DNA of 64,000 nt, taken from the NCBI GenBank assembly GCA_016795285.1, contig JAEUIC010000030.1, forward strand, positions 148,435 through 212,434, read 5' to 3'. This stretch comes from Planctomycetota bacterium (GTDB lineage: Bacteria; Planctomycetota; B15-G4; SIAN01). Of this stretch, positions 1 through 64,000 are shown piece after piece. The notes beneath the pieces are model-generated. The model saw only the letters and a list, made by a program, of their open reading frames with translations, was not told where the DNA came from and did no database searches. A program made the position numbers and the translations under genes. The first letter of the stretch is position 1. Every line of letters begins with the position of its first letter.

Positions 1-104
1 TCTACGGCCTCTCCGACGGATTGCTGCGCGACCTCGGCGTCGCCTGCTCGTCGGACGAGGAGGCGCAGGCGCTGCAACGCCGTCTCGAGCGCCCGCAGGC
101 CTGA
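1..104 (+). CDS. 3' end of an unidentified CDS (partial, enters from the left edge)
   Basis: Open frame from base 3 reads ...YGLSDGLLRDLGVACSSDEEAQALQRRLERPQA, with TGA at 102-104. Third positions are G/C-rich. Too short to assign a family. Confidence 0.3.
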   Translation, partial: YGLSDGLLRDLGVACSSDEEAQALQRRLERPQA

Positions 105-247
105 ACGCCCGCCGGCCGGACCTTCAGCCGCCGTTCGTGTCCGGCCGTTGGTTCGACAAGTTCGAACGATCCGTGCCGAAGTGCTGGTTTGATCTTCCGA
201 GCCGAGAGCCGAAACTCCCGCCATCGAAACGCAGGAGGAACGGCCCC

Positions 248-556
248 ATGCGCATCGCGATCTCGATCCGGCCCGACGTCGGCGGCAGCGTCCGCGAGCT
301 CCTCGAGCGGCGCCTCGGCTACGCGCTCGCGCGCCATGCAGGGCGCTTGCGCTCCGTGACCGCGCTGCTCGAGCGCGGCGTCGACTCGGTCGGGCTGGCG
401 GTGATCGTCGTGCCGCGCGGCGGCGCGCCGTTCCACCTGCGCGAGGAGTCGCGCGATCCGGGGATCGCCCTCGATCGCGCGGCGCGACGGCTGCAGCGGG
501 CGTTGCGCCTGCGTTACGGCGCGCCCGCGGACGAACGCTCCCACCTGGCTTCGTGA
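248..556 (+). CDS. Small hypothetical protein, possibly an HPF/RaiA-like (ribosome-associated) fold
   Basis: ATG at 248 is preceded by AGGAGG. The 102-aa product MRIAISIRPDVGGSVRELLERRLGYALARH...AGRLRSVTALLER...EESRDPGIALDRAARRLQRALRLR follows the spacing of YfiA/HPF proteins. The ORF track extends the frame to 137, but there is no RBS there. Confidence 0.4.
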   Translation: MRIAISIRPDVGGSVRELLERRLGYALARHAGRLRSVTALLERGVDSVGLAVIVVPRGGAPFHLREESRDPGIALDRAARRLQRALRLRYGAPADERSHLAS

Positions 557-568
557 CGGAGGCTTCCC

Positions 569-1447
569 ATGAAGATGAGGAATCAGGTTCGCACCATCGT
601 CCTGCTCGGCCTGCTCTCGACCGTGCTGGTCGTGGCGGGCGGTTCGCTCGGCGGCGGCTGGCTGCTCGGCTCGATCGTCTTCGCGGTGGCGCTCAACCTC
701 GGCGCGTGGCTCTTCTCCGACCGCATCGTGCTGCGCTCGACCGGGGCGCAGGAGGTCGGCCCCGCCGAAGCGCCGCGGCTCCACCAGCTGGTGGCGGAGC
801 TCGCCGGCCGCGCCGACCTGCCGATGCCCAAGGTGGCGATCGTCCCGAGCGACGAGCCGAACGCCTTCGCCACCGGCCGCAGCCCGGAGCGCGCCGTGGT
901 CGCCGTCTCGACCGGGCTGCTGCGCGTGCTGGACGAGCGCGAGCTGCGCGGCGTGATCGCCCACGAGCTCGCCCATGTGAAGAACCGCGACACGCTGGTC
1001 GCCACCATCGCCGCGATGATGGGCAGCGCGATCAGCGGCGTGGCGCAGGTGGTGCAGTTCGGCGCGCTCTTCGGCGGCCACTCCGACGAGGAGGAGCAGG
1101 GCCAGGGCGGCGGGCTCCTCTTCGCGCTGCTGGCGCCGATCGCCGCGACGCTGGTGCAGCTCGGCATCTCGCGGCAGCGCGAGTACCTCGCCGACGCGAC
1201 CGGCGCCGCGATCGCGGGCGACGCGGACGGCCTCGCCTCCGCGCTGCAGAAGATCGAGGCGGTCGGCCGCTGGCGCGCCGAATCGGGCGAGCCGGCGGAG
1301 GCGCATCCCGCCACCGTCGCGCTCGGCATCGCGAGCCCCGTCATGGGCGGCGGCCTCGCGCGCTGGTTCTCCACGCACCCACCGGTCGCGGAACGGGTGG
1401 CGCGCCTGCGCCGCCTCGATCCCGCGACGTTCGCCCGCGCTGCCTGA
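569..1447 (+). CDS. htpX: M48-family zinc metalloprotease HtpX
   Basis: GGAGG RBS. Two N-terminal TM helices, an HELAHVKNRD (HExxH) zinc motif, further TM helices and a C-terminal STHPPVAERV motif typical of HtpX. Confidence 0.9.
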   Translation: MKMRNQVRTIVLLGLLSTVLVVAGGSLGGGWLLGSIVFAVALNLGAWLFSDRIVLRSTGAQEVGPAEAPRLHQLVAELAGRADLPMPKVAIVPSDEPNAFATGRSPERAVVAVSTGLLRVLDERELRGVIAHELAHVKNRDTLVATIAAMMGSAISGVAQVVQFGALFGGHSDEEEQGQGGGLLFALLAPIAATLVQLGISRQREYLADATGAAIAGDADGLASALQKIEAVGRWRAESGEPAEAHPATVALGIASPVMGGGLARWFSTHPPVAERVARLRRLDPATFARAA

Positions 1448-1581
1448 CGGCGGCGCACTCGTCGCCGGCGCCCGGCCTCCCTCTCCGGGCGAAGCGGCGG
1501 GGTTCCCTCGGCGCGCCGCGGTGCCATCCGCCGCGGCGCGCCTCTTCGTCTCGCTCCTGCGGATCCTGAAAGGTCGCACTC

Positions 1582-2655
1582 GTGGAACTGATGACGCTCC
1601 TCCTCCTGGTCGGCGGCTTCGTCGTGCTGCTCGTCGGCGGCGAGCTGCTGGTGCGCCACTCGGCGCGCTTCGCGGCGTTGGTCGGCATGTCGCCGCTGGT
1701 GATCGGGCTCACCATCGTCGCCTTCGGGACGAGCGCCCCCGAGCTGGCGGTGAGCGTGATCGCCGGGCTCGAAGGGAAGGGCGACGTCGCGGTCGGCAAC
1801 GTCCTCGGCAGCAACATCTTCAACGTGCTCTTCATCCTCGGTGCGTGCGCCGCGATCAGCCCGCTCTTCGTCGGCAGGACGCTGGCGTGGATCGACATCC
1901 CGATCATGGTCGGCAGCGCGCTGCTGGTGCCGTTCTGCGCGCGCGACGGCCACGTGCAGTGGGTCGAGGGGGCGCTGCTGGTCGGCGGCCTCGCCGCCTA
2001 CACCCTCTTCGTGGTGCGCCGCGAGCTGAAGGGTGGCGCGGAGGGCGCGGCGAGCGGCGCGACCCCCGCGGCCGCGCAAGGGAGCAAGGGCTCGGCGCTC
2101 CTCTTCATCGTCGGCGGCCTCGCGCTGCTGGTGCTCGGCTCGCGCTGGTTCGTCGACGGGGCGGTGCGCGCGGCGCAGTCGTTCGGCGTGAGCGAGCTGG
2201 TGATCGGCCTCACCATCGTCGCCGCCGGCACCTCGCTGCCCGAGGTGATCACCTCGATCCTCGCGACGGCTCGCGGCCAGCGCGAGATCGCCGCCGGGAA
2301 CGTGGTCGGCAGCAACATCTTCAACGTGCTCGGCGTGCTCGGCATGTCGACCGTCGCGAACGGCAGCGTCGCGGTGTCGCAGCAGGCGCGCACGTTCGAC
2401 CTGCCGATCATGATCGCCGTCTCCCTGCTCCTCTTCGCGGCGGTGGCGCGCAGCTTCAGGATCGCGCGGCTGCACGGCGTGCTGTTCCTGGTCGGGTACG
2501 CGTGCTACACCGCGTGGCTGGTGCTGGACGCCAGCAAGTCGACCGCGCTGCCGCAGTTCGAGCGGGCGCTCTGGTGGGTCGGCCTGCCGACGGCCGCGCT
2601 GCTGCTGCTGGCGACGCTGCTGCGTCGGCCGGCCGATCGGCCGCAGCCGGCGTGA
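1582..2655 (+). CDS. CaCA-family Ca2+/Na+ (K+-dependent) antiporter, YrbG-like
   Basis: Polytopic membrane protein. It has two alpha-repeat signatures: GTSAPELAVSV...GNVLGSNIFNVL and GTSLPEVITS...GNVVGSNIFNVL. The start is GTG 1582 or ATG 1591. Confidence 0.85.
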   Translation: MELMTLLLLVGGFVVLLVGGELLVRHSARFAALVGMSPLVIGLTIVAFGTSAPELAVSVIAGLEGKGDVAVGNVLGSNIFNVLFILGACAAISPLFVGRTLAWIDIPIMVGSALLVPFCARDGHVQWVEGALLVGGLAAYTLFVVRRELKGGAEGAASGATPAAAQGSKGSALLFIVGGLALLVLGSRWFVDGAVRAAQSFGVSELVIGLTIVAAGTSLPEVITSILATARGQREIAAGNVVGSNIFNVLGVLGMSTVANGSVAVSQQARTFDLPIMIAVSLLLFAAVARSFRIARLHGVLFLVGYACYTAWLVLDASKSTALPQFERALWWVGLPTAALLLLATLLRRPADRPQPA

Positions 2656-2688
2656 TCGGCGCGACGCGCACCGGAGGATGACTGCCTG

Positions 2689-3966
2689 ATGAACGAGCTT
2701 CCGTCCCGTCCCGCCAGCGGCGCCCCGGTCGCGCCGATCGAGCGCCTCCTCGCGCCGCTGCGCCGCCTGCTCCACGTCGAGTCGGCGAGCGGCGTCGTGC
2801 TGCTCGCCTGCACCGCGCTGGCGCTGGCGGCGGCCAACTCGCCGCTCGCCGCGTCATTCGCCGCCTTCTGGCATGCGCCGGTGGCGCTGACGCTCGGCCC
2901 CTTCACGCTCGCCGGCGATCTCGGCCACCTCGTCGTCAACGACGGCTTGATGGCGCTCTTCTTCTTCGTGGTCGGCCTCGAGATCAAGCGCGAACTCGCG
3001 GTCGGCGAGCTGCGCGATCCGCGCAAGGCGCTGCTGCCGGTGGTGGCCGCGGTGGGCGGCATGGTCGTCCCGGCGGCGCTCTTCCTGCTGCTGCAGTGGG
3101 GCGAGCCCGGCCAGCGCGGCTTCGCGATCCCGATGGCGACCGACATCGCCTTCGTGGTCGGCTTCCTCGCGCTGTTCGGCCCGCGCGTGCCCTCCGGGTT
3201 GAAGCTCTTCCTGCTCACGCTGGCCATCGTGGATGACCTCGGCGCGGTGGTGGTGATCGCGCTCGGCTACTCGGGTCCGCTCGCGCTCGGCTGGCTGGCG
3301 GCGGCGGCGGCCGGGCTGGCGCTGGTGGTCGCGCTGCAGCGGCTCGGCGTGCGGGCGGTCGCGCCCTACGTCGCGGTGGGCGCGTTCGTCTGGCTCGCGA
3401 CGCTGCGCTGCGGCGTCCATCCGACCGTCGCCGGCGTCTTCCTCGGGCTGCTGACGCCGGCGCGCCCGTCGCCGGCGGCGGGGGAGACGGAGGCGCCGCT
3501 GGTGCGGCTCGAGCGGGCGCTCCACCCGTGGGTCGCGTTCGCGATCATGCCGCTCTTCGCGCTGGCCAACGCCGGCGTCGCCTTCGACGGTTCGGCGCTG
3601 CGCGAGCCGGTGGCGCTCGCCGTCGTCGTCGGCCTGTTCGTCGGCAAGCCGCTCGGCATCACGCTGTTCAGCTGGCTCTCCGTGAAGAGCGGCGCGACGC
3701 GGCTGCCGGCCGGCGTGACGTGGCCGATGCTGATCGGCGGCGGCTGCCTCGCCGGGATCGGCTTCACGATGGCGCTCTTCATCAACGGGCTCGCGTTCCC
3801 CGTGGCGCAGTTCCCGCAGCTCGAGGCGGCCGGGAAGCTCGGCATCCTGATCGGGTCGGCGGCGAGCGTGCTGCTCGGCGCCCTGCTGCTCGCCCTCGCC
3901 TTCCGCGCGGCTGCCGGCCGCGCCACCGCACCGAGCGCGCTCCCGGACGCGGGCGGGCCTGCGTAG
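2689..3966 (+). CDS. nhaA: Na+/H+ antiporter NhaA
   Basis: 425-aa polytopic protein with NhaA hallmarks: FFFVVGLEIKRE, AIPMATDIAF, LTLAIVDDLGAVVVIA. Confidence 0.9.
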   Translation: MNELPSRPASGAPVAPIERLLAPLRRLLHVESASGVVLLACTALALAAANSPLAASFAAFWHAPVALTLGPFTLAGDLGHLVVNDGLMALFFFVVGLEIKRELAVGELRDPRKALLPVVAAVGGMVVPAALFLLLQWGEPGQRGFAIPMATDIAFVVGFLALFGPRVPSGLKLFLLTLAIVDDLGAVVVIALGYSGPLALGWLAAAAAGLALVVALQRLGVRAVAPYVAVGAFVWLATLRCGVHPTVAGVFLGLLTPARPSPAAGETEAPLVRLERALHPWVAFAIMPLFALANAGVAFDGSALREPVALAVVVGLFVGKPLGITLFSWLSVKSGATRLPAGVTWPMLIGGGCLAGIGFTMALFINGLAFPVAQFPQLEAAGKLGILIGSAASVLLGALLLALAFRAAAGRATAPSALPDAGGPA

Positions 3967-4072
3967 GCCGGCTCGTCGCCGGCAGCGCTACGCTGTCCGC
4001 CGACTTCCACCGCCTTCCTCCTCTTCGCAACGCGTACCGGGCGCCCCGCCCACAACCGCCGAAAGAGCCTTC

Positions 4073-5980
4073 GTGTCGACCCCGCAACGAGCCCCTGAAC
4101 CGAAGCGCAAGGCGCGCTTCCACGTCGTCTTCCTGCTGCTCGCCGTCACCGGCGTCCTCTTCCTGCACGAGCTGATCGACGGCGCGACGGTGAAGCGGAT
4201 CGACTACAGCGAGTTCCTCGAGCGGCTGGAGAAGAAGGGGCTCGACGAGGTGATCGTCGCGGCCGACGAGATCCGCGGCGTCTTCGTCGACCCCGCGACC
4301 GGCGAGCAGTCGGCGTTCGTCACCACCCGCCTCGACCCGAAGCTGGCGGAGGAGCTGAAGGAGGCGGGCGTCAAATTCCGCGGCCAGCCGCAGTCGCTGC
4401 TGGTCGGCGTCTTCTCGTGGCTGCTGCCGATCGGCTTCTTCGTGGTGATCTGGATCCTGATGAACCGGCAGATGGGGGGCAAGGGCGCCGCCGGCTTCAT
4501 GAACATCGGCAAGAGCAAGGCGCGCGTCTACGTCGAGAGCGACACGAAGGTCACCTTCGCCGACGTCGCCGGCGTCGACGAGGCGAAGGACGAGCTGAAG
4601 GAGATCGTCGAGTTCCTGAAGGACCCGGTCGGCCACGGGCGGCTCGGCGGCCGCATGCCGCGCGGCGTGATGCTGGTCGGCCCGCCGGGCACCGGCAAGA
4701 CGCTGCTGGCGCGCGCGGTGGCGGGCGAGGCGGGCGTGCCCTTCTTCTCGATCAGCGGCTCCGAGTTCGTCGAGATGTTCGTCGGCGTCGGCGCCGCGCG
4801 CGTGCGCGACCTGTTCGAGCAAGCCAAGGAGAAGGCGCCCGCGATCATCTTCATCGACGAGCTCGACGCGCTCGGCAAGGCGCGCGGCGCCGGCCCGATG
4901 TACGGCGGCCACGACGAGAAGGAGCAGACGCTGAACCAGCTCCTCGTGGAGCTCGACGGCTTCGACCCGCGTGCCGGCATCGTGCTGATCGCCGCCACCA
5001 ACCGGCCCGAGATCCTCGATCCGGCGCTGCTGCGCGCCGGCCGCTTCGATCGCCAGGTGCTGGTCGACCGGCCCGACCAGCGCGGCCGCGTGCAGATCCT
5101 CGAGGTCCACCTGAAGAAGGTGAAGACGGCGCCCGGCCTGCAGGTGGAGCAGGTCGCCGCGCTCACGCCCGGCTTCACCGGCGCCGACCTCGCCAACCTC
5201 TGCAACGAGGCGGCGCTGGTGGCCACGCGCCGCAAGGGCGATCTGGTCGAGCTCGCCGACTTCACCATCGCGGTGGAGCGGATCGTCGCCGGCCTCGAGA
5301 AGAGGAACCGCATCCTGAACGAGCGCGAGCGCAAGATCGTCGCGCACCACGAGATGGGCCACGCGATCGTCGCCGCCGCCACGCCGGGCGCCGATCCGGT
5401 CCACAAGGTCTCGGTGATCCCGCGCGGCATCGGGGCGTTGGGCTACACGATGCAGCGGCCGACCGAGGACCGCTTCCTCATGACGCGCGAGGAGCTCGAG
5501 AGCAAGATGGCCGTGCTGCTCGGCGGTCGCGCCGCCGAGCACTTGGTGTGGGGCCACTTCTCGACCGGCGCCTCGGACGACCTCGAGCGGGCGACGCGCA
5601 TCGCGCGCAGCATGGTCGCGCGCTACGGCATGACCGAGCTCGGCCACGTCTCCTACGACGAGGACGTCGGCCACTTCCTGCAGCAGGGCAACCCCTTCGC
5701 GCCGCGCAGCGACAAGTCGGACGCGACCGCGCGCGAGATCGACGTCGCGGTCCGGGCGCTGGTGGAGGCCGCCTTCGCCCGCGCGCGCGCGATCCTCGCC
5801 GAGCACCAGCCGGTGCTCCTCGACGCGGCGCAGCAGCTGCTGGCGAAGGAGACGCTCACCGAGGCGGAACTGAAGCCGATCTTCGAGCGCCTGAAGAAGG
5901 GCGGCGAAGCGGCGAAGGAGCCGGGCGGCGCGCCCGCCAGCGGCGGCGATCCCGCGGCGAGCAGCAGCCCGCCCGCCTGA
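4073..5980 (+). CDS. ftsH: ATP-dependent zinc metalloprotease FtsH
   Basis: Two TM helices, Walker [12 protein letters not shown], Walker [33 protein letters not shown] and zinc motif [11 protein letters not shown] start. Confidence 0.95.
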
Positions 5981-6004
5981 GCCCGCCGCGGCGCGCGGCG
6001 CCCT

Positions 6005-6025
6005 GATCGCGGCGCTGCCGCGATC
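6005..6025 (+). terminator. Possible stem-loop after ftsH (GATCGCGGC-GCT-GCCGCGATC)
   Basis: Perfect 9-bp inverted repeat with a 3-nt loop, 25 nt after the ftsH stop. No T-tract follows. Confidence 0.3.
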
Positions 6026-6064
6026 GCAGCGTCACCGACCGGAGCGAGCGTCGTCCTCGAGACG

Positions 6065-7078
6065 ATGAACGACGCCCTCCACGACCACTTCTTCCGCGCG
6101 ATCTTCAGCGTTCCCGCGCGCGCCGGAGCGGAGCTCCGCTCGGTGCTTCCGCCCGCGGTGACGGCGGCGCTCGACTGGCCGACGCTCGCCGTCGTGCCGG
6201 GCACGTTCGTCGATGACGAGCTGCGCGGCCGCGCGGCCGACCTCCTCTTCACCGTGCGGCGGCGGGACGGCGGCGACGCGCTCGTCCATCTGCTGTTCGA
6301 GCACCAGAGCACCTTCGATCGCTGGCTGCCGTTGCGGCTGCTCGAGTACCAGGCGCGCATCTGGGAGCGCTGGCGACGCGACCATCCGCGGGCAGGGAAG
6401 CTGCCGCGCATCGTGGCGGTCGTGCTCCACCAGGGCGAGCAGCCGTGGCCGGTCGCGGCGCACTTCCGCGACCTGCTCGATTGCGCGCGCGAACGGGAGT
6501 CCGACCCGCTCGACGCCACCAGCGTCGACTTCCGCTTCATCGTCGACGACCTGGCCGCGTGCAGCGACGCAGAGCTCCGCGGACGAGCGCTCGATGCGGT
6601 GGCGTTGCTGGCGCTGCTCTCGCTGCGCCACGCCCGCTCGTCACGCGATCTCGGCCAGCTCATGGTTGAGTGGGCGACGCTGTTCAATGCGGCGCTCGTC
6701 GCGCCGGGAGGGCGCGAGGCGCTGCTGCTGGTGCTGCGCTATCTTTCGCGCGTGAAGGACGTGCGCGAGCCGGAGCTGTTCACGGAGGCGCGCCTCCCGA
6801 TGGTGGCACCCGAGGTACGAGCCATGGGCATGACGGCTGCGGATCGCTGGATCGAGCAGGGGCGCCAGAAGGGGCTCCAGCAGGGGCGCCAGGAGGGGCG
6901 CCAGGAGGGGCAGTTCGAGGCGCAGCGATCCGTGCTGCGCCGTCTGCTGGCGAAGCGGTTCGGAGCGATCGCGTCCGATGTCGAGCGGCGGATCGCCGCT
7001 GCCACGCCCGCCGACCTCGAGCGCTGGATCGAGCGCGTGCTCGACGCCCCCTCGGCCGAGGCGGTGGTGGCGGGCTGA
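6065..7078 (+). CDS. Rpn-family recombination-promoting nuclease / putative transposase (YhgA-like PD-(D/E)xK)
   Basis: N-terminus HDHFFRAIF...DLLF.V....ALVHLLFEHQS, plus a C-terminal QGRQKGLQQGRQEGRQEGQFEAQRSVLRRLLAKRFG module. Both are typical of this family. Confidence 0.75.
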   Translation: MNDALHDHFFRAIFSVPARAGAELRSVLPPAVTAALDWPTLAVVPGTFVDDELRGRAADLLFTVRRRDGGDALVHLLFEHQSTFDRWLPLRLLEYQARIWERWRRDHPRAGKLPRIVAVVLHQGEQPWPVAAHFRDLLDCARERESDPLDATSVDFRFIVDDLAACSDAELRGRALDAVALLALLSLRHARSSRDLGQLMVEWATLFNAALVAPGGREALLLVLRYLSRVKDVREPELFTEARLPMVAPEVRAMGMTAADRWIEQGRQKGLQQGRQEGRQEGQFEAQRSVLRRLLAKRFGAIASDVERRIAAATPADLERWIERVLDAPSAEAVVAG

Positions 7079-7107
7079 AGCGCCGTCGCAAGCCGCCGTC
7101 GACGTGG

Positions 7108-10100
7108 TCAGCGCGGTACGGGCGGCGCGAGCGGCGTGCAGCGCAGCTTGAGCCTGAGCTCGCCGCCGCCGAGCGTGACGGTGCCCCCCGCGTCGGGGAG
7201 CGCGACGAACTGATCGAGGTGGAGGCGGCGCGCGCGGAGCTCCTCGACGGAGAGCTTCGCCGCGTCGTCGAGTGCGCGCAGAAGCGGTGGCTCGTCGAGC
7301 AGGCAGGCGGCGGCGACGACGCGCAGCGAGCGGCCCGCGCCATCGCGCGACGGGGCGAGCGAGACGACGAAGCCGTCGACCCACGCCTCGACATCGGGGT
7401 TGAACGTCGCGGCGTCATTGGCGACGTCGACCTCCCACCCGGCGATCCGCCGCCCCTCGACGCCGCCCGCGACCACGAGGCGCCGCCCGCCGAGCGGGGC
7501 GACCGCGAACGAGGCCAGTACGCCGCCGCGCGCATCCTCGAGCGTCGCCTCGATCGAGAGGGCGCCAGAGAGCGCGTCGGCGAGGCGATCGGCCGGCAGC
7601 TCGTCGTCGAGGAGGGGCAGGAAGGTCTCGCGGGTCGTCGCGAGGTGACCCAGCAGGCACGATTCGAGCGACTCGTCGCCGCCGTCGAACGCGGCCGCCC
7701 AACCATCGTCGAAGAGGCCCTCGCGCGGCGCATCCGGCAGCAGCTCCGTGACCGCGAGGAGGTGCTGGCCCGGTCGATCGGGCAGCGGCGGCGGCGTTCC
7801 GAACAACTCGATCTCGAGCACGAGGTCGCACGGACCGCCGACGCCCGCCACGCGGCACGGTACGCGCGCCGTGGCGCCCTCGGCGAGGAAGAGCTCGCCC
7901 GAGAAACCGAGGAAGGCGCTGCGCGGCTGGTCGATCGAGCCGCAGGCGCGCCGCTTGAAGAGCGTCGACTCGCTGTGGAGCGTCGCGATCGCGGTCGGCT
8001 CGTAGCGCCCGGTCGGCGCCGCCGGCTCCGACGCGGAGAGCGCCAGCGCCAGCAGCGTGCCGCCCGCGACCGCCTCGCAGCGCGCGACCAGCTCGAGGCC
8101 GGCGAAGAGCTCGCCGGAGATCGGGTCGGCGCCGGAGCTGCGCTCGCAGATCTCGATCTCCCAGTCGCGCACGTCGGTCTCGCGCGTGCCGGCCATCAAG
8201 CGCGCCGGGATGCGGTCGCGCAGCGCGGCGCGCAGCATGGCGATCTCCCGGCGGCCGTCGGCCGTGCGCACGCGGACGCGCAGTTCGCGGGACGGCGCGA
8301 GGCGCGCATCGAGCCAGGCCATCCGCGCGGCGACGCGATCGGCGACGTCGAGCGGCGCGCGCACGACGAGCTCGTCGCCGTCGGTCGTGACGCTCGCAGC
8401 GTCGTCGCTCCACGTTTCGGGCGCGACAGCTGCTGTCGCGAAGAGTTCGAGGTCGCTGTCGTCGAAGAGCGTCTCGGCGTCGCGCTTCTGCTGCAGATCG
8501 GCCGACCCGGCGGCAGGCAGCGTGTTGGCTCCCGTGGCGATGGGGAGCAGCGCGATCGTGCCGGCGTCGGTCGCCACCTCGGCCCGCAGCGAGCCGATCG
8601 GCAGGCGCCGCTCCACCGGCACCCGGCTCGGCGACGGCGGGGTCCCGGTCTCGCGAGGTGCGTGGATCGCGTTGGTCAGCGAGAGTTCGAGCGAAAGGTC
8701 GCCGCTGCCGAGCACCACCTGGCCGCCGGCTGCGCCGAACCGCCGCGTCTCCTGCAGCGCCAGCACGCGCACCCGCTCGTGGTCGAGCGCGCGCTGCTCC
8801 GCGTCGCCGAGCGCGCGGAGCTTCGGCGGCTCGAGCGCGAAGCGCAGCGCGCCGTCGACGTCGAGGTCGAGGTTCCCGCCGATCGCGCGACGCGCCAGGA
8901 AGCGCAGCGCGAACCCCTCGATCGCCGGCTCGATCTCGGGGTGGTTGCCGTTCGCGTCGCAGGCGACGTCGACGTCCCAATCGGCCAGCCGCAGCCGCTC
9001 GCGCCCCGACCAGAGGGCGAGCGGCCGCCCCGCGATCAGCGGCGCGGCGAAGCGCGCCAGCGTGCGCCCCGCGCCATCGCGGAGGGTCGCGGAGAGGGCG
9101 AGCGGCGGCGGGACGGCGGCGCGCGCCGCGAGCGCCGCTTCGAGGCGCGGGAGGCTCGCGTCGCTGACGCGGGCGAAGAGGTAGCCGGGACGCATCGCCA
9201 GCTCGTCGTCGTCGGCGAGGCGGGCGGCGTCGCGCAGCCGATCGGCGTCGGCGTCGGGGGCGCGTGCCGCCGCGAAGCGCGCCGTCGCGTACCCCGTCGC
9301 ATCGTCGTCCAGCATGAAGGCGTCGAAGAGCCACGACTTCGGCGCGCCGATCTCGATGCCGCCGAGCCCGCGCCCGCCGCGCGAGCCGACCACGAACTGC
9401 CGCGGCGTCGCGTCGTCCGGGTGAGGCGCGACCGCGAAGCGGGTCGAGAGCGGCCGCTCGTCGCCGACCACGCGCAGGTCGACCAGGAAGCTCGCCGGCC
9501 CGTCGATCGTCTCGACCTGGCAGGGAATCCAGAGCGCGGCGCCGTCGTCGAGGCGGAAGGTGCCGGCGAGCGAGACGAAGGCGTTGCGCGTCTCGGCGAC
9601 GGCGCCGGCCGCCGGCCGATCGAGCGCCTCCTCGTCGAGCAGCAGCATGTTGCTGCCGGGGATCTCCTTCGGGCGCTCCTCGGTCGGCTCGACCTCGCGC
9701 AGCGCGAGATCGAGCAGCGTCGCGCGCTCGAGGCGCGTGCTGCGGGCGGCGAGCTCGAGGCCGAGCCGGAGCTCGCGGTGGATCGGCGCCGCGGCGGCGA
9801 TGGCGTGGGCGATCTCGACCGCGAAGTCGACCACCTGCGCGCGCGACGCGCCGGCGCGCAGCCGCTGCACGACCGCATCGCGCAACTGCAGCGTCGCGCT
9901 GCGCACCAGCGTGGCGCCGCCCTGTTGCGCTTCGGCCAGCGCCGCGTCGGCCTGCGCGATCGGGCGCGCACCGCCGGCCGCGAAGGCGCCATCGAAGGCG
10001 GCGCCCGCCGGCACCGGCGACAGCACGCGCACCTCGAGCTGCGCGTGGGTGGCGAGCGCGCGCGAGAGCTGCGCGAGGAACGCTGCCACCTCCGCCTGCA

Positions 10101-10455
10101 CCTCGAGCGGCGCCGTGACGACCAGCTCGTGCTCGATCACGCGCGCGGAGTGCTCGTCGACTCCCCACTGCTCCGGCGCCACGCAGCTCTGCAGCAGGTC
10201 GAGCAGCGCGTCGCCGTAGAGCGGCGCCTCGGAGGCGAGCTCCGCCGCGACGCGCTCGCGCCCGAGCTCTTCGAAGCGGCTCGTCGGCGCCAAGTCGATC
10301 TGCAGGTCGCTCTCTTCCTGCGGCGTGATCAGCCGCGCGACTGAGTAGCGCCGCTCGACCCGCGGCGGGCCGCTCGACTCCTCTTGCGGGAGCGCAAGGG
10401 CGATGGGCGCGAGCGACGCGACGGACGACAGCGCGAGCGCGAGCGGGAACGACAT
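7108..10455 (-). CDS. Large secreted protein of unknown function with an internally duplicated (A-B)x2 architecture
   Basis: ATG at 10455 gives the signal-like MSFPLALALSSVASLAPIALALPQEE. The 1115-aa product has balanced composition and clear internal repeats (see finding). The track's 1849-aa ORF is this gene plus an antisense run-on across the S8 peptidase gene. Confidence 0.7.
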   Translation of the reverse strand: MSFPLALALSSVASLAPIALALPQEESSGPPRVERRYSVARLITPQEESDLQIDLAPTSRFEELGRERVAAELASEAPLYGDALLDLLQSCVAPEQWGVDEHSARVIEHELVVTAPLEVQAEVAAFLAQLSRALATHAQLEVRVLSPVPAGAAFDGAFAAGGARPIAQADAALAEAQQGGATLVRSATLQLRDAVVQRLRAGASRAQVVDFAVEIAHAIAAAAPIHRELRLGLELAARSTRLERATLLDLALREVEPTEERPKEIPGSNMLLLDEEALDRPAAGAVAETRNAFVSLAGTFRLDDGAALWIPCQVETIDGPASFLVDLRVVGDERPLSTRFAVAPHPDDATPRQFVVGSRGGRGLGGIEIGAPKSWLFDAFMLDDDATGYATARFAAARAPDADADRLRDAARLADDDELAMRPGYLFARVSDASLPRLEAALAARAAVPPPLALSATLRDGAGRTLARFAAPLIAGRPLALWSGRERLRLADWDVDVACDANGNHPEIEPAIEGFALRFLARRAIGGNLDLDVDGALRFALEPPKLRALGDAEQRALDHERVRVLALQETRRFGAAGGQVVLGSGDLSLELSLTNAIHAPRETGTPPSPSRVPVERRLPIGSLRAEVATDAGTIALLPIATGANTLPAAGSADLQQKRDAETLFDDSDLELFATAAVAPETWSDDAASVTTDGDELVVRAPLDVADRVAARMAWLDARLAPSRELRVRVRTADGRREIAMLRAALRDRIPARLMAGTRETDVRDWEIEICERSSGADPISGELFAGLELVARCEAVAGGTLLALALSASEPAAPTGRYEPTAIATLHSESTLFKRRACGSIDQPRSAFLGFSGELFLAEGATARVPCRVAGVGGPCDLVLEIELFGTPPPLPDRPGQHLLAVTELLPDAPREGLFDDGWAAAFDGGDESLESCLLGHLATTRETFLPLLDDELPADRLADALSGALSIEATLEDARGGVLASFAVAPLGGRRLVVAGGVEGRRIAGWEVDVANDAATFNPDVEAWVDGFVVSLAPSRDGAGRSLRVVAAACLLDEPPLLRALDDAAKLSVEELRARRLHLDQFVALPDAGGTVTLGGGELRLKLRCTPLAPPVPR

Positions 10456-10629
10456 GGAGGACCCCTTGCCGAGGATGCGTGCGCCATGGGGCAGAGCGGG
10501 GGAGGCGACGGCGGGCAGCCGCTCCGGAAGCGTAGTCCCGACTGCCGCGGCGGTCACCGTCTCCCCGGCGTCCGCTTCGGTCGATAGAACGGCGGCTGTC
10601 GCTTCCTCCGCACCGTCCTGGAGCGCTGC

Positions 10630-12663
10630 ATGTCCGCTCGATCCGCTCGTCGTCGCGCCTTCTGCTTCCTCTGCGCCGCCACGCTGGCGGCGCTCGCGCT
10701 CGCCTCGCGCGGCGTGGCGCAGGACGTGCCGGTGCCGGCCGAACGCGTCGTCAACCCGGAGCGGCTCCTGATCAAGCCGCAGCGCGGCGCCAGCGCCGAG
10801 CAGCTCGCCGCGGCCCACGCGCGCGCGGGCGGGCGCGTGGTGCGCGAGCTGCCGCAGATCGGCTGGCAGATCGTCGCGGTGCCCTACGGCACCCACCTCG
10901 CCGCGCGCGAGCGGTACGCCGCCGAGCCGGCGATCGAGCGCGCCGACCTCGACCACGCGCGCCGGCTCGCGCACGTGCCGAACGACCCCTACTGGCCGAA
11001 CCACTGGCACCTGCAGAACATCACCGCTGATCTGGCGTGGGACACCGAGAAGGGCGATCCGTCGGTGGTGGTGGCGGTGATGGACACCGGCCTCGAAGTG
11101 ACCCACCCCGACCTCGCCGGCAACGTCTGGTTCAATCCGGGCGAGATCGCCGGCAACGCGATCGACGACGACGGCAACGGCTACGTCGACGACGTGAACG
11201 GCTACGACTTCGCCTACCTCGACGGCACGCCCAACGACGTGCATGGCCACGGCACCGCGTGCGCGGGCATCGTCGCGGCGACGCAGGACAACGCGATCGG
11301 CGTCAGCGGCGTCGCGCCGCAGTGCCGCGTCGCCGGCATCAAGGCGGCGCTCGACACCGGCTACTTCTACGACTCGGCCAACGTGCCGGCGTTCCTCTAC
11401 TGCGCCGACATGGGCTTCAAGGTGATCTCGATGAGCTTCTACGCCGACGACGTCACCGCCGCCGAGCGGGACGCCGTCGACTACTGCTGGCAGAAGGGGC
11501 TCGTGCTGGTCGGCGCTGCCGGCAACGAACTCTCCGTCATCCCCTACTACCCCGGCAGCTACGAGCACGTGATCTCGGTCGCCGCCACCGACGGCGCCAA
11601 CAACCCGACCTGGTTCACCAACTACGGCAGCTGGGTCGATGTCGCCGCGCCGGGCGTCTCGATCGCCACCACGACGATCGGCGGCGGCTACACGACCGGC
11701 TTCGCCGGCACCTCGGCCGCCTGCCCGCACGTCGCCGGCCTCGCCGGGCTGCTCTTCGCCGCGAACCCCGCCGCCACCAACGCCGACGTGCGCGCCGCGC
11801 TCGAGGACACCGCCGACGCCACGATCTACGGCTCGTGGGGCGAGTACACCGGCTACGGCAAGGTCGACTGCGATGCCGCCGTCGATCGCGTGCAAGGCGT
11901 GACGAGCGGCAGCAAGGCGGCGCGCTTCCTCTTCGCGGCGCCGGTCGGCGGCGATCGCACGCGCGACCCGACGCGCGCCCTCTCCGATCCGCGCCAGTCG
12001 ATCCGCTTCTTCGGCGTCGGCTTCGAGCGGCCGAACGCGACGCGCGTCGTCAGCGGCCACCGCCGCCTGCCGCTCTTCCTGCAGGGGCGGCGCGAGGTGA
12101 TCGCCCCGTTCGCCGGCCCGCCGTCGCCGCGCGGCAGCTCGTTCGCGCCCGACTACACGCTGACGGTGAACGGCACGCCGCTCTTCACGCTCGAGTGGGA
12201 CGACGGCCCGGGCCTCACCTACGCGCCCTCCGACGTCGGCACCTACAACGCGACGGTCACCGGCGGCTTCGCCGAGATCTACCGCGTCGACGGGCAGCTC
12301 CTCACCTGCGGGCAGAGCGGCGGCTCGATCTACTGCGAGATGCCGGTGCGGAAGATCGCGCCGCGCGTGCCGTCGCGCCTCGACGTCGAGTTCACCCGCG
12401 CCTACTCGAACTGCACGGGCGGCAGCGAGACGCTCTGGATCTACGACTGGTCGACCTGGAGCTACCCGTACGGGACGTGGGTCGCGCTCTGGACCCGCTC
12501 GATCACCGGCAGCAGCCAGGAGACGGTCACCGCGTCGATCACCAGCAGCGCCGCCAACTACGTCGACGAGGAGGGGGTCGCCTACTTCCGCCTCACCACC
12601 TCGGGTGCGGCGAGCGGCGGCCTGCTGCAGGCCGACGCCTTCCGCGTCACGTCGCACGAGTGA
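10630..12663 (+). CDS. Secreted S8 (subtilisin-family) serine peptidase with a Tat-like signal and an unassigned C-terminal beta-rich domain
   Basis: GGAG RBS. The signal MSARSARRRAFCFLCAATLAALALASRGVAQ contains RRxF. Catalytic motifs are VAVMDTGL (Asp), HGHGTACAGIVAA (His) and GTSAACPHVAGLAG (Ser). Confidence 0.9.
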   Translation: MSARSARRRAFCFLCAATLAALALASRGVAQDVPVPAERVVNPERLLIKPQRGASAEQLAAAHARAGGRVVRELPQIGWQIVAVPYGTHLAARERYAAEPAIERADLDHARRLAHVPNDPYWPNHWHLQNITADLAWDTEKGDPSVVVAVMDTGLEVTHPDLAGNVWFNPGEIAGNAIDDDGNGYVDDVNGYDFAYLDGTPNDVHGHGTACAGIVAATQDNAIGVSGVAPQCRVAGIKAALDTGYFYDSANVPAFLYCADMGFKVISMSFYADDVTAAERDAVDYCWQKGLVLVGAAGNELSVIPYYPGSYEHVISVAATDGANNPTWFTNYGSWVDVAAPGVSIATTTIGGGYTTGFAGTSAACPHVAGLAGLLFAANPAATNADVRAALEDTADATIYGSWGEYTGYGKVDCDAAVDRVQGVTSGSKAARFLFAAPVGGDRTRDPTRALSDPRQSIRFFGVGFERPNATRVVSGHRRLPLFLQGRREVIAPFAGPPSPRGSSFAPDYTLTVNGTPLFTLEWDDGPGLTYAPSDVGTYNATVTGGFAEIYRVDGQLLTCGQSGGSIYCEMPVRKIAPRVPSRLDVEFTRAYSNCTGGSETLWIYDWSTWSYPYGTWVALWTRSITGSSQETVTASITSSAANYVDEEGVAYFRLTTSGAASGGLLQADAFRVTSHE

Positions 12664-12725
12664 ACCGGCGCTGACCGAGCGCGGTCGAACTCCCCGGGTT
12701 GACCGCGCCGCTCTGCCGCCGAATC

Positions 12726-14279
12726 ATGCGGCGCATGGAACTCCATGCGCTCGCGCTCGCCGCTTCGCTGCTCTTCGCTCCGGCTCCCGCTGCAGCGGCT
12801 GCCACCTCCGAGTCGCTGCTCGAGCGCGCGCGCGCCGCCAACGACGCGGCGAGCTGGCGCGCGAGCGGCAAGGAGCTGCTGCTCGAAGGGGAGGCGACGG
12901 TCGAGGGGCTCGCCGGCCCGTGGCAGCTGCGCGTGGCGCCCGACGGCCGCTTCGCGCTCCGCCACGACTCGCGCCGCGCGACCCGCTCCGGCCGCGACGC
13001 CACCTCGACCTGGCGCGTCGACTCGTCCGGCATCCCGATCCGCACCGCGCTCGAGGCGCGCGAGCAGTCGCTGCTGACGCTCGCGCTCTGGTCGGGGAGC
13101 TGGTGCGAGGCGGACGGGCCGCTGCTGGTGACCGGCGAGGCGGACGGCGCGCTCGAGCTGCGCGCGCGCGACGGGCTGCTCACCGCGCGCGTGGAACTCG
13201 ACGCGGCAACGGCGCGGCCGGCGCGGCTCGAGATCGGCGACTACCGCGGGGCGCGCGTCTGGCAGTGGTCCGACTGGCGCGAGGTCGCGCAGCGCTTCGC
13301 CGTTCCGCACGCCTGCGAGCTCGACGAGAGCGGGCAGAAGAGCCGCTGGACGATCGCTGCTGCGCGGCTGGTCGAACCGCTGCCGGGCGCCTTCGACTTC
13401 CCGGCGGCGCGGCCCGCCGACACCCGCTTCGATGCCGCGCGCCCGGCACGTCTCGACTGCAAGGTCGCGCCGACCGGCCACCTGCTGGTGCGCGCCGAAC
13501 TCGACGGCGCCGACCACGGCCGCTGGATCTTCGACAGCGGCGCGGGCGGCATGGTCGTCGATCCCGACGTCGCGAAGAAGCTCGGCTACGAGCCGTTCGG
13601 CGAGGTGCTGGTCGGCGGCGCCGGCGCGACCCGCACGGCGGCGCGCTTCCACGACGGGAGCACGCTGCGGGTCGGCCCCGCGACGCTCGAGCGACCGCAC
13701 CTCACCGGCTTCGAGCTCGACTCGCTCTCCGCGACCTTCGGCGAGCCGCTCGCCGGGATCATCGGCTACGACTTCTTCCAGCGCGTCGTCGCGACCGTCG
13801 ACATGCAGGCGGGTCGCGTCGAGATCGCCGATCCGGCGACCTTCGCGCGCGCCGACGTCACGTGGCGGCCGCTCGTGCTGCACGGCAACCACCCGCACGT
13901 CGAGTGCACCTTCGGCCATGACGGCGACGAGACGGCGCTCTTCCGCCTCGACACCGGTGCGGCGAGCGTCGCGGTGATCTTCCACACGCGCTACGTGCAG
14001 GAGGCGGGGCTGCTGGCGGGGCGGCCGACCGCGCCGTTCCATGGACTGTCGGGCGTCGGCGGCGAGACGAAGGCGCGCATCGGGCTGGTCGACTGGTTCG
14101 AACTGGGCGGCGTCGTCGTCGACCAGCCGACCGCGATCTTCGTCGAGGATCCGCGCGGCGCGCTGGCCGACCCGTGGAGCGCCGGCACGATCGGCGGCGA
14201 CCTGCTCGAGAAGCACGACCTCGTCCTCGACTACCCGCACGGCCGCATCGGCTTCGCCCCGCGCCGCGCGGCGAAGTGA
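12726..14279 (+). CDS. Secreted protein with two retropepsin-like aspartyl protease domains
   Basis: Signal MRRMELHALALAASLLFAPAPAAAAA. First domain: WIFDSGAGGMVV ... IIGYDFF. Second domain: LFRLDTGAASVAV ... TIGGDLL. These are D-S/T-G-A active-site loops plus flap-like motifs. Start could be 12699 (TTG), 12726 or 12735. Confidence 0.65.
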   Translation: MRRMELHALALAASLLFAPAPAAAAATSESLLERARAANDAASWRASGKELLLEGEATVEGLAGPWQLRVAPDGRFALRHDSRRATRSGRDATSTWRVDSSGIPIRTALEAREQSLLTLALWSGSWCEADGPLLVTGEADGALELRARDGLLTARVELDAATARPARLEIGDYRGARVWQWSDWREVAQRFAVPHACELDESGQKSRWTIAAARLVEPLPGAFDFPAARPADTRFDAARPARLDCKVAPTGHLLVRAELDGADHGRWIFDSGAGGMVVDPDVAKKLGYEPFGEVLVGGAGATRTAARFHDGSTLRVGPATLERPHLTGFELDSLSATFGEPLAGIIGYDFFQRVVATVDMQAGRVEIADPATFARADVTWRPLVLHGNHPHVECTFGHDGDETALFRLDTGAASVAVIFHTRYVQEAGLLAGRPTAPFHGLSGVGGETKARIGLVDWFELGGVVVDQPTAIFVEDPRGALADPWSAGTIGGDLLEKHDLVLDYPHGRIGFAPRRAAK

Positions 14280-14289
14280 CCCGTCGCGC

Positions 14290-14348
14290 TCGGCGACCGC
14301 CACCGATCAGCGCGCCGCCGCCATCGGCGACCGCCACCGGTCAGCGCG
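14290..14348. repeat. 25-nt direct repeat (1 mismatch, period 34) spanning the stop codon of the alpha/beta hydrolase gene
   Basis: TCGGCGACCGCCACCGATCAGCGCG at 14290-14314 and TCGGCGACCGCCACCGGTCAGCGCG at 14324-14348. Confidence 0.7.
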
Positions 14349-15216
14349 GCAGGTGGGCGTCGAGGAACGCGCGCAGCAGCTTCGCGTAGAAGTCGGGCGA
14401 CTGCTTCAGCAGGTCTTCATGGCCGGCGCCGGGGAAGGCGGCGAGCTCCTTCGGGCGCTTCGCCCCTTCGAACAGCAGCTCCGCTTGCGCGAACGGCGTC
14501 GACGCATCGTCGCGGCCGTGCAGCAGCAGCAGCGGGCTGCCGAGCGCGCCGATCGCGTCGAGCGGCCGCACGGCGGCGGGATCGACGCCGGTCAGGAAGC
14601 GGTACGTCCCGTTCGCCAGCGGCGCCAAGGCGGGCGCGAGCGGCCCGAGGAACCGCGCGATGCGCGCCTCGATCGCCATCGGCAGCGTCGCGTAGGTCGA
14701 CTCGAGCACGACGAAGCGCAGCGGCTCGGTGCGCGGCGCGAGGCAGAGCGCGGCGCCGCCCATCGAGATGCCGAGCGCCCCGAGCGGCACGCCGGGCCAG
14801 CGCGCGCGCAGCCACGCGAGCGCCGGTGCCACCGCGTCCGCCTCGCGCGCGCCGAGCGTCACGACGTCGGCCATGCTCTCGCCATGGCCCGGCAGGTCGA
14901 GCAGCAGCGACGCGCAGCGCAGCCGCGCCAGCAGTTCGCCGCGCACGCCCATCGCGCCGCGCGAGCTGCCGCGGCCGTGCAGCACCAGCAGCGCCGCGCG
15001 CGGATCGACGATCGCGACGTCCCAGCCGATCAGCGGCGCGCCGCCCGGCCACGCGATCTCGACCCGCTTCGCGACCAGCCCTTCGCCGGACGGCGGCACG
15101 CCCGCCTCGCGCTGTTGCGGCCGCGTGAGCCACCAGACTCCGGCCGGTGGCGCGCACAGCAATGCCGCGACGGCGAGCAGCGCGAAGTGGAGCGGACGGC
15201 GTGGGCGCCAGTTCAT
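14341..15216 (-). CDS. Alpha/beta-fold hydrolase (membrane-anchored or secreted)
   Basis: N-terminal hydrophobic anchor, an HG oxyanion-type motif LLVLHGRGSS, nucleophile elbow GISMGGAA, and a late LLLLHGRDD ... GAGHED. Confidence 0.8.
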   Translation of the reverse strand: MNWRPRRPLHFALLAVAALLCAPPAGVWWLTRPQQREAGVPPSGEGLVAKRVEIAWPGGAPLIGWDVAIVDPRAALLVLHGRGSSRGAMGVRGELLARLRCASLLLDLPGHGESMADVVTLGAREADAVAPALAWLRARWPGVPLGALGISMGGAALCLAPRTEPLRFVVLESTYATLPMAIEARIARFLGPLAPALAPLANGTYRFLTGVDPAAVRPLDAIGALGSPLLLLHGRDDASTPFAQAELLFEGAKRPKELAAFPGAGHEDLLKQSPDFYAKLLRAFLDAHLPR

Positions 15217-15330
15217 GGCGGCCGATCATCGCACGGCGCCGCCGCTACCATCGCGCGCTGCAGGCGAAGCACGGCACCGAGCGCCGCCGCGCGCTCCGTC
15301 CGCCGCTCGAGGGAGGGGTGCGAAGCCGCC

Positions 15331-16248
15331 ATGGCGATCGATCCACGCTGGCCGCGCGCGAGCGACTGGCTCGCCGGCGCCCATCTGCCGACGGCGCGCG
15401 CGCGACTCGGCATCGTCGGGTTGCCGGTCGGGCTCGGCGCGGTGACGCCCGGCCACTGCGAGCTCGCCCCGAAGGCGATCCGGAAGCGCCTCACGCGGCT
15501 CAGCACCGCCGACCTCGCCGCCGACCTCGACCTGCGCGAGCTGATCGTCCGCGACCACGGCGACGCGCCGCTCGTCACGCTGCCGCTGGCGCAACTGCTC
15601 GAGCCGGCGCGCGCGGCGGTCCGCGCGGCGCTCGACGGCAGCGCCGCCGCGCTGGTCTTCGGCGGCCATGACGCGATCACGCGGCCCGCCTGCCGCGCGC
15701 TCGGCGACGACCTGCGCCGCGTCGGCCTGCTGACGCTCGACGCCCACTTCGACCTGCGCGACCTCGAGGGGGGCCTCTCGAACGGCAATCCGGTGCGCGC
15801 GCTGCTGGCCGACGGGCTGCCGGGCGCGAACGTCGTGCAGCTCGGCCTGCAGAGCTTCGCCAACTCGCTCGACTATGCGGCGGTCGCGCGCGCGGCGGGC
15901 TCGACCTGGCGCACGGTCGAACAGCTGCGCGAGCGCGGCGTCGCGGCGACCGTCGCCGAGTTCCTGCGCGAGCTGTCGGCGCGCGTCGACGCGATCTACG
16001 TCGACGTCGACCTCGACGTGCTCGACCGCTGCCACGTGCCGGGGGCGCCGGGAGCGCGGCCGGGCGGACTCGCGCCGCACGAGCTCTTCGAGGCGGTGGT
16101 CGCCTGCGGCCGCGAGTCGAAGGTGCGCGCGCTCGGCCTGGTCGAGGTCGATCCCGAACGGGATGTCGCCGACCTCTCGACCTTCGCGGCTGCCCGCTCT
16201 GCGCTCTCCTTCGCGAGCGGCGTGCTGCAGCGTGTGCGCGCCGGCTGA
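15331..16248 (+). CDS. Arginase-fold metallohydrolase (formimidoylglutamase/agmatinase family)
   Basis: ATG 15331 lies within a longer artefactual ORF. Motifs: FGGHDAIT, LLTLDAHFDLRD, YVDVDLDVLD, LVEVDPERD (Mn-binding pattern of the ureohydrolase family). Confidence 0.8.
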   Translation: MAIDPRWPRASDWLAGAHLPTARARLGIVGLPVGLGAVTPGHCELAPKAIRKRLTRLSTADLAADLDLRELIVRDHGDAPLVTLPLAQLLEPARAAVRAALDGSAAALVFGGHDAITRPACRALGDDLRRVGLLTLDAHFDLRDLEGGLSNGNPVRALLADGLPGANVVQLGLQSFANSLDYAAVARAAGSTWRTVEQLRERGVAATVAEFLRELSARVDAIYVDVDLDVLDRCHVPGAPGARPGGLAPHELFEAVVACGRESKVRALGLVEVDPERDVADLSTFAAARSALSFASGVLQRVRAG

Positions 16249-16272
16249 TTCGCGCGCCGCGGCGGTGGCGGC

Positions 16273-18861
16273 TCACTCGCTCCAGGCGCGCACCTCGGTG
16301 ACGCCGCTCCTCGCCGCGTCGCGGTGGGTGAAGAGGAGGCGCAGCTTGCGCGCAGCGACCGGCGGGAAGCGCGCCTCGTTCCAGCGGCCGGCGCTCGGCT
16401 CCGGCGGATCGCGGTGCAGCAGCGGCACCGCCTCGAAGCCGCCGCCTGCGTCGACTTCGAGCGTCCAGTCGGCGGGCGGCGCGATGCCGCCGTGCGCCTC
16501 GACCAGCGCGACCTCGACGCGCCCGACCACGACCGCGCGTCCGAAGTCGATCTCGAGCCAGTCCTGCGCGTGCGGCGACTCGAGGCAGGTCCAGCGATTC
16601 GCCGGATGCGCCTCGAAGCGGGTGATGCCGTCGATGGTCGCGGCCGCGCTGCCGCCGAGTCGATCGGTGAAGGAGGCGGTGGCGTGTGGGAAGCCGGCGC
16701 CGAACCGCTCGCCCGCGAGGTTGCCGGGCGGCGGCGGAGCGGGCGCGAGCGGCAGCTGCGCCGGCCCCCACGCCTCGAGCTCGGTGAGGCCGGAGCGCGC
16801 CCCTTCGGCGTGGTGGAGCGTGACGCGCAGCTTCGCCACCGCCGTCGGAGCGCAGCGGAAGGTGTTGGCGCGATGGCCGTGCGGGTCGGCGAGCTCCTCG
16901 GTCGCCTGCGCGTCGAGCGGGAGCGGCCGCCACGCGCCGTCGCGCCACGCGGCCAGCTCGATGCGCTCCGGCGCGCGCAACGGCGACTCGGGCTGCGCCG
17001 CATCGTCGAGCAGGTAGAGGCGGATCGTGTGGAGCGTCCGCTCGACGCCGAAGTCGACCTCGAGCGTGTCATGGTCGTTCGGCGAGCCGGCGCAGCTCCA
17101 GCGGTTCGCGGGCGCGACGTGGTACCAGTAGCTGCCGTCGTTCACCTTCGCCAAGGAGCTGCCGGGCGCGGTGTAGCTGGCGGCGAGGCGCGGGAACCAG
17201 GTGCCGTCGTTGTTGACGGCGAAGTTGACGTCGAGCGGCGCGCCGGCGCGGCTGCTCGCAGCGCCGCTCGCGCCGCGCGCCGCCACCGGCAGCTCCACCT
17301 CGAGCGGCGAGAGCGATGCAGCGCCCGCCACGCGCTCGCCGTCGACCAGCACGTGCAGCCCCTTGCCGAGCCCGTAGCGCGTGCCGTCGCGATCCCACGC
17401 GATCGCGAGGCGGCGCCCCGCGTAGGCGACGTCGTCGAGCGCCCACCAGTCGAACTCCTCGGGCGCGAGCGGCCGCACCGCGACGCGGCGCGCGTCGATC
17501 GGCATGAGCCCGGCGAAGCCGGTGATGACGAGGTCGGCGAAGCCCGAGTGGAAGTAGTGCTCGCTGTGGCCCGGCTTGTCGTGCCCCTCGAAGGAGCCGC
17601 TGTCGGGATGGAGCGCCTCGGCGAGGTAGGGGACGGCGTCCCTGCGGTGCGAGCGCGCGTAGATCGAGAGGAGCTTCGCGTAGTCGGCGCGCGTGACGGC
17701 CGACTGCTGGCGCTCCTGCAGGACGAGCGCGAGCCCCTTCAGCGTCTGCGTGGTCGCGTAGGGCCAAGACTGGCCGCTCCACCAGCAGCAGCTCGGCTCG
17801 AGCAGGAAGAGCGGATCCTTGCGCTCGACGGTGGTGGGGCCGAACGGCGCGGAGAAGCCGTCGCTCTCCATCAGCTTCTTCCACGCCACCTCGAAGCCGG
17901 CGTCGCGCTCGGGCAGCCCGAACTGCCACGGCACGTAGCCGATCAGCTCGCGCCCGTACGGGCTGCCGGCGAACGGGCCGCTCTGGTAGGTGAGCGTGCC
18001 GGCCTTCACGACTTGGCCGTCGCGCTCCTCGTCGTCGCGCGCCATCGGGAAGAAGAACTCGCGGCGCGGGTCCCAGAGCAGCGCCTGCACGTTGGCGCGC
18101 AGCGCCTCGGCGCGCTCCCGGAAACGGACGGCGACGTCGGCTTGCCCGTAGCGATCGGCGAAGCGCGCGATGGCGACCGCGTCGGCGAAGCGATAGGCGT
18201 TGAACGACGGCCGGAACGCCGGCCCGCCGCGCATCGGATCGCGCGTCTGCCGGCTGTTGATGTTGAACTCCATGCCGTCGTCGTGGCCGGTCTGCCAGAA
18301 GAGGCCGATCGCTGGCACGAAGTGGCGCGCCGCCCAGCGCTCCCAATCGTCGATCAGGTCGGGCAGCAGCTCGGCGAAGAGGGCGTCGTCGGGATGGACC
18401 TGCGCCACCGCCCACGCCGCGTCGGCGAGCCACGTGCTGTAGCTGCGCGGCTGCGCGCCCGGCGTGCGGAACCAGTAGCGCAGGTAGTCGTGCGCGTAGC
18501 GCGAGTCGTGCAGCCAGCGCGCTTCGTAGAGCTGGTGGCCGGCGGGGCAGCTGATCGCGCCGTACGCTCCCGACCAGTGCGGCCGGTCGATGAACTCGGT
18601 GAAGCAGTAGCCGCTGTTCGGCGAGCCGTAGGTGAGGTGCTTGGTGAGCAGCTCGAAGCGGTAGTACCAGGTCGTGGTCAGCTCGGCGTCGGGGCACTCG
18701 AAGAAGGGGATCTGCGCCGCGTACCAGTCGAAGTCGCGGTTGTCCCAGAAGCGCTGCTCCGCCAGCAGCCGCCCCTTGTCGAGCAGTTGCGCGCGGGCCG
18801 GCGCCGCGAGCAGCCCCGCGGCCGCGAGCGTCGCAGCGAGGAGTTCGGTCGCTCGTCCCAT
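16273..18861 (-). CDS. Secreted glycoside-hydrolase-like protein ((alpha/alpha)6-barrel, GH63/MGH1-like guess) with two C-terminal discoidin/F5-8-type-C-like domains
   Basis: Signal MGRATELLAATLAAAGLLAAPARAQ. The ~550-aa Trp/Tyr-rich catalytic-like region resembles MGH1/trehalase-like proteins. Two repeats follow, of the form NRW(S/T)C..SP...D(T/W)LE(V/I)DFG......I.(L/V)... The family call is tentative. Confidence 0.55.
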   Translation of the reverse strand: MGRATELLAATLAAAGLLAAPARAQLLDKGRLLAEQRFWDNRDFDWYAAQIPFFECPDAELTTTWYYRFELLTKHLTYGSPNSGYCFTEFIDRPHWSGAYGAISCPAGHQLYEARWLHDSRYAHDYLRYWFRTPGAQPRSYSTWLADAAWAVAQVHPDDALFAELLPDLIDDWERWAARHFVPAIGLFWQTGHDDGMEFNINSRQTRDPMRGGPAFRPSFNAYRFADAVAIARFADRYGQADVAVRFRERAEALRANVQALLWDPRREFFFPMARDDEERDGQVVKAGTLTYQSGPFAGSPYGRELIGYVPWQFGLPERDAGFEVAWKKLMESDGFSAPFGPTTVERKDPLFLLEPSCCWWSGQSWPYATTQTLKGLALVLQERQQSAVTRADYAKLLSIYARSHRRDAVPYLAEALHPDSGSFEGHDKPGHSEHYFHSGFADLVITGFAGLMPIDARRVAVRPLAPEEFDWWALDDVAYAGRRLAIAWDRDGTRYGLGKGLHVLVDGERVAGAASLSPLEVELPVAARGASGAASSRAGAPLDVNFAVNNDGTWFPRLAASYTAPGSSLAKVNDGSYWYHVAPANRWSCAGSPNDHDTLEVDFGVERTLHTIRLYLLDDAAQPESPLRAPERIELAAWRDGAWRPLPLDAQATEELADPHGHRANTFRCAPTAVAKLRVTLHHAEGARSGLTELEAWGPAQLPLAPAPPPPGNLAGERFGAGFPHATASFTDRLGGSAAATIDGITRFEAHPANRWTCLESPHAQDWLEIDFGRAVVVGRVEVALVEAHGGIAPPADWTLEVDAGGGFEAVPLLHRDPPEPSAGRWNEARFPPVAARKLRLLFTHRDAARSGVTEVRAWSE

Positions 18862-18959
18862 CGACTCGCTCCGCGTCGGGGGGCCGTGGTCCGGGGGCGC
18901 AACGCGCTCGAACGGCGGCGCGCGCGGCCCATGCATACGCCGCGGTAGCGTCGCGCGCC

Positions 18960-19649
18960 ATGCGGCGAATCACGGTGGTCCTGCGCTGGCTGAAGCGCGC
19001 GGCAGCGGCACTGCTCGGCCTGCTGCTGCTCTACGGTGCCGCGGTCGTGGCGCTGCCACGCGTGGCGGTGAACGGCGACTGGCAGCCGCCCGCGAGCGGG
19101 ATCACCATCGGCGTCCTCTCGAACGGCGTCCACACCGACCTCGTGCTGCCGGCGACGACGGCGGTCATCGATTGGACGAGCGTCGTGCCGCGCCGCGACT
19201 TCGCCGCGGTCGACGAGCAGTTCGAGTGGGTCGCCTTCGGTTGGGGGAGCCGCGACTTCTACCTCGAGACGCCGACCTGGAGGGACCTGCGCTTCACCAC
19301 GGCGCTGCAGTCGGTGAGCGGCTTCGCGGCGTCGGCGCTGCACGTCTCGTGGCGCTGGACGCCGCCCGCCAGCGACGAGCGCGGGCGCGTCGTCGTGCTC
19401 TCCGAAGCGCAGTACCGGACGCTGGTCGACGGCGTGCTGGCCGCCTTCGCGCGCGACGAATCGGGCGCGGCGCGCCTCATCGCTGCGCCGGGCTACACCC
19501 CCTACGACCGCTTCTACGAGGCGCACGGCCACTACAGCGCCATCACCACCTGCAACGAGTGGACGGGGGCGCTGCTGCGCGGCGTCGGCGTCAAGGTCGG
19601 CTGCTGGACGCCGTGGGCGAGCGACGTGCTGCGCTTCCTGCCGCGTTGA
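18960..19649 (+). CDS. TIGR02117/DUF2459-family conserved hypothetical protein
   Basis: N-terminal TM helix, GVHTDLVLP, WVAFGWGSRDFY and a C-terminal TTCNEWTGALLRGVGV, as in DUF2459 proteins. Confidence 0.65.
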   Translation: MRRITVVLRWLKRAAAALLGLLLLYGAAVVALPRVAVNGDWQPPASGITIGVLSNGVHTDLVLPATTAVIDWTSVVPRRDFAAVDEQFEWVAFGWGSRDFYLETPTWRDLRFTTALQSVSGFAASALHVSWRWTPPASDERGRVVVLSEAQYRTLVDGVLAAFARDESGAARLIAAPGYTPYDRFYEAHGHYSAITTCNEWTGALLRGVGVKVGCWTPWASDVLRFLPR

Positions 19650-21048
19650 CGGGCGGGCTCGCGATGGTCGTGCTGGGCGCGCTCGCCTCGCGCGCGCGGT
19701 CATCGAGCGCGATGCCGCGGTAGCTCCAGCCGCGAAGCAGCAGCCCCGGCCACTCTGCGAGGCGCGCGTCGATGCGGGCGAGGCGCGCGGCGTGGCCCGG
19801 CCGGTACTGCGGGATGCCGGGCCGATGGGGGAAGGCGGCCAGCAAGCGCGGCGTCCCGTCGATGCGCAGCAGCGGCGCGACCTGCTCGAACGCGAGTTGC
19901 GCGATCGCGTCCGGATCGTCTGGCAGCGCGAGCCGCTCGCCGCCGACCATCGCGCGCAGCAGCACGTGGCCGGCCGGCGCCCGTTCCGGGAAGAGGGCGC
20001 TCTCGTGGAGGACGCCGAGCAGCGGCCGCCGCTCGCCCTTCGGCACCAGGAAGCCGAGCGCGTCGACGTCGGCGCCGATCTGCTCGCGCCGCACGCCGAT
20101 GGCGACCACCGCGACGTTGGCCGCGGCGATCGCCGCGAGCTCCGCCGCCAGCGCTCCATCGAGCGGCGCCAGCAGCGGCGCCGCCTCCCACGCCGGCAGC
20201 GCGAGGCAGAGTTGCCGCGCGCGCCACGAGAGGCGCTCGGGCGCGGCGAAACCGGGACGCTGCTCGCCGTCGATCTGCCACGTGCCATCGGCCGCGCGCG
20301 CCAGCCGCGTGACGCGCACGCCGCAGCGCAGCGCGTCGGGCGGCAGCGCGGCCGCAAGCTTCGCCACCAGCGCGCCCGTCCCGCCGCGCAGCGCGGCGAG
20401 CAGCGGCCGCGGTGGCGGCGCCTCGCGATGGAGGAGGCTCCTCACCAGCGAGCCGTGGCGCTCCTCGAGCGCGACCATGCGCGGGAAGACGGAACGCGCC
20501 TCGAGCCGCTCCGGATCGCCCGCGAAGATGCCGGTCACCACCGCGTCGAGCAGCGGCGCGACCATGCCGCGGCCGAAGCGCCGCTCGATGAAGCGGGCGA
20601 GCGTCTCGTCGTCGTGCGGCCCGCCGGCGCGGCGCGCGACGAACGGCTCGCGCAGGAGGCGCAGCTTCGCGAGCGGCGCGATCAGCGGCGTGGCGAGCAG
20701 CGAGAGGGGACCCGACGGCGCCGCGCAGAGCCGCCCGCGATGGAGGACGAAGCGGCGCGCGGCAGCGGGGCCCGCCGCGCAGAGCTCGGGCGCGAGGCCG
20801 AGCTCCTCGATCAGCGCGTGGATCGCGGCGGCACCGCGCCGGATCGACGAGGCGGCGCGCTCGACCAGGAAGCCGTCGTGCCGCTCGCTCGCCACCACGC
20901 CGCCCGGCGCCGCGGCCGATTCGAGGACCACGACGCGCGCGGTCGGATCGGCTCGCCGCGCGCGCCACGCGGCCAGCAGCCCCGCGAGGCCGCCGCCGAC
21001 CACGACGAGGTCGTGCGGGGCGGCGGCGACGTCAGCGGAGCGCGCCAT
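19591..21048 (-). CDS. hemY: Protoporphyrinogen (or coproporphyrinogen) oxidase, FAD-dependent HemY type
   Basis: Dinucleotide fold DLVVVGGGLAGLLAAW...VVVLESAAAPGG, ~480 aa, last gene of the hem array. Its 3' end overlaps the convergent DUF2459 gene by 59 nt. Confidence 0.85.
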   Translation of the reverse strand: MARSADVAAAPHDLVVVGGGLAGLLAAWRARRADPTARVVVLESAAAPGGVVASERHDGFLVERAASSIRRGAAAIHALIEELGLAPELCAAGPAAARRFVLHRGRLCAAPSGPLSLLATPLIAPLAKLRLLREPFVARRAGGPHDDETLARFIERRFGRGMVAPLLDAVVTGIFAGDPERLEARSVFPRMVALEERHGSLVRSLLHREAPPPRPLLAALRGGTGALVAKLAAALPPDALRCGVRVTRLARAADGTWQIDGEQRPGFAAPERLSWRARQLCLALPAWEAAPLLAPLDGALAAELAAIAAANVAVVAIGVRREQIGADVDALGFLVPKGERRPLLGVLHESALFPERAPAGHVLLRAMVGGERLALPDDPDAIAQLAFEQVAPLLRIDGTPRLLAAFPHRPGIPQYRPGHAARLARIDARLAEWPGLLLRGWSYRGIALDDRAREASAPSTTIASPPVNAAGSAARRSPTASSSRP

Positions 21049-22036
21049 GCACCTGCGCCGCCAGCGCGTCGATGAAGTCGCGCCGCACGTCGAGCGCGGG
21101 CGTCCGCACGAACGCCGCGATGCCGGCCGCGCGCGCCTCGGCGGCGAGCTCGATGTCGATCTCGTGCACCGTCTCGATGTGGTCGGAGACGAAGCTGACC
21201 GGCACGATCACCAGCGCCTTGCAGCCCGCCGCGCCGAGGCGATGGAGCGTGGTCGAGGTGGCCGGCTCGAGCCACTTCACCGGCCCCGCGCGGCTCTGGA
21301 ACGAGAGCTCGACCGGGCCGGCGAAGTCGGCGAGACGCGCGCGCACGCCCGCCACGGTCGCCTCGATCTCGGCGAGGTAGGGGTCGCCGGCGTCGACGAT
21401 CCGCTGCGGCAGGCCGTGCGCGGAGAAGAGCAGCGTCGGCTCGCCGTGGCCGGCGGCGCGCGCCTGCGCGAGCCCCTCCTCGACGCAGCGCGTCAGCGCC
21501 GCGAGGTAGCCGGCGTCGCGCGCGTAGCTCTCGATCAAGGTGCGCGGCAGCGCGGGCAGCTCCTGCGCCGCGAGCGCGTCGAGCTCGCGCCAGCTCGAGC
21601 CGGTGGTGGCACGGCAGGAGTGGGGGTAGAGCGGCAGCGCGACCAGCCGCTCGACGCCGGCGGCCTGCAGCTCGGCCAACGCGTCGCGCGCGCGCGGCGC
21701 CCAGTAGCGCATCGCGGTGCGCACGACGAAGCGCCGCTCGCCCGCCTGCTCGTTCAGCCGCTCCTCGAGCGCCCGCTCCTGCGCGCGCGTGCGCGGCAAG
21801 AGCGGCGAGCCGCCGACCGCCGCGTAGTTGCGCTTCACGCCGGGCGCGCGCAGCGTCGCGATCAGCCACGCCAGCGCGTGGCGCACCGGCGCGCCGCCCG
21901 GCAGCTTCAGCACCTCCGGATCGCGGAAGAGCTCGAGCAGGAAGGGGCGCACCGCTTCGGGGCGGTCGGGGCCGCCGAGGTTCATCAGCACCACGCCGAT
22001 CGGCGCGCGCGCAGTCGTCGCGAGTTCGCGATGCAT
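21032..22036 (-). CDS. hemH: Ferrochelatase
   Basis: ATG 22036 gives IGVVLMNLGGPD...VRPFLLELFRDPEV, YPHSCRATTGSS and VSFVSDHIETVHEIDIE. Confidence 0.9.
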   Translation of the reverse strand: MHRELATTARAPIGVVLMNLGGPDRPEAVRPFLLELFRDPEVLKLPGGAPVRHALAWLIATLRAPGVKRNYAAVGGSPLLPRTRAQERALEERLNEQAGERRFVVRTAMRYWAPRARDALAELQAAGVERLVALPLYPHSCRATTGSSWRELDALAAQELPALPRTLIESYARDAGYLAALTRCVEEGLAQARAAGHGEPTLLFSAHGLPQRIVDAGDPYLAEIEATVAGVRARLADFAGPVELSFQSRAGPVKWLEPATSTTLHRLGAAGCKALVIVPVSFVSDHIETVHEIDIELAAEARAAGIAAFVRTPALDVRRDFIDALAAQVHGALR

Positions 22037-22038
22037 GG

Positions 22039-23454
22039 CTAGACCGTCTGGGAGAAGCGCGGGCCGCTGCCGGCGGGCGCGCTCTCGAGGAAGGTGTCGA
22101 AGCGCATCGCCACGTTGCGGGCGAGGTACTTGCCGGCGCCGGTGAGCGTGAGCGTGGCGCCGTCGATCGCCAGCAGCCCGTCGGCGACGAACGGCGCCAG
22201 CTGCTCGAGTTCCGGCGCGAAGTGGGCGGCGAAGTCGACGCCGTGGCGCGCGCCGATCGCGGCGCCGTCGACGCGCAGCAGGCAGAGGAGCGAGCGGATC
22301 ACGTCGCGCCGCAGCGCATCCTCGGCCGACAGCGCGAAGCCGCGCCGCGTCGCGAGGCCGTCGCGCTCGATCGCGGCGCTCCAGTCGGGGAGCGTGTCGT
22401 GGTTCTGCGCGTAGAGGCGGTCGAGCTCGCCGATCGCGGAGGGGCCGAGGCCCAACGCGTGGTCGGCGCGGCGCACCGCGTAGCCCATGAAGTTGCGCGT
22501 GAGCGTGCCGGCGGCGCGAGCGGCGAAGAGCGGGTCGGTCGGCCGCGCGAAGTGGTCGAAGCCGATCGACTCGTAGCCCGCCCCCTCGAGGCGCGCGACG
22601 GCGAGCTCGTAGAGGTCGCGGCGCAGCGGTGGCGCCGGAAGCGTCGCCTCGTCGATCGCCCGCTGCTGCTTCTTCAGCCACGGCACGTGGGCGTAGCCGT
22701 AGACCGCGAGGCGATCGGGCCCCATCGCGATCACCTGGTCGAGGGTGCGCGCGAACCCTTCGAGCGTCTGCTTCGGCAGCCCGTAGATGAGGTCGACGTT
22801 GATGCTCTCGAAGCCGCGCGCGCGCGCGTGGGCGAAGAGCGCCGCCGTCTCCTCGTGGGTCTGGAAGCGGTGGATCGCCGCCTGCACCTCGGGCGAGAGG
22901 TCCTGCACGCCCATCGAGAGGCGCGCGAAGCCGCGCTCCGCCAGCAGGTCGAGCTGCGTCGTCCGCGTGACGTGCGGATGGACCTCGAGGCTGCGTTCGC
23001 GGCAGGCGGAGAAGTCGAAGCGCGCCTCGAGCAGGTCGAGCAGCTGCGCGAGCTGCCCCTCGTCGAGGTGGGTCGGCGTGCCGCCGCCCAAGTGGAGCGC
23101 GCCGATCGCGAGCGGCCGGCCGGCGGCCTTCGCCGTCGCCTCGGCCTCGCGCGCGAGCGTCGCGAGGTAGCGCTCGACTGGCTCGCGCTTCTTCGTGATG
23201 AAGGTGTGGCAGCCGCAGAAGGTGCAGAGCTGCGCGCAGAAGGGCAGGTGGACGTAGATCTCGGCGTCGGCGATCGCGCCAACGCCACGTGCCGTCGCGG
23301 GCGCGCGGCCGAGCGTCGAGAGCTCCGCGGCCAGTGCGCGCGGGCCGACCGCGTCGCTCCAGCTCGGCACCGGCGGGTAGCTCGTGTAGCGCGGGCCGCT
23401 GCGGCCGTACTTGGCCAGCAGTTCGTCGGCGACGCGCGGCGCGGCGAGGCTCAT
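22039..23454 (-). CDS. hemN: Oxygen-independent coproporphyrinogen III oxidase (radical SAM HemN)
   Basis: GPRYTSYPPVPSW, YVHLPFCAQLCTFCGCH (CxxxCxxC), HLGGGTPTHL; 471 aa. Confidence 0.9.
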   Translation of the reverse strand: MSLAAPRVADELLAKYGRSGPRYTSYPPVPSWSDAVGPRALAAELSTLGRAPATARGVGAIADAEIYVHLPFCAQLCTFCGCHTFITKKREPVERYLATLAREAEATAKAAGRPLAIGALHLGGGTPTHLDEGQLAQLLDLLEARFDFSACRERSLEVHPHVTRTTQLDLLAERGFARLSMGVQDLSPEVQAAIHRFQTHEETAALFAHARARGFESINVDLIYGLPKQTLEGFARTLDQVIAMGPDRLAVYGYAHVPWLKKQQRAIDEATLPAPPLRRDLYELAVARLEGAGYESIGFDHFARPTDPLFAARAAGTLTRNFMGYAVRRADHALGLGPSAIGELDRLYAQNHDTLPDWSAAIERDGLATRRGFALSAEDALRRDVIRSLLCLLRVDGAAIGARHGVDFAAHFAPELEQLAPFVADGLLAIDGATLTLTGAGKYLARNVAMRFDTFLESAPAGSGPRFSQTV

Positions 23455-24542
23455 GGTGCGCTCGATGCGGCGACCGGCGCGCCGACGAGCGCCTCGACCA
23501 GCGCGGCGACGCTCTCGGGGCGCGCTTCGGGCGTGATGCCGTGGCCGAGGTTGGCGATGAAGCGGGAGCGCGGCGCCATCGCGCGGCGCAGCTCGCGAGC
23601 GGCGGCGGCGGCCCGCTCGGGCGCGCCGAGCAGCAGTGCCGGATCGAGGTTGCCCTGCACCGTCACGGCGTCGGGCAGCGTCGCCGCGAATTCCGGCAGG
23701 TCGAGCGTCCAGTCGACCGCGATCGCGTCGACGCCTGTCTCGAGCGCGAGGCGCGCGTGGTCGGCCGAGCCGCGCAGGAACCAGCAGACCGGCACGCCCA
23801 GAGCCCGCACGCGCGCGACGAGGTGGCGCGCGGCCGGCAGCACGAGGCGGCGCCACTGCGACGGCGGCAGCAGCCCGCCCCAGCTGTCGAAGAGCTGCAC
23901 GACCTGCGCGCCCCCTTCGACCTGCAGCGCGAGGTAGCTCGCCACCGCGTCGGCGAGCTTCTCCAGCAGCGCGGCGAAGCTCGCCTCGTCGGCGTTGGCC
24001 AGCGCGCGCGCCTTCTCGAACCCCTTCGCCCCCTTGCCCTGCAGCAGGTAGAGCGCGAGGGTGAGCGGCGCGCCGGCGAAGCCGATGCGCGCGACGTGCG
24101 CCGGCAGCTCGCGCGCGAGCAGCCGCAGCGTGCGCGCCGGCGCCGTCACCGCGTCGTTCGGCTCGAAGCGCGCGGGCGCGGCCGCCTCCTGCGCGCTGCG
24201 CGGGCCGTCGATCACCTCGGGGCCGTGGTCGCCGTAGCGGATCGTCCAGCCGAGCCCCTCGAACGGCACCAGCAGGTCGGAGAAGACGATCGACGCGTCG
24301 AGCGGGAAGCGGCGGATCGGCTGCAGCGTCGCCTCGCACGCCGCCGCCGGATCGGCGCACAGTTCGCCGAAGCTGATGCGCTCGCGCAGCGCGCGGTACT
24401 CGGGCAGGTAGCGGCCCGCCTGGCGGTAGAGCCAGGTCGGCGGGTGGTCGACCGGTTCGCCGGCGAGCGCGCGCAGCAGCAGCGGTCGCGTCGCGGCCAG
24501 CGGTGGCGTGGAGGGCGCCGCGAGCGGGGCGGTGGGACTCAT
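23451..24542 (-). CDS. hemE: Uroporphyrinogen decarboxylase
   Basis: PPTWLYRQAGRYLPEYRALR and IVFSDLLVPFEGLG. The stop overlaps the hemN start (ATGA). Confidence 0.9.
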   Translation of the reverse strand: MSPTAPLAAPSTPPLAATRPLLLRALAGEPVDHPPTWLYRQAGRYLPEYRALRERISFGELCADPAAACEATLQPIRRFPLDASIVFSDLLVPFEGLGWTIRYGDHGPEVIDGPRSAQEAAAPARFEPNDAVTAPARTLRLLARELPAHVARIGFAGAPLTLALYLLQGKGAKGFEKARALANADEASFAALLEKLADAVASYLALQVEGGAQVVQLFDSWGGLLPPSQWRRLVLPAARHLVARVRALGVPVCWFLRGSADHARLALETGVDAIAVDWTLDLPEFAATLPDAVTVQGNLDPALLLGAPERAAAAARELRRAMAPRSRFIANLGHGITPEARPESVAALVEALVGAPVAASSAP

Positions 24543-25267
24543 GTCGAGCTCCTCGGTTCGGGCGTCACGGCGAGCCGGTAGCCGATGCCGCGATGGGTGT
24601 GGAGCCATCGCGGATCGCTCGGGTCGGCCTCGATCACGCGGCGCAGCTTCATCACGAAGTTGTCGACGGTGCGCTCGGTCGGGTCGGCCTGCGGGCCCCA
24701 CACCTTGTCGAGCAGCTCGCCCCGCCGCACCACCTGGCCGCGCCGCTCGGCGAGGTAGCGCAGGATGTCGAACTCCTTGCCGCTCAAGCGGTGGGTGACG
24801 CCGTCGACGACCACCTCGCCGCTCTTCAGGTCGACGCGCGCGGCGCCGAGTCGCAGCACGCCGCGGCCGTAGACCGGCGTCGCAGCGCGTTCGCGCCGGC
24901 GCAGCAGCGCAGCGACGCGGGCGAGCAGCTCGCGCAGGTCGAACGGCTTGGCGAGGTAGTCGTCGCCGCCCGCCTGCAGGCCGCGCACGCGATCGGCCGT
25001 CGAGCCGAGCGCGGAGAGGAAGAGGATCGGCGTGTCGACGTCGACCGTGCGCAGTCGCGCGCAGAACTCGAAGCCGTCGAGCCCCGGCAGCATCACGTCG
25101 AGCACGACGAGGTCGAAGCCGCCGACCTCGGCCAGCGCCAGCGCCTGCGCGCCGTCGCCGCAGACCTGCACGAGGTGGCCCTCGTGGGCGAGGTTGATGC
25201 GCAGCGCCTCGGCGATGTCGGGATCGTCCTCGACGACCAGCAGGCGGGCGGCGAGCGCTGTGGTCAT
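24539..25267 (-). CDS. OmpR/PhoB-family response regulator
   Basis: Receiver LLVVEDDPDIA...DLVVLDVMLPGLDG...YLAKPF and a winged-helix output ending in GIGYRL. The stop overlaps the hemE start by 4 nt. Confidence 0.9.
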   Translation of the reverse strand: MTTALAARLLVVEDDPDIAEALRINLAHEGHLVQVCGDGAQALALAEVGGFDLVVLDVMLPGLDGFEFCARLRTVDVDTPILFLSALGSTADRVRGLQAGGDDYLAKPFDLRELLARVAALLRRRERAATPVYGRGVLRLGAARVDLKSGEVVVDGVTHRLSGKEFDILRYLAERRGQVVRRGELLDKVWGPQADPTERTVDNFVMKLRRVIEADPSDPRWLHTHRGIGYRLAVTPEPRSST

Positions 25268-26256
25268 GACTGCGCCTCCTGCAGCGGCAAGGTGAAGGCG
25301 AAGGTCGCGCCCTGGTCGGGGCCGCCGCTGTGCGCCGCCACTCCGCCGCCGTGCAGCGCGACGATCTCGCGCACCAGCCAGAGGCCGAGGCCGAGGCCGG
25401 GGCGGCTGCGATCGGCCGGCGCCGAGCCGCGCTGGAAGCGGTCGAAGAGCAGCAGCGCGCGGTTCGGCTCGAAGCCGACGCCGCGGTCGGTGACCGAGAG
25501 CTTCGCGGTCGCGCCGTCGCGCTCCACGGTCACGGTGAGGTGGGGCGCCTCGCGCGAGTACTTGAGCGCGTTGTCGAGCAAGTTGCCGAGCGCGCTCTGC
25601 AGCAGCGACGGATCGGCGCGCACGCAGAGCCCCGTCGCGAGGCGGCGCACCAGCGTGGCGCGACGCGCCTCGAGCAGCGGCGCGCGCTGCGCGAGGCCGC
25701 GCTCCACTTCGGCGGCGAGGTCGAGCGGCACGAAGGTCGCGCGCAGCTTGCCGGCGTGGAGCCGCCCGGCCGCCAGCACGTTGTCGACGAGGTCCTCGAG
25801 GCGGCGCGCGTTGGCCACTAGCGATTGCGCGAGGCGGGCGCGATCGGCGTCGCTGCCGCGGTTCATCTCGATCGACTGCGCGGCGAGCGTCAGCGAGGTG
25901 AGCGGGGTCTTGAAGTCGTGGCTCACGGCGGCCAGCAGCTGGTTCTGCTCGTGCTCGCGCTTTAGCTCGCGGCCCATCAGCCAGTAGATGCTGACCACGC
26001 CGCCGATCAGCGCCGCCGCCAGGAATCCGCCCTCGGCGACCGCCATCCGCACGCGGCTCTGGCGGACCGACTCGGCGTGGTCGACCGTGTCGCCGAGCTG
26101 CACCGCGGCCGCGACGTCGCGGCGCGACTCGCGCAGCTGGAAGTAGATCCACCAGCCGATCTGCGCCAGGCAGAGGGCGACCACCGCGAACAGCACGACG
26201 CGGGCGCGCCGGAAGCGGGCGGCGCGGGCGGCATCGGCGGCGGTGGTCGCGGTCAT
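25264..26256 (-). CDS. Sensor histidine kinase (two TM helices, ~30-aa outer loop, no recognisable sensor domain)
   Basis: H-box LLAAVSHDFKTPLTSL, N-box LGNLLDNALKY, G-boxes DRGVGF and GLGLGLWLVREIV. The stop overlaps the response regulator start by 4 nt. Confidence 0.85.
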   Translation of the reverse strand: MTATTAADAARAARFRRARVVLFAVVALCLAQIGWWIYFQLRESRRDVAAAVQLGDTVDHAESVRQSRVRMAVAEGGFLAAALIGGVVSIYWLMGRELKREHEQNQLLAAVSHDFKTPLTSLTLAAQSIEMNRGSDADRARLAQSLVANARRLEDLVDNVLAAGRLHAGKLRATFVPLDLAAEVERGLAQRAPLLEARRATLVRRLATGLCVRADPSLLQSALGNLLDNALKYSREAPHLTVTVERDGATAKLSVTDRGVGFEPNRALLLFDRFQRGSAPADRSRPGLGLGLWLVREIVALHGGGVAAHSGGPDQGATFAFTLPLQEAQS

Positions 26257-26279
26257 GGCGGCTCCTTCGGCGGGCGAAC

Positions 26280-27629
26280 TCAGTCGGGCGAGCGCAGCGT
26301 CGCGTCGTCGGCGAGGTCGGCGAGCGATCGCTTCAGCGCCGCCGCGAACTCCTGCGCGACGGCGCGGTCGTGCGCGCTCGACACGAAGCCGACCTCGTCC
26401 TGCGCCGGCGCGAGCAGCACGCCATGCGCGCGCAGCCGCTCGTGGAGGCGAGCGAAGCGGCGGCGCACCAGCGCGTCTGCGCGGTCGGCGCGGCGCGGCG
26501 GCGCACCGTCGCCGGTCCACAGCCAGAACATGCTGCCGAAGAAGAGCGGCGTGAGCGAGAAGGGGGCGGTGCGGCAGACCGGCGCGAGCGCCGCTTCGAG
26601 TCCCGCGCTGCAGGCGTCGAGCTGCGCCCGTTCGAGCGGGTCGAGCGCCAGCTGCACGCTCGCGAGGCCGGCGGCCATCGCCACCGGATTGCCGCTCAGC
26701 GTGCCCGCCTGGTAGACGGGGCCGAGCGGCGCGAGCAGGTCCATCACGCGTGCCGGCCCGGCCACCGCGCCGACCGGCAGCCCGCCGCCGACGATCTTCC
26801 CGAGCGTCACCAGATCGGGCGCGACGCCGAAACGCTCCGCCGCGCCGCCCGGCGCGACGCGCAGGCCGCTGATCACCTCGTCGAAGATCAGGAGCGCGCC
26901 GCACGAGTCGGCGAGCTTGCGCAGCGTCGGCAGGAAGTCGGGGCGCTGCAGCAGCAGCCCCGAGTTGGCCGGCACCGGTTCGACCAGCAACGCCGCGATC
27001 TGGTCGCCCTCGCGCGCGATCACGTCGGCGACCGCGTCCAAGTCATCGAGCGGCACGAGGCGCGTGTCGGCGACGCGGCCGGGCGGCACGCCGGCCGACG
27101 AGGCGTCGGGCAGCGCGTGGAGCCCCGAACCGCCGCGCACCAGCACCGCGTCGGAGTGGCCGTGGTAGCACCCCTCGAAGCGCAGGAGGACGTTCCGCTT
27201 CGTCGCCGCGCGCGCGAGGCGGATGGCCGTCATCACCGCCTCGGTGCCGCTGTTCACGAAGCGGACGCGCTCCGCGAAGGGAAGGGCGGAGAGCAGCAGC
27301 TCGGCGAGTTCGACCTCGCCGCGCGAGGTGAGCCCGTAGCAGCTGCCGTCGGCGACCGCGCGCTGCACCGCCTCGACGATGCGCGGGTGGGCGTGGCCGA
27401 AGAGGAGCGGGCCGAACGAGAGGATGCAGTCGACGTAGCGGCGCCCCTCGAGGTCCCACACGTAGGGGCCGGCGCCGCGCGCCGCGAGCAGCGGCTCCTC
27501 GCCGACGCCGCGGAAGGAGCGGACCGGCGAGGAGACGCCGCCCGGCAGCACGCGCCGCGCTCGCTCGACCCAGCCGGCCATCGCGCCGTTGCGCGCTTCG
27601 CTCAAGACGCCGCTCGTGGTGCCGCTCAT
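26280..27629 (-). CDS. hemL: Glutamate-1-semialdehyde 2,1-aminomutase
   Basis: LPGGVSSPVRSF, FVNSGTEAVMTAIRLAR, LIFDEVISG and the PLP lysine context TLGKIVGGGLP. Confidence 0.9.
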   Translation of the reverse strand: MSGTTSGVLSEARNGAMAGWVERARRVLPGGVSSPVRSFRGVGEEPLLAARGAGPYVWDLEGRRYVDCILSFGPLLFGHAHPRIVEAVQRAVADGSCYGLTSRGEVELAELLLSALPFAERVRFVNSGTEAVMTAIRLARAATKRNVLLRFEGCYHGHSDAVLVRGGSGLHALPDASSAGVPPGRVADTRLVPLDDLDAVADVIAREGDQIAALLVEPVPANSGLLLQRPDFLPTLRKLADSCGALLIFDEVISGLRVAPGGAAERFGVAPDLVTLGKIVGGGLPVGAVAGPARVMDLLAPLGPVYQAGTLSGNPVAMAAGLASVQLALDPLERAQLDACSAGLEAALAPVCRTAPFSLTPLFFGSMFWLWTGDGAPPRRADRADALVRRRFARLHERLRAHGVLLAPAQDEVGFVSSAHDRAVAQEFAAALKRSLADLADDATLRSPD

Positions 27630-28621
27630 CGCAACCATCCCTTCTGCAGCGCTTCGCGCGCGTGGTAGGTGATGACGAGGTCGGCGCCGGCGCGCGCGAA
27701 GGCGAGCAGGTTCTCGCGCACCACCGCGCCCTCGTCGATCCAGCCGCGCTCGGCGGCTGCCTTCACCTGCGCGTACTCGCCGCTCACGTTGTAGGCCACC
27801 AGCGGCAGGCGCGTCGCCGCGCGCGCACGCGCCAGCACGTCGAGGTAGGCGAGCGCCGGCTTCACCATCAGCAGATCGGCCCCCTCCGCTTCGTCGGCGG
27901 CGAGCTCGCGCAGCGCCTCGCGGCCGTTGCGCAGGTCCATCTGGTAGGTGCGCCGGTCGCCGAACTGCGGCGCCGAGCTCGCCGCCTCGCGGAACGGGCC
28001 GTAGTAGCCCGAGGCGAACTTCGCGGCGTAGGAGAGGATTCCGGTCGTCGTGCAGCCCGCCTCGTCGAGCGCGGCGCGCAGCGCGGCGATGCGGCCGTCC
28101 AGCATGTCGCTCGGCGCGACGAAGTCGGCGCCCGCGCGCGCGTGGGCGAGCGCCATCGCCGCCAACGCCGCGAGGCTCGCGTCGTTCAGGACGCGCCCCT
28201 CCTCGACGAAGCCGCAGTGGCCGTGCGAGGTGTAGGCGCACAGGCAGACGTCGGTGTGGATCACCAGCGCCGCGCCGAAGCGGCGGCGCAGCTCGCGGAC
28301 GGCGCGCGGCACGAGGCCGTCGGGATCGGCGGCGCGGCGGCCGTGCGGGTCCTTCAGCGCCGGATCGTCGATCACGCCGAAGAGCAGCACGCTCGCGATG
28401 CCGAGCGCGAGGTCGCGCTCCACGTCGCGGAGCAGCGCGTCGAGGCCGACGCGGTCGATGCCGGGCAGCGCGCCGATCGGCGTGCGCGCGTCGCGCGACT
28501 CGACCACGAAGTGCGGCTGGATCAGCTGCGCCGCATGGAGGCGCGTCTCGGCCAGCGCCTCGCGCAACGGGGCGCTCGACCGCAAGCGGCGCAGGCGGGC
28601 GAATGGACTCAGCGCGGGCAT
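27626..28621 (-). CDS. hemB: Porphobilinogen synthase (5-aminolevulinate dehydratase)
   Basis: DVCLCAYTSHGHCG (Cys-rich Zn site), MVKPALAYLDV, YNVSGEYA. Confidence 0.95.
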   Translation of the reverse strand: MPALSPFARLRRLRSSAPLREALAETRLHAAQLIQPHFVVESRDARTPIGALPGIDRVGLDALLRDVERDLALGIASVLLFGVIDDPALKDPHGRRAADPDGLVPRAVRELRRRFGAALVIHTDVCLCAYTSHGHCGFVEEGRVLNDASLAALAAMALAHARAGADFVAPSDMLDGRIAALRAALDEAGCTTTGILSYAAKFASGYYGPFREAASSAPQFGDRRTYQMDLRNGREALRELAADEAEGADLLMVKPALAYLDVLARARAATRLPLVAYNVSGEYAQVKAAAERGWIDEGAVVRENLLAFARAGADLVITYHAREALQKGWLR

Positions 28622-30339
28622 GGCGTCTCCAGGTTCGAAACGAGCGCGGGGGCGCGCGCGGCGGCGAGCGCGGTCGCGAGCGCGGCGAGGAGCGGCGCGC
28701 CGGTCGGCAGCGCCGCCGTCACGACGTCGCGCACCTGCAGCGCCGCGAGCTGTACGGCGGTGGTCGCGCCGCCCGCGACGAAGCGCAGCGAAGCGGGCGC
28801 CGCCGCCAGGCGCGCGGCGACGCGCGGCCGCGCCAGGAAGGCGCGCGCGGCGCTCGGACTCGAGAGCAGCACGACCAGCGGCGCGTCGGGCAGCTCGGGA
28901 TCGTCGTCGAGGGCGACCGTCGCGTAGAGCGGCAGCGCGGTGACCGCGAAGCCGCGGGCGTCGAGTTCTCGCGCGAGCGTGCCTTCCGGCTCGAGCGGGC
29001 CAGGGTGGAGCACGCGCGCGCCGCGCGGCAGCTCCGCGGCGAGGAGCTGCGCGAAGGCGCGTCCGCCGCTGCCGTCGCCGACCAGCGAGGTGGCGGCGCC
29101 GTGCGCCGCGAGCGCGGCGGCGGTCGCGGGACCGATCGCGGCGTAGCGCGGGGCGCGGCGCGCGAGGTGGTGCTCCGCGACGCGCGCGGCGCGCAGGTGG
29201 TGGAACCAGCTCTGCACGGCGCGCTGGCTCGTGAAGGCGATCACATCGAACGCATCGATCGTGTCGCTGGCAGCGCGCGCGGCGACGAGCGTCGCGACGA
29301 GCGCGCCGTCGGTCGGCCGCTCGACGAAGTCGATCGCCGGTTGCGAGAGGTGGGGGAGGCGCTGCTCGCGCAGATGGGCGAGCAGCGACGCATCGAGGCC
29401 GCTCGGCCGGGTGAGCAGCACGATCGGCTGCTGCAGGAGCTGCGCGGCGGCGAGCGCTGCGGCGGTCTCGCCGTCCGGGCCGCGCGCGGTGACGTGGCGG
29501 AGCTCGCGCCGGCCCTCTTCGAGTTCGCGCGCGAGGCAGGCGTGCAGCACGATCTCCTGGCCCTCGCGCCGCGCCAGCGCGCCGAGCGGCAAGCTGCAGC
29601 CGCCGTCGAGCCGCGCCAGCAGCGCGCGCTCCGCTTCCGCGGCGTCGCGCGCGTCGCGATCGACCAGCGCCGCCACCGCTGCGGCGAGCTCGGGCTCACC
29701 GGCGCGCAGTCGCGCGGCCAGCACGCCCTGGCCGGGCGCCGGCAGGAAGCGCGGCGGATCGAGCGGCACGACGTCGAGGTCGGAGAGGTCGAGGGCGAGC
29801 CGCTCGAGGCCGGCGGCCGCCAGCACGATCGCGTCGTAGTCGCCGCGGCGCAGCTTCTCGACGCGCGTCGGCACGTTGCCGCGCAGGTCGACCACGTCGA
29901 TGCCGGGGCAGGCGTGCAGCAGCTGCGCGAAGCGGCGCGCCGAGCTGGTGCCGACGCGCGCGCCACGCGGCAATCGCAGCTCGCCGTCGCGCGTCGCGCC
30001 GTCGCTCGACGCCGGCCGCACGCCGCGGCGCGCCAGCAGCAGGTCGCGCGGATCGGCGCGCGGCAGCACCGGCAGCGTGACGAGGCCGTCGGGATCGTCG
30101 GTCGGCAGGTCCTTCAGCGAGTGGATGGCGAGATCGATCGCGCGCGACTCGAGCGCCTCGTCGAGCTCCTTGGTGAAGAACGCCTTGCCCTCGAGCTCGC
30201 GGAACGGCCGATCGCTGGCGTCGCCGCGCGTGGCGATGGTCACCAGCTCGACCGCGAGGCCGCCGGCGCGCAGCCGCTCGGCGACGAAGCCCGACTGGCG
30301 CAGGGCGAGCGCGCTGCCACGGGTGCCGAGCCGGATCAT
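28609..30339 (-). CDS. hemC: Fused hydroxymethylbilane synthase / uroporphyrinogen-III synthase
   Basis: The N-terminal ~300 aa (MIRLGTRGSALALRQS...AIHSLKDLPT...GNVPTRV) are HemC. The C-terminal ~260 aa (IVLLTRPSG...VIAFTSQRAV...VLLSSPSAARAF) are HemD-like. It is a single uninterrupted frame of 576 aa. Confidence 0.85.
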   Translation of the reverse strand: MIRLGTRGSALALRQSGFVAERLRAGGLAVELVTIATRGDASDRPFRELEGKAFFTKELDEALESRAIDLAIHSLKDLPTDDPDGLVTLPVLPRADPRDLLLARRGVRPASSDGATRDGELRLPRGARVGTSSARRFAQLLHACPGIDVVDLRGNVPTRVEKLRRGDYDAIVLAAAGLERLALDLSDLDVVPLDPPRFLPAPGQGVLAARLRAGEPELAAAVAALVDRDARDAAEAERALLARLDGGCSLPLGALARREGQEIVLHACLARELEEGRRELRHVTARGPDGETAAALAAAQLLQQPIVLLTRPSGLDASLLAHLREQRLPHLSQPAIDFVERPTDGALVATLVAARAASDTIDAFDVIAFTSQRAVQSWFHHLRAARVAEHHLARRAPRYAAIGPATAAALAAHGAATSLVGDGSGGRAFAQLLAAELPRGARVLHPGPLEPEGTLARELDARGFAVTALPLYATVALDDDPELPDAPLVVLLSSPSAARAFLARPRVAARLAAAPASLRFVAGGATTAVQLAALQVRDVVTAALPTGAPLLAALATALAAARAPALVSNLETPCPR

Positions 30340-31445
30340 CGCAACGCTCCTCGGCACGCGAGCGGGGCGGGTGCGCCGATCGGCGCAGCGCGCGCTGCGC
30401 AGCCTTCGCGGCGCTCGACGAAGAGGTGGCCGCGCCGCGCGATGGCCGCCTCGATCCACGCCTCGACGGCGGGAACGACGCCGGCGAGCTGCGCGGCGTG
30501 GTCGGCGGCGCGCGCGCGCAGGTCGTCGAGGTCGGCGCAATGGAAGCGGTCGCGCGCGGCCGGATCGACGTTGCGCGGCAGGCCGAGATCGACGACGCCG
30601 GCGCACAGCGGCAGGCGCGCGGCGAGCCACTCGGCGGAGAAGAGCGGCTGCTCGCACGACGTGGCGCCGATCAGGCCGCGCAGCGGCGTGCGCGCTTCGA
30701 GGAACTCCGCACGCGTCTGCCACGCGGTGCCGTGGCGCGCGGCGAGCGCGGCGCAGCGGCGCGCGTCGCGACCGACCACGAGCCAGCCGGCGCGCGCCTG
30801 CTTCGGACGCGCGGCGAGCAGCGCCTCCGCCATCGCGCCGGTGCCGACCAGCGCCAGCGGCGGTGCGTCAGGCAGCGCGTGGAGCTCCGCGCGCAGGTGG
30901 CGCAGCGCGAGGCGCGCGAGGTCGCAGCCGAGCTGCGCGAGGTCGGTCTCGCGGCGCACCTTCTTGCCGACCTGCAGCGCGAGGTCGAACGCCGAGCAGA
31001 GCGTCGCATCGAGCGCCGCCGCGTCGCGCGCGCGCTGCAGCGCCTCGCGCACCTGGCCGAGGATCTGCTCCTCGCCGAGCGCCGCCGACTCGAGCGCGCA
31101 GGCGACGCGCAGCAGGTGGCGCAGCGCCGCCTCGCCCGCGGCCGCGCGCAGCGCGTGCGGCTCGATCGGCGCCGGGAAAGCGGCGGCGTAGGCCGCGGCG
31201 AGGGTCTCCGCGTCGGGGTGGCGCTCGGTCGCGAGCGCGAGTTCGACGCGATTGCAGGTGACCAGCGCGATGGCGCCGCGCGCGCCGATCCGCTCGCGCG
31301 CGCGTGCGGCAGCGGCGAGCGGGTCGCCGGCAGCAGCGGCCAGCGCGGCCAGCTGGTCGAGCGGGAGGAGGCGCAGATCGCTTCCGACGGTCGCGAAGCA
31401 GCTCATGCGGGAGGTCATCGCCCGGCCGCCCGCGCGCTCCGTCAC
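30336..31445 (-). CDS. hemA: Glutamyl-tRNA reductase
   Basis: VTCNRVELA, ESAALGEEQILGQV and an NADPH-binding region LVGTGAMAE. The start is uncertain (31445, 31418 or 31406). The stop overlaps the hemC/D start (ATGA). Confidence 0.85.
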   Translation of the reverse strand: MTERAGGRAMTSRMSCFATVGSDLRLLPLDQLAALAAAAGDPLAAAARARERIGARGAIALVTCNRVELALATERHPDAETLAAAYAAAFPAPIEPHALRAAAGEAALRHLLRVACALESAALGEEQILGQVREALQRARDAAALDATLCSAFDLALQVGKKVRRETDLAQLGCDLARLALRHLRAELHALPDAPPLALVGTGAMAEALLAARPKQARAGWLVVGRDARRCAALAARHGTAWQTRAEFLEARTPLRGLIGATSCEQPLFSAEWLAARLPLCAGVVDLGLPRNVDPAARDRFHCADLDDLRARAADHAAQLAGVVPAVEAWIEAAIARRGHLFVERREGCAARAAPIGAPAPLACRGALR

Positions 31446-31452
31446 GGGAGGG

Positions 31453-32168
31453 TCACCTCGCGGGGAGGCGCGCCCCCTTGCGCACGATCACGTCGGAGCC
31501 ATCGGCGACCAGCGCCGAACTCGGCGCGCCGCGCAGGAACGGCGCGAACCGCTCGCCGTAGAGCGCGGCGACGTCGACGTCGAGCGTGCAGCTCTCGGCG
31601 CGCCAGACGTTCCAGCGCGGATGCTCGACCTGGTACTCGACGGTGCCGCCGTCGCGCTGCGCCGCGTAGCCCCAGTAGTGCTCGGTGATGAACTCCTCCT
31701 CCGAGCCGGGCAGCGCGGCGGAGGGCGCGCCGACGGTGGTGGCGGCGAGGCGATCCCAGCGGCCGCGATGGCGCCACGAGTAGCTGGTGGTGCCGGGCAG
31801 CGCGACCTCGTGGCGCATCGGCAGCGCGACGTACTTCTCGCCGTAGAGCGTGTTGGCGACCCACGCGATGGCGCGGCGCGGCACGATCTCCTTGACGAAG
31901 ACCACGGCGCGGCGCACCTCGCCGCCGACCTCGCGGCGCACGTAGAAGCGCAGGTTCACCTCGTCGAAGTCGGCGTGGAACGGGATCTTCACGCCGCGCA
32001 CGCGCGTCTCGAGGAACCGGAACCCGACCACGCTGGCGAGCGTCTTGCCGCGCCACGCATCGAGCAGCGTCCCGGCCGGCACGAACGGCGCGAGCAGCGC
32101 CGGGTCGACCTCGAAGTTGAGCATCACCAGCGCGCGCCACTGCGCGGAGAGGAAGACCGGCAGCGCGT

Positions 32169-32172
<4 letters not shown>
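31453..32172 (-). CDS. DUF2071 (YqjF-like) family protein
   Basis: GTG 32172 overlaps the argH stop (GTGA). WRALVMLNFEVDPALLAPFVP...FDEVNLRFYV...HPRWNVW fits the DUF2071 pattern. Confidence 0.7.
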
Positions 32173-33563
<1,391 letters not shown>

Positions 33564-33582
33564 CGGCGGCTCCGCAACGCGG

Positions 33583-34035
33583 TCACGTGGAAGGGGTCCG
33601 CGCCATGCCGAGCAGGGTCGCCGCGACGGTCGACGCGGTGGCGCTGTCGGGCGCGATCAGGAGGATCGTGTCGTCGCCGGCGAGCGAGGCGAGGATGCCG
33701 GCGACCGGCTCGCGATCGAGGACGACGGCGAGCGCACCGGCGTGGCCCGGCGCCGTCTTCAGCACCACGAGGTTCTGCGCGGGGATCGCCGAGAGGAGGA
33801 ACTCGGCGAGCGCGGCGGGGAGCTTGCGCGCCGCCGGCGCGGCGCTGGCGTCGGGCGGCAGCTGGTAGCCCTTCGCCCCCTTCACCAGCAGCAACTCGCG
33901 CAGGTCGCGCGAGAGGGTCGACTGGTTCACCTCGAAGCCGTGGTCGCGCAGCAGCGCGCGCAGCTGTTCCTGATTGGCGACACCGCCGGCGCGGACGAGT
34001 TCGACGATCTTCGAGTGTCGCAGCGCCTTGCTCAT
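33583..34035 (-). CDS. argR: Arginine repressor
   Basis: RHSKIVELV....V.NQEQLRALL...G.EVNQSTLSRDLREL winged helix plus a C-terminal oligomerisation domain ending in GDDTILLI. Confidence 0.85.
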   Translation of the reverse strand: MSKALRHSKIVELVRAGGVANQEQLRALLRDHGFEVNQSTLSRDLRELLLVKGAKGYQLPPDASAAPAARKLPAALAEFLLSAIPAQNLVVLKTAPGHAGALAVVLDREPVAGILASLAGDDTILLIAPDSATASTVAATLLGMARTPST

Positions 34036-34189
34036 GGGCGCGAAGAGTTTGGCGCGGAGGGGGGCGCCGATCTACGGTCAGGGTGCGCCGCGAAGGGCGG
34101 CGCGGCTCCGACCGCTGGCCCGGGGTTCGCCTCGACGCGCGCGCCACCGCTATCGTCCGCCGCCCGATCCATGTCCCCGGAGCGCGAAC

Positions 34190-35227
34190 TTGAGCGACCC
34201 TTCGACCAACGGCCACGGCCTCGACCTCGAGACGCTCGGCGCCCCCGCGGCGGGCGGCACGACCGGCCCCAAGATGCTGGTGCCGCTCTTCCTGGTGCCG
34301 CTGCTGATCGTCGCGGTCATCGTGGCGATCTTCATCGGCGTCGGCTCGGTCGTCGGGACGGAGAAGACGGTCGAGGACTGGATGAACGAGGTCGAGACCG
34401 GCGGCGTGAACGAGCGGTGGCAGGCGGCGGCCAACCTGACCGACGTCGCGTTGAAGGAGCCGGCGCGACTTGACTCCCCCGCGCTCCGCGCGCGGCTGCG
34501 CGCCCTCTTCACGGTCGATGGCCCCGAGGACACGCGGATCCGGAACTGGGTGGCGATCCTCTGGAGCGCGATCGGTGACGCGGAAGCCGCACCGCTGTTG
34601 GTGGGGCGGATCGGGCAGGTCGCCGAAGTGCTGAAAGCGACCGAAGATCGCACGAGCCCGGTGGGGCAGGCGGCGACTACCGAGCTGATCAACCACATGC
34701 GCGCGCTCTCGAAGGTCGGAAACGGCACAGAAGGGGAGGCGGCGGCCGTCCTCTTGACCGTCAAGGACGGCGACGTCGGGATCCGGACGGCGGCGGCGGC
34801 CGCGCTCGGCTCGATTGGTCGGAAAGCGATCGTCGCTGGCGGTGCGCCGGCCGAGTCGTGGGTGGCGGCCCTGCTCGAGCTGAACCGCGACGGCGACGCG
34901 TGGGTCGCGATGAACGCGGCGCTGGCGCTGGCGAAGTGCGGGCGAGCGGAGGGGTTGCCGACGCTCGAGACGATGGTCGATCGCGCGTGGCTCAAGTCGC
35001 AGCGGTTGAGCTTCCCCGACGACGGCCACTACTCCGTCGACTCGTTCGATCCGGCGGCGTCGCCGATCGCGTCGGCGCTGATCGCGATCGAGTCGATCTG
35101 GACGCTGAAGCAGGTCGACGCGGCGCGCGTCGCGTCGTTGCGCGCAGCGGTGGCGGTGGCCGCGAACGACCAGAACCCGGCGATCCAGGCGCGCGCGAAG
35201 GCGCTGCTGGCGAAGCTCGACGGTTGA
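34190..35227 (+). CDS. Membrane-anchored HEAT-repeat protein
   Basis: TM helix MLVPLFLVPLLIVAVIVAIFIGVG, then repeated helical units (RWQAAANL, IRTAAAAALGSIG, WVAMNAALALAKCG, NPAIQARAKALL). The start is TTG 34190 or ATG 34274. Confidence 0.6.
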   Translation: MSDPSTNGHGLDLETLGAPAAGGTTGPKMLVPLFLVPLLIVAVIVAIFIGVGSVVGTEKTVEDWMNEVETGGVNERWQAAANLTDVALKEPARLDSPALRARLRALFTVDGPEDTRIRNWVAILWSAIGDAEAAPLLVGRIGQVAEVLKATEDRTSPVGQAATTELINHMRALSKVGNGTEGEAAAVLLTVKDGDVGIRTAAAAALGSIGRKAIVAGGAPAESWVAALLELNRDGDAWVAMNAALALAKCGRAEGLPTLETMVDRAWLKSQRLSFPDDGHYSVDSFDPAASPIASALIAIESIWTLKQVDAARVASLRAAVAVAANDQNPAIQARAKALLAKLDG

Positions 35228-35285
35228 GCGCAGTGGGGTGATCGGAGCGCGGAGAAAGTCGCGCGCGGCGCATCTTTTCGCCTCG

Positions 35286-35314
35286 TTGCGAGCGTTCTCC
35301 ACGCTCGGTATGGT
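35286..35314 (+). promoter_or_regulatory. Candidate sigma70-type promoter for the respiratory block (TTGCGA-17 nt-TATGGT)
   Basis: The hexamers at 35286-35291 and 35309-35314 have a 17-nt spacer. They sit in a 219-nt intergenic region, ~130 nt upstream of the Rieske gene. Confidence 0.3.
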
Positions 35315-35446
35315 CCGCCGCTTCTTCCCGGGCCACGGAACGTGAGAGCGGCGGTCGCAGCGCGTGGATGGAACGCGCTTCGCCGAGTCGTTGCGCTCGT
35401 CACGTTCGCCGTCGTCGGTCTGGCGAGACGAAGCCAGGAGAGCTCG

Positions 35447-36211
35447 ATGGCAGATACCCCGGAGAAGCCGACGCCCGCTGCGGGCGCGACCCCTCCTGCA
35501 CCGCCCGCGGTTCCGGCCGCGGCACCGGCCGCGCCACCCACTGCGCCTGCGGCGGCGCCGCGTGCGCCTGTTGCTGCTGGTGCGGCTGCGCCGAGTGCGC
35601 CTGCGGCGGCGAGCGCACCCGCGGCAGCGCCGAAGCCGGCTGCGGCTGCGGCTGCGCCGGGTGTGGCGGCGGCGGCGGCGAAGCCCGCGGCGCCGCGTCC
35701 GAAGGTGCAACTCGTCTGGGAACCGAAGGAGCTCCATCGCCGCGACTGGATGTTGGTGGCGAGCTGGAGCCTCTTCGCGCTCTCGTCGTTGGTCGGCACG
35801 CTCTTCTACGTGCTGCGCTACCTCTTCCCGAACGTCACGTACGAGCCGCCGTTGCAGTTCAAGGCCGGCCTGCCGACCGAGTTCGCGCCGGGCCGCGTCG
35901 ACGAGCGCTTCAAGGCGTCGTTCGGCACCTGGGTCGTGCGCAACGAACTCGGGCTCTACGCGCTCTCGACGGTCTGCACGCACCTCGGCTGCACGCCGAA
36001 CTGGCTCGAGGGCGAGCAGAAGTTCAAGTGCCCGTGCCACGGCTCCGGTTTCCGCAAGACGGGCATCAACTTCGAGGGCCCGGCTCCGCGTCCGCTCGAG
36101 CGCTACCGCATCGGTCTCGCTGACGACGGTCAGGTGATGATCGACAAGAGCGCGAAGTTCCAGGGCGAGAAGGGCGAGTGGGCGAACCCGGAGTCGTTCC
36201 TCTACGTGTGA
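35447..36211 (+). CDS. Rieske [2Fe-2S] subunit of a cytochrome bc/b6f-type complex
   Basis: AGGAG RBS. CTHLGC...CPCHGSGF cluster-binding boxes, a Tat-like HRRDWML motif followed by a TM helix, and an ~95-aa Ala/Pro-rich N-terminal extension. Confidence 0.9.
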   Translation: MADTPEKPTPAAGATPPAPPAVPAAAPAAPPTAPAAAPRAPVAAGAAAPSAPAAASAPAAAPKPAAAAAAPGVAAAAAKPAAPRPKVQLVWEPKELHRRDWMLVASWSLFALSSLVGTLFYVLRYLFPNVTYEPPLQFKAGLPTEFAPGRVDERFKASFGTWVVRNELGLYALSTVCTHLGCTPNWLEGEQKFKCPCHGSGFRKTGINFEGPAPRPLERYRIGLADDGQVMIDKSAKFQGEKGEWANPESFLYV

Positions 36212-36267
36212 TCGCGCCGTAGGCGCCGCTCGGCTGCTGCCGAACGCGCCTCTGCAGGAGGGCCGAG

Positions 36268-37230
36268 ATGGCCGAAGAGAATCCGCAATCGCCGAGCAGC
36301 GGCGGTCCCCCGAAGCCGCCCGCGCCGACCCCAGCGGCGACGCCAGCGGCAGCCACGCCAGCCGCGGCCGCGCCTGCTGCGGCGACCGCGGCGAAGCCGG
36401 CCGCGAAGAAGGACGACGCGCGCATCGCGCCGCCGCAGAAGACCTACGTGCCGCGGCCCGGCCTGATGGACCAGATCAAGGACAGCCAGATCTGGCGCTC
36501 GGTCTTCCGGCACGGCTACCCGAACACGGTGCGCAACCGGTCGCTCGCGGTGCTGTCGAACGTCTTCCTGCACCTCCACCCGGTGAACGTGCGGACGTCC
36601 GGGTTGCGCCTCTCGTTCACCTGGTGCATGGGCGGCCTGACCTTCTTCCTCTTCCTGGTCGAGGTCATCACCGGCGTCCTGCTGATGTTCTATTACCGGC
36701 CCACCGGCGAGTACGCCTACCGCGACATCATCGCGATGGCCGAGCACGTGCCGATGGGGATCATGCGCGAGATCCATCGCTGGTCCGCGCACGCGATGGT
36801 GATCACCGTCTGGCTGCACATGTTCCGCGTCTTCATGACCGGCTCGTACAAGCCGCCGCGCGAGTTCAACTGGAACATCGGCGTCATCCTGCTGGTGCTG
36901 ACCCTGCTGCTGTCGTTCACCGGCTACCTGCTGCCGTGGGACCAGCTCGCGATCTGGGCCATCACCGTCGGCTCGAACATGGCGCGCGCCACGCCGATCG
37001 CCGGCTACGAGGGACCGCTCTCGTCGCTGATCTCGATCGACGACGTGAACCTCGTCCACTCGGGCGACGACATGCGCTTCGCGTTGCTCGGCGGCCGGTT
37101 CGTCGGCGAGGCGACGCTGCTGCGCTTCTACGTGTTGCACTGCATCTTCATCCCGCTGGTGGCGACCATCCTGATGGCCGTCCACTTCTGGCGCATCCGC
37201 AAGGATGGCGGGATCTCCGGGCCGTTGTGA
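36268..37230 (+). CDS. Cytochrome b, N-terminal (b6-like, four-helix, dihaem) subunit
   Basis: FLHLH, REIHRWSAHAMVITVWLHMFRVF, LPWDQLAIWA, YVLHCIFIPL (His pairs of helices B and D). Ala/Pro-rich N-terminal tail. Confidence 0.9.
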   Translation: MAEENPQSPSSGGPPKPPAPTPAATPAAATPAAAAPAAATAAKPAAKKDDARIAPPQKTYVPRPGLMDQIKDSQIWRSVFRHGYPNTVRNRSLAVLSNVFLHLHPVNVRTSGLRLSFTWCMGGLTFFLFLVEVITGVLLMFYYRPTGEYAYRDIIAMAEHVPMGIMREIHRWSAHAMVITVWLHMFRVFMTGSYKPPREFNWNIGVILLVLTLLLSFTGYLLPWDQLAIWAITVGSNMARATPIAGYEGPLSSLISIDDVNLVHSGDDMRFALLGGRFVGEATLLRFYVLHCIFIPLVATILMAVHFWRIRKDGGISGPL

Positions 37231-37305
37231 CCGCAGGCCAGCTGCTGGTGGGATCGATGACCCCGGATCGGAGCTGACCGCTCCGACGAACTTCGAGGGA
37301 CGGGC

Positions 37306-38376
37306 GTGAAGGAATTCTTCAACGCACTCGCTGACCCGAGCCGCTTCTTCCTGATCTTCACCGTCGCGGTCTTCGCGATGCTGAAGTGGCGGGAGTTCTT
37401 CACGGCACCGAAGGTCGCGCTGACGATCTTCTTCGGCGCCGTCGTCTTCTTCGTCTGGGCGATCCGCGACCCGGGCTTCAAGGCGAACATCACCAAGCCC
37501 GACAACATCCCGATCATCTTCATGCTGTTCCTGGTCGGGTTCTTCTCGTGGTTGTCGCTCTACCGCGCGGTGAAGAACGATCGCCGCATCGATCGCGGCG
37601 AGCTGCCCGAGGAGGCGGTCGAGAACCCGAAGAAGGTGCTGACCTGGCCGGACCTCGTCTACAGCGAGTTCCTCTGCATGCTGATCGGCACGGCCGTGCT
37701 GCTGATCTGGGCGCTGCTGCTGAAGGCGCCGCTCGAGGAGCCGGCCAACCCGAACAAGACGCCGAACCCGTCGAAGGCGCCGTGGTACTTCCTCGGGTTG
37801 CAGGAGATGCTGGTCTACTTCGACCCGTGGCTCGCCGGCGTCATCCTGCCGGGCCTGATCGTGAACGGCCTAATGGCGATCCCGTACGTCGACACCAACC
37901 CGAAGGGCAACGGCTACTACACCTTCAAGGAACGGCCGTTCGCCATCACGTCGTTCTTCTTCGGGTTCATCGTCCTCTGGGTGTCGATGATCATCCTGAT
38001 GACGTTCCTGCGCGGCCCGAACCAGGCGTTCTTCGGCCCCTTCGAGCCGTGGAACCTCCACAAGGTCGAGCCGACCGTCAACATCCAGTTCAGCCAGATC
38101 TTCTGGGAGCAGTGGCTCGGCACCAGTCGCCCGACCGGCTGGTTCCTGCGCGAGCTGCCCGGCATCGCGCTGGTGGTGGGCTACCTCGCCATCACGCCGA
38201 TGCTGCTGGCGAAGACCGTCTGCAAGAAGATGGTCGCCCAGATGGGCAACCCGCGCTACCTGACCATGATGATCATGTTCCTGATCATGGTGGCGATGCC
38301 GATCAAGATGGTGCTGCGCTGGACGTTCAACCTGCAGTTCATCGTGAACATCCAAGAGCTCTTCCTGAACATCTGA
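37306..38376 (+). CDS. Cytochrome b C-terminal domain / subunit-IV-like membrane subunit (extended)
   Basis: The PNPSKAPWYFLGLQEML motif is the equivalent of PEWY. There are multiple TM helices before and after it; 356 aa is longer than a classical subunit IV. Confidence 0.8.
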   Translation: MKEFFNALADPSRFFLIFTVAVFAMLKWREFFTAPKVALTIFFGAVVFFVWAIRDPGFKANITKPDNIPIIFMLFLVGFFSWLSLYRAVKNDRRIDRGELPEEAVENPKKVLTWPDLVYSEFLCMLIGTAVLLIWALLLKAPLEEPANPNKTPNPSKAPWYFLGLQEMLVYFDPWLAGVILPGLIVNGLMAIPYVDTNPKGNGYYTFKERPFAITSFFFGFIVLWVSMIILMTFLRGPNQAFFGPFEPWNLHKVEPTVNIQFSQIFWEQWLGTSRPTGWFLRELPGIALVVGYLAITPMLLAKTVCKKMVAQMGNPRYLTMMIMFLIMVAMPIKMVLRWTFNLQFIVNIQELFLNI

Positions 38377-38453
38377 GCTGAACTTCAGAGCTCAGGCAGC
38401 ACGGGATCGAGGCCTCGAAGCAGCAGCCGGACGCAACGACCAGGAGCGGAGAC

Positions 38454-41400
38454 GTGGCGGAAGAGCGCATCAAGGACGCAGGCGCGACCTTCTTCGACGT
38501 GAAGGCGATGAACCGCTGGTTCCTCGTTTCGGTGGCCGTGTTGACGGTCGCCTACGTCGCGTCGGTCGTGCAGGACCACGACCGGGAGTTCAAGGGCTAC
38601 CAGGGCCGCTTCTTCGAGATGGAGCGCGAGCTCGCCGTCCGCCAGGGCCGCGCGGCGTTCGACGCCGCGGGCGGCGAGAAGGTGATCGGCGACGGCGTCG
38701 ACACCGCGGGCGAGCTGCGCGACGAGATCGAGCGGCTGCGCCGGATGCGCGACGGCGACGAGCGGCGCCGTCCCGAGCTGGCGACGGCGCTGCACGACGC
38801 GCAGTTCCGGTTCGACGTGAAGAACGCCGAGATGAAGATGGCCAAGGCGCGCTTCGAGGCCGAGCGCTTCATCTACGAGGAGCTCGCCCACCACCTCGGC
38901 GAGCACGCGCTCGAGGCCCCCGAGACCGAGGAGGGGAAGGCGGCCTACGAGAAGTACCTCGACCTCAAGCGGACCTACGAGCAGCTCGACGAGGAGAACA
39001 AGCAGGCGGAGTCCGAGCGGGATGCGGCGCAGCAGGCGCTCGCCGCGCTCGACGCGCTGGACGGCGACGTGGCGGCCAAGCTCGTCGCTCTCGAGCGCGA
39101 CGTCGCTCGTCTCGAGAAGCGCGCCGACTCGTTCGACGCCGAGCGCGGCTTCACCAAGTTCCGCAACTCGATCTTCTTCAACTTCATGGCGCCGACGCTG
39201 ACGCCGCGGAAGATCGTCGTGAACGAGATCCTCGACGACCTGAACTTCCTGTCGGTCCCGAAGGTCGACATGTGCATCTCCTGCCACATGGCGAGCGACC
39301 GCTTCAAGGACTACCCCGCCGGCAACGCGCACGTCACCTTCGGCGACGAGAAGAACCCGCTGCTGAACGACGACGACAGCGGCGCGTTCCGCTCGCACAG
39401 CAAGCCCGAGCTCTTCTGCACGTCGCTCTCGCCCCACAACCAGGAGCGGTTCGGCTGCTCCGGCTGCCACGGCGGCGGCAACCAGCGCGTGGGGTTCGCC
39501 AAGACCTTCCACACGCCGAGCGACGCGCATGAGCGCGAGGTGTGGGAAGAGGAGCTCCACTGGCACCCGGTGCACGAGTGGGAATACCCCATGCTCGGCT
39601 CCCGGTTCCTCGAGGCGTCGTGCTACAAGTGCCACCAGGACGAAGTGCACATCCCGGGCGCCGAGAAGTGGAACCGCGGCCGCGACATCGTCTCGAAGCT
39701 CGGCTGCTTCGGCTGCCACAAGATGGAGCCGTTCGACGGCGTGCGCCGCACCGGCCCGCCGCTCGGCCACGTGACGTCGAAGTTCGCTGACCTCGACTTC
39801 ATGCTGAAGTGGGTCGACGAGCCGGCGTCGTTCCGGCCGTCCACGCCGATGCCCGCCTTCTTCCATCGCGAGAACCGCTCGATGGAGCCGGGGCGCGACG
39901 CGGCCGAGATCACCGCGCTGGTCACCTACCTCTACAACCTCTCCTCGCCGCAGCAGCTGAAGAGCTACCCCGGCAGCGGGGACGCGGCGAAGGGCAAGGT
40001 CCTCTTCGGCGAGTTCGGCGGCGTCGGCTGCATGGGTTGCCATGGCATCGACGACTTCCCGACCGACAAGCTCGGCGAGCTGCGCCACGGCCCGGAGCTG
40101 TCGGGGATCGGCAGCAAGGTCACGCCCGACTGGCTCTACACCTGGATCCTCGATCCGAAGAGCCTCTGGCCCGCGACGAACATGCCTGACCTGCGCCTCA
40201 CCGAGCAGGAGGCGGCCGACCTGGTCGCCTACCTGATGACGAGGCGCAACGTCGCCTTCGAGCAGAAGAGCTTCGCGAAGCCGGCCGACGACGCGCCGTT
40301 CGAGCAGATCCTGCTCGAGAAGCTGACCGAGCGGATGACCGCCGCGCGCGCCGCCGAGGAGATCGCGGCGATGAGCGGGCTCGAGAAGCGCCGCAAGGCG
40401 GGCGAGTACCTGCTGAACCACTACGGCTGCTTCGGCTGCCACGAGGTGCCGGGCTACGAGGACGCCAAGCCGATCGGCGCCGAACTGAACGGCTGGGGCA
40501 GCAAGCACGCCGACCGGCTCGACTTCGGCATGGTCGAGTTCGAGTGGAAGGACCCCGAGGTCGCCAAGTTCAATCGCGAGAGCTGGCTCGAGCAGAAGCT
40601 GAAGAACACCCGCTTCTACGATCGCGGCAAGGACAAGAAGCCGTTCGAGAAGCTGAAGATGCCGCAGTTCTCGCAGCTGACCGAAGGGATGTCGGACGCC
40701 GATCGCGACGCGGTGATGACCTTCGTGCTGTCGCTGGTGAAGGACAACACGGCGCCGTCGATCAAGCGGCAGCTCACCGCCGACGAGCAGGCGGTCGAGC
40801 GCGGCGCGCTGCTGGTGCGCGAGAAGAACTGCATCGGCTGCCACCTCCTCTACGGGGAGGGCGGCGAGATCCGCAACTTCCAGCTCGGCGACGAAGGCAA
40901 GGCGTACTACCCGCCGCTGCTCGATGGGCAGGGGGCACGGACGCAGCCGGCGTGGCTCACGTCGTTCCTGCACGACCCGGTGTTCGGCAAGGGCGACGGC
41001 GCGAAGGCGCACCTGCGGCCCTGGATGAAGGCGCGCATGCCGACGTTCGGCTTCACCCCGGCCGAGCTGAACGACGTGGTCGCCTACTTCGCGCACGAGA
41101 AGGTGTGGCACACGTCGACCGAGCGCGAGTTGTGGGACACGCTCGCCACGAAGTTCAGGAAGGACTTCCCTGGCTACGAAGAGGCGCAGCTGCGCAAGGC
41201 CGACCACACCAAGGTGAAGCTCTTCCACGACTTGGTGGCGCGCAACTACGAGCGGCAGGGCGGCGGCTTCACGTACGAGTCGGAGTATCCGTACGGCGCG
41301 CGGCCGCAGCCGCTCGTCGGGGACGACCTCGACAAGGCGCGCAACCTCTTCCAGAAGCTGCAGTGCGTGCTCTGCCACATGCCGGGCGGCGTGGTCCCGA

Positions 41401-41675
41401 CGGGCAAGTCGCCCGCCGACATGGCGCCCGACCTGAGCCTCGCCCGGGAGCGCCTCTCGCCGAACTGGGTGCGCCACTGGCTCGAGGTTCCGGAGGTCTA
41501 CCAGCCGGGCACGCGCATGCCGCCCTTCTGGAAGATCGAGGGCGGGGTGCGACCGTCGGTCGACCCCGACATCAACGACCCGGTCCGCGAAATGGACCTG
41601 CTGCGCGACTACCTCTTCTCCGACTCCTTCGCCGCGGACTACCAAGAGGTCGCCAAGAAGGCGCGGGGCGAGTGA
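38454..41675 (+). CDS. Membrane-anchored octahaem c-type cytochrome (1073 aa) of the bc-type complex
   Basis: AGGAG RBS and GTG start. One TM helix, a ~190-aa charged heptad-like region, then eight CxxCH motifs: CISCH, CSGCH, CYKCH, CFGCH, CMGCH, CFGCH, CIGCH, CVLCH. Confidence 0.85.
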   Translation: MAEERIKDAGATFFDVKAMNRWFLVSVAVLTVAYVASVVQDHDREFKGYQGRFFEMERELAVRQGRAAFDAAGGEKVIGDGVDTAGELRDEIERLRRMRDGDERRRPELATALHDAQFRFDVKNAEMKMAKARFEAERFIYEELAHHLGEHALEAPETEEGKAAYEKYLDLKRTYEQLDEENKQAESERDAAQQALAALDALDGDVAAKLVALERDVARLEKRADSFDAERGFTKFRNSIFFNFMAPTLTPRKIVVNEILDDLNFLSVPKVDMCISCHMASDRFKDYPAGNAHVTFGDEKNPLLNDDDSGAFRSHSKPELFCTSLSPHNQERFGCSGCHGGGNQRVGFAKTFHTPSDAHEREVWEEELHWHPVHEWEYPMLGSRFLEASCYKCHQDEVHIPGAEKWNRGRDIVSKLGCFGCHKMEPFDGVRRTGPPLGHVTSKFADLDFMLKWVDEPASFRPSTPMPAFFHRENRSMEPGRDAAEITALVTYLYNLSSPQQLKSYPGSGDAAKGKVLFGEFGGVGCMGCHGIDDFPTDKLGELRHGPELSGIGSKVTPDWLYTWILDPKSLWPATNMPDLRLTEQEAADLVAYLMTRRNVAFEQKSFAKPADDAPFEQILLEKLTERMTAARAAEEIAAMSGLEKRRKAGEYLLNHYGCFGCHEVPGYEDAKPIGAELNGWGSKHADRLDFGMVEFEWKDPEVAKFNRESWLEQKLKNTRFYDRGKDKKPFEKLKMPQFSQLTEGMSDADRDAVMTFVLSLVKDNTAPSIKRQLTADEQAVERGALLVREKNCIGCHLLYGEGGEIRNFQLGDEGKAYYPPLLDGQGARTQPAWLTSFLHDPVFGKGDGAKAHLRPWMKARMPTFGFTPAELNDVVAYFAHEKVWHTSTERELWDTLATKFRKDFPGYEEAQLRKADHTKVKLFHDLVARNYERQGGGFTYESEYPYGARPQPLVGDDLDKARNLFQKLQCVLCHMPGGVVPTGKSPADMAPDLSLARERLSPNWVRHWLEVPEVYQPGTRMPPFWKIEGGVRPSVDPDINDPVREMDLLRDYLFSDSFAADYQEVAKKARGE

Positions 41676-41731
41676 TTTGCGATGAGCTGCGGAGCTGAAT
41701 CGGCTCCTCACCTCCTCCTAGGAAATCGAAC

Positions 41732-42568
41732 ATGAAGCGAATGCACGACAAGACCCTCTGGATGCTCGCGCTCGGCATCGCCGGCGTCGCCATCAGCGCG
41801 GCGTGCGGCGGCGGCGAGTCCCGCAGCCGCAAATCCATCCGCGGTGGCGCGGAGAATCCGACGGCGGCGAATGCGCCCGCGGCCGGCGACGGTGCGGCGG
41901 CAGCCCAGAGCGGCGGCCTGAAGAAGGTCGATCCGGCCACGGCTGGCTCGATCACCGGCGTCGTCAAGTGGGACGGCGCGCGGCCGGCTCCCGAGGCTCT
42001 CGACCTGTCGGGCAACCCCGACTGCGCGAAGGCGGTGAAGGAGACCATCTACAAGGAAGACCTCGTCGTCAACGCCGACAACACCGTCGCGAACGCGCTG
42101 GTCTCCATCGACACGAACGACCGGTACGAGGTGCCCGCCGAGCCGGCGGTCGTCGACCAGGTCGGCTGCCGCTACATCCCGCACGTCTTCGCGCTGCAGG
42201 CCGGCCAGAAGCTGAAGATCAAGAGCTCCGACCCGACGCTGCACAACGTCCACTACATCCCGACGGGCGACGAGAACACCGAAGACAACTTCGCGATGCC
42301 GGCGCCCGGCGTTCGCGAGCGCACCTTCAACTCCGCCGACTGGATCAAGTTCAAGTGCGACGTGCACCCGTGGATGGGGGCGTGGGCGGCCGTGAAGACC
42401 CACCCGTTCTTCGCGGTCACCGGCACCGACGGCAAGTTCACCATCGCCAACGTCCCGGCCGGGACGCACACGCTCGTGCTGAAGCACGAGTCCCTCGGCG
42501 AGCAGACCGCGACCGTCACGGTCGAGGCCGGCAAGGTGGCCACCGCCGAGTTCACGCTGAAGAAGTGA
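41732..42568 (+). CDS. Lipoprotein with a cupredoxin-like (amicyanin-type loop) domain and a CarboxypepD_reg-like domain
   Basis: Lipobox LGIAGVAISAAC. Candidate type-1 Cu ligands are H in LHNVH and C-D-V-H-P-W-M (C-x2-H-x2-M). The C-terminus FFAVTGTDGKFTIANVPAGTHTLVL is a beta-sandwich. Confidence 0.6.
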   Translation: MKRMHDKTLWMLALGIAGVAISAACGGGESRSRKSIRGGAENPTAANAPAAGDGAAAAQSGGLKKVDPATAGSITGVVKWDGARPAPEALDLSGNPDCAKAVKETIYKEDLVVNADNTVANALVSIDTNDRYEVPAEPAVVDQVGCRYIPHVFALQAGQKLKIKSSDPTLHNVHYIPTGDENTEDNFAMPAPGVRERTFNSADWIKFKCDVHPWMGAWAAVKTHPFFAVTGTDGKFTIANVPAGTHTLVLKHESLGEQTATVTVEAGKVATAEFTLKK

Positions 42569-42579
42569 CGGACGCCCGT

Positions 42580-42618
42580 CCGGCCCGCGGCGCCGAGCGC
42601 GTCGCGGGCCGGTTGTTT
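42580..42618 (+). terminator. Rho-independent-type terminator/attenuator between the bc block and coxB
   Basis: CCGGCCCGCG(42580-42589)...CGCGGGCCGG(42603-42612) form a perfect 10-bp stem. The loop has an inner GCGC/GCGC pairing, and TTGTTT follows immediately. Confidence 0.5.
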
Positions 42619-42641
42619 GGAACGACGCCCCGGAGGCGCTC

Positions 42642-43487
42642 ATGCAGCAGGTTCGACCGCCCGAGTTCGGCGAAGCGTGGAAGTGGTGGCTCCCGCCGCA
42701 CTACTCCTCGTTCGGCGACGAAGTCGACACGCTCTTCCATTGGATCTTCTGGATCACGATGGTGACGTTCGTCGGCGTCGAGCTGGTGATGCTGTACTTC
42801 TGCTTCAAGTACAAGCGCAACCCGGCCCGCAAGGCGACCTACACCCACGGCAGCCACTCGCTCGAGGTGGCGTGGACGATCATCCCCGCGGTGATCCTCG
42901 TCGCGCTCGGCGTCGCCAGCACGAAGACGTGGGCGACCATCAAGAACCCGACCGACTCCGACTACCCGCAGGAGTTCCAGACGACGGTGAAGATCGTCGC
43001 CCAGCAGTTCGCGTGGAACGTCACCTACGCGGGTGACGACAAGACGCTCGGCACCGACGACGACTTCACCGAGACGAACATCCTGAACGTCCCGTTCGAG
43101 CCGATCGACGCCGAGGGCAACGCCACCACCGAGGAGAACGTCCGCGTGATGCTCACGTCGCAGGACGTGATCCACTCGCTCTTCATCCCGGTGCTGCGCG
43201 TGAAGCAGGACGCGGTGCCGGGCTACCTCGGCAACGTCTGGTTCGACGTGCAGCGCATGACGTCGCCCGGCCCCGACAAGAAGCACCTCACCGGCGACTC
43301 GCGCTACTCCGAGGACGGCCGCACCCTCATCGACTGGGAAGAGAGCTACGAGATCGCTTGCGCCGAGCTCTGCGGGCTCGGTCACTCGCAGATGCGCATG
43401 CAGCTGAAGGCCGTGCCGCGCGCCGACTGGGAGGCGTGGAGCCACACGAAGTCGGCCGCCGCCAAGGCGCGCGCCGCCGCCAAGTGA
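42642..43487 (+). CDS. coxB: Cytochrome c oxidase subunit II (CuA)
   Basis: GGAGG RBS. Two TM helices, DVIHSLFIPVLRVKQDAVPG and the CuA motif CAELCGLGHSQM. Confidence 0.9.
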   Translation: MQQVRPPEFGEAWKWWLPPHYSSFGDEVDTLFHWIFWITMVTFVGVELVMLYFCFKYKRNPARKATYTHGSHSLEVAWTIIPAVILVALGVASTKTWATIKNPTDSDYPQEFQTTVKIVAQQFAWNVTYAGDDKTLGTDDDFTETNILNVPFEPIDAEGNATTEENVRVMLTSQDVIHSLFIPVLRVKQDAVPGYLGNVWFDVQRMTSPGPDKKHLTGDSRYSEDGRTLIDWEESYEIACAELCGLGHSQMRMQLKAVPRADWEAWSHTKSAAAKARAAAK

Positions 43488-43541
43488 CCCCCCGTCCGCG
43501 CTGACCCGAAGAACGAACCAAACGGCTTGGAGCCGATCGAC

Positions 43542-45569
43542 ATGTCGACCACCGCCCCCGCCCCGGCCCACGCGGATCACGCCGCTGCCGGTCACGGCCA
43601 CCACGAGCTGCCGTTCCTCCGCAAGTGGGTCTTCTCGACCGACCACAAGGTGATCGGGCTGCAGTACCTGTTCTGCTGCCTCTTCACGCTGATGGTCGGC
43701 GGCCTGCTCGCGTTGATGGTCCGCTGGCAGATCGCCTACCCGGCCGGCGCCAAGCCGACCGAGGAGCAGGTGCAGGAGCTGCGTTCGCGCGGCCTCACCG
43801 GCGCCGAGCTCGACGCCGAGCTCGCGAAGATCGACAACGACCGTCCCTTCCCGATCCTCGGCGAGCTCTTGTGGGGCGAGCACCTCGAGCCGGAACTCGT
43901 CAACGCGGGCGAAGTCGGCGAGGCGGGCGTCTTCGGCAACAGCAACGGGATGATGCCGGCCGAGTGGTACAACGTCGCCTTCACGATGCACGCATCGGTG
44001 ATGATCTTCCTCGTCATCATCCCGATGCTCACCGGCGCCTTCGGCAACTGGGTCATCCCGCTGCAGCTCGGCGCCAAGGACATGGCCTTCCCGTTCCTGA
44101 ACGGACTCTCGTTCTGGACCTGGATCTGCGCGGTCCTGATCCTCTTCGCCAGCTTCTTCGTCGACCCGGCCGGCATCGGCGCCGGCGCCGGCTGGACCTC
44201 CTACCCGCCGTTGAGCGACGTCGTCACTCCGACGGCCGGACCCGGCCAGACGCTCTGGTGCATCGGCGTCATCATCGGCGGCACCTCATCGATCATGGGA
44301 TCGATGAACTACATCACCACGATCGTCAACCTGCGCGCGCCGGGGCTCTCGCTGTTCCGCATGCCGCTCACGACGTGGGCCGCGTTCATCACCTCGATCC
44401 TGCAGCTCTTCGCGACGCCGGTCCTCTCCTCGGCGATGGCGATGCTGCTCTTCGACCGGCACATGGGCACCAGCTTCTTCCTGCCGGAAGGGCTGATCTT
44501 CACCGGCGAGACCGTGCCGAATGCCGGCGGCGGCCAGGTGATCCTCTGGCAGCACATCTTCTGGTTCTATTCGCACCCCGCCGTCTACATCATGATCCTG
44601 CCGGCGATGGGGATCGTCTCCGACGTCATCGCCGTCTGGTCGCGCAAGCCGATCTTCGGCTACCGGCCGATGGTCTACTCCATGTCCGCGATCGCCGGCC
44701 TCGGCTTCGTGGTGTGGGGTCACCACATGTTCCAGTCGGGCATGAACCCGGTGCTCGGCACCACCTTCATGATCTCGACGATCATGATCGCGCTGCCGAG
44801 CGCGGTGAAGGTCTTCAACTGGCTCGGCACCTTGTGGGGCGGGCAGATCACCTTCTCGCCCGCGATGCTCTTCGCGCTCGGCTTCGTCTCGATGTTCGTG
44901 ATCGGCGGGTTGTCCGGCATCTACATGGCCAACGCGCCGTTCGACATCTTCATCCACGACACCTACTTCATCGTCGCGCACATCCACTACGTGCTCTTCA
45001 CCGGCTCGGTGATGGGCATCTTCTCGGGCATCTACCACTGGTTCCCGAAGATGTTCGCGCGCCACATGAACGACGCGTGGGGCAAGGTGCACTTCTGGCT
45101 GACGTTCATCTTCATGAACGGCGTCTTCTTCCCGATGCACATCATCGGGCTCGGCGGCTACCCGCGCCGCTACGCGAGCTTCCGCGGCTACGACTTCCTC
45201 GCGCCGTACGAAGGCATGAACGTCTTCATGACGTGGTGCGCCATCCTGCTCGGCTTGTCGCAGTTCATCTTCCTGGCCAACTTCTTCGGCAGCCTGCTGT
45301 TCGGCAAGAAGGCGACCAGCGACAACCCGTGGCACGCCAACTCGCTCGAGTGGTCGACGCAGACGCCGCCGCCGCACGGCAACTGGATCGGCCCGGTGCC
45401 GACCGTGTACCACGGTCCGTACGAGTACAGCAATCCCAACTGCAAGGAGGACTACGCTCCGCAGTGGATGCCGATGCAGACGATCTACGGCGGCTCGACG
45501 GCCGCGGCACCGGCCGCTCCGATCGTCGCGACGGGCGGCACGCCGCCCCCGCCGCACCCGGCCCACTGA
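43542..45569 (+). CDS. coxA: Cytochrome c oxidase subunit I (haem-copper oxidase, A-type features)
   Basis: WFYSHPAVYIMILP, VWGHHMF and HDTYFIVAHIHYVL. There is a long insert in the TM1-TM2 loop and a Pro/Ala-rich tail. The track's 43527 start is a TTG; ATG 43542 is preferred. Confidence 0.95.
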   Translation: MSTTAPAPAHADHAAAGHGHHELPFLRKWVFSTDHKVIGLQYLFCCLFTLMVGGLLALMVRWQIAYPAGAKPTEEQVQELRSRGLTGAELDAELAKIDNDRPFPILGELLWGEHLEPELVNAGEVGEAGVFGNSNGMMPAEWYNVAFTMHASVMIFLVIIPMLTGAFGNWVIPLQLGAKDMAFPFLNGLSFWTWICAVLILFASFFVDPAGIGAGAGWTSYPPLSDVVTPTAGPGQTLWCIGVIIGGTSSIMGSMNYITTIVNLRAPGLSLFRMPLTTWAAFITSILQLFATPVLSSAMAMLLFDRHMGTSFFLPEGLIFTGETVPNAGGGQVILWQHIFWFYSHPAVYIMILPAMGIVSDVIAVWSRKPIFGYRPMVYSMSAIAGLGFVVWGHHMFQSGMNPVLGTTFMISTIMIALPSAVKVFNWLGTLWGGQITFSPAMLFALGFVSMFVIGGLSGIYMANAPFDIFIHDTYFIVAHIHYVLFTGSVMGIFSGIYHWFPKMFARHMNDAWGKVHFWLTFIFMNGVFFPMHIIGLGGYPRRYASFRGYDFLAPYEGMNVFMTWCAILLGLSQFIFLANFFGSLLFGKKATSDNPWHANSLEWSTQTPPPHGNWIGPVPTVYHGPYEYSNPNCKEDYAPQWMPMQTIYGGSTAAAPAAPIVATGGTPPPPHPAH

Positions 45570-45596
45570 ACGGCAGCGCGATCGGCGCAGGGCAGC

Positions 45597-45624
45597 GCCC
45601 GGCCCGCGACGCGAGCGGCCGGGC
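45597..45624 (+). other. GC-rich stem-loop in the coxA-ctaA spacer (GCCCGGCC ... GGCCGGGC)
   Basis: Perfect 8-bp stem with a 12-nt loop that has an internal CGC/GCG pairing. No T-tract. It could be an attenuator or processing site. Confidence 0.25.
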
Positions 45625-45685
45625 CGATGCTCCCCGACGCATCCGCCTCGGAGGGGGAGGCGAGGCGCGGCGGGGCGAGAGGTAG

Positions 45686-46696
45686 ATGTCGTTGAACGCG
45701 AACGCCCCCTCCGCTGACCTGTCGGGCGAGCTCGATCGCTCCGGCGCCTCCGCTCGTCCGGAGGCCGCTCGGCCGCACCTCCCTGCGCGCCACCGCTTCG
45801 CCTGCCTCCACGTCGTCGCGACCTTCTGCCTGCTCGCGTTCGGCGCCTCGGTGACCAGCAACGACGCCGGGCTCGCGGTGCCCGACTGGCCAACCACCTA
45901 CGGCGACTTGAACCCGATCGCGCCGTACCTGCGCGGGTTGGTGAGCGGCCTGATCGCGCTGGAGCACAACCATCGCGTCTTCGGCATGGTGGTGGGGCTG
46001 CTGACGATCGTGCTGGCCACGTGGCTCTGGCGCACCGGCGAGACGACGACGCGCCGCCGGCTTGGCGCGTGGCTGCTGGCGCTGGTCTGCGTGCAGGGCG
46101 GGCTCGGCGGGCTCACGGTCCACATGAAGCTGCCCGCCGCCGTCTCGATCGCGCACGGCATGTTGGCGCAGACCTTCTTCTGCCTCTCGATCGTCACCGC
46201 GTGGCTGCTCTCGCGCGAGGCGCGCGACGCCGGCGAGGCGCGCCGCTCCGGGGCGCCGCTCGCGGCGCCGCCGTCGCTCGTGAAGGCGGCGCGCTTCGCC
46301 TTCGCCGTGATCTACCTGCAGCTCTTCTTCGGCGCGCTGGTGCGCCACACGGTCGCCAAGTCGCGCGTCCCGACCTTCGGCGACAGCGCGGTCGTGCTGC
46401 ACATGTGCTTCGCGCTCGTGGTCTTGATCGCGATCGGCCGCCTCGTCGCCACCACCAGCGCGGTCGAGCGGCTCGACGGGCGCCTCCTGCGGCCGGTCTT
46501 CGCGCTGGCTGGCCTCGTCTTCCTGCAGCTCCTGCTCGGCCTCCTCGCGGTGGCGACGCGCACCGATCCGCTGGTCACCGTGCTCCACGTCATCACCGGC
46601 GCGGCGCTGCTCGGCACCAGCTGCTTCGTGGTCGTCCGCACGCGCGCGCTGGCCGGCGGCGCCTCCGTCGAGACCGCCGCCGGGACCGCCGCATGA
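45686..46696 (+). CDS. ctaA: Haem A synthase (COX15/CtaA)
   Basis: SNDAGLAVPDWPTTYG, EHNHRVFGMVVG and paired His-containing helices (AHGMLAQ, LHVITGA); 8 TM helices. Confidence 0.85.
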   Translation: MSLNANAPSADLSGELDRSGASARPEAARPHLPARHRFACLHVVATFCLLAFGASVTSNDAGLAVPDWPTTYGDLNPIAPYLRGLVSGLIALEHNHRVFGMVVGLLTIVLATWLWRTGETTTRRRLGAWLLALVCVQGGLGGLTVHMKLPAAVSIAHGMLAQTFFCLSIVTAWLLSREARDAGEARRSGAPLAAPPSLVKAARFAFAVIYLQLFFGALVRHTVAKSRVPTFGDSAVVLHMCFALVVLIAIGRLVATTSAVERLDGRLLRPVFALAGLVFLQLLLGLLAVATRTDPLVTVLHVITGAALLGTSCFVVVRTRALAGGASVETAAGTAA

Positions 46697-47547
46697 GCGC
46701 GCCGTCGATGCGCGATCTCCTCGTGCTGACCAAGCCGCGCATCGTCGCGGCCGGCGCGCTCGCGGCGCTGGCGGGCTACCTCGCGCCGCTCGATCACGTG
46801 CGGCTGCTGCCGTTGCTCGAGGCGTTGGCGGCGATCGGCGGCATCACGGCGGCCGCCGGCATCCTGAACCAGGTGCTCGAGCGCGACATCGACGCCCGCA
46901 TGCCGCGCACCGCCGATCGGCCGCTGCCGGCCGGGCGCGTCGGCGTCCGGTTCGCGACGCTGCTCGGTTGCGTGCTGGCCGCGGCGAGCCTCGCCCTTTC
47001 GGCATGGCGCATCAACGGCCTCACGACGGCGCTGATGGTCTTCGCGTTCGTCAGCTACCTCTTCGTCTACACGCCGTTGAAGCGCCACACGACGCTGAAC
47101 ACCTTCGTCGGCGCGGTGCCGGGCGCGCTGCCGCCGGTGCTGGGCTGGACCGCCGCCACCGGCGATCTCGGCCGCGGCGCCTACGCCCTCTTCGCGATCA
47201 TGTTCCTCTGGCAGCTGCCGCACTTCCTCGCCATCGCGTGGCTCTACCGGCGCGACTACGAGTTGGGCGGCTTGAAGATGCTGCCGGAGCGCGATCCCGA
47301 CGGCGCCTTGGTGTCGCGCCAGATCTGCGTCCACGCCGTCTCGCTCTGCCTCGTCGCGCTGCTGCCGTTCCGCTTCCAGATGGCGGGGCCGGTCTACCTG
47401 GTCGGCTCGCTCGTGCTCGGCCTCGGCTTCGCCATCCCGGCGTTCCGCTTCTGGCGCGAGAGGAGCGACGCATTGGCGCGGCAGGTGATGCGCGCGTCGT
47501 TGATCTACCTCCCCGGCATCCTCTGCCTCCTGGCGCTCAAAGCATGA
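46693..47547 (+). CDS. ctaB: Protohaem IX farnesyltransferase (haem O synthase)
   Basis: The ATG overlaps the ctaA stop (ATGA). LTKPRIV, NQVLERDIDARMPRTADRPLPAG, FLWQLPHFLAIAW. Confidence 0.9.
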   Translation: MSAPSMRDLLVLTKPRIVAAGALAALAGYLAPLDHVRLLPLLEALAAIGGITAAAGILNQVLERDIDARMPRTADRPLPAGRVGVRFATLLGCVLAAASLALSAWRINGLTTALMVFAFVSYLFVYTPLKRHTTLNTFVGAVPGALPPVLGWTAATGDLGRGAYALFAIMFLWQLPHFLAIAWLYRRDYELGGLKMLPERDPDGALVSRQICVHAVSLCLVALLPFRFQMAGPVYLVGSLVLGLGFAIPAFRFWRERSDALARQVMRASLIYLPGILCLLALKA

Positions 47548-47873
47548 ACCCGCACGAACGCGAGGAAAGCCGCGCCGCCACCGGCGCTCCTCCCGCCCAG
47601 GCGCCACCGCCGCCGCCGCCGATCGACGAAGCGGCCCGGCGCCGCCGCATCCGCCGCTTCGGCCTCGCGCTTGCAGCAGGTGTCGCGGTCCTCGTGCTGT
47701 TCGCGATCGGCTACGTCACGCTCTTCGACCACGTGCTGGCCGATCCGACCCGCCCGCCGACCGCCACTGCGCAACCCAATCCGCGCGTCGTGATCTTCGA
47801 GGTGCTGCTCGCGGCTGCGCTGGCCGTCGGGGCGACGACGTGGTGGGTGCGCCGCAAGGGGCGCTCGTCATGA
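47544..47873 (+). CDS. Small two-TM membrane protein of unknown function in the oxidase assembly block
   Basis: ATGA overlaps at both ends (with ctaB and the SCO gene). Pro-rich N-terminus, then two hydrophobic helices: FGLALAAGVAVLVLFAIGYV and VVIFEVLLAAALAVGATTWWV. Confidence 0.5.
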   Translation: MNPHEREESRAATGAPPAQAPPPPPPIDEAARRRRIRRFGLALAAGVAVLVLFAIGYVTLFDHVLADPTRPPTATAQPNPRVVIFEVLLAAALAVGATTWWVRRKGRSS

Positions 47874-48643
47874 ACCAGCCGATCGAGCCGAATCCGCCGG
47901 CCTCTGCGCCGGAGTCGACCGCGCCGCCGGCGCCGAATGGCGCGCGGCCCGCCGCCAAGCCGGGCTCCTTCGCGCCGATCGCACTCGGCCTCGCGCTGAC
48001 GATGCTGGTCGCGGTGGCGATCCAGCGGCTGCGCAGCGGCGCAGACGATCCGTCGGCTGATCCTGCGGCTGGCGCCGCAGCGGCGATCGGCAAGGGCGAG
48101 AAGCTCGCGGTGTGGGGGCCGATGCCGGAGATCGAGCTGATCGACGCGAAGAACCGCCCCTATCCGCTCGCGCAGCAGCGCGGCCGCGTCACCGTGGTGA
48201 ACTTCTTCTTCACCGGCTGCCCGGGTCCGTGCGTCGACCTCACCCAGAAGGTGCGCACCCTGCTGGCGAGCTTCCGCGCGGAGCCCGACGTCGACTTCCT
48301 CAGCATCAGCGTCGATCCCGAGGCCGACACGCCCGATCAGCTCGCCACCTTCGCGCGCGTGCAGGGCGGCGAGTTCCTGCGCTGGCACTGGCTCACCGGC
48401 ACGAAGCAGCAGGTCACCGACGTCTGCCTCGGCTTCTTCGCGCCGTTCGGCGAGAAGGATGCGGCGGGCGACATCGTCCACTCGACCAAGCTCTACGTGG
48501 TCGATCGCCAGGGACGGATCCGCTCGATGGTGAACACGACGCTCGATCCCGACTGGCTCGCCAGTGCGGCGCATGCGATCCGCCTGCTGCTCGCGGGCGA
48601 TGCCGGTGCCGACGAGGCGGAGCTGCCTTCGAAAGCGAACTGA
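47870..48643 (+). CDS. SCO1/SenC-family copper chaperone / thiol-disulfide protein
   Basis: TM anchor, thioredoxin-fold motif VVNFFFTGCPGPCVD (CxxxC) and the conserved His in DIVHSTKLYVVD. Confidence 0.85.
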   Translation: MNQPIEPNPPASAPESTAPPAPNGARPAAKPGSFAPIALGLALTMLVAVAIQRLRSGADDPSADPAAGAAAAIGKGEKLAVWGPMPEIELIDAKNRPYPLAQQRGRVTVVNFFFTGCPGPCVDLTQKVRTLLASFRAEPDVDFLSISVDPEADTPDQLATFARVQGGEFLRWHWLTGTKQQVTDVCLGFFAPFGEKDAAGDIVHSTKLYVVDRQGRIRSMVNTTLDPDWLASAAHAIRLLLAGDAGADEAELPSKAN

Positions 48644-48694
48644 GGGCGTCGCCGCGCCCCCTGCCGAGCGATCCCCCAAGAGGTCCGTCCCGCG

Positions 48695-49189
48695 ATGGCG
48701 CTGCTCGCCTTCCACCTGCCGACGCTGAACGCCTGCCTCAACGCGCTGGCGGCGCTGCTGCTGGTCTGCGGCTTCGTCGCGATCCGCCGCGGGCAGCGCG
48801 AGCGGCACAAGCGGCTGATGCTCGCCGCCTTCGCGACCTCGACCGTCTTCCTGGTCTGCTACCTGATCCACAAGGCGACCGCCGGCCACACCCCGTTCCC
48901 CGGCAGCGGCACGGCGAAGACGATCTACCTTGCGATCCTCCTCACCCACACGATCCTCGCCGCGAGCGTCGTCCCGCTGGCGCTGCTGACCATGCGCGCC
49001 GCCTTCACGCAGAGGTTCGAGCGCCACAAGAAGCTCGCGCGCGTCACCTTCCCGATCTGGCTCTACGTCTCGATCACCGGCGTCGTGATCTGGTGGTTCC
49101 TCTACTCGGGCACCTTCGACCCGCCTGTCGCGCCTGCAAGTCCGGAGGCCGGCGCTCAGCCGCCCGCCGGTGCCGCGGCGCCGCGCTAA
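48695..49189 (+). CDS. DUF420-family membrane protein (CtaM-like oxidase assembly factor)
   Basis: Four TM helices with NA.LN...A..LL..G...I...Q...H...M and ILLTHTILAA...HKKLARVTFPIWLYVSITGV, typical of DUF420. Confidence 0.8.
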   Translation: MALLAFHLPTLNACLNALAALLLVCGFVAIRRGQRERHKRLMLAAFATSTVFLVCYLIHKATAGHTPFPGSGTAKTIYLAILLTHTILAASVVPLALLTMRAAFTQRFERHKKLARVTFPIWLYVSITGVVIWWFLYSGTFDPPVAPASPEAGAQPPAGAAAPR

Positions 49190-49200
49190 CCTCCGCCGCC

Positions 49201-49557
49201 ATGTCGCCGCTCGCTCCAGCGCTTGCTCGCTTCGCCGCCACGTTCCGCGCGCCGGGGCGGGAACGCGTCGCAGCGGTGGCTCGCCTCGCGCGCTGGCTCG
49301 TGCTGGCGGCGCTGCTGCTCGGCGGCCCGTTGCCGCGCGCGGCGGCGCAATGCGCGATGTGAAAGGACTCCGCCTACGATCAGGTGGATCGTGCCCAAAG
49401 CGACCGACTCGGTGCTGCCTTCAATTCGAGCGTCTACCTGATGCTCGGAGTCCCGGCGCTGCTGCTCTGCGGGTTGGTGACGGTGATCGTCGTCAACGTG
49501 CGCGCGCGGGCGCGTCTCGAGGGCGACGCGCCGCGCGATCCGTCGTCGGCGCCGTGA
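49201..49557 (+). CDS. Candidate selenoprotein: small signal-peptide plus C-terminal-TM-anchored protein with a C-A-M-U(TGA) motif
   Basis: The frame of ATG 49201 (alternative GTG 49276 gives the signal MARLARWLVLAALLLGGPLPRAAA/Q) reads ...QCAM, then TGA at 49360-49362. It continues in the same frame with G/C-rich third positions: KDSAYDQVDRAQSDRLGAAFNSSVYLMLGVPALLLCGLVTVIVVNVRARARLEGDAPRDPSSAP, then TGA at 49555-49557. A hairpin lies 13 nt after the TGA. Without recoding this would be two very short ORFs. Confidence 0.45.
49375..49393 (+). promoter_or_regulatory. SECIS-like hairpin downstream of the in-frame TGA
   Basis: UACGAUC-AGGUG-GAUCGUG: 6 Watson-Crick pairs plus 1 G-U pair. The apical loop contains GGU at nt 24-26 counted from the U of UGA. 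That is close to the position of the G23/U24 loop of the E. coli fdhF SECIS. Confidence 0.35.
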
Positions 49558-49570
49558 GGGCGAACGGGCC

Positions 49571-50539
49571 GTGACGCTGCCGCCCCCGCCGCCGACCCCG
49601 CCGCCGCCATCGCTTCCGGCCGCGCTCCCGTTCGTCAAGCTGCACGGCTGCGCGAACGACTACGTGCTGGTCGATGGCTGCGCGGCGACGCTGCCCGATT
49701 GGGGCGCCTTCGCGCGCGCCGCCTGCGATCGCCGCCGGGGCATCGGCGCCGACGGGCTCCTCGTGGTGTTGCCGGCCGCGCCCGCTGCGGACGCGCGCAT
49801 GGCGATGTTCAACCCCGACGGCAGCGAGGCGGAGATGTGCGGCAACGGGCTGCGCTGCCTCGGCAAGTTCCTCCACGACCGCCGCCGCGTCGGCCGCGAG
49901 TTCCGCATCGCGACGCGCGCCGGCGTGGTGGCGATGCAGGTCGAGCAGATCGATGCCGCCGGCCGCGCCACCCGCCTCGCCGCGACGCTCGGCGTGCCCG
50001 ACTTCCGCCGCGCCGCGGTGCCGATGGCCGGTCCGCCCGAGCTCCCCGCGCGCGACGAGCCGTTCGCCCTGGCGGGACGCACGTTGCGCCTCACCGCCTT
50101 GCGGCTCGGCAACCCGCACGCCGTCGTCTTCGTCGACGACGTGGCGCGCTACCCGGTCCACTCGGTCGGACCGGCGCTGGAACGCGACCCGCGCTTCCCG
50201 GCGCGCGTCAACGTCGAGTTCGTCGAGGTGGTCGCGAACGGCCGGCTGCGTCAACGCACGTGGGAGCGCGGCGCCGGCGAGACGCTGGCGTGCGGCAGCG
50301 GTGCGACGGCTGCCGCCATCGTCGCGCGCCTGGTGCACGGCTTCCCGGCCGACGTCGCCGTCGCGCTGCTCGGCGGCGAGGTGACCGTCCGTTGGGAGGG
50401 GGAGGGGCAGCCGGCGACGCTCGCCGGCCCGGCGGTCGAGATCGGCAGCGGGACGCTCGATCCCGCCGCGCTGCTCGCCGACGCCGCGCCGCCGATCGGC
50501 TTCGCCGCGCCCGCTCCCGACGCACCGCCGGCCGGTTGA
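49571..50539 (+). CDS. dapF: Diaminopimelate epimerase
   Basis: FVKLHGCANDYVLVD, MFNPDGSEAEMCGNGLRC, GNPHAVVFV, ERGAGETLACGSGATAAA (both catalytic Cys). GTG start with a Pro-rich leader; the start is uncertain. Confidence 0.9.
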   Translation: MTLPPPPPTPPPPSLPAALPFVKLHGCANDYVLVDGCAATLPDWGAFARAACDRRRGIGADGLLVVLPAAPAADARMAMFNPDGSEAEMCGNGLRCLGKFLHDRRRVGREFRIATRAGVVAMQVEQIDAAGRATRLAATLGVPDFRRAAVPMAGPPELPARDEPFALAGRTLRLTALRLGNPHAVVFVDDVARYPVHSVGPALERDPRFPARVNVEFVEVVANGRLRQRTWERGAGETLACGSGATAAAIVARLVHGFPADVAVALLGGEVTVRWEGEGQPATLAGPAVEIGSGTLDPAALLADAAPPIGFAAPAPDAPPAG

Positions 50540-50577
50540 GCGCACCGCGCCGCACCACGAGCCGGCGCATCGCGAGC

Positions 50578-50615
50578 GCACCTCCTATACTCCCGCGCCG
50601 TTCGTCGGGAGGTGC
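50578..50615 (+). promoter_or_regulatory. Hairpin pairing an upstream CCUCC box with the RBS of the following gene
   Basis: GCACCTCC (50578-50585) is the perfect complement of GGAGGTGC (50608-50615), which contains the GGAGG located 3-10 nt before GTG 50619. The 22-nt loop begins with TATACT. Confidence 0.35.
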
Positions 50616-50618
50616 GAT

Positions 50619-51647
50619 GTGAAGCGGTCGAGAGGTGGCGGCGCCGGCAATCCGGCGATGGGCAACGGCGGAGCGGCAGCGGCGGCGCGTGCGCTCGAAC
50701 CGGCGCCGACCGCGGAGGCAGCGGGCATGGCGAGCGGTGCGCAGCCGAGCGAGGCGGAGGGCTGGTTCTCCGTGAGCCGTGCCGCGCAGTTGCTCGGCCT
50801 GCCGCTGCCGCGCATCTTCGACGCGATCCGCGACGGCAAGCTGCAGGTGCGCTTCGAGCCGGGCAAGCCGGGCGAATCGGACAAGCCGCAGGTCACCTCG
50901 CCCGAGCTGAAGCAGAAGGCGCTGCAGTCGCAGTCGCCCGCTGGAACGGCGGCGGCGATCGGAGCCGCGCCGCCCAGCGCGCCCGCTCCGACGCCAACCA
51001 CGTCAGCCACGTCCACCACGTCACCGACGCCATCGACGTCGAGCGCGCCCGCGGCGGTCGCGCCCGCTGCAGCGGCCCGCGCGCCGGCGCCCGAAGCCAC
51101 ACCATCGCTCGAGCCCGCGCTCGCCGACGCGCGGCGCACCGTGCTGCGGCTCGAGAGCGAGGCGAAGGAGACGCGCGCGACGCTCGAGGAACTCGAGGAG
51201 CGGCTCGACGCGGCGCTGAAGGCGGTCTACGAGCGCGACGTCCGCATCGCGCGCCTCGAGGCGGAGGTCGCCGCCAACGTGAAGCTGCGCGAAGGGGCGG
51301 ACGGCTTCATCCGCCACCTCGAACACCGCCTCGACAAGACCGAGGAGCGCTCCGAGGAGAAGGAGAAGGAGATCCGCCGGCTCGCGGTCGGGCTCGGCGA
51401 GGCGCGCAGCGAGGTGCGGTTGCTGCGGCCGCCCGACGCTCCGCCGCCGTCGCCGTGGAAGCGGCGCGGGCGCGACGCGCTGCTGCTGCTGGTGGCGGTG
51501 GCGATCGGCGGCGCGGTCGGCTACTTCGCGTACCAGATGTCGAGCAAGGAGCTGCCGCTCCAGGCGAGCATCGCGGCAGGCAGCGGAGCGGTGGCGGCAT
51601 GGATCGTGGCGACCTTGGTCGAGCGGCTGCGGAAGGCGAAGGCGTGA
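50619..51647 (+). CDS. Membrane-anchored protein with an excisionase/MerR-like HTH, a Pro/Ser/Thr/Ala linker and a coiled coil
   Basis: WFSVSRAAQLLGLPLPRIFDAIRDGKL (HTH-like), a PTPTTSATSTTSPTPSTSS linker, a heptad region LESEAKETRATLEELEERLDAALKAVYERDVRIARLEAE... and two C-terminal hydrophobic helices. The start is uncertain (GTG 50619 or internal ATGs). Confidence 0.55.
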   Translation: MKRSRGGGAGNPAMGNGGAAAAARALEPAPTAEAAGMASGAQPSEAEGWFSVSRAAQLLGLPLPRIFDAIRDGKLQVRFEPGKPGESDKPQVTSPELKQKALQSQSPAGTAAAIGAAPPSAPAPTPTTSATSTTSPTPSTSSAPAAVAPAAAARAPAPEATPSLEPALADARRTVLRLESEAKETRATLEELEERLDAALKAVYERDVRIARLEAEVAANVKLREGADGFIRHLEHRLDKTEERSEEKEKEIRRLAVGLGEARSEVRLLRPPDAPPPSPWKRRGRDALLLLVAVAIGGAVGYFAYQMSSKELPLQASIAAGSGAVAAWIVATLVERLRKAKA

Positions 51648-52516
51648 ACGAGGCCGTGCGGCGCGCGCGGCGGCTGCCGCGGTCGCTCTTGGCAGGCGTG
51701 GCCGCGGGCGTGCTGGCGTGCTGCAGCGAAGCGCCGCCGCCGCCGCCGCTCTTCGAGGGGGCGGCGCCGCTCCGGCTCGCGACGGTCGAGCGCGGCGAGT
51801 TGCCGACCCCGCAGGAGATCGAGCAGCTCATTGCTCGCCTCGTGGAGGTCGCGGGCGGCGCCGAGCGGTGGCGGACGCTGCGCTTCAAGCGGGTCGAGGA
51901 TCTCTACCTGTTGCGCACGGGCAGCCAGCTCGGCAACCAGGTGATCGCGACGACGTGGATGCGCCCCGACCAGACGGTGCGCGTCGAACTCGAGTACCGC
52001 GGCGGCGAACGCGAGTTGCGCGTGATGCTGAACCGCGAGGAGTTCGTCCATCCGCAGCTCGGTTCGCTGCAGTACGCGACCGGCGGCACCCAGCAGCACG
52101 TCGAGTGGGACTGGGAGGTCGTGCAGCTTCCGTACAACCTGCTCGCCGCCGAGGAACTGAAGCCGCTGCCGTACGAGGGGAGCGGCGCCGATCGACGCAT
52201 CGGGCTGGCGGTGAAGCTGCCGGGCTTGAGCCCGCCGTTCGAGGCGTGGATCGATCCGGCGGGGCCGGTCGTCGTCGAGGTGCGCACCGAGTTGCCGGTC
52301 ACCGCCGACCTCTCGTTCCGGACGATGGCGCGCCATCGGCAGCTCTTCTCCGACTGGCGGCGCGTCGACGGCGTGCTGCTCGCGCATCGCCGCGAGATCC
52401 ACGCCGACGATCGCCGCATCGGGCTGGCGGAGACGCGCAGCTACGACCTCGCCGTGGAGATCCCCGACTCGGTGATCCTGCCGATCCGGCCCGAGCTCCC
52501 CGAGCTGCCGAAGTAA
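51644..52516 (+). CDS. Lipoprotein of unknown function (LolA-like/DUF-type beta-rich protein)
   Basis: The GTG overlaps the upstream stop (GTGA). Lipobox LAGVAAGVLAC. The ~270-aa mature part is beta-rich with no recognisable catalytic motif. Confidence 0.6.
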   Translation: MNEAVRRARRLPRSLLAGVAAGVLACCSEAPPPPPLFEGAAPLRLATVERGELPTPQEIEQLIARLVEVAGGAERWRTLRFKRVEDLYLLRTGSQLGNQVIATTWMRPDQTVRVELEYRGGERELRVMLNREEFVHPQLGSLQYATGGTQQHVEWDWEVVQLPYNLLAAEELKPLPYEGSGADRRIGLAVKLPGLSPPFEAWIDPAGPVVVEVRTELPVTADLSFRTMARHRQLFSDWRRVDGVLLAHRREIHADDRRIGLAETRSYDLAVEIPDSVILPIRPELPELPK

Positions 52517-52526
52517 GCGCTCCGGC

Positions 52527-52556
52527 GCGCGCCGAGGGGGTCGACCCCCGGCGCGC
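52527..52556. terminator. GC-rich palindromic hairpin between convergent genes (possible bidirectional terminator)
   Basis: GCGCGCC-AG(bulge)-GGGGG TCGA CCCCC GGCGCGC: about 12 bp of stem around a TCGA loop. It is embedded in a larger palindrome CGGCGCGCGCCG...CGGCGCGCGCCG. No T-tract. Confidence 0.4.
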
Positions 52557-52623
52557 GCCGTTCGAGAGCAGCGATCACGAGTCGCAGCGAGCCTCCGGAC
52601 ACCGAGGCTCCGGACACCGCCGC

Positions 52624-55600
52624 TCAGTGCGGGGTGGTGCCCGACACGGCGTTGGTCATCGCGAGCCCTTCCGGCGCGCCCGGATCGAGCACGATCGCCT
52701 GGATGAAGAAGCTCTCGCCGGCCGGAACGTCGCTCGCGATGCAGTCGCTGAAGCTGAACGCGCCGTTGCCGTCGCTGAAGAGCCCCGACAGCACGATGTC
52801 GGGCGCCGGCACCAGCACGCCGCCGGCGAACGGGATGCAGGTCGGCGTGAGGCCCACCACGATCCACGCCGGAGCGTTCGGCAGCGCGCCGGTCACGTCG
52901 GCGGTGATGAAGGTGAGCGGCCGCATGTCGCCGCTCATCGTCAGCAGCGGTGCGCCGTTGGTGCCGGCGAGCGACTCGCCGAGGTCGGCCCACGCGCCGG
53001 TCGGCTCGCTGCGGAAGCGGACGGTGAGGTAGATCTGCGTCGGGTCGACCGTCGCGCCGGCGATGGCGAGGCCGTCGCACGGCGAGACGTCCTGGAACGA
53101 GAGGCCGCCGGTGGTGAGAAAGGGGCCGTCGATGCGCGGGCCGGCGAACGGCGTGGCGCGCAGCGCCTGCACGCGCGCCGCGAGCCGGTAGACGCGGCCC
53201 GGCTCGAGCGTGGCGTCGAGCGGGTGGTAGTTGCGGTCGTTGCGCGCGCGGATGCCGTAGCTGCGCAGGCCGCCGGCCGCCAGCACCGGGTTCAGCGGAT
53301 CGGTCACGTCCCACACGAAGAAGTTGGCCGGCACGCCGTTGCAGTCGACCGTCGCGGCGAACTTGCCGTCCAGCACGATCTCCTCGAGGCGCTGCGCCGC
53401 CGTCGCGCCGCTCGTGTCGATCTCGAGGCCGACGAACCAGTCGCTCGACGGAGCGGGCACGGGCGCCGCGATCGGCGTGTCGAGGCCGGCCAGCACGAGG
53501 CTCTCGTTGACGGTGGTGAGCGGCTCGAGCGGCGCGGCCGGCACGAAGTCGCAGCCGTCGATCTGCACGCGGCCGCTGCGGAAGACGACGATCTCGCGAT
53601 CGTGCAGCTGCGCGAGGTCCAAGTCGCCGAGCACCGGGTTCACGTGGCGATCGACGCGCACGGTCTTCTGCGCGGCAGTCCCCTTGAAGTCGACGATCAG
53701 CCGGAAGTGGACGTCCTTCTCGGGCGCCGGATCGGGATCGATCGGCAGCGCGAAGTGGAGCACGTACTCGTTCTGGTTCAGGTAGCCGGCCGAAGTGGAG
53801 ACCACCTTGGTGCGGCGGTTGGTGTCGGTCGGGTGGTCGAACGGGACGATCGTCACCTGCGCGCCGAACTCCGACTCGAGGCCGTCGTCGAAGCGGTCGG
53901 AGTCGCGCATCACGCGCACGCGCACGTGGCGCTTGCTCTCGAACGGCGTGGTGCCGTCGTAGGTGTAGTTCTCGTAGAGGCGCCCGCGCTCCGCCCAATT
54001 GCCGAGCGCCGAGTCGAGGTCGCCGTCCTTGTCGAAGTCGCCCCACGCGGGCGTGGCATCGGTGACGTGACCGGCCGGGATGCTGTGGGTCGCGACCGTG
54101 AAGTGGCGATCGCCGCCGCTCTCCTGGAACTGGTTGCGCCGGAAGACCTCGCTCGACGTGACGTCGATGTCGCCGTCGTTGTCCCAGTCCTCGAACGAGA
54201 GCCCGAGGCAGAGCCCGGTGTTGAACGAGTCGAAGACGCTCTTCGGCTGGACGACGAAGGTGCCGTCGCCCTTGCTCTCGAACATGCGCACGCCCTTCGT
54301 GCTGTCGCAGAAGGCGAGGCAGAGGTCCATGTCGCCGTCCATGTCGTAGTCGAGGAAGCCGCCGCCCTCGTCGAGCACGTTGCTGAACACCACTCCCGAG
54401 CCGTTCTCCGTCATCGCCTCGAAGAGCGGGTTGCCCTGCGTCGAGACGTTGCGGTAGATCGTGTTGTTGCAGTAGAGGTCGAGGTCGCCGTCGAGGTCGA
54501 CGTCGACGAACTCGGCGCCTTCGGGGCGATTCACCGGCTGCGGCGGATTGTCGAGGCCGGCCGGACCGGAGAGCTCCTTGAACGAGTAGACGCCATTCGC
54601 GTCGGGGCCCTGGTTGTGGAGGAAGTAGTTCCCCGGGCCGCCGATCCAGTCGGGGTAGACCGGGAAGAACCAGTCGAGGTAGCTGTCGCCGTCGACGTCG
54701 GCGACCGAGTTGGTCTCGCACGGCGCCTGCGGCCGCACGTCGACGATCGCGGGATTGCCGGCCACCTCCTCGAAGAGGTCGTTGCCGAGCGCGTGGAGGA
54801 AGAAGGCGCCGCCGCTGCGCGGCTCGTCGCAGATGTCGAGCAGCTGGTCGCCGTCGTAGTCGGCCATGGCGCAGCCGTAGCGCGTGATCTTCGTCATCCA
54901 GGTCGACAGGTCGACCTGCTTCACCCAGTCGCTGCCGCCGAGGTTGCGCCAGAGCGCCTCGCCGTCGGCGTTCACGACATCGATCCAGCCGTCGTGGTCG
55001 TAGTCGCCGAAGCTGATGCCGTAGGTGTTGCCGAACACGAGGCCGGTCGGGAACCGCGAGTTGGTCCAGAGGCGCAGCGGCACGTCGTCGGCGGCGGGGC
55101 CGAGGCCCGAGCTCGGCGAGTAGAGCGTCGAGTGGACCGCGAGGACGGCGCCCTGCGTGGTGCCGGGCAGGATGTTGTTGGGCATCCACGCCATGCGCCA
55201 GACGTCGCTCGGGCCGGGCGGCAGCGCCGGCGCCCACTCGACGGGGAAGGTGCCGCCGACCAGCGTGTCGTTGCGCCACTCGCGGGAGTAGACGACGTTG
55301 GTGATCGGCGCCTTGCCGTTGTTGCGCAGCGTCACGCCGATCACGAGCGCGCCGGTGAACGGACAGAAGGAGAAGGTGTGCTCGATCTCGAGCGCACCGA
55401 CGCTGCTGACCATCACCGCGCCGCCGGCGGTGAAGCTGCTGCTGACCGGGGTCACCGGCGTGCGCCGCGCGTAGTCGGCGATCGGGCCGGCGCCCACCGC
55501 GCTCACATGGCCACCGAGCCGGTCGAACGAGACTCCGAACCACTCGGCCGTCCCGCGCGTGAACTCGATCATCGGGCCGTAGGTGGTGCAGAGCCCTTCG

Positions 55601-55743
55601 GCGGGCGGCGCCACCATCACTCCGATCGGATCGAGGCGGACGGCGTAGTCGCCGTTGCTGATCGTCTGGCCCGCGGCAGCGGAGGCGAAGGCCGCGAGCG
55701 CGCAGGGGAGAGCGAACGGCCAGCGTCGAGTCTCGGGGTGCAT
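52624..55743 (-). CDS. Secreted FG-GAP/VCBS-repeat protein with an ASPIC/UnbV domain (CRTAC1-like) and a long C-terminal extension
   Basis: GAGGAG RBS, ATG 55743, signal MHPETRRWPFALPCALAAFASAAAGQ. There are at least 7 Ca-binding-type repeats (FGDYDHDGWIDV, ADYDGDQLLDI, VADVDGDSYLDW, FVDVDLDGDLDLY, FLDYDMDGDMDL, FEDWDNDGDIDV, WGDFDKDGDLD). An UnbV-like stretch GAQVTIV...STSAGYLNQNEYVLHFAL follows. Confidence 0.85.
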   Translation of the reverse strand: MHPETRRWPFALPCALAAFASAAAGQTISNGDYAVRLDPIGVMVAPPAEGLCTTYGPMIEFTRGTAEWFGVSFDRLGGHVSAVGAGPIADYARRTPVTPVSSSFTAGGAVMVSSVGALEIEHTFSFCPFTGALVIGVTLRNNGKAPITNVVYSREWRNDTLVGGTFPVEWAPALPPGPSDVWRMAWMPNNILPGTTQGAVLAVHSTLYSPSSGLGPAADDVPLRLWTNSRFPTGLVFGNTYGISFGDYDHDGWIDVVNADGEALWRNLGGSDWVKQVDLSTWMTKITRYGCAMADYDGDQLLDICDEPRSGGAFFLHALGNDLFEEVAGNPAIVDVRPQAPCETNSVADVDGDSYLDWFFPVYPDWIGGPGNYFLHNQGPDANGVYSFKELSGPAGLDNPPQPVNRPEGAEFVDVDLDGDLDLYCNNTIYRNVSTQGNPLFEAMTENGSGVVFSNVLDEGGGFLDYDMDGDMDLCLAFCDSTKGVRMFESKGDGTFVVQPKSVFDSFNTGLCLGLSFEDWDNDGDIDVTSSEVFRRNQFQESGGDRHFTVATHSIPAGHVTDATPAWGDFDKDGDLDSALGNWAERGRLYENYTYDGTTPFESKRHVRVRVMRDSDRFDDGLESEFGAQVTIVPFDHPTDTNRRTKVVSTSAGYLNQNEYVLHFALPIDPDPAPEKDVHFRLIVDFKGTAAQKTVRVDRHVNPVLGDLDLAQLHDREIVVFRSGRVQIDGCDFVPAAPLEPLTTVNESLVLAGLDTPIAAPVPAPSSDWFVGLEIDTSGATAAQRLEEIVLDGKFAATVDCNGVPANFFVWDVTDPLNPVLAAGGLRSYGIRARNDRNYHPLDATLEPGRVYRLAARVQALRATPFAGPRIDGPFLTTGGLSFQDVSPCDGLAIAGATVDPTQIYLTVRFRSEPTGAWADLGESLAGTNGAPLLTMSGDMRPLTFITADVTGALPNAPAWIVVGLTPTCIPFAGGVLVPAPDIVLSGLFSDGNGAFSFSDCIASDVPAGESFFIQAIVLDPGAPEGLAMTNAVSGTTPH

Positions 55744-55971
55744 CGTCGTCGACTCCTCGAAAGGGGGGCGAGCCAAGGTGAGCCGCGAGCCGGAGTGGGG
55801 CGAGGGACCGGCGCGACGGCAAGTCGGGTCGCGGAACCTTGCAGTAGCCAGTGCTCCGGTGGCGGTGACGAAGCGCTCCAAGTCTTTGCAAAACTGACAC
55901 TTACGGAAAACCGGTAGGCGCCGATGCCGCGCCTCCGAAGGGGCGCCGGTCCGCGGACGTCGGCGCGCGGC

Positions 55972-56421
55972 CTAGCGCGGCCGCACGCGTGAGCCTTCCT
56001 CCTCCGGCGCGATCGAGAGCGGAGCTCCCGCCGACTCGGCGAGCCACTCGCCGTCGTTCGCGAGCGCGATCGCGGTGATCGATGGCGGCCGCGCCTCTTC
56101 GATCGCCGACCGTTCGTCCATCGTCAGTGCGAACGAGCCGCTGCGGGTCGGCTCCGCGAAGCGCCGCCGCAGCCACGGGTGGGGCGGGTCGCCGCCGAGT
56201 TCGAGCTGCAGCTGCGCGATCGGCGCGGTCGCGGACCAGCAGACACGCGTCGGCGGTGCGTCGAGCGTGCCGCACGGCGCCAGGATTTCGACGCGCATCG
56301 AAACCGAAGGTGCGTCGTACCACGCTGCTCGTGACGACGCCGCAACACCGAGCGCGGCGGCCAGCACGACCTGGACGATCGGCACGACCCGGTGGCGCAG
56401 CACGAACCGGTGCAGCGGCAC
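55972..56421 (-). CDS. Possible small secreted hypothetical protein (149 aa)
   Basis: This is the 3'-terminal part of the 1191-aa antisense ORF, where it leaves the amidohydrolase genes. GTG 56421 gives the signal-like (M)PLHRFVLRHRVVPIVQVVLAAALGVAASS. Composition is balanced and third positions are G/C-rich. A UUCG-loop hairpin (55929-55946) follows the stop. No convincing RBS. Confidence 0.3.
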   Translation of the reverse strand: MPLHRFVLRHRVVPIVQVVLAAALGVAASSRAAWYDAPSVSMRVEILAPCGTLDAPPTRVCWSATAPIAQLQLELGGDPPHPWLRRRFAEPTRSGSFALTMDERSAIEEARPPSITAIALANDGEWLAESAGAPLSIAPEEEGSRVRPR

Positions 56422-56486
56422 GCGTCGCGGGCGAGCCGTGGGCTCCAGCCCCCGACTCCCGCGCGCTTCTCCGGTTCGTTGGCAGC

Positions 56487-56514
56487 TTGTGGCCACTCTC
56501 GACCCCCGTACAAT
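56487..56514 (+). promoter_or_regulatory. Candidate promoter for the amidohydrolase-like array (TTGTGG-16 nt-TACAAT)
   Basis: A near-consensus -10 hexamer TACAAT at 56509-56514 stands out in GC-rich DNA. It lies ~260 nt upstream of ATG 56773. Confidence 0.3.
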
Positions 56515-56653
56515 GCCCGCCCTTCCACGACACCCACGGTCACGCAGTTCGCCGCACGTTCCTCGCCGCAACTCCACGTCCTGTCCCCGCCGGTCGTTCC
56601 CGGGGCGCGACGCTGGCTCGATCCGCGATCCGGTTTCGCCGCACGCACGCTCG

Positions 56654-56683
56654 CTGGTTCGTTGTCTGGTTCGCTGTCTGGCA
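56654..56683 (+). repeat. Tandem 12-mer CTGGTTCG(T/C)TGT x2 plus a partial third copy, in the 5' leader of the amidohydrolase-like array
   Basis: CTGGTTCGTTGT CTGGTTCGCTGT CTGGCA read directly at 56654-56683. Confidence 0.6.
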
Positions 56684-56772
56684 GGTCTGCCGATCGACTG
56701 GGATTCCTCGGCGCGACGGCGCCGAAGCTCCGCTCGATCGGGTCGACCCTCCGCAACTGCCGAGGCCCGCTC

Positions 56773-58356
56773 ATGAAGAAGGAAGCCCGGCCGCGGCGGC
56801 TGCTCGTCCCGTTCGGGACGGCGGTCGCCCTGGCGACGTTCGGTTCGCCGCTCCTCGCCCAGTTCGGGCCGAATCGACCGCCCACCGTCATCCGCGGAGG
56901 GACGGTGCATGTCGGCAACGGTGACGTCCTCGCCAACGGGACGGTCATCCTGCGCGGCCGCGAGATCGAGGCGGTCGGCGTCGACCTGCCGGTGCCCGAA
57001 GGGGCGAACGTCGTCGACGCGACCGGCAAGCACGTCTACCCCGGGCTGATCGACGTCGAGTCGACCCTGCTCCTCGACCCGGAGAGCCGCGCGATCGGCG
57101 AGGGCAGCCTCACCAGCCGGGTCGCGGACGCACTCGATCTCTTCGATTCCGACGCGATGAGCGCGGCGTGGGGCGGCGGCGTCACGACGGTCGGCGTCGT
57201 CTCGCGCCGCGCACTGTTCGACGGCGCGCGCGCGGTGGTGAAGCTGAAGCGGGCGCGCGGCGGCGACGTCTTCCTGCGCGAGGAGGGGGACTTCGCGGTC
57301 ACCTTCGGCGGGAACGTCGGTCGGCCGTCGATGCGGCTGCGCGAATGGAAGACCTTCGGCGAGCAGCTCGCCGCGACGCAGAAATACATCGAGGCGTGGG
57401 ACGAGTACGCCGAGAAGCTCGAGGAGTACAAGAAGGAGCTCGAGAAGTCGGCCAAGGAGGGGACCAAGCTCTCCGCTGACAAGAAGGACGAAGCGGCCCC
57501 GAAGCCCGAGGCGCCGAGCGGCCCCGGTGCCGGCGGCCCTGGCGACGGCGGCCGGCGCGGCCCCGGCGGCGAGGGGCGACGCCCCCGTCCCGGCCGCGTC
57601 CACACCCACGACACGCCCTTCCTCAACTGGCTGCGCGACACGCTCGGCTGGATGTGCGACTGCGGCCTCCCGAGCGACGGCGGCCGCCGCGAGGCGCACG
57701 ACCACCACGCGCTGACGCTGACCGACGGCGTCTCCTACGCCGAGCTCCTCGAGGAGCCCGCCAAGCCCGAAGGGGGTGACGCGAAGAAGGAGGAGCCGAA
57801 GAAGCCGGGCCGCCCCAACCGCGAAGAGCCGCGCGAGGCGCTGCGCAAGGTGCTCGAAGGCAAGGCGGGCGTGAACGTCTACTACGGCGGCGCCGCCGAC
57901 CTGCAGAACCTCCTCGACCTGCTCGCCACGTATCCGCTGAAGGTGAGCGTCACCGGCGGCGGCGAGGCGGCCGACCTCGCCGACCAGCTCGCTGCCCGCT
58001 CGATCACGGTCGTCGTCGTGCAACCGCACGACCTCGGCAGCGACGACCTTGACGCGGCCGCGACGCTTGCCGACGCGGGCGTCACCGTCGTGCTGACCAC
58101 GGCCGGGCGCTCGCCCGAGGCGACCCGCCACCTGTCGCTCAGCGCCGCGGCGGCCGTCGCCGGCGGCCTGCCGAGCGAGGAGGCGCTCGCCGCCATCACG
58201 TCGCGCGCGGCGACGCTGCTCGGCGTCGGCGACAAGGTGGGCAGCCTCGAGGCGGGCAAGCACGCCGACGTCGTCATCAGCCGCGGCGAGCTCTTCTCGT
58301 CGTCGGCGGTCATCGAACGGGTCTTCGTCGAGGGGGCGAGCGTGCTGCAGCGCTGA
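56773..58356 (+). CDS. Secreted amidohydrolase-fold protein, paralogue 1 (HxH motif absent; large charged/His-Cys insertion)
   Basis: Signal MKKEARPRRLLVPFGTAVALATFGSPLLAQ. VIRGGTVHVGNGDVL...GKHVYPGLIDVESTLLLD (ES replaces HxH). C-terminal signature GSLEAGKHADVVI. Confidence 0.75.
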   Translation: MKKEARPRRLLVPFGTAVALATFGSPLLAQFGPNRPPTVIRGGTVHVGNGDVLANGTVILRGREIEAVGVDLPVPEGANVVDATGKHVYPGLIDVESTLLLDPESRAIGEGSLTSRVADALDLFDSDAMSAAWGGGVTTVGVVSRRALFDGARAVVKLKRARGGDVFLREEGDFAVTFGGNVGRPSMRLREWKTFGEQLAATQKYIEAWDEYAEKLEEYKKELEKSAKEGTKLSADKKDEAAPKPEAPSGPGAGGPGDGGRRGPGGEGRRPRPGRVHTHDTPFLNWLRDTLGWMCDCGLPSDGGRREAHDHHALTLTDGVSYAELLEEPAKPEGGDAKKEEPKKPGRPNREEPREALRKVLEGKAGVNVYYGGAADLQNLLDLLATYPLKVSVTGGGEAADLADQLAARSITVVVVQPHDLGSDDLDAAATLADAGVTVVLTTAGRSPEATRHLSLSAAAAVAGGLPSEEALAAITSRAATLLGVGDKVGSLEAGKHADVVISRGELFSSSAVIERVFVEGASVLQR

Positions 58357-58413
58357 CCGATCGCCGCGCTGCGCGACCGTTCGACCTCGCAAGACAGGAG
58401 CTCCGACAAGCAC

Positions 58414-59508
58414 ATGCTCGCGATTCCCCTCCTTGCCGCGTTCGCGATCGCCTCGGGCCCGCCGCCCGCGGCCTCGCTGCGCCAACCCGCCCCCGTCGCG
58501 CTGCGCGTCGATGGCGTCGTGCAGCCCGATGGCTCGCTCGGCGCGGGCGGCTGGATCGTCGTGCGCAACGGCCGCATCGAGTCGCTCGGCGGCGCCGCTC
58601 CGCCGGCCGGTGCGGCGACCTTCGAGTTCCCGGGCGGCATCGCCTGCGCCGGGATGGTCGACGTCGCCACCTCGCTCGGGGCCGCCGGTCAGCTCGCCGA
58701 GCCGGCGCGCGCCTTCACTCCCGATGTCGCCGCGGCCGACGCCTTCGAGCCCGACCACTCGAGCTTCCTCGCCGCCGCGCGCTCCGGCGTGACGACCGTC
58801 GCGTTGACGCCGAGCGGCGACAACATCGTCGGCGGCCGCCTCGCGCTGCTGCGCACGCGCGACGACCACGGCCGCGGCGCAGTGCTGGTCGGCCCCGGGC
58901 CGCTGCGCTTCACCTGGAGCGACGAAGCGTTCCCCGGCGACCGCGTGCCGACCTCGCGGATGGGCGCGCTGCCGCGGCTGCGCGAACTCCTCGCGCAGGA
59001 CGCCACCAAGACCGCCGGCGCGAGCCTCGTCGCCGTGCAGACGCCCGACCAGATCCGCACGGCGCTCGATGCGTTCAGCGCCGCCGGCCGCTCGATCGCG
59101 CTGCTGCAGCCGATCCATCCCGAGGACGCGCTCGACCTGCTGCCGGGCCGCGCGCAGGCGGTGGTGCTCGGCGCGTACGACCTCGACACGCCGGAGCGCG
59201 AGACGCGGCTGCCGAAGCTCCTCGCCGAGCGCGCGGTGCCGGTCGCCTTCACCGCCAACGGCGATGGCGCGGCGCTGCGCCTCACCGCGGCGCTCGCCGT
59301 CCGTTCCGGGCTCGATCCGAAGGCGGCGCGCCTCGCGCTGACCGCGGTGCCGGCGCGCCTCCTCGGCGCCGACGGCGATGCCGGGACGCTCGAAGCGGGC
59401 AAGCGCGCCGACCTCGTCGTCTACGGCGGCGACCCGCTCGACCTCGCCGCGAAGATCCATCTCGTGCTGGTCGGCGGCGCCGCTGTCGCCAAGAAGGAGA
59501 CGCCATGA
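58414..59508 (+). CDS. Secreted amidohydrolase-fold protein, paralogue 2 (HxH motif absent)
   Basis: Signal-like MLAIPLLAAFAIASG. IVVRNGRIESLG...ACAGMVDVATSLG replaces the HxH motif. C-terminal GTLEAGKRADLVVYGGDPL. Confidence 0.7.
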   Translation: MLAIPLLAAFAIASGPPPAASLRQPAPVALRVDGVVQPDGSLGAGGWIVVRNGRIESLGGAAPPAGAATFEFPGGIACAGMVDVATSLGAAGQLAEPARAFTPDVAAADAFEPDHSSFLAAARSGVTTVALTPSGDNIVGGRLALLRTRDDHGRGAVLVGPGPLRFTWSDEAFPGDRVPTSRMGALPRLRELLAQDATKTAGASLVAVQTPDQIRTALDAFSAAGRSIALLQPIHPEDALDLLPGRAQAVVLGAYDLDTPERETRLPKLLAERAVPVAFTANGDGAALRLTAALAVRSGLDPKAARLALTAVPARLLGADGDAGTLEAGKRADLVVYGGDPLDLAAKIHLVLVGGAAVAKKETP

Positions 59509-60818
59509 TCCTGGCGCCCATGATCCTGGTGCAGAGCTTCCTCGCACCGGGCGCCCTCGCGCTCGCCGCGGTCCACGCGGCGGACAGCGTGCCTGCCGAT
59601 CCCTCGGCGCAGAAGCTGCGCGCCGACGCGCTGGTGCTGCAGGCGGCCGAGGTGCACGTCGGCGACGGCACCGTCTTCAAGCCGGGCCTCGTGATCCTGC
59701 TCGACGGCAAGGTGGTCGCGGCGGGCCAATCGCTGCCACTGCCGGCCGGCGCGAACGTGATCGACTGCGGCAACGCGGTGATCACGCCGGGCCTCGTCGA
59801 CGCGGCCTGCCAGCTCGGCACCTCGGCGCTGTTCGGCTCGGCCGAGCAGGGCAGCGAGGTGATCCCGCAGCTCGACATGTGGGACGCGCTCGACCTCTAC
59901 TCGAAGGACTTCGAGCGGCTGGTCGCCGACGGCGTCACCACCGTCTTCATCACCGGCGAAGCGTCGTCGGTGATCTCGGCGAAGGGCACGGCGGTCAAGA
60001 CCGGCGGCCCGATCGGCGAGCGGCGCGTCGCGGTGAAGCCGATCGTGAAGGCGACGCTCGGCCCCGAGAGCTCGCAGCGCGGCGCCGGCAACCGCAGCCC
60101 GAGCCGCTTCGGCGGCGTCAACTACACCGCCCGCCGCCCGACCACCCGCATGGGCTCGGCGTGGGTCTTCCGCAAGGCGTTCCACGACGCGATCGCGTTC
60201 CGCGACGCCGGCAAGCCGAGCAACGACGGCCTCGAGCCCGACGCGATGCGCGCGCTCGCCGACGTGCTGGCCGGCAAGACGGCGCTGCGCATGCAGGTCC
60301 GCGAGGCGCTCGACTTCTACACGTCGGTGAAGCTCGCCGACGAGTTCGGCCTGTCGTTCACCTACGAGTACGCCACCGAGGCGGCGCAGTGCATCGACCT
60401 GCTCGTCGCGCGCAAGCTGCCGGTGATCTTCGGCCCGGTGCGCACGACCGACTCGACCTTCGAGCAGTTCGAGGCGGCGCAGCCGGCGCTCGACACGGCG
60501 CGCCTGCTGGCCGAGAAGGGGGTCCCCTTCTGCCTCACCGCCTCCGATGCGAGCGGCGAGGGCGGGCTGCCGCGCCAGGCCGGCGTGGCGATCCGCAACG
60601 GCCTCGATCGCGCGCGGGCGCTGCGCGCGGTCACTTCCGATCCTGCCGCGATGGTCGGGCTCGAGGGCCGCGTCGGCCGCCTCGCTCCCGGCCTCGATGC
60701 CGACCTCGTCGTCTGGAACGGGATGCCGTTCGACGACACCGCGAAGCCGGTCCTCGTGCTGATCCACGGCCGGCCCGTCCTCGACCTGCAAGGCAAGTTC
60801 CGCAAGGAGAACTCGTGA
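59505..60818 (+). CDS. Secreted amidohydrolase-fold protein, paralogue 3 (HxH motif absent)
   Basis: AAGGAG RBS; the ATG overlaps the upstream stop (ATGA). VITPGLVDAACQLG replaces the HxH motif. C-terminal GRLAPGLDADLVVWNGMPF. Confidence 0.75.
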   Translation: MILAPMILVQSFLAPGALALAAVHAADSVPADPSAQKLRADALVLQAAEVHVGDGTVFKPGLVILLDGKVVAAGQSLPLPAGANVIDCGNAVITPGLVDAACQLGTSALFGSAEQGSEVIPQLDMWDALDLYSKDFERLVADGVTTVFITGEASSVISAKGTAVKTGGPIGERRVAVKPIVKATLGPESSQRGAGNRSPSRFGGVNYTARRPTTRMGSAWVFRKAFHDAIAFRDAGKPSNDGLEPDAMRALADVLAGKTALRMQVREALDFYTSVKLADEFGLSFTYEYATEAAQCIDLLVARKLPVIFGPVRTTDSTFEQFEAAQPALDTARLLAEKGVPFCLTASDASGEGGLPRQAGVAIRNGLDRARALRAVTSDPAAMVGLEGRVGRLAPGLDADLVVWNGMPFDDTAKPVLVLIHGRPVLDLQGKFRKENS

Positions 60819-62227
60819 TGGTCCTCTCGTCGCTCCTCGCCGCTTCCCTCCTCGCGGCGACCACGGCACTCGGCGATTCGGCGGCGGTGCGCGGCGGCAC
60901 GATCCTGCAGCCCGACGGCACGCGCATCGAGAAGGGGATCGTCGTCATCGAGGACGGCAAGGTCACCGCGGTCGGCGGCCCCGAGACGCCGATCCCGGCG
61001 GCGGCGACCGTCCTCGAAGCGGACGGGAAGGTCGTCTTCCCCGGGATGATCCTCGCCCACACGCAGGTCGGCCTCGACATCCCGAACGAGAACATGCCGA
61101 TCGCGCCGTTCGTGAACGTCTACGACTCGATCGAGCCGAACTCGGCCGAGTACGAGGAGTGCCTGCGCACCGGCATCACGACGGTGCACGCGATCCAGGG
61201 CAACAACACGGTGATCGGCGGCCTGTCGCGGATCATCCGGCCGCAGGGCGACATGGTCGAGTACATGACCGTGCGCCCCGACTACGCGCTGAAGATCTCC
61301 ATCACGCCGCGCAACGGCTTCAACCGCATGACGCAGCTCGCCGAGCTGCGGCGCGCCTTCGCCGACCTGAAGGCGCACGTCGACGCGGTCGCCGAGCGGC
61401 GTTACGAGGAGGAGCAGAAGAAGAAGGAGGAGAAGGTCCTCGTGCTGCCCGACGAGGCGGCGAAGCAGGGCCTCGCGCACGTCACCATCGACGACCTCGA
61501 CGCGCGCTGGCGGACGCTCTGGCGGGCGAGCAAGGGCGAGATCCCGCTCTTCGTCCACTGCGATCGCGCCATGGACGTCAGCAACGGCATCGCGTGGCTG
61601 CGCGAGGCGAAGCTGCTCGAGAAGGCGGTCTTCGTGGTCGGCACCGAGGCGCACAAGGCGGCGGGCGCGCTGAAGCAGGCGGGCCGGCCGGTGATCCTCT
61701 CGGGCGCCCTCGTCCACAAGGAGACCGACCCGCTCACCGGCAAGGAGAGCGAGGTCTTCGTCCCGAAGGTCTTCGCCGATGCCGGCCTCCCGTTCGTGCT
61801 GCAGCCCAACGGTTTCGCCTTCAACGCCGACGGCCTCCTCTGGTACCAGGCGGCGCGCTGCGTGCGCGAGGGCGTGGCGCGCGACGTCGCGCTGAAGTCG
61901 GTGACGCAGTGGGCCGCCGACGCGATCGGCATGGGCGACACGCTCGGCTCGATCGCGCCCGGCAAGTGGGGCAACGTCGCGATCCTCTCGGGCGATCCGC
62001 TCGACCAGGCGACGGTGGTCGAGAAGCTCCTCCTCGAGGGGCGCCTCGCCTACGACCGCGCGACCGATCGCCGGCTGAAGGAGCTCGCGACGGGCCAGGA
62101 ACTCGCCGCTCCGTCGGCGGAGGCGGCGCCGACCGCAGCGCCGGCCGCGCCCGCCGCGCCCGCCGCGCCCGCCACCGAGCCGCCCGCCGCGCCGCCGGCC
62201 GGCGGTGGTTCGGGCTCGGGCAAGTGA
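60818..62227 (+). CDS. Secreted amidohydrolase-fold protein, paralogue 4 (single His, AHT, at the HxH position; Ala/Pro-rich tail)
   Basis: The ATG shares one base with the upstream TGA. Signal MVLSSLLAASLLAATTALG. VFPGMILAHTQVGLD. Charged insert ERRYEEEQKKKEEKVL. Degenerate C-terminal GSIAPGKWGNVAILSGDPL. Confidence 0.75.
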   Translation: MVLSSLLAASLLAATTALGDSAAVRGGTILQPDGTRIEKGIVVIEDGKVTAVGGPETPIPAAATVLEADGKVVFPGMILAHTQVGLDIPNENMPIAPFVNVYDSIEPNSAEYEECLRTGITTVHAIQGNNTVIGGLSRIIRPQGDMVEYMTVRPDYALKISITPRNGFNRMTQLAELRRAFADLKAHVDAVAERRYEEEQKKKEEKVLVLPDEAAKQGLAHVTIDDLDARWRTLWRASKGEIPLFVHCDRAMDVSNGIAWLREAKLLEKAVFVVGTEAHKAAGALKQAGRPVILSGALVHKETDPLTGKESEVFVPKVFADAGLPFVLQPNGFAFNADGLLWYQAARCVREGVARDVALKSVTQWAADAIGMGDTLGSIAPGKWGNVAILSGDPLDQATVVEKLLLEGRLAYDRATDRRLKELATGQELAAPSAEAAPTAAPAAPAAPAAPATEPPAAPPAGGGSGSGK

Positions 62228-62260
62228 TGCCGCTCCGCGTGCCGCAAGGAGAGTCCTGAC

Positions 62261-64000
62261 ATGGTGCATCGCACCGCTCCCATCCTGGCCGCGACGGCCG
62301 CGCTGCTCGGCGCGGCGCTGCTGCCGACGGCGAGTCGCGCGGCCGAGCCGCTGCGCGCGGCGCCGCGATCCGCGCTGCCGCCCGCCGCGGCTTCCTGGCT
62401 CGGCGGCGATCCGCCGGCCAAGCTCTTCGTGAAGGCCGGCCGCATCTGGACCGGCGCGCCGGAGGGCTCGAAGGTCGCGCCCTACCTCTCGCCGGGCGCG
62501 CTGCTGATCGTCGACGGCAAGGTCGCCGAAGTGGCGGCCACGCTCGAGGCGCCGCCCGACGCGGTGGTGCTCGACCTCGGCGACGCCGTCGTGATGCCGG
62601 GGCTGATCGACGCGACGACCACGCTCGGTGGCTCGTCCGACTTCATCGCCAACTCGGTCTGGAAGGACGACGCGGTCGCGGCCCACTTCGATCCGGCCGA
62701 CAGCTTCGACTCCTTCGCCGATTGGCGGCCGACGCTGCTCGGCGGCGTCACCACCGTCTACCTCTCCTGCGGCGAGCGGCGCCTCGTCAGCGGGCAGGGC
62801 GCGGTCGCCAAGCTCGCCTCGCGCGGCGGCGGCCCCGAGTTCCTCGCGCGCCAGTCGGCGCTCGAGATCAACCTCGGCGCGCAGAGCCTGCAGCCGCCGG
62901 CGCGCGTCGACCCGCCGCTGCCGCCCGCCGCCGACCAGCCGATCCTCCCCGCCGAGCGCCAGCTGCCGACCACCCGCGTCGGCCAGCTGCTCGGCGTGCG
63001 CGAGGCGTTCGCGCGGGCGCGCGGCACGCTGGCGAGCGGCGACCTCTCCGGCCAGGCGCTCGCCGCCGCCGTGCAGGCGCGCCGTCCGCTGCGCATCACC
63101 GCCGACGAGGCGGCCGAACTGCTGCGCGCGACGCAGCTCGCGCGCGAACTCGGCCATCCCGCGATCATCGTCGGCGCCGCCGAGGGGGCGCTGGTCGCCG
63201 ACCAACTGGCGGCGGCGCGCTACCCGGTCGTCGTCGAGATCGGCCTCTCGCTCGAGCGTCCGCCGGCCGAGCGCGGCATGCCCGACGTCGACGCGCCGCG
63301 CCTGCGGCCCGAGTCGGCCGCCGAGCTGGTGCGCCGCGGCGTGAAGGTCGCGCTGGCGACGCCGCCCGGCGCCGCGCCGTCCGATCTGCTGCTGGCGGGC
63401 GCCATCGCGCTGCGCGGCGGGCTCACGACGGAGCAGGCGGTCGCGGCGCTGACGCGCGTGCCGGCCGAGCTGCTCGGCGTCGGCCACCGCGTCGGCTGCC
63501 TGATGCCCGGCAAGGACGCCGACTTCGTGGTGCTCTCCGGCGAGCCGTTCCTGCGCAGCAGCTACGTGCAGAAGGTCTTCGTCGAGGGGCGCCTCGCCGC
63601 CGAACCGGCCGCTGCGACGAGCCGCGCGACGGCGGGTCGCGGCGGCGGCACCGTAGTGATCCGCGGCGGCACCGTGCTCACCGGCGTCGGCGAGCCGATC
63701 CGCGGCGGCGGCGTGGCGATCCGTGACGGCCGCATCGTCTCCGTCGGCGCCAACGTCGCGATCCCGCCCGGCGCGCGCATCATCGACGTCGGGCCCGACG
63801 CGGTCATCACGCCCGGCTTCCTCGACGCGAACTCGCACCTCGAGTACGGCGAGGATCGCACCAACCTGAGCCTCGACTTCGACCTGCTGCAGGCGGTCGC
63901 CGGCGCCGACGAGATGGCGCTCGAAGTGGCGCGCCACGGCGTGACGACGGCGCTGGTGCAGACGTGGCAGGCGCACCAGGCCGGCTCGCGCATCGTCGCC
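62261..64000 (+). CDS. Secreted protein with two tandem amidohydrolase-fold domains, paralogue 5 (3'-partial at the window end)
   Basis: AAGGAG RBS 9 nt before ATG 62261. I translated an uninterrupted frame to base 64000; it is not listed in the track because it has no stop. Signal MVHRTAPILAATAALLGAALLPTASRAA. Domain 1: VVMPGLIDATTTLGG ... GCLMPGKDADFVVLSGEPF. Domain 2 starts VVIRGGTVLTG...VITPGFLDANSHLEY. Confidence 0.75.
   Translation, partial: MVHRTAPILAATAALLGAALLPTASRAAEPLRAAPRSALPPAAASWLGGDPPAKLFVKAGRIWTGAPEGSKVAPYLSPGALLIVDGKVAEVAATLEAPPDAVVLDLGDAVVMPGLIDATTTLGGSSDFIANSVWKDDAVAAHFDPADSFDSFADWRPTLLGGVTTVYLSCGERRLVSGQGAVAKLASRGGGPEFLARQSALEINLGAQSLQPPARVDPPLPPAADQPILPAERQLPTTRVGQLLGVREAFARARGTLASGDLSGQALAAAVQARRPLRITADEAAELLRATQLARELGHPAIIVGAAEGALVADQLAAARYPVVVEIGLSLERPPAERGMPDVDAPRLRPESAAELVRRGVKVALATPPGAAPSDLLLAGAIALRGGLTTEQAVAALTRVPAELLGVGHRVGCLMPGKDADFVVLSGEPFLRSSYVQKVFVEGRLAAEPAAATSRATAGRGGGTVVIRGGTVLTGVGEPIRGGGVAIRDGRIVSVGANVAIPPGARIIDVGPDAVITPGFLDANSHLEYGEDRTNLSLDFDLLQAVAGADEMALEVARHGVTTALVQTWQAHQAGSRIVA

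Follow-up and report, generated by a model that had tools for sequence, protein, structure and literature searches.

A small gene that accompanies the assembly factors of a cytochrome oxidase, located directly behind SCO and DUF420 in a Planctomycetota genome, raises a specific question: does the TGA that interrupts its reading frame end a short gene, or is it read as selenocysteine (Sec) within a longer one? An earlier note on this DNA had proposed the second answer. The work described here takes as its reference the whole stretch of DNA that was analysed (64,000 nt; the window), and follows the reading frame, its relatives with cysteine or TGA at the same place, the RNA behind the TGA, and the protein that would result.

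An interrupted frame in an oxidase gene cluster

The candidate selenoprotein gene occupies positions 49201-49557 of the window, on the forward (+) strand like every gene and element of this cluster for which coordinates are given here, and starts with the ATG at 49201 (a GTG at 49276 is an alternative). Translation of 49201-49560 yields MSPLAPALARFAATFRAPGRERVAAVARLARWLVLAALLLGGPLPRAAAQCAM, a stop, KDSAYDQVDRAQSDRLGAAFNSSVYLMLGVPALLLCGLVTVIVVNVRARARLEGDAPRDPSSAP, and a second stop. The upstream part has 53 codons and ends in PLPRAAAQCAM; it is followed by the TGA at 49360-49362, just where the earlier note had read it. Beyond this internal TGA the frame remains open for the 64 codons of KDSAYDQVDRAQSDRLGAAFNSSVYLMLGVPALLLCGLVTVIVVNVRARARLEGDAPRDPSSAP until the terminating TGA at 49555-49557, giving a read-through product of 118 aa. 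The G/C bias at third codon positions that had been claimed for the downstream codons is indeed present: GC at codon positions 1, 2, and 3 is 0.83, 0.66, and 0.85 upstream of the TGA and 0.73, 0.48, and 0.83 downstream of it, in a window whose G+C content is 73%. A coding-like pattern on both sides of the TGA is seen in this frame only, and not in the other two forward frames.

Gene callers split this gene, and the resulting fragments have sizes of 53 and 38-57 aa. (A 53-aa fragment, P0003, is on record, and a 38-aa product is called on L155.) L155, which comes from an independent Logan assembly (run SRR12144677) of the same organism, matches window positions 38695-53932 (15,238 nt) with 99.987% identity and shares the internal TGA; consequently, the internal stop is not an assembly artefact. 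Nor is it a sense codon of an altered genetic code. TGA ends coxB (43485), SCO (48641), the genes at 554 and 2653, and this gene itself (49555), and behind each of these terminal TGAs comes either another start or a gap between genes. Because TGA serves as an ordinary stop in the genes of the window, the code has not been reassigned; a genome-wide reassignment of UGA to Trp or Gly, whose probability is negligible, is refuted by the stop-codon usage.

The surroundings of the gene had been described as SCO, DUF420, ctaA/ctaB, and coxBA, and both Pfam matches and tblastn synteny bear this out. The genes for coxB (42642-43487), coxA (43542-45569), ctaA (45686-46696), and ctaB (46693-47547) were assigned through Pfam matches of the gene calls on L155 and through tblastn synteny in related loci. 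A gene for an SCO1/SenC copper chaperone lies at 47870-48643 (Pfam PF02630, E = 1.4e-20; gene calls on L155), and a DUF420 (CtaM-type) gene at 48695-49189 (Pfam PF04238, E = 1.6e-43) is positioned immediately upstream of the small gene.

Relatives with cysteine or TGA at the same position

When proteins were searched with the read-through product as query (Cys substituted for the stop), two homologues emerged, P0001 and P0002 (126 and 110 aa), whose matched parts are 63-66% identical to it. Each is a single ORF containing PRAAAQC[VA]MCK[ED], and on their contigs the gene order is that of the window: SCO, DUF420, the small gene, and dapF. The Cys homologues read AAAQC[AV]MCK, and thus the TGA does stand at the place of the second Cys of a CxxC motif, as had been supposed. 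At the DNA level this codon is TGC in the Cys-form loci L001 and L002, versus TGA in the window.

The two homologues belong to a much larger family. The earlier note had mentioned small CxMC(K/R) proteins with a C-terminal transmembrane (TM) helix that are encoded beside oxidase assembly genes in other phyla; this family turns out to be real and large, with about 2,300 clusters. Scanning a single genome for each species gave 30 loci, 29 of which (from Acidobacteriota and Bacteroidota) encode a signal peptide, AAAQC[AV]MC, a linker, and a TM helix. A protein search started from a Pedobacter member returned 113 relatives, all of them annotated as hypothetical or uncharacterised and none with a Pfam domain, and an exhaustive profile search collected 2,301 clusters (50% identity) at E <= 1e-3, with 876 at E <= 1e-10. 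The phyla represented are Bacteroidota, Acidobacteriota, and Planctomycetota. Among the best 150 of the 2,301 representatives, 145 carry A-Q-C-[APST]-M-C some 26 residues into the protein, and around the predicted cut site position -1 is A and position -3 is A, V, L, or T; the variants of the motif in this set are CAMC (100), CPMC (34), CSMC (9), and CTMC (2). In alignment A5, the Q, C, M, and C and one Asn (codon 49423-49425 in the window) are invariant, and one Pro (49453-49455) is nearly so. The window protein has the features of this A-QCxMC family in alignments A2 and A5, with U replacing the second C. Searches of the Pfam and NCBIfam models gave no significant match for the Cys-substituted product or for the Cys homologues, and a sequence search of the PDB with the family gave no match.

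The genomic setting is shared as well. An oxidase-related neighbour (cox, ctaB, SCO, or DUF420) is present in 28 of 31 Cys loci and in all Sec loci that could be assessed. DUF420 is found nearby, and mostly adjacent, in 24 of the 31 Cys loci; it is directly upstream of the small gene in nearly every locus from Planctomycetota and Bacteroidota and about 1 kb downstream of it in two loci from Acidobacteriota. The Bacteroidota Cys-form clusters are arranged as COX2, COX1, CtaB ... SCO, DUF420, small gene.

The TGA itself is not peculiar to the window. The closest genome locus, L003 (an uncultured Phycisphaerales MAG), reads PLPRAAAQCAM, then the same TGA, then KDSAYDQVDRAQSERLGKAFN. When metagenome contigs were scanned for the pattern AAQC[AV]M followed by TGA, at least 14 true family members were found (L034, L056, L062, L075, L079, L083, L084, L097, L105, L111, L118, L125, L134, and L143); together with the window and L003, the matches listed comprise at least 11 distinct TGA-bearing sequences. 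Among these matches, every TGA-bearing contig that reaches far enough has SCO, DUF420, the small gene, and dapF in this order, and 10 of the 11 distinct sequences have 63-86 open codons after the TGA. (The exception is L075, which has an additional in-frame TAG.) In codons 12-51 past the TGA, comparisons within the clade that resembles the window give dN/dS values of 0.14-0.35 at dS 0.5-1.3. On these estimates the downstream frame is under purifying selection among the TGA-bearing sequences, and the conservation of this frame in relatives, on which the original proposal depended, is upheld.

These data bear on two explanations that would dispense with decoding of the TGA. The first holds that the locus is a pseudogene or contains a sequencing error, such that a TGC-to-TGA nonsense change has occurred and the downstream frame has not yet decayed. 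A single base does separate this TGA from the TGC of L001 and L002, and the second stop in L075 indicates decay in at least one contig. However, the same TGA is shared by at least 11 distinct sequences at dS ~0.5-1.3, all but one of these keep the frame open, the same base is present in the independent assembly L155, and the TGA is followed by a conserved hairpin with a compensatory change (below). The low dN/dS values argue that the downstream part has been translated throughout the divergence of the TGA lineages, which excludes a recent nonsense mutation. Given this conservation, the pseudogene or sequencing-error explanation is extremely improbable and effectively refuted.

The second explanation takes the split by the gene callers (the 53-aa P0003 and the 38-aa call on L155) at face value: a short secreted peptide ending in QCAM would be followed by a small membrane protein with its own start, for which the window offers a GTG at 49384. 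This GTG is not conserved: the L034 group has GAT in its place, and L079, L084, and L097 have GTC. The stretch from the TGA to the conserved region contains no conserved start codon at all. Instead, the codons right after the TGA specify a conserved K-[DEQS]-x-x-Y that aligns with the Cys homologues, and every Cys homologue is one ORF. In addition, the upstream product would be reduced by signal-peptide cleavage to a peptide of 4 residues. A pair of genes at this locus is therefore very unlikely.

Within the family, the TGA-bearing sequences have a character of their own, since, among the matches listed, only the Sec clade has Y-[DG]-Q-x-D-R in its linker. In a short neighbour-joining (NJ) tree, whose 55 residues provide low resolution, the Cys forms L001 and L002 fall within the Sec clade, a placement that hints at reversion from Sec to Cys or at repeated exchange.

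The hairpin behind the TGA and the decoding of UGA

A SECIS-like hairpin, UACGAUC-AGGUG-GAUCGUG, is located at 49375-49393. Its 5' arm (49375-49381), AGGUG loop (49382-49386), and 3' arm (49387-49393) begin after a spacer of 12 nt behind the TGA, and the GGU of the loop falls at nt 24-26 when the U of UGA is counted as 1. The earlier note had given the sequence of the hairpin and the position of the GGU correctly, but its coordinates were off by one base. The consensus for bacterial SECIS elements specifies a loop of 3-9 nt with a G in its first two positions, a stem of 4-16 bp, a distance of 16-37 nt from the UGA, and a minimum free energy of at most -7.5 kcal/mol (PMC13188914). The hairpin fits this consensus: its 5-nt AGGNN loop has a G at position 2 and another directly behind it, its stem comprises 7 bp, and its loop lies 19 nt from the UGA; its energy in the window, -7.4 kcal/mol, is borderline relative to the -7.5 threshold. 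When the E. coli fdhF element was extracted and folded, its GGUC loop lay 18 nt from the UGA. The two hairpins thus have a like geometry, with GG in a small apical loop at 18 nt in fdhF versus 19 nt in the window. (A rival fold that pairs UCCGCCU with AGGUGGA has an energy of -10.2 kcal/mol in the window, versus -7.4 for the hairpin; it was rejected, as it is not conserved and is no better than shuffled sequences.)

Conservation of the RNA is evident from the comparison of the window with L003. The two are identical at 47 of 47 positions across the TGA and the hairpin (49354-49400), third codon positions included, versus 69% identity over the rest of the gene. Likewise, there are no synonymous differences between them in codons 1-11 past the TGA, and dS is ~1.0 in codons 12-51. 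Among the matches listed, the helix is paired in 98.7% of the cells of an alignment of 11 distinct sequences, versus 16-38% in controls that were slid by 1-3 columns, and RNAalifold returns exactly the same helix. Codon usage within the hairpin also differs from that of the surroundings: hairpin codons 6 and 10 end in T in every sequence, and two or three of the six hairpin codons are T-ending in each sequence; elsewhere 7% of codons end in A or T. In the TGA forms the energies of the helix range from -7.4 to -9.8 kcal/mol. The Cys forms L001 and L002 cannot make the helix (about +9 kcal/mol).

One pair of the helix covaries: among the matches listed, seven sequences have A-U there and four have G-C. 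The change in the 5' arm turns GAT (Asp) into GGT (Gly) and is a replacement; the partner change, GAT to GAC, is synonymous. This covariation concerns a single pair and may represent one evolutionary event. The folding and covariation that had been envisaged for the hairpin thus gave a conserved structure with one compensatory pair that is missing from the Cys forms.

Taken together, the conserved TGA, the Cys homologues, the downstream frame, and the hairpin support the selenoprotein reading with which the earlier note had begun. It is highly probable, from these comparative data, that the gene is intact and that its internal UGA is decoded as Sec through the SECIS hairpin. We infer SelB-dependent decoding from the standard in silico criteria, namely a Cys/Sec pair, the frame, and the hairpin. 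In the proposed process, the hairpin 12 nt past the UGA would act as the SECIS element and recruit SelB with Sec-tRNA(Sec), and this recruitment would outcompete termination at the UGA.

Decoding of the UGA might also occur in a selenium-free manner. In this case, a near-cognate Trp or Cys tRNA would read through the UGA, or a SelB-like factor would deliver a Cys-charged tRNA(Sec)-like tRNA, with the hairpin as a stimulating element. A few bacteria are known to have tRNA(Sec)-like tRNAs of this kind, which place Cys at UGA codons, and no Sec machinery is seen in the 64-kb window or in the collected loci, which are genome fragments. Against this, the hairpin has the geometry and the loop sequence of a SelB-type SECIS, and there is no obvious selective gain from maintaining a TGA and a costly hairpin for the insertion of Cys or Trp. 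Furthermore, the UGA occupies the position of a Cys of CxxC, which is the classical position of Cys/Sec exchange (PMC1794560). Selenium-free read-through is accordingly improbable, and decoding as Sec is the explanation retained in what follows.

The searches for Sec machinery covered a small part of each genome. Neither ARAGORN nor Rfam detected a tRNA-Sec in the 64-kb window and 15 Sec loci, and tblastn with E. coli SelA and SelD gave no selA or selD in the window or in the collected loci, which are genome fragments. (An ARAGORN 'tRNA-???' call in L111 is a GC-rich false positive.) E. coli SelB gave two weak tblastn matches with 30% identity; the first is in the Bacteroidota locus L018, which has the Cys form, and the second is in L122, which had matched the pattern by chance. 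Full Sec machinery is present in some Planctomycetes (PMC4807772); a literature search on Sec use in Phycisphaerae found nothing specific. Two crude scans for in-frame TGAs revealed no second selenoprotein candidate in the 64 kb. A hairpin was demanded in the second scan only, whose filter did not recover even the known Sec gene. The matches that the scans did give, in the window and in the larger loci, were adjacent genes that share a frame, terminators, and off-frame artefacts.

New selenoprotein families still turn up regularly. A 2026 inventory lists 119 prokaryotic families (PMC13188914, Table 1); the window family is absent from this list, and it has no match to the Pfam and NCBIfam models tied to the listed families. 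The TGA-bearing sequences are best described as a new selenoprotein family, the Sec-bearing clade within an uncharacterised family of Cys proteins; the decoding mechanism itself would be the known bacterial one. If so, they would add a family that present inventories and annotation models have missed and would place the use of selenium in aerobic soil Planctomycetota, within the pathway of cytochrome c oxidase assembly. An exchange of Cys for Sec is also a strong natural marker of a chemically active cysteine. Hence, the exchange flags the invariant QCxMC of a common family of small proteins as a probable functional redox or metal site. The gene may also provide a starting point for work on the mechanism of CtaM (DUF420) and on the assembly of copper centres in phyla where the classical chaperones were not seen here.

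A predicted membrane-tethered motif and its possible role

The product can be divided into a series of predicted segments. A predicted signal peptide (49201-49347) begins with a basic n-region, continues with WLVLAALLLGG as its h-region, and closes with a c-region whose last residues are AAA. Signal peptidase I (SPase I) would be expected to cut before Gln50, at an AxA-type site directly ahead of the invariant Gln. The family motif Q-C-A-M-U-K (49348-49365), in which Q, C, M, and the C replaced here by U are the invariant residues of alignment A5, would then form the mature N-terminus. A predicted TM helix, VYLMLGVPALLLCGLVTVIVV (49432-49494), corresponds to a hydrophobic stretch that is kept in all family members, and behind it the basic tail NVRARAR runs from 49495 onward. 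Once exported and cleaved, the product would be a single-pass membrane protein with its mature N-terminus, Q-C-A-M-U, at the periplasmic face, where a hydrophilic linker of ~23 residues would tie the motif to the one TM helix with its basic cytoplasmic tail. These segments likewise predict a motif on the outer side of the membrane. An AlphaFold model of P0001 has two long helices (pLDDT 74), one of them over the predicted TM region, and does not illuminate function.

Several familiar readings of such a motif do not apply. The protein does not appear to be a lipoprotein, as Gln always precedes the Cys and the lipobox L-[AS]-[GA]-C is absent. A CxxCH site of c-type cytochromes was also rejected, since in 145 representatives the motif is followed by K, R, T, S, A, or Q and never by H. 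A thioredoxin-fold oxidoreductase of the TlpA/DsbA type does not fit either, given that there is no Pfam match and that only ~25 residues lie outside the membrane.

What the protein might do is suggested by its position and its motif. From the place of the gene after SCO and DUF420 in the cox cluster in three phyla, together with the invariant Cys-x-Met-Cys/Sec, we infer a role in the maturation of the copper centres of aa3-type oxidases, through either Cu(I) handling or thiol/selenol exchange. The Cys-x-Met-Cys/Sec set could plausibly bind Cu(I), and the 2026 inventory includes metal-binding CxxC proteins that have Sec forms (PMC13188914, Table 1). Membrane-tethered copper handling is favoured on these grounds, with thiol/selenol exchange with Sco or CoxB as a second option. 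We have much less confidence in a specific copper or redox role than in a Sec-decoded gene. Among known assembly factors, CtaM (DUF420) is needed by aa3-type oxidases at a late step, possibly CuB assembly, and Sco serves CuA (PMC9145763). One tentative picture, which we consider possible though somewhat less than an even chance, is that QC(x)M(C/U) is the active site of a hitherto unrecognised, membrane-tethered mini-chaperone that would load copper into aa3-type oxidases together with CtaM and Sco in Bacteroidota, Acidobacteriota, and Planctomycetota, and that this site has been upgraded to Sec in a Phycisphaerae-like clade from soil. If it were true, this would be the first selenoprotein dedicated to the biogenesis of an aerobic respiratory oxidase.

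Selenoproteins with CxxU that derive from CxxC homologues, such as SelW-like and AhpD-like proteins, a putative mercuric transport protein with C/SxxU, and the Sec forms of CopZ, likewise have the UGA at a Cys of CxxC and have Cys homologues. Unlike them, the window product would be a peptide-like module of ~70 residues at the membrane surface, with no thioredoxin-fold or globular domain. With the Cys-form A-QCxMC family it shares the architecture, the invariant Q, C, M, C, and N, the near-invariant P, and the DUF420, SCO, and cox neighbours; it differs in the TGA that replaces the second Cys and in the SECIS hairpin within the region that encodes the linker.

The established copper factors Sco (CxxxC plus His), PCuAC, CtaK, and Cox11 (PMC9145763) are membrane-tethered, face the periplasm, and occur in the gene context of oxidases and heme A, as predicted here, and the Cys and Met of the window product would be ligands suited to Cu(I). 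However, the window product has no sequence or domain similarity to these proteins, is much smaller, and would carry its motif at the extreme mature N-terminus. Similarly, it shares with TlpA-type proteins a predicted periplasmic CxxC-type motif in the context of oxidase biogenesis, but no thioredoxin fold was detected in it. TlpA-type thiol-disulfide oxidoreductases reduce Sco and CoxB; ~25 exposed residues are unlikely to constitute a stand-alone reductase of this kind. Finally, CtaM is a distinct, polytopic protein that lacks the motif, and its tie to the small gene consists of adjacency, from which a functional partnership of the two is plausible.

Cysteine-form relatives and a family member with two in-frame stops

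In a neighbour-joining tree of 55 residues, L001 and L002, the Logan contigs of the closest relatives with the Cys form (TGC where the window has TGA), are placed within the Sec clade. The SECIS-like hairpin is absent from both genes. Taken together, the position of these sequences inside the Sec clade and the absence of the hairpin suggest that selenocysteine has reverted to cysteine in this lineage, or that the two residues have been exchanged repeatedly.

The family member of metagenome contig L075 (Ga0137463_1009070, around the match at 1825-1845, minus strand) carries a second in-frame stop in addition to the TGA. This stop is a TAG in place of the CAG (Gln) codon at the closing end of the hairpin's 5' arm; with U instead of C, a U-G pair is still formed. 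The residue directly after the TGA is Ala instead of Lys, and, apart from the TGA and the TAG, the frame is unbroken up to the normal stop. Possible explanations for the second stop are that the gene copy is decaying, that the read is in error, or that the sequence varies within the population.

Other candidate signals in the metagenome contigs

In L143, whose genome also carries the Sec gene, an in-frame TGA at 5676 (+ strand) joins two long ORFs of 446 and 810 codons (4338-8111). GC3 is high in both, and the joined product is a large Asp/Gly-rich secreted protein. Its homologue in the window is a 1085-aa protein (52624-55881, minus strand), in which the TGA lies opposite Arg-Phe, not Cys (WTNSRFPTG in the window versus WTNAT*PNG in L143). 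This codon may be a further case of recoding, or simply a nonsense variant.

In contig L111, ARAGORN called a 'tRNA-???' of 90 nt at 5234-5323, to which it assigned an anticodon of four bases. This call was rejected as a false positive, because Rfam gave no match at this site, where the DNA is GC-rich and resembles a repeat.

Possible additional genes of the oxidase cluster

The aa3 oxidase cluster of the window has an unusual front end: directly upstream of coxB, on the + strand, lie one gene for a cytochrome c protein that has several domains and is very large, at >1,000 aa (38695-41675), and another whose product contains a CarboxypepD_reg-like domain (41732-42568). Between ctaB and SCO is a 109-aa ORF (47544-47873, + strand) that has no Pfam match; its product is rich in Pro at the N-terminus and contains a single hydrophobic segment. 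This ORF, possibly a further uncharacterised gene belonging to the cluster, is kept at the same position in four loci with the TGA form (L003, L079, L111, and L118), with 52-69% identity.
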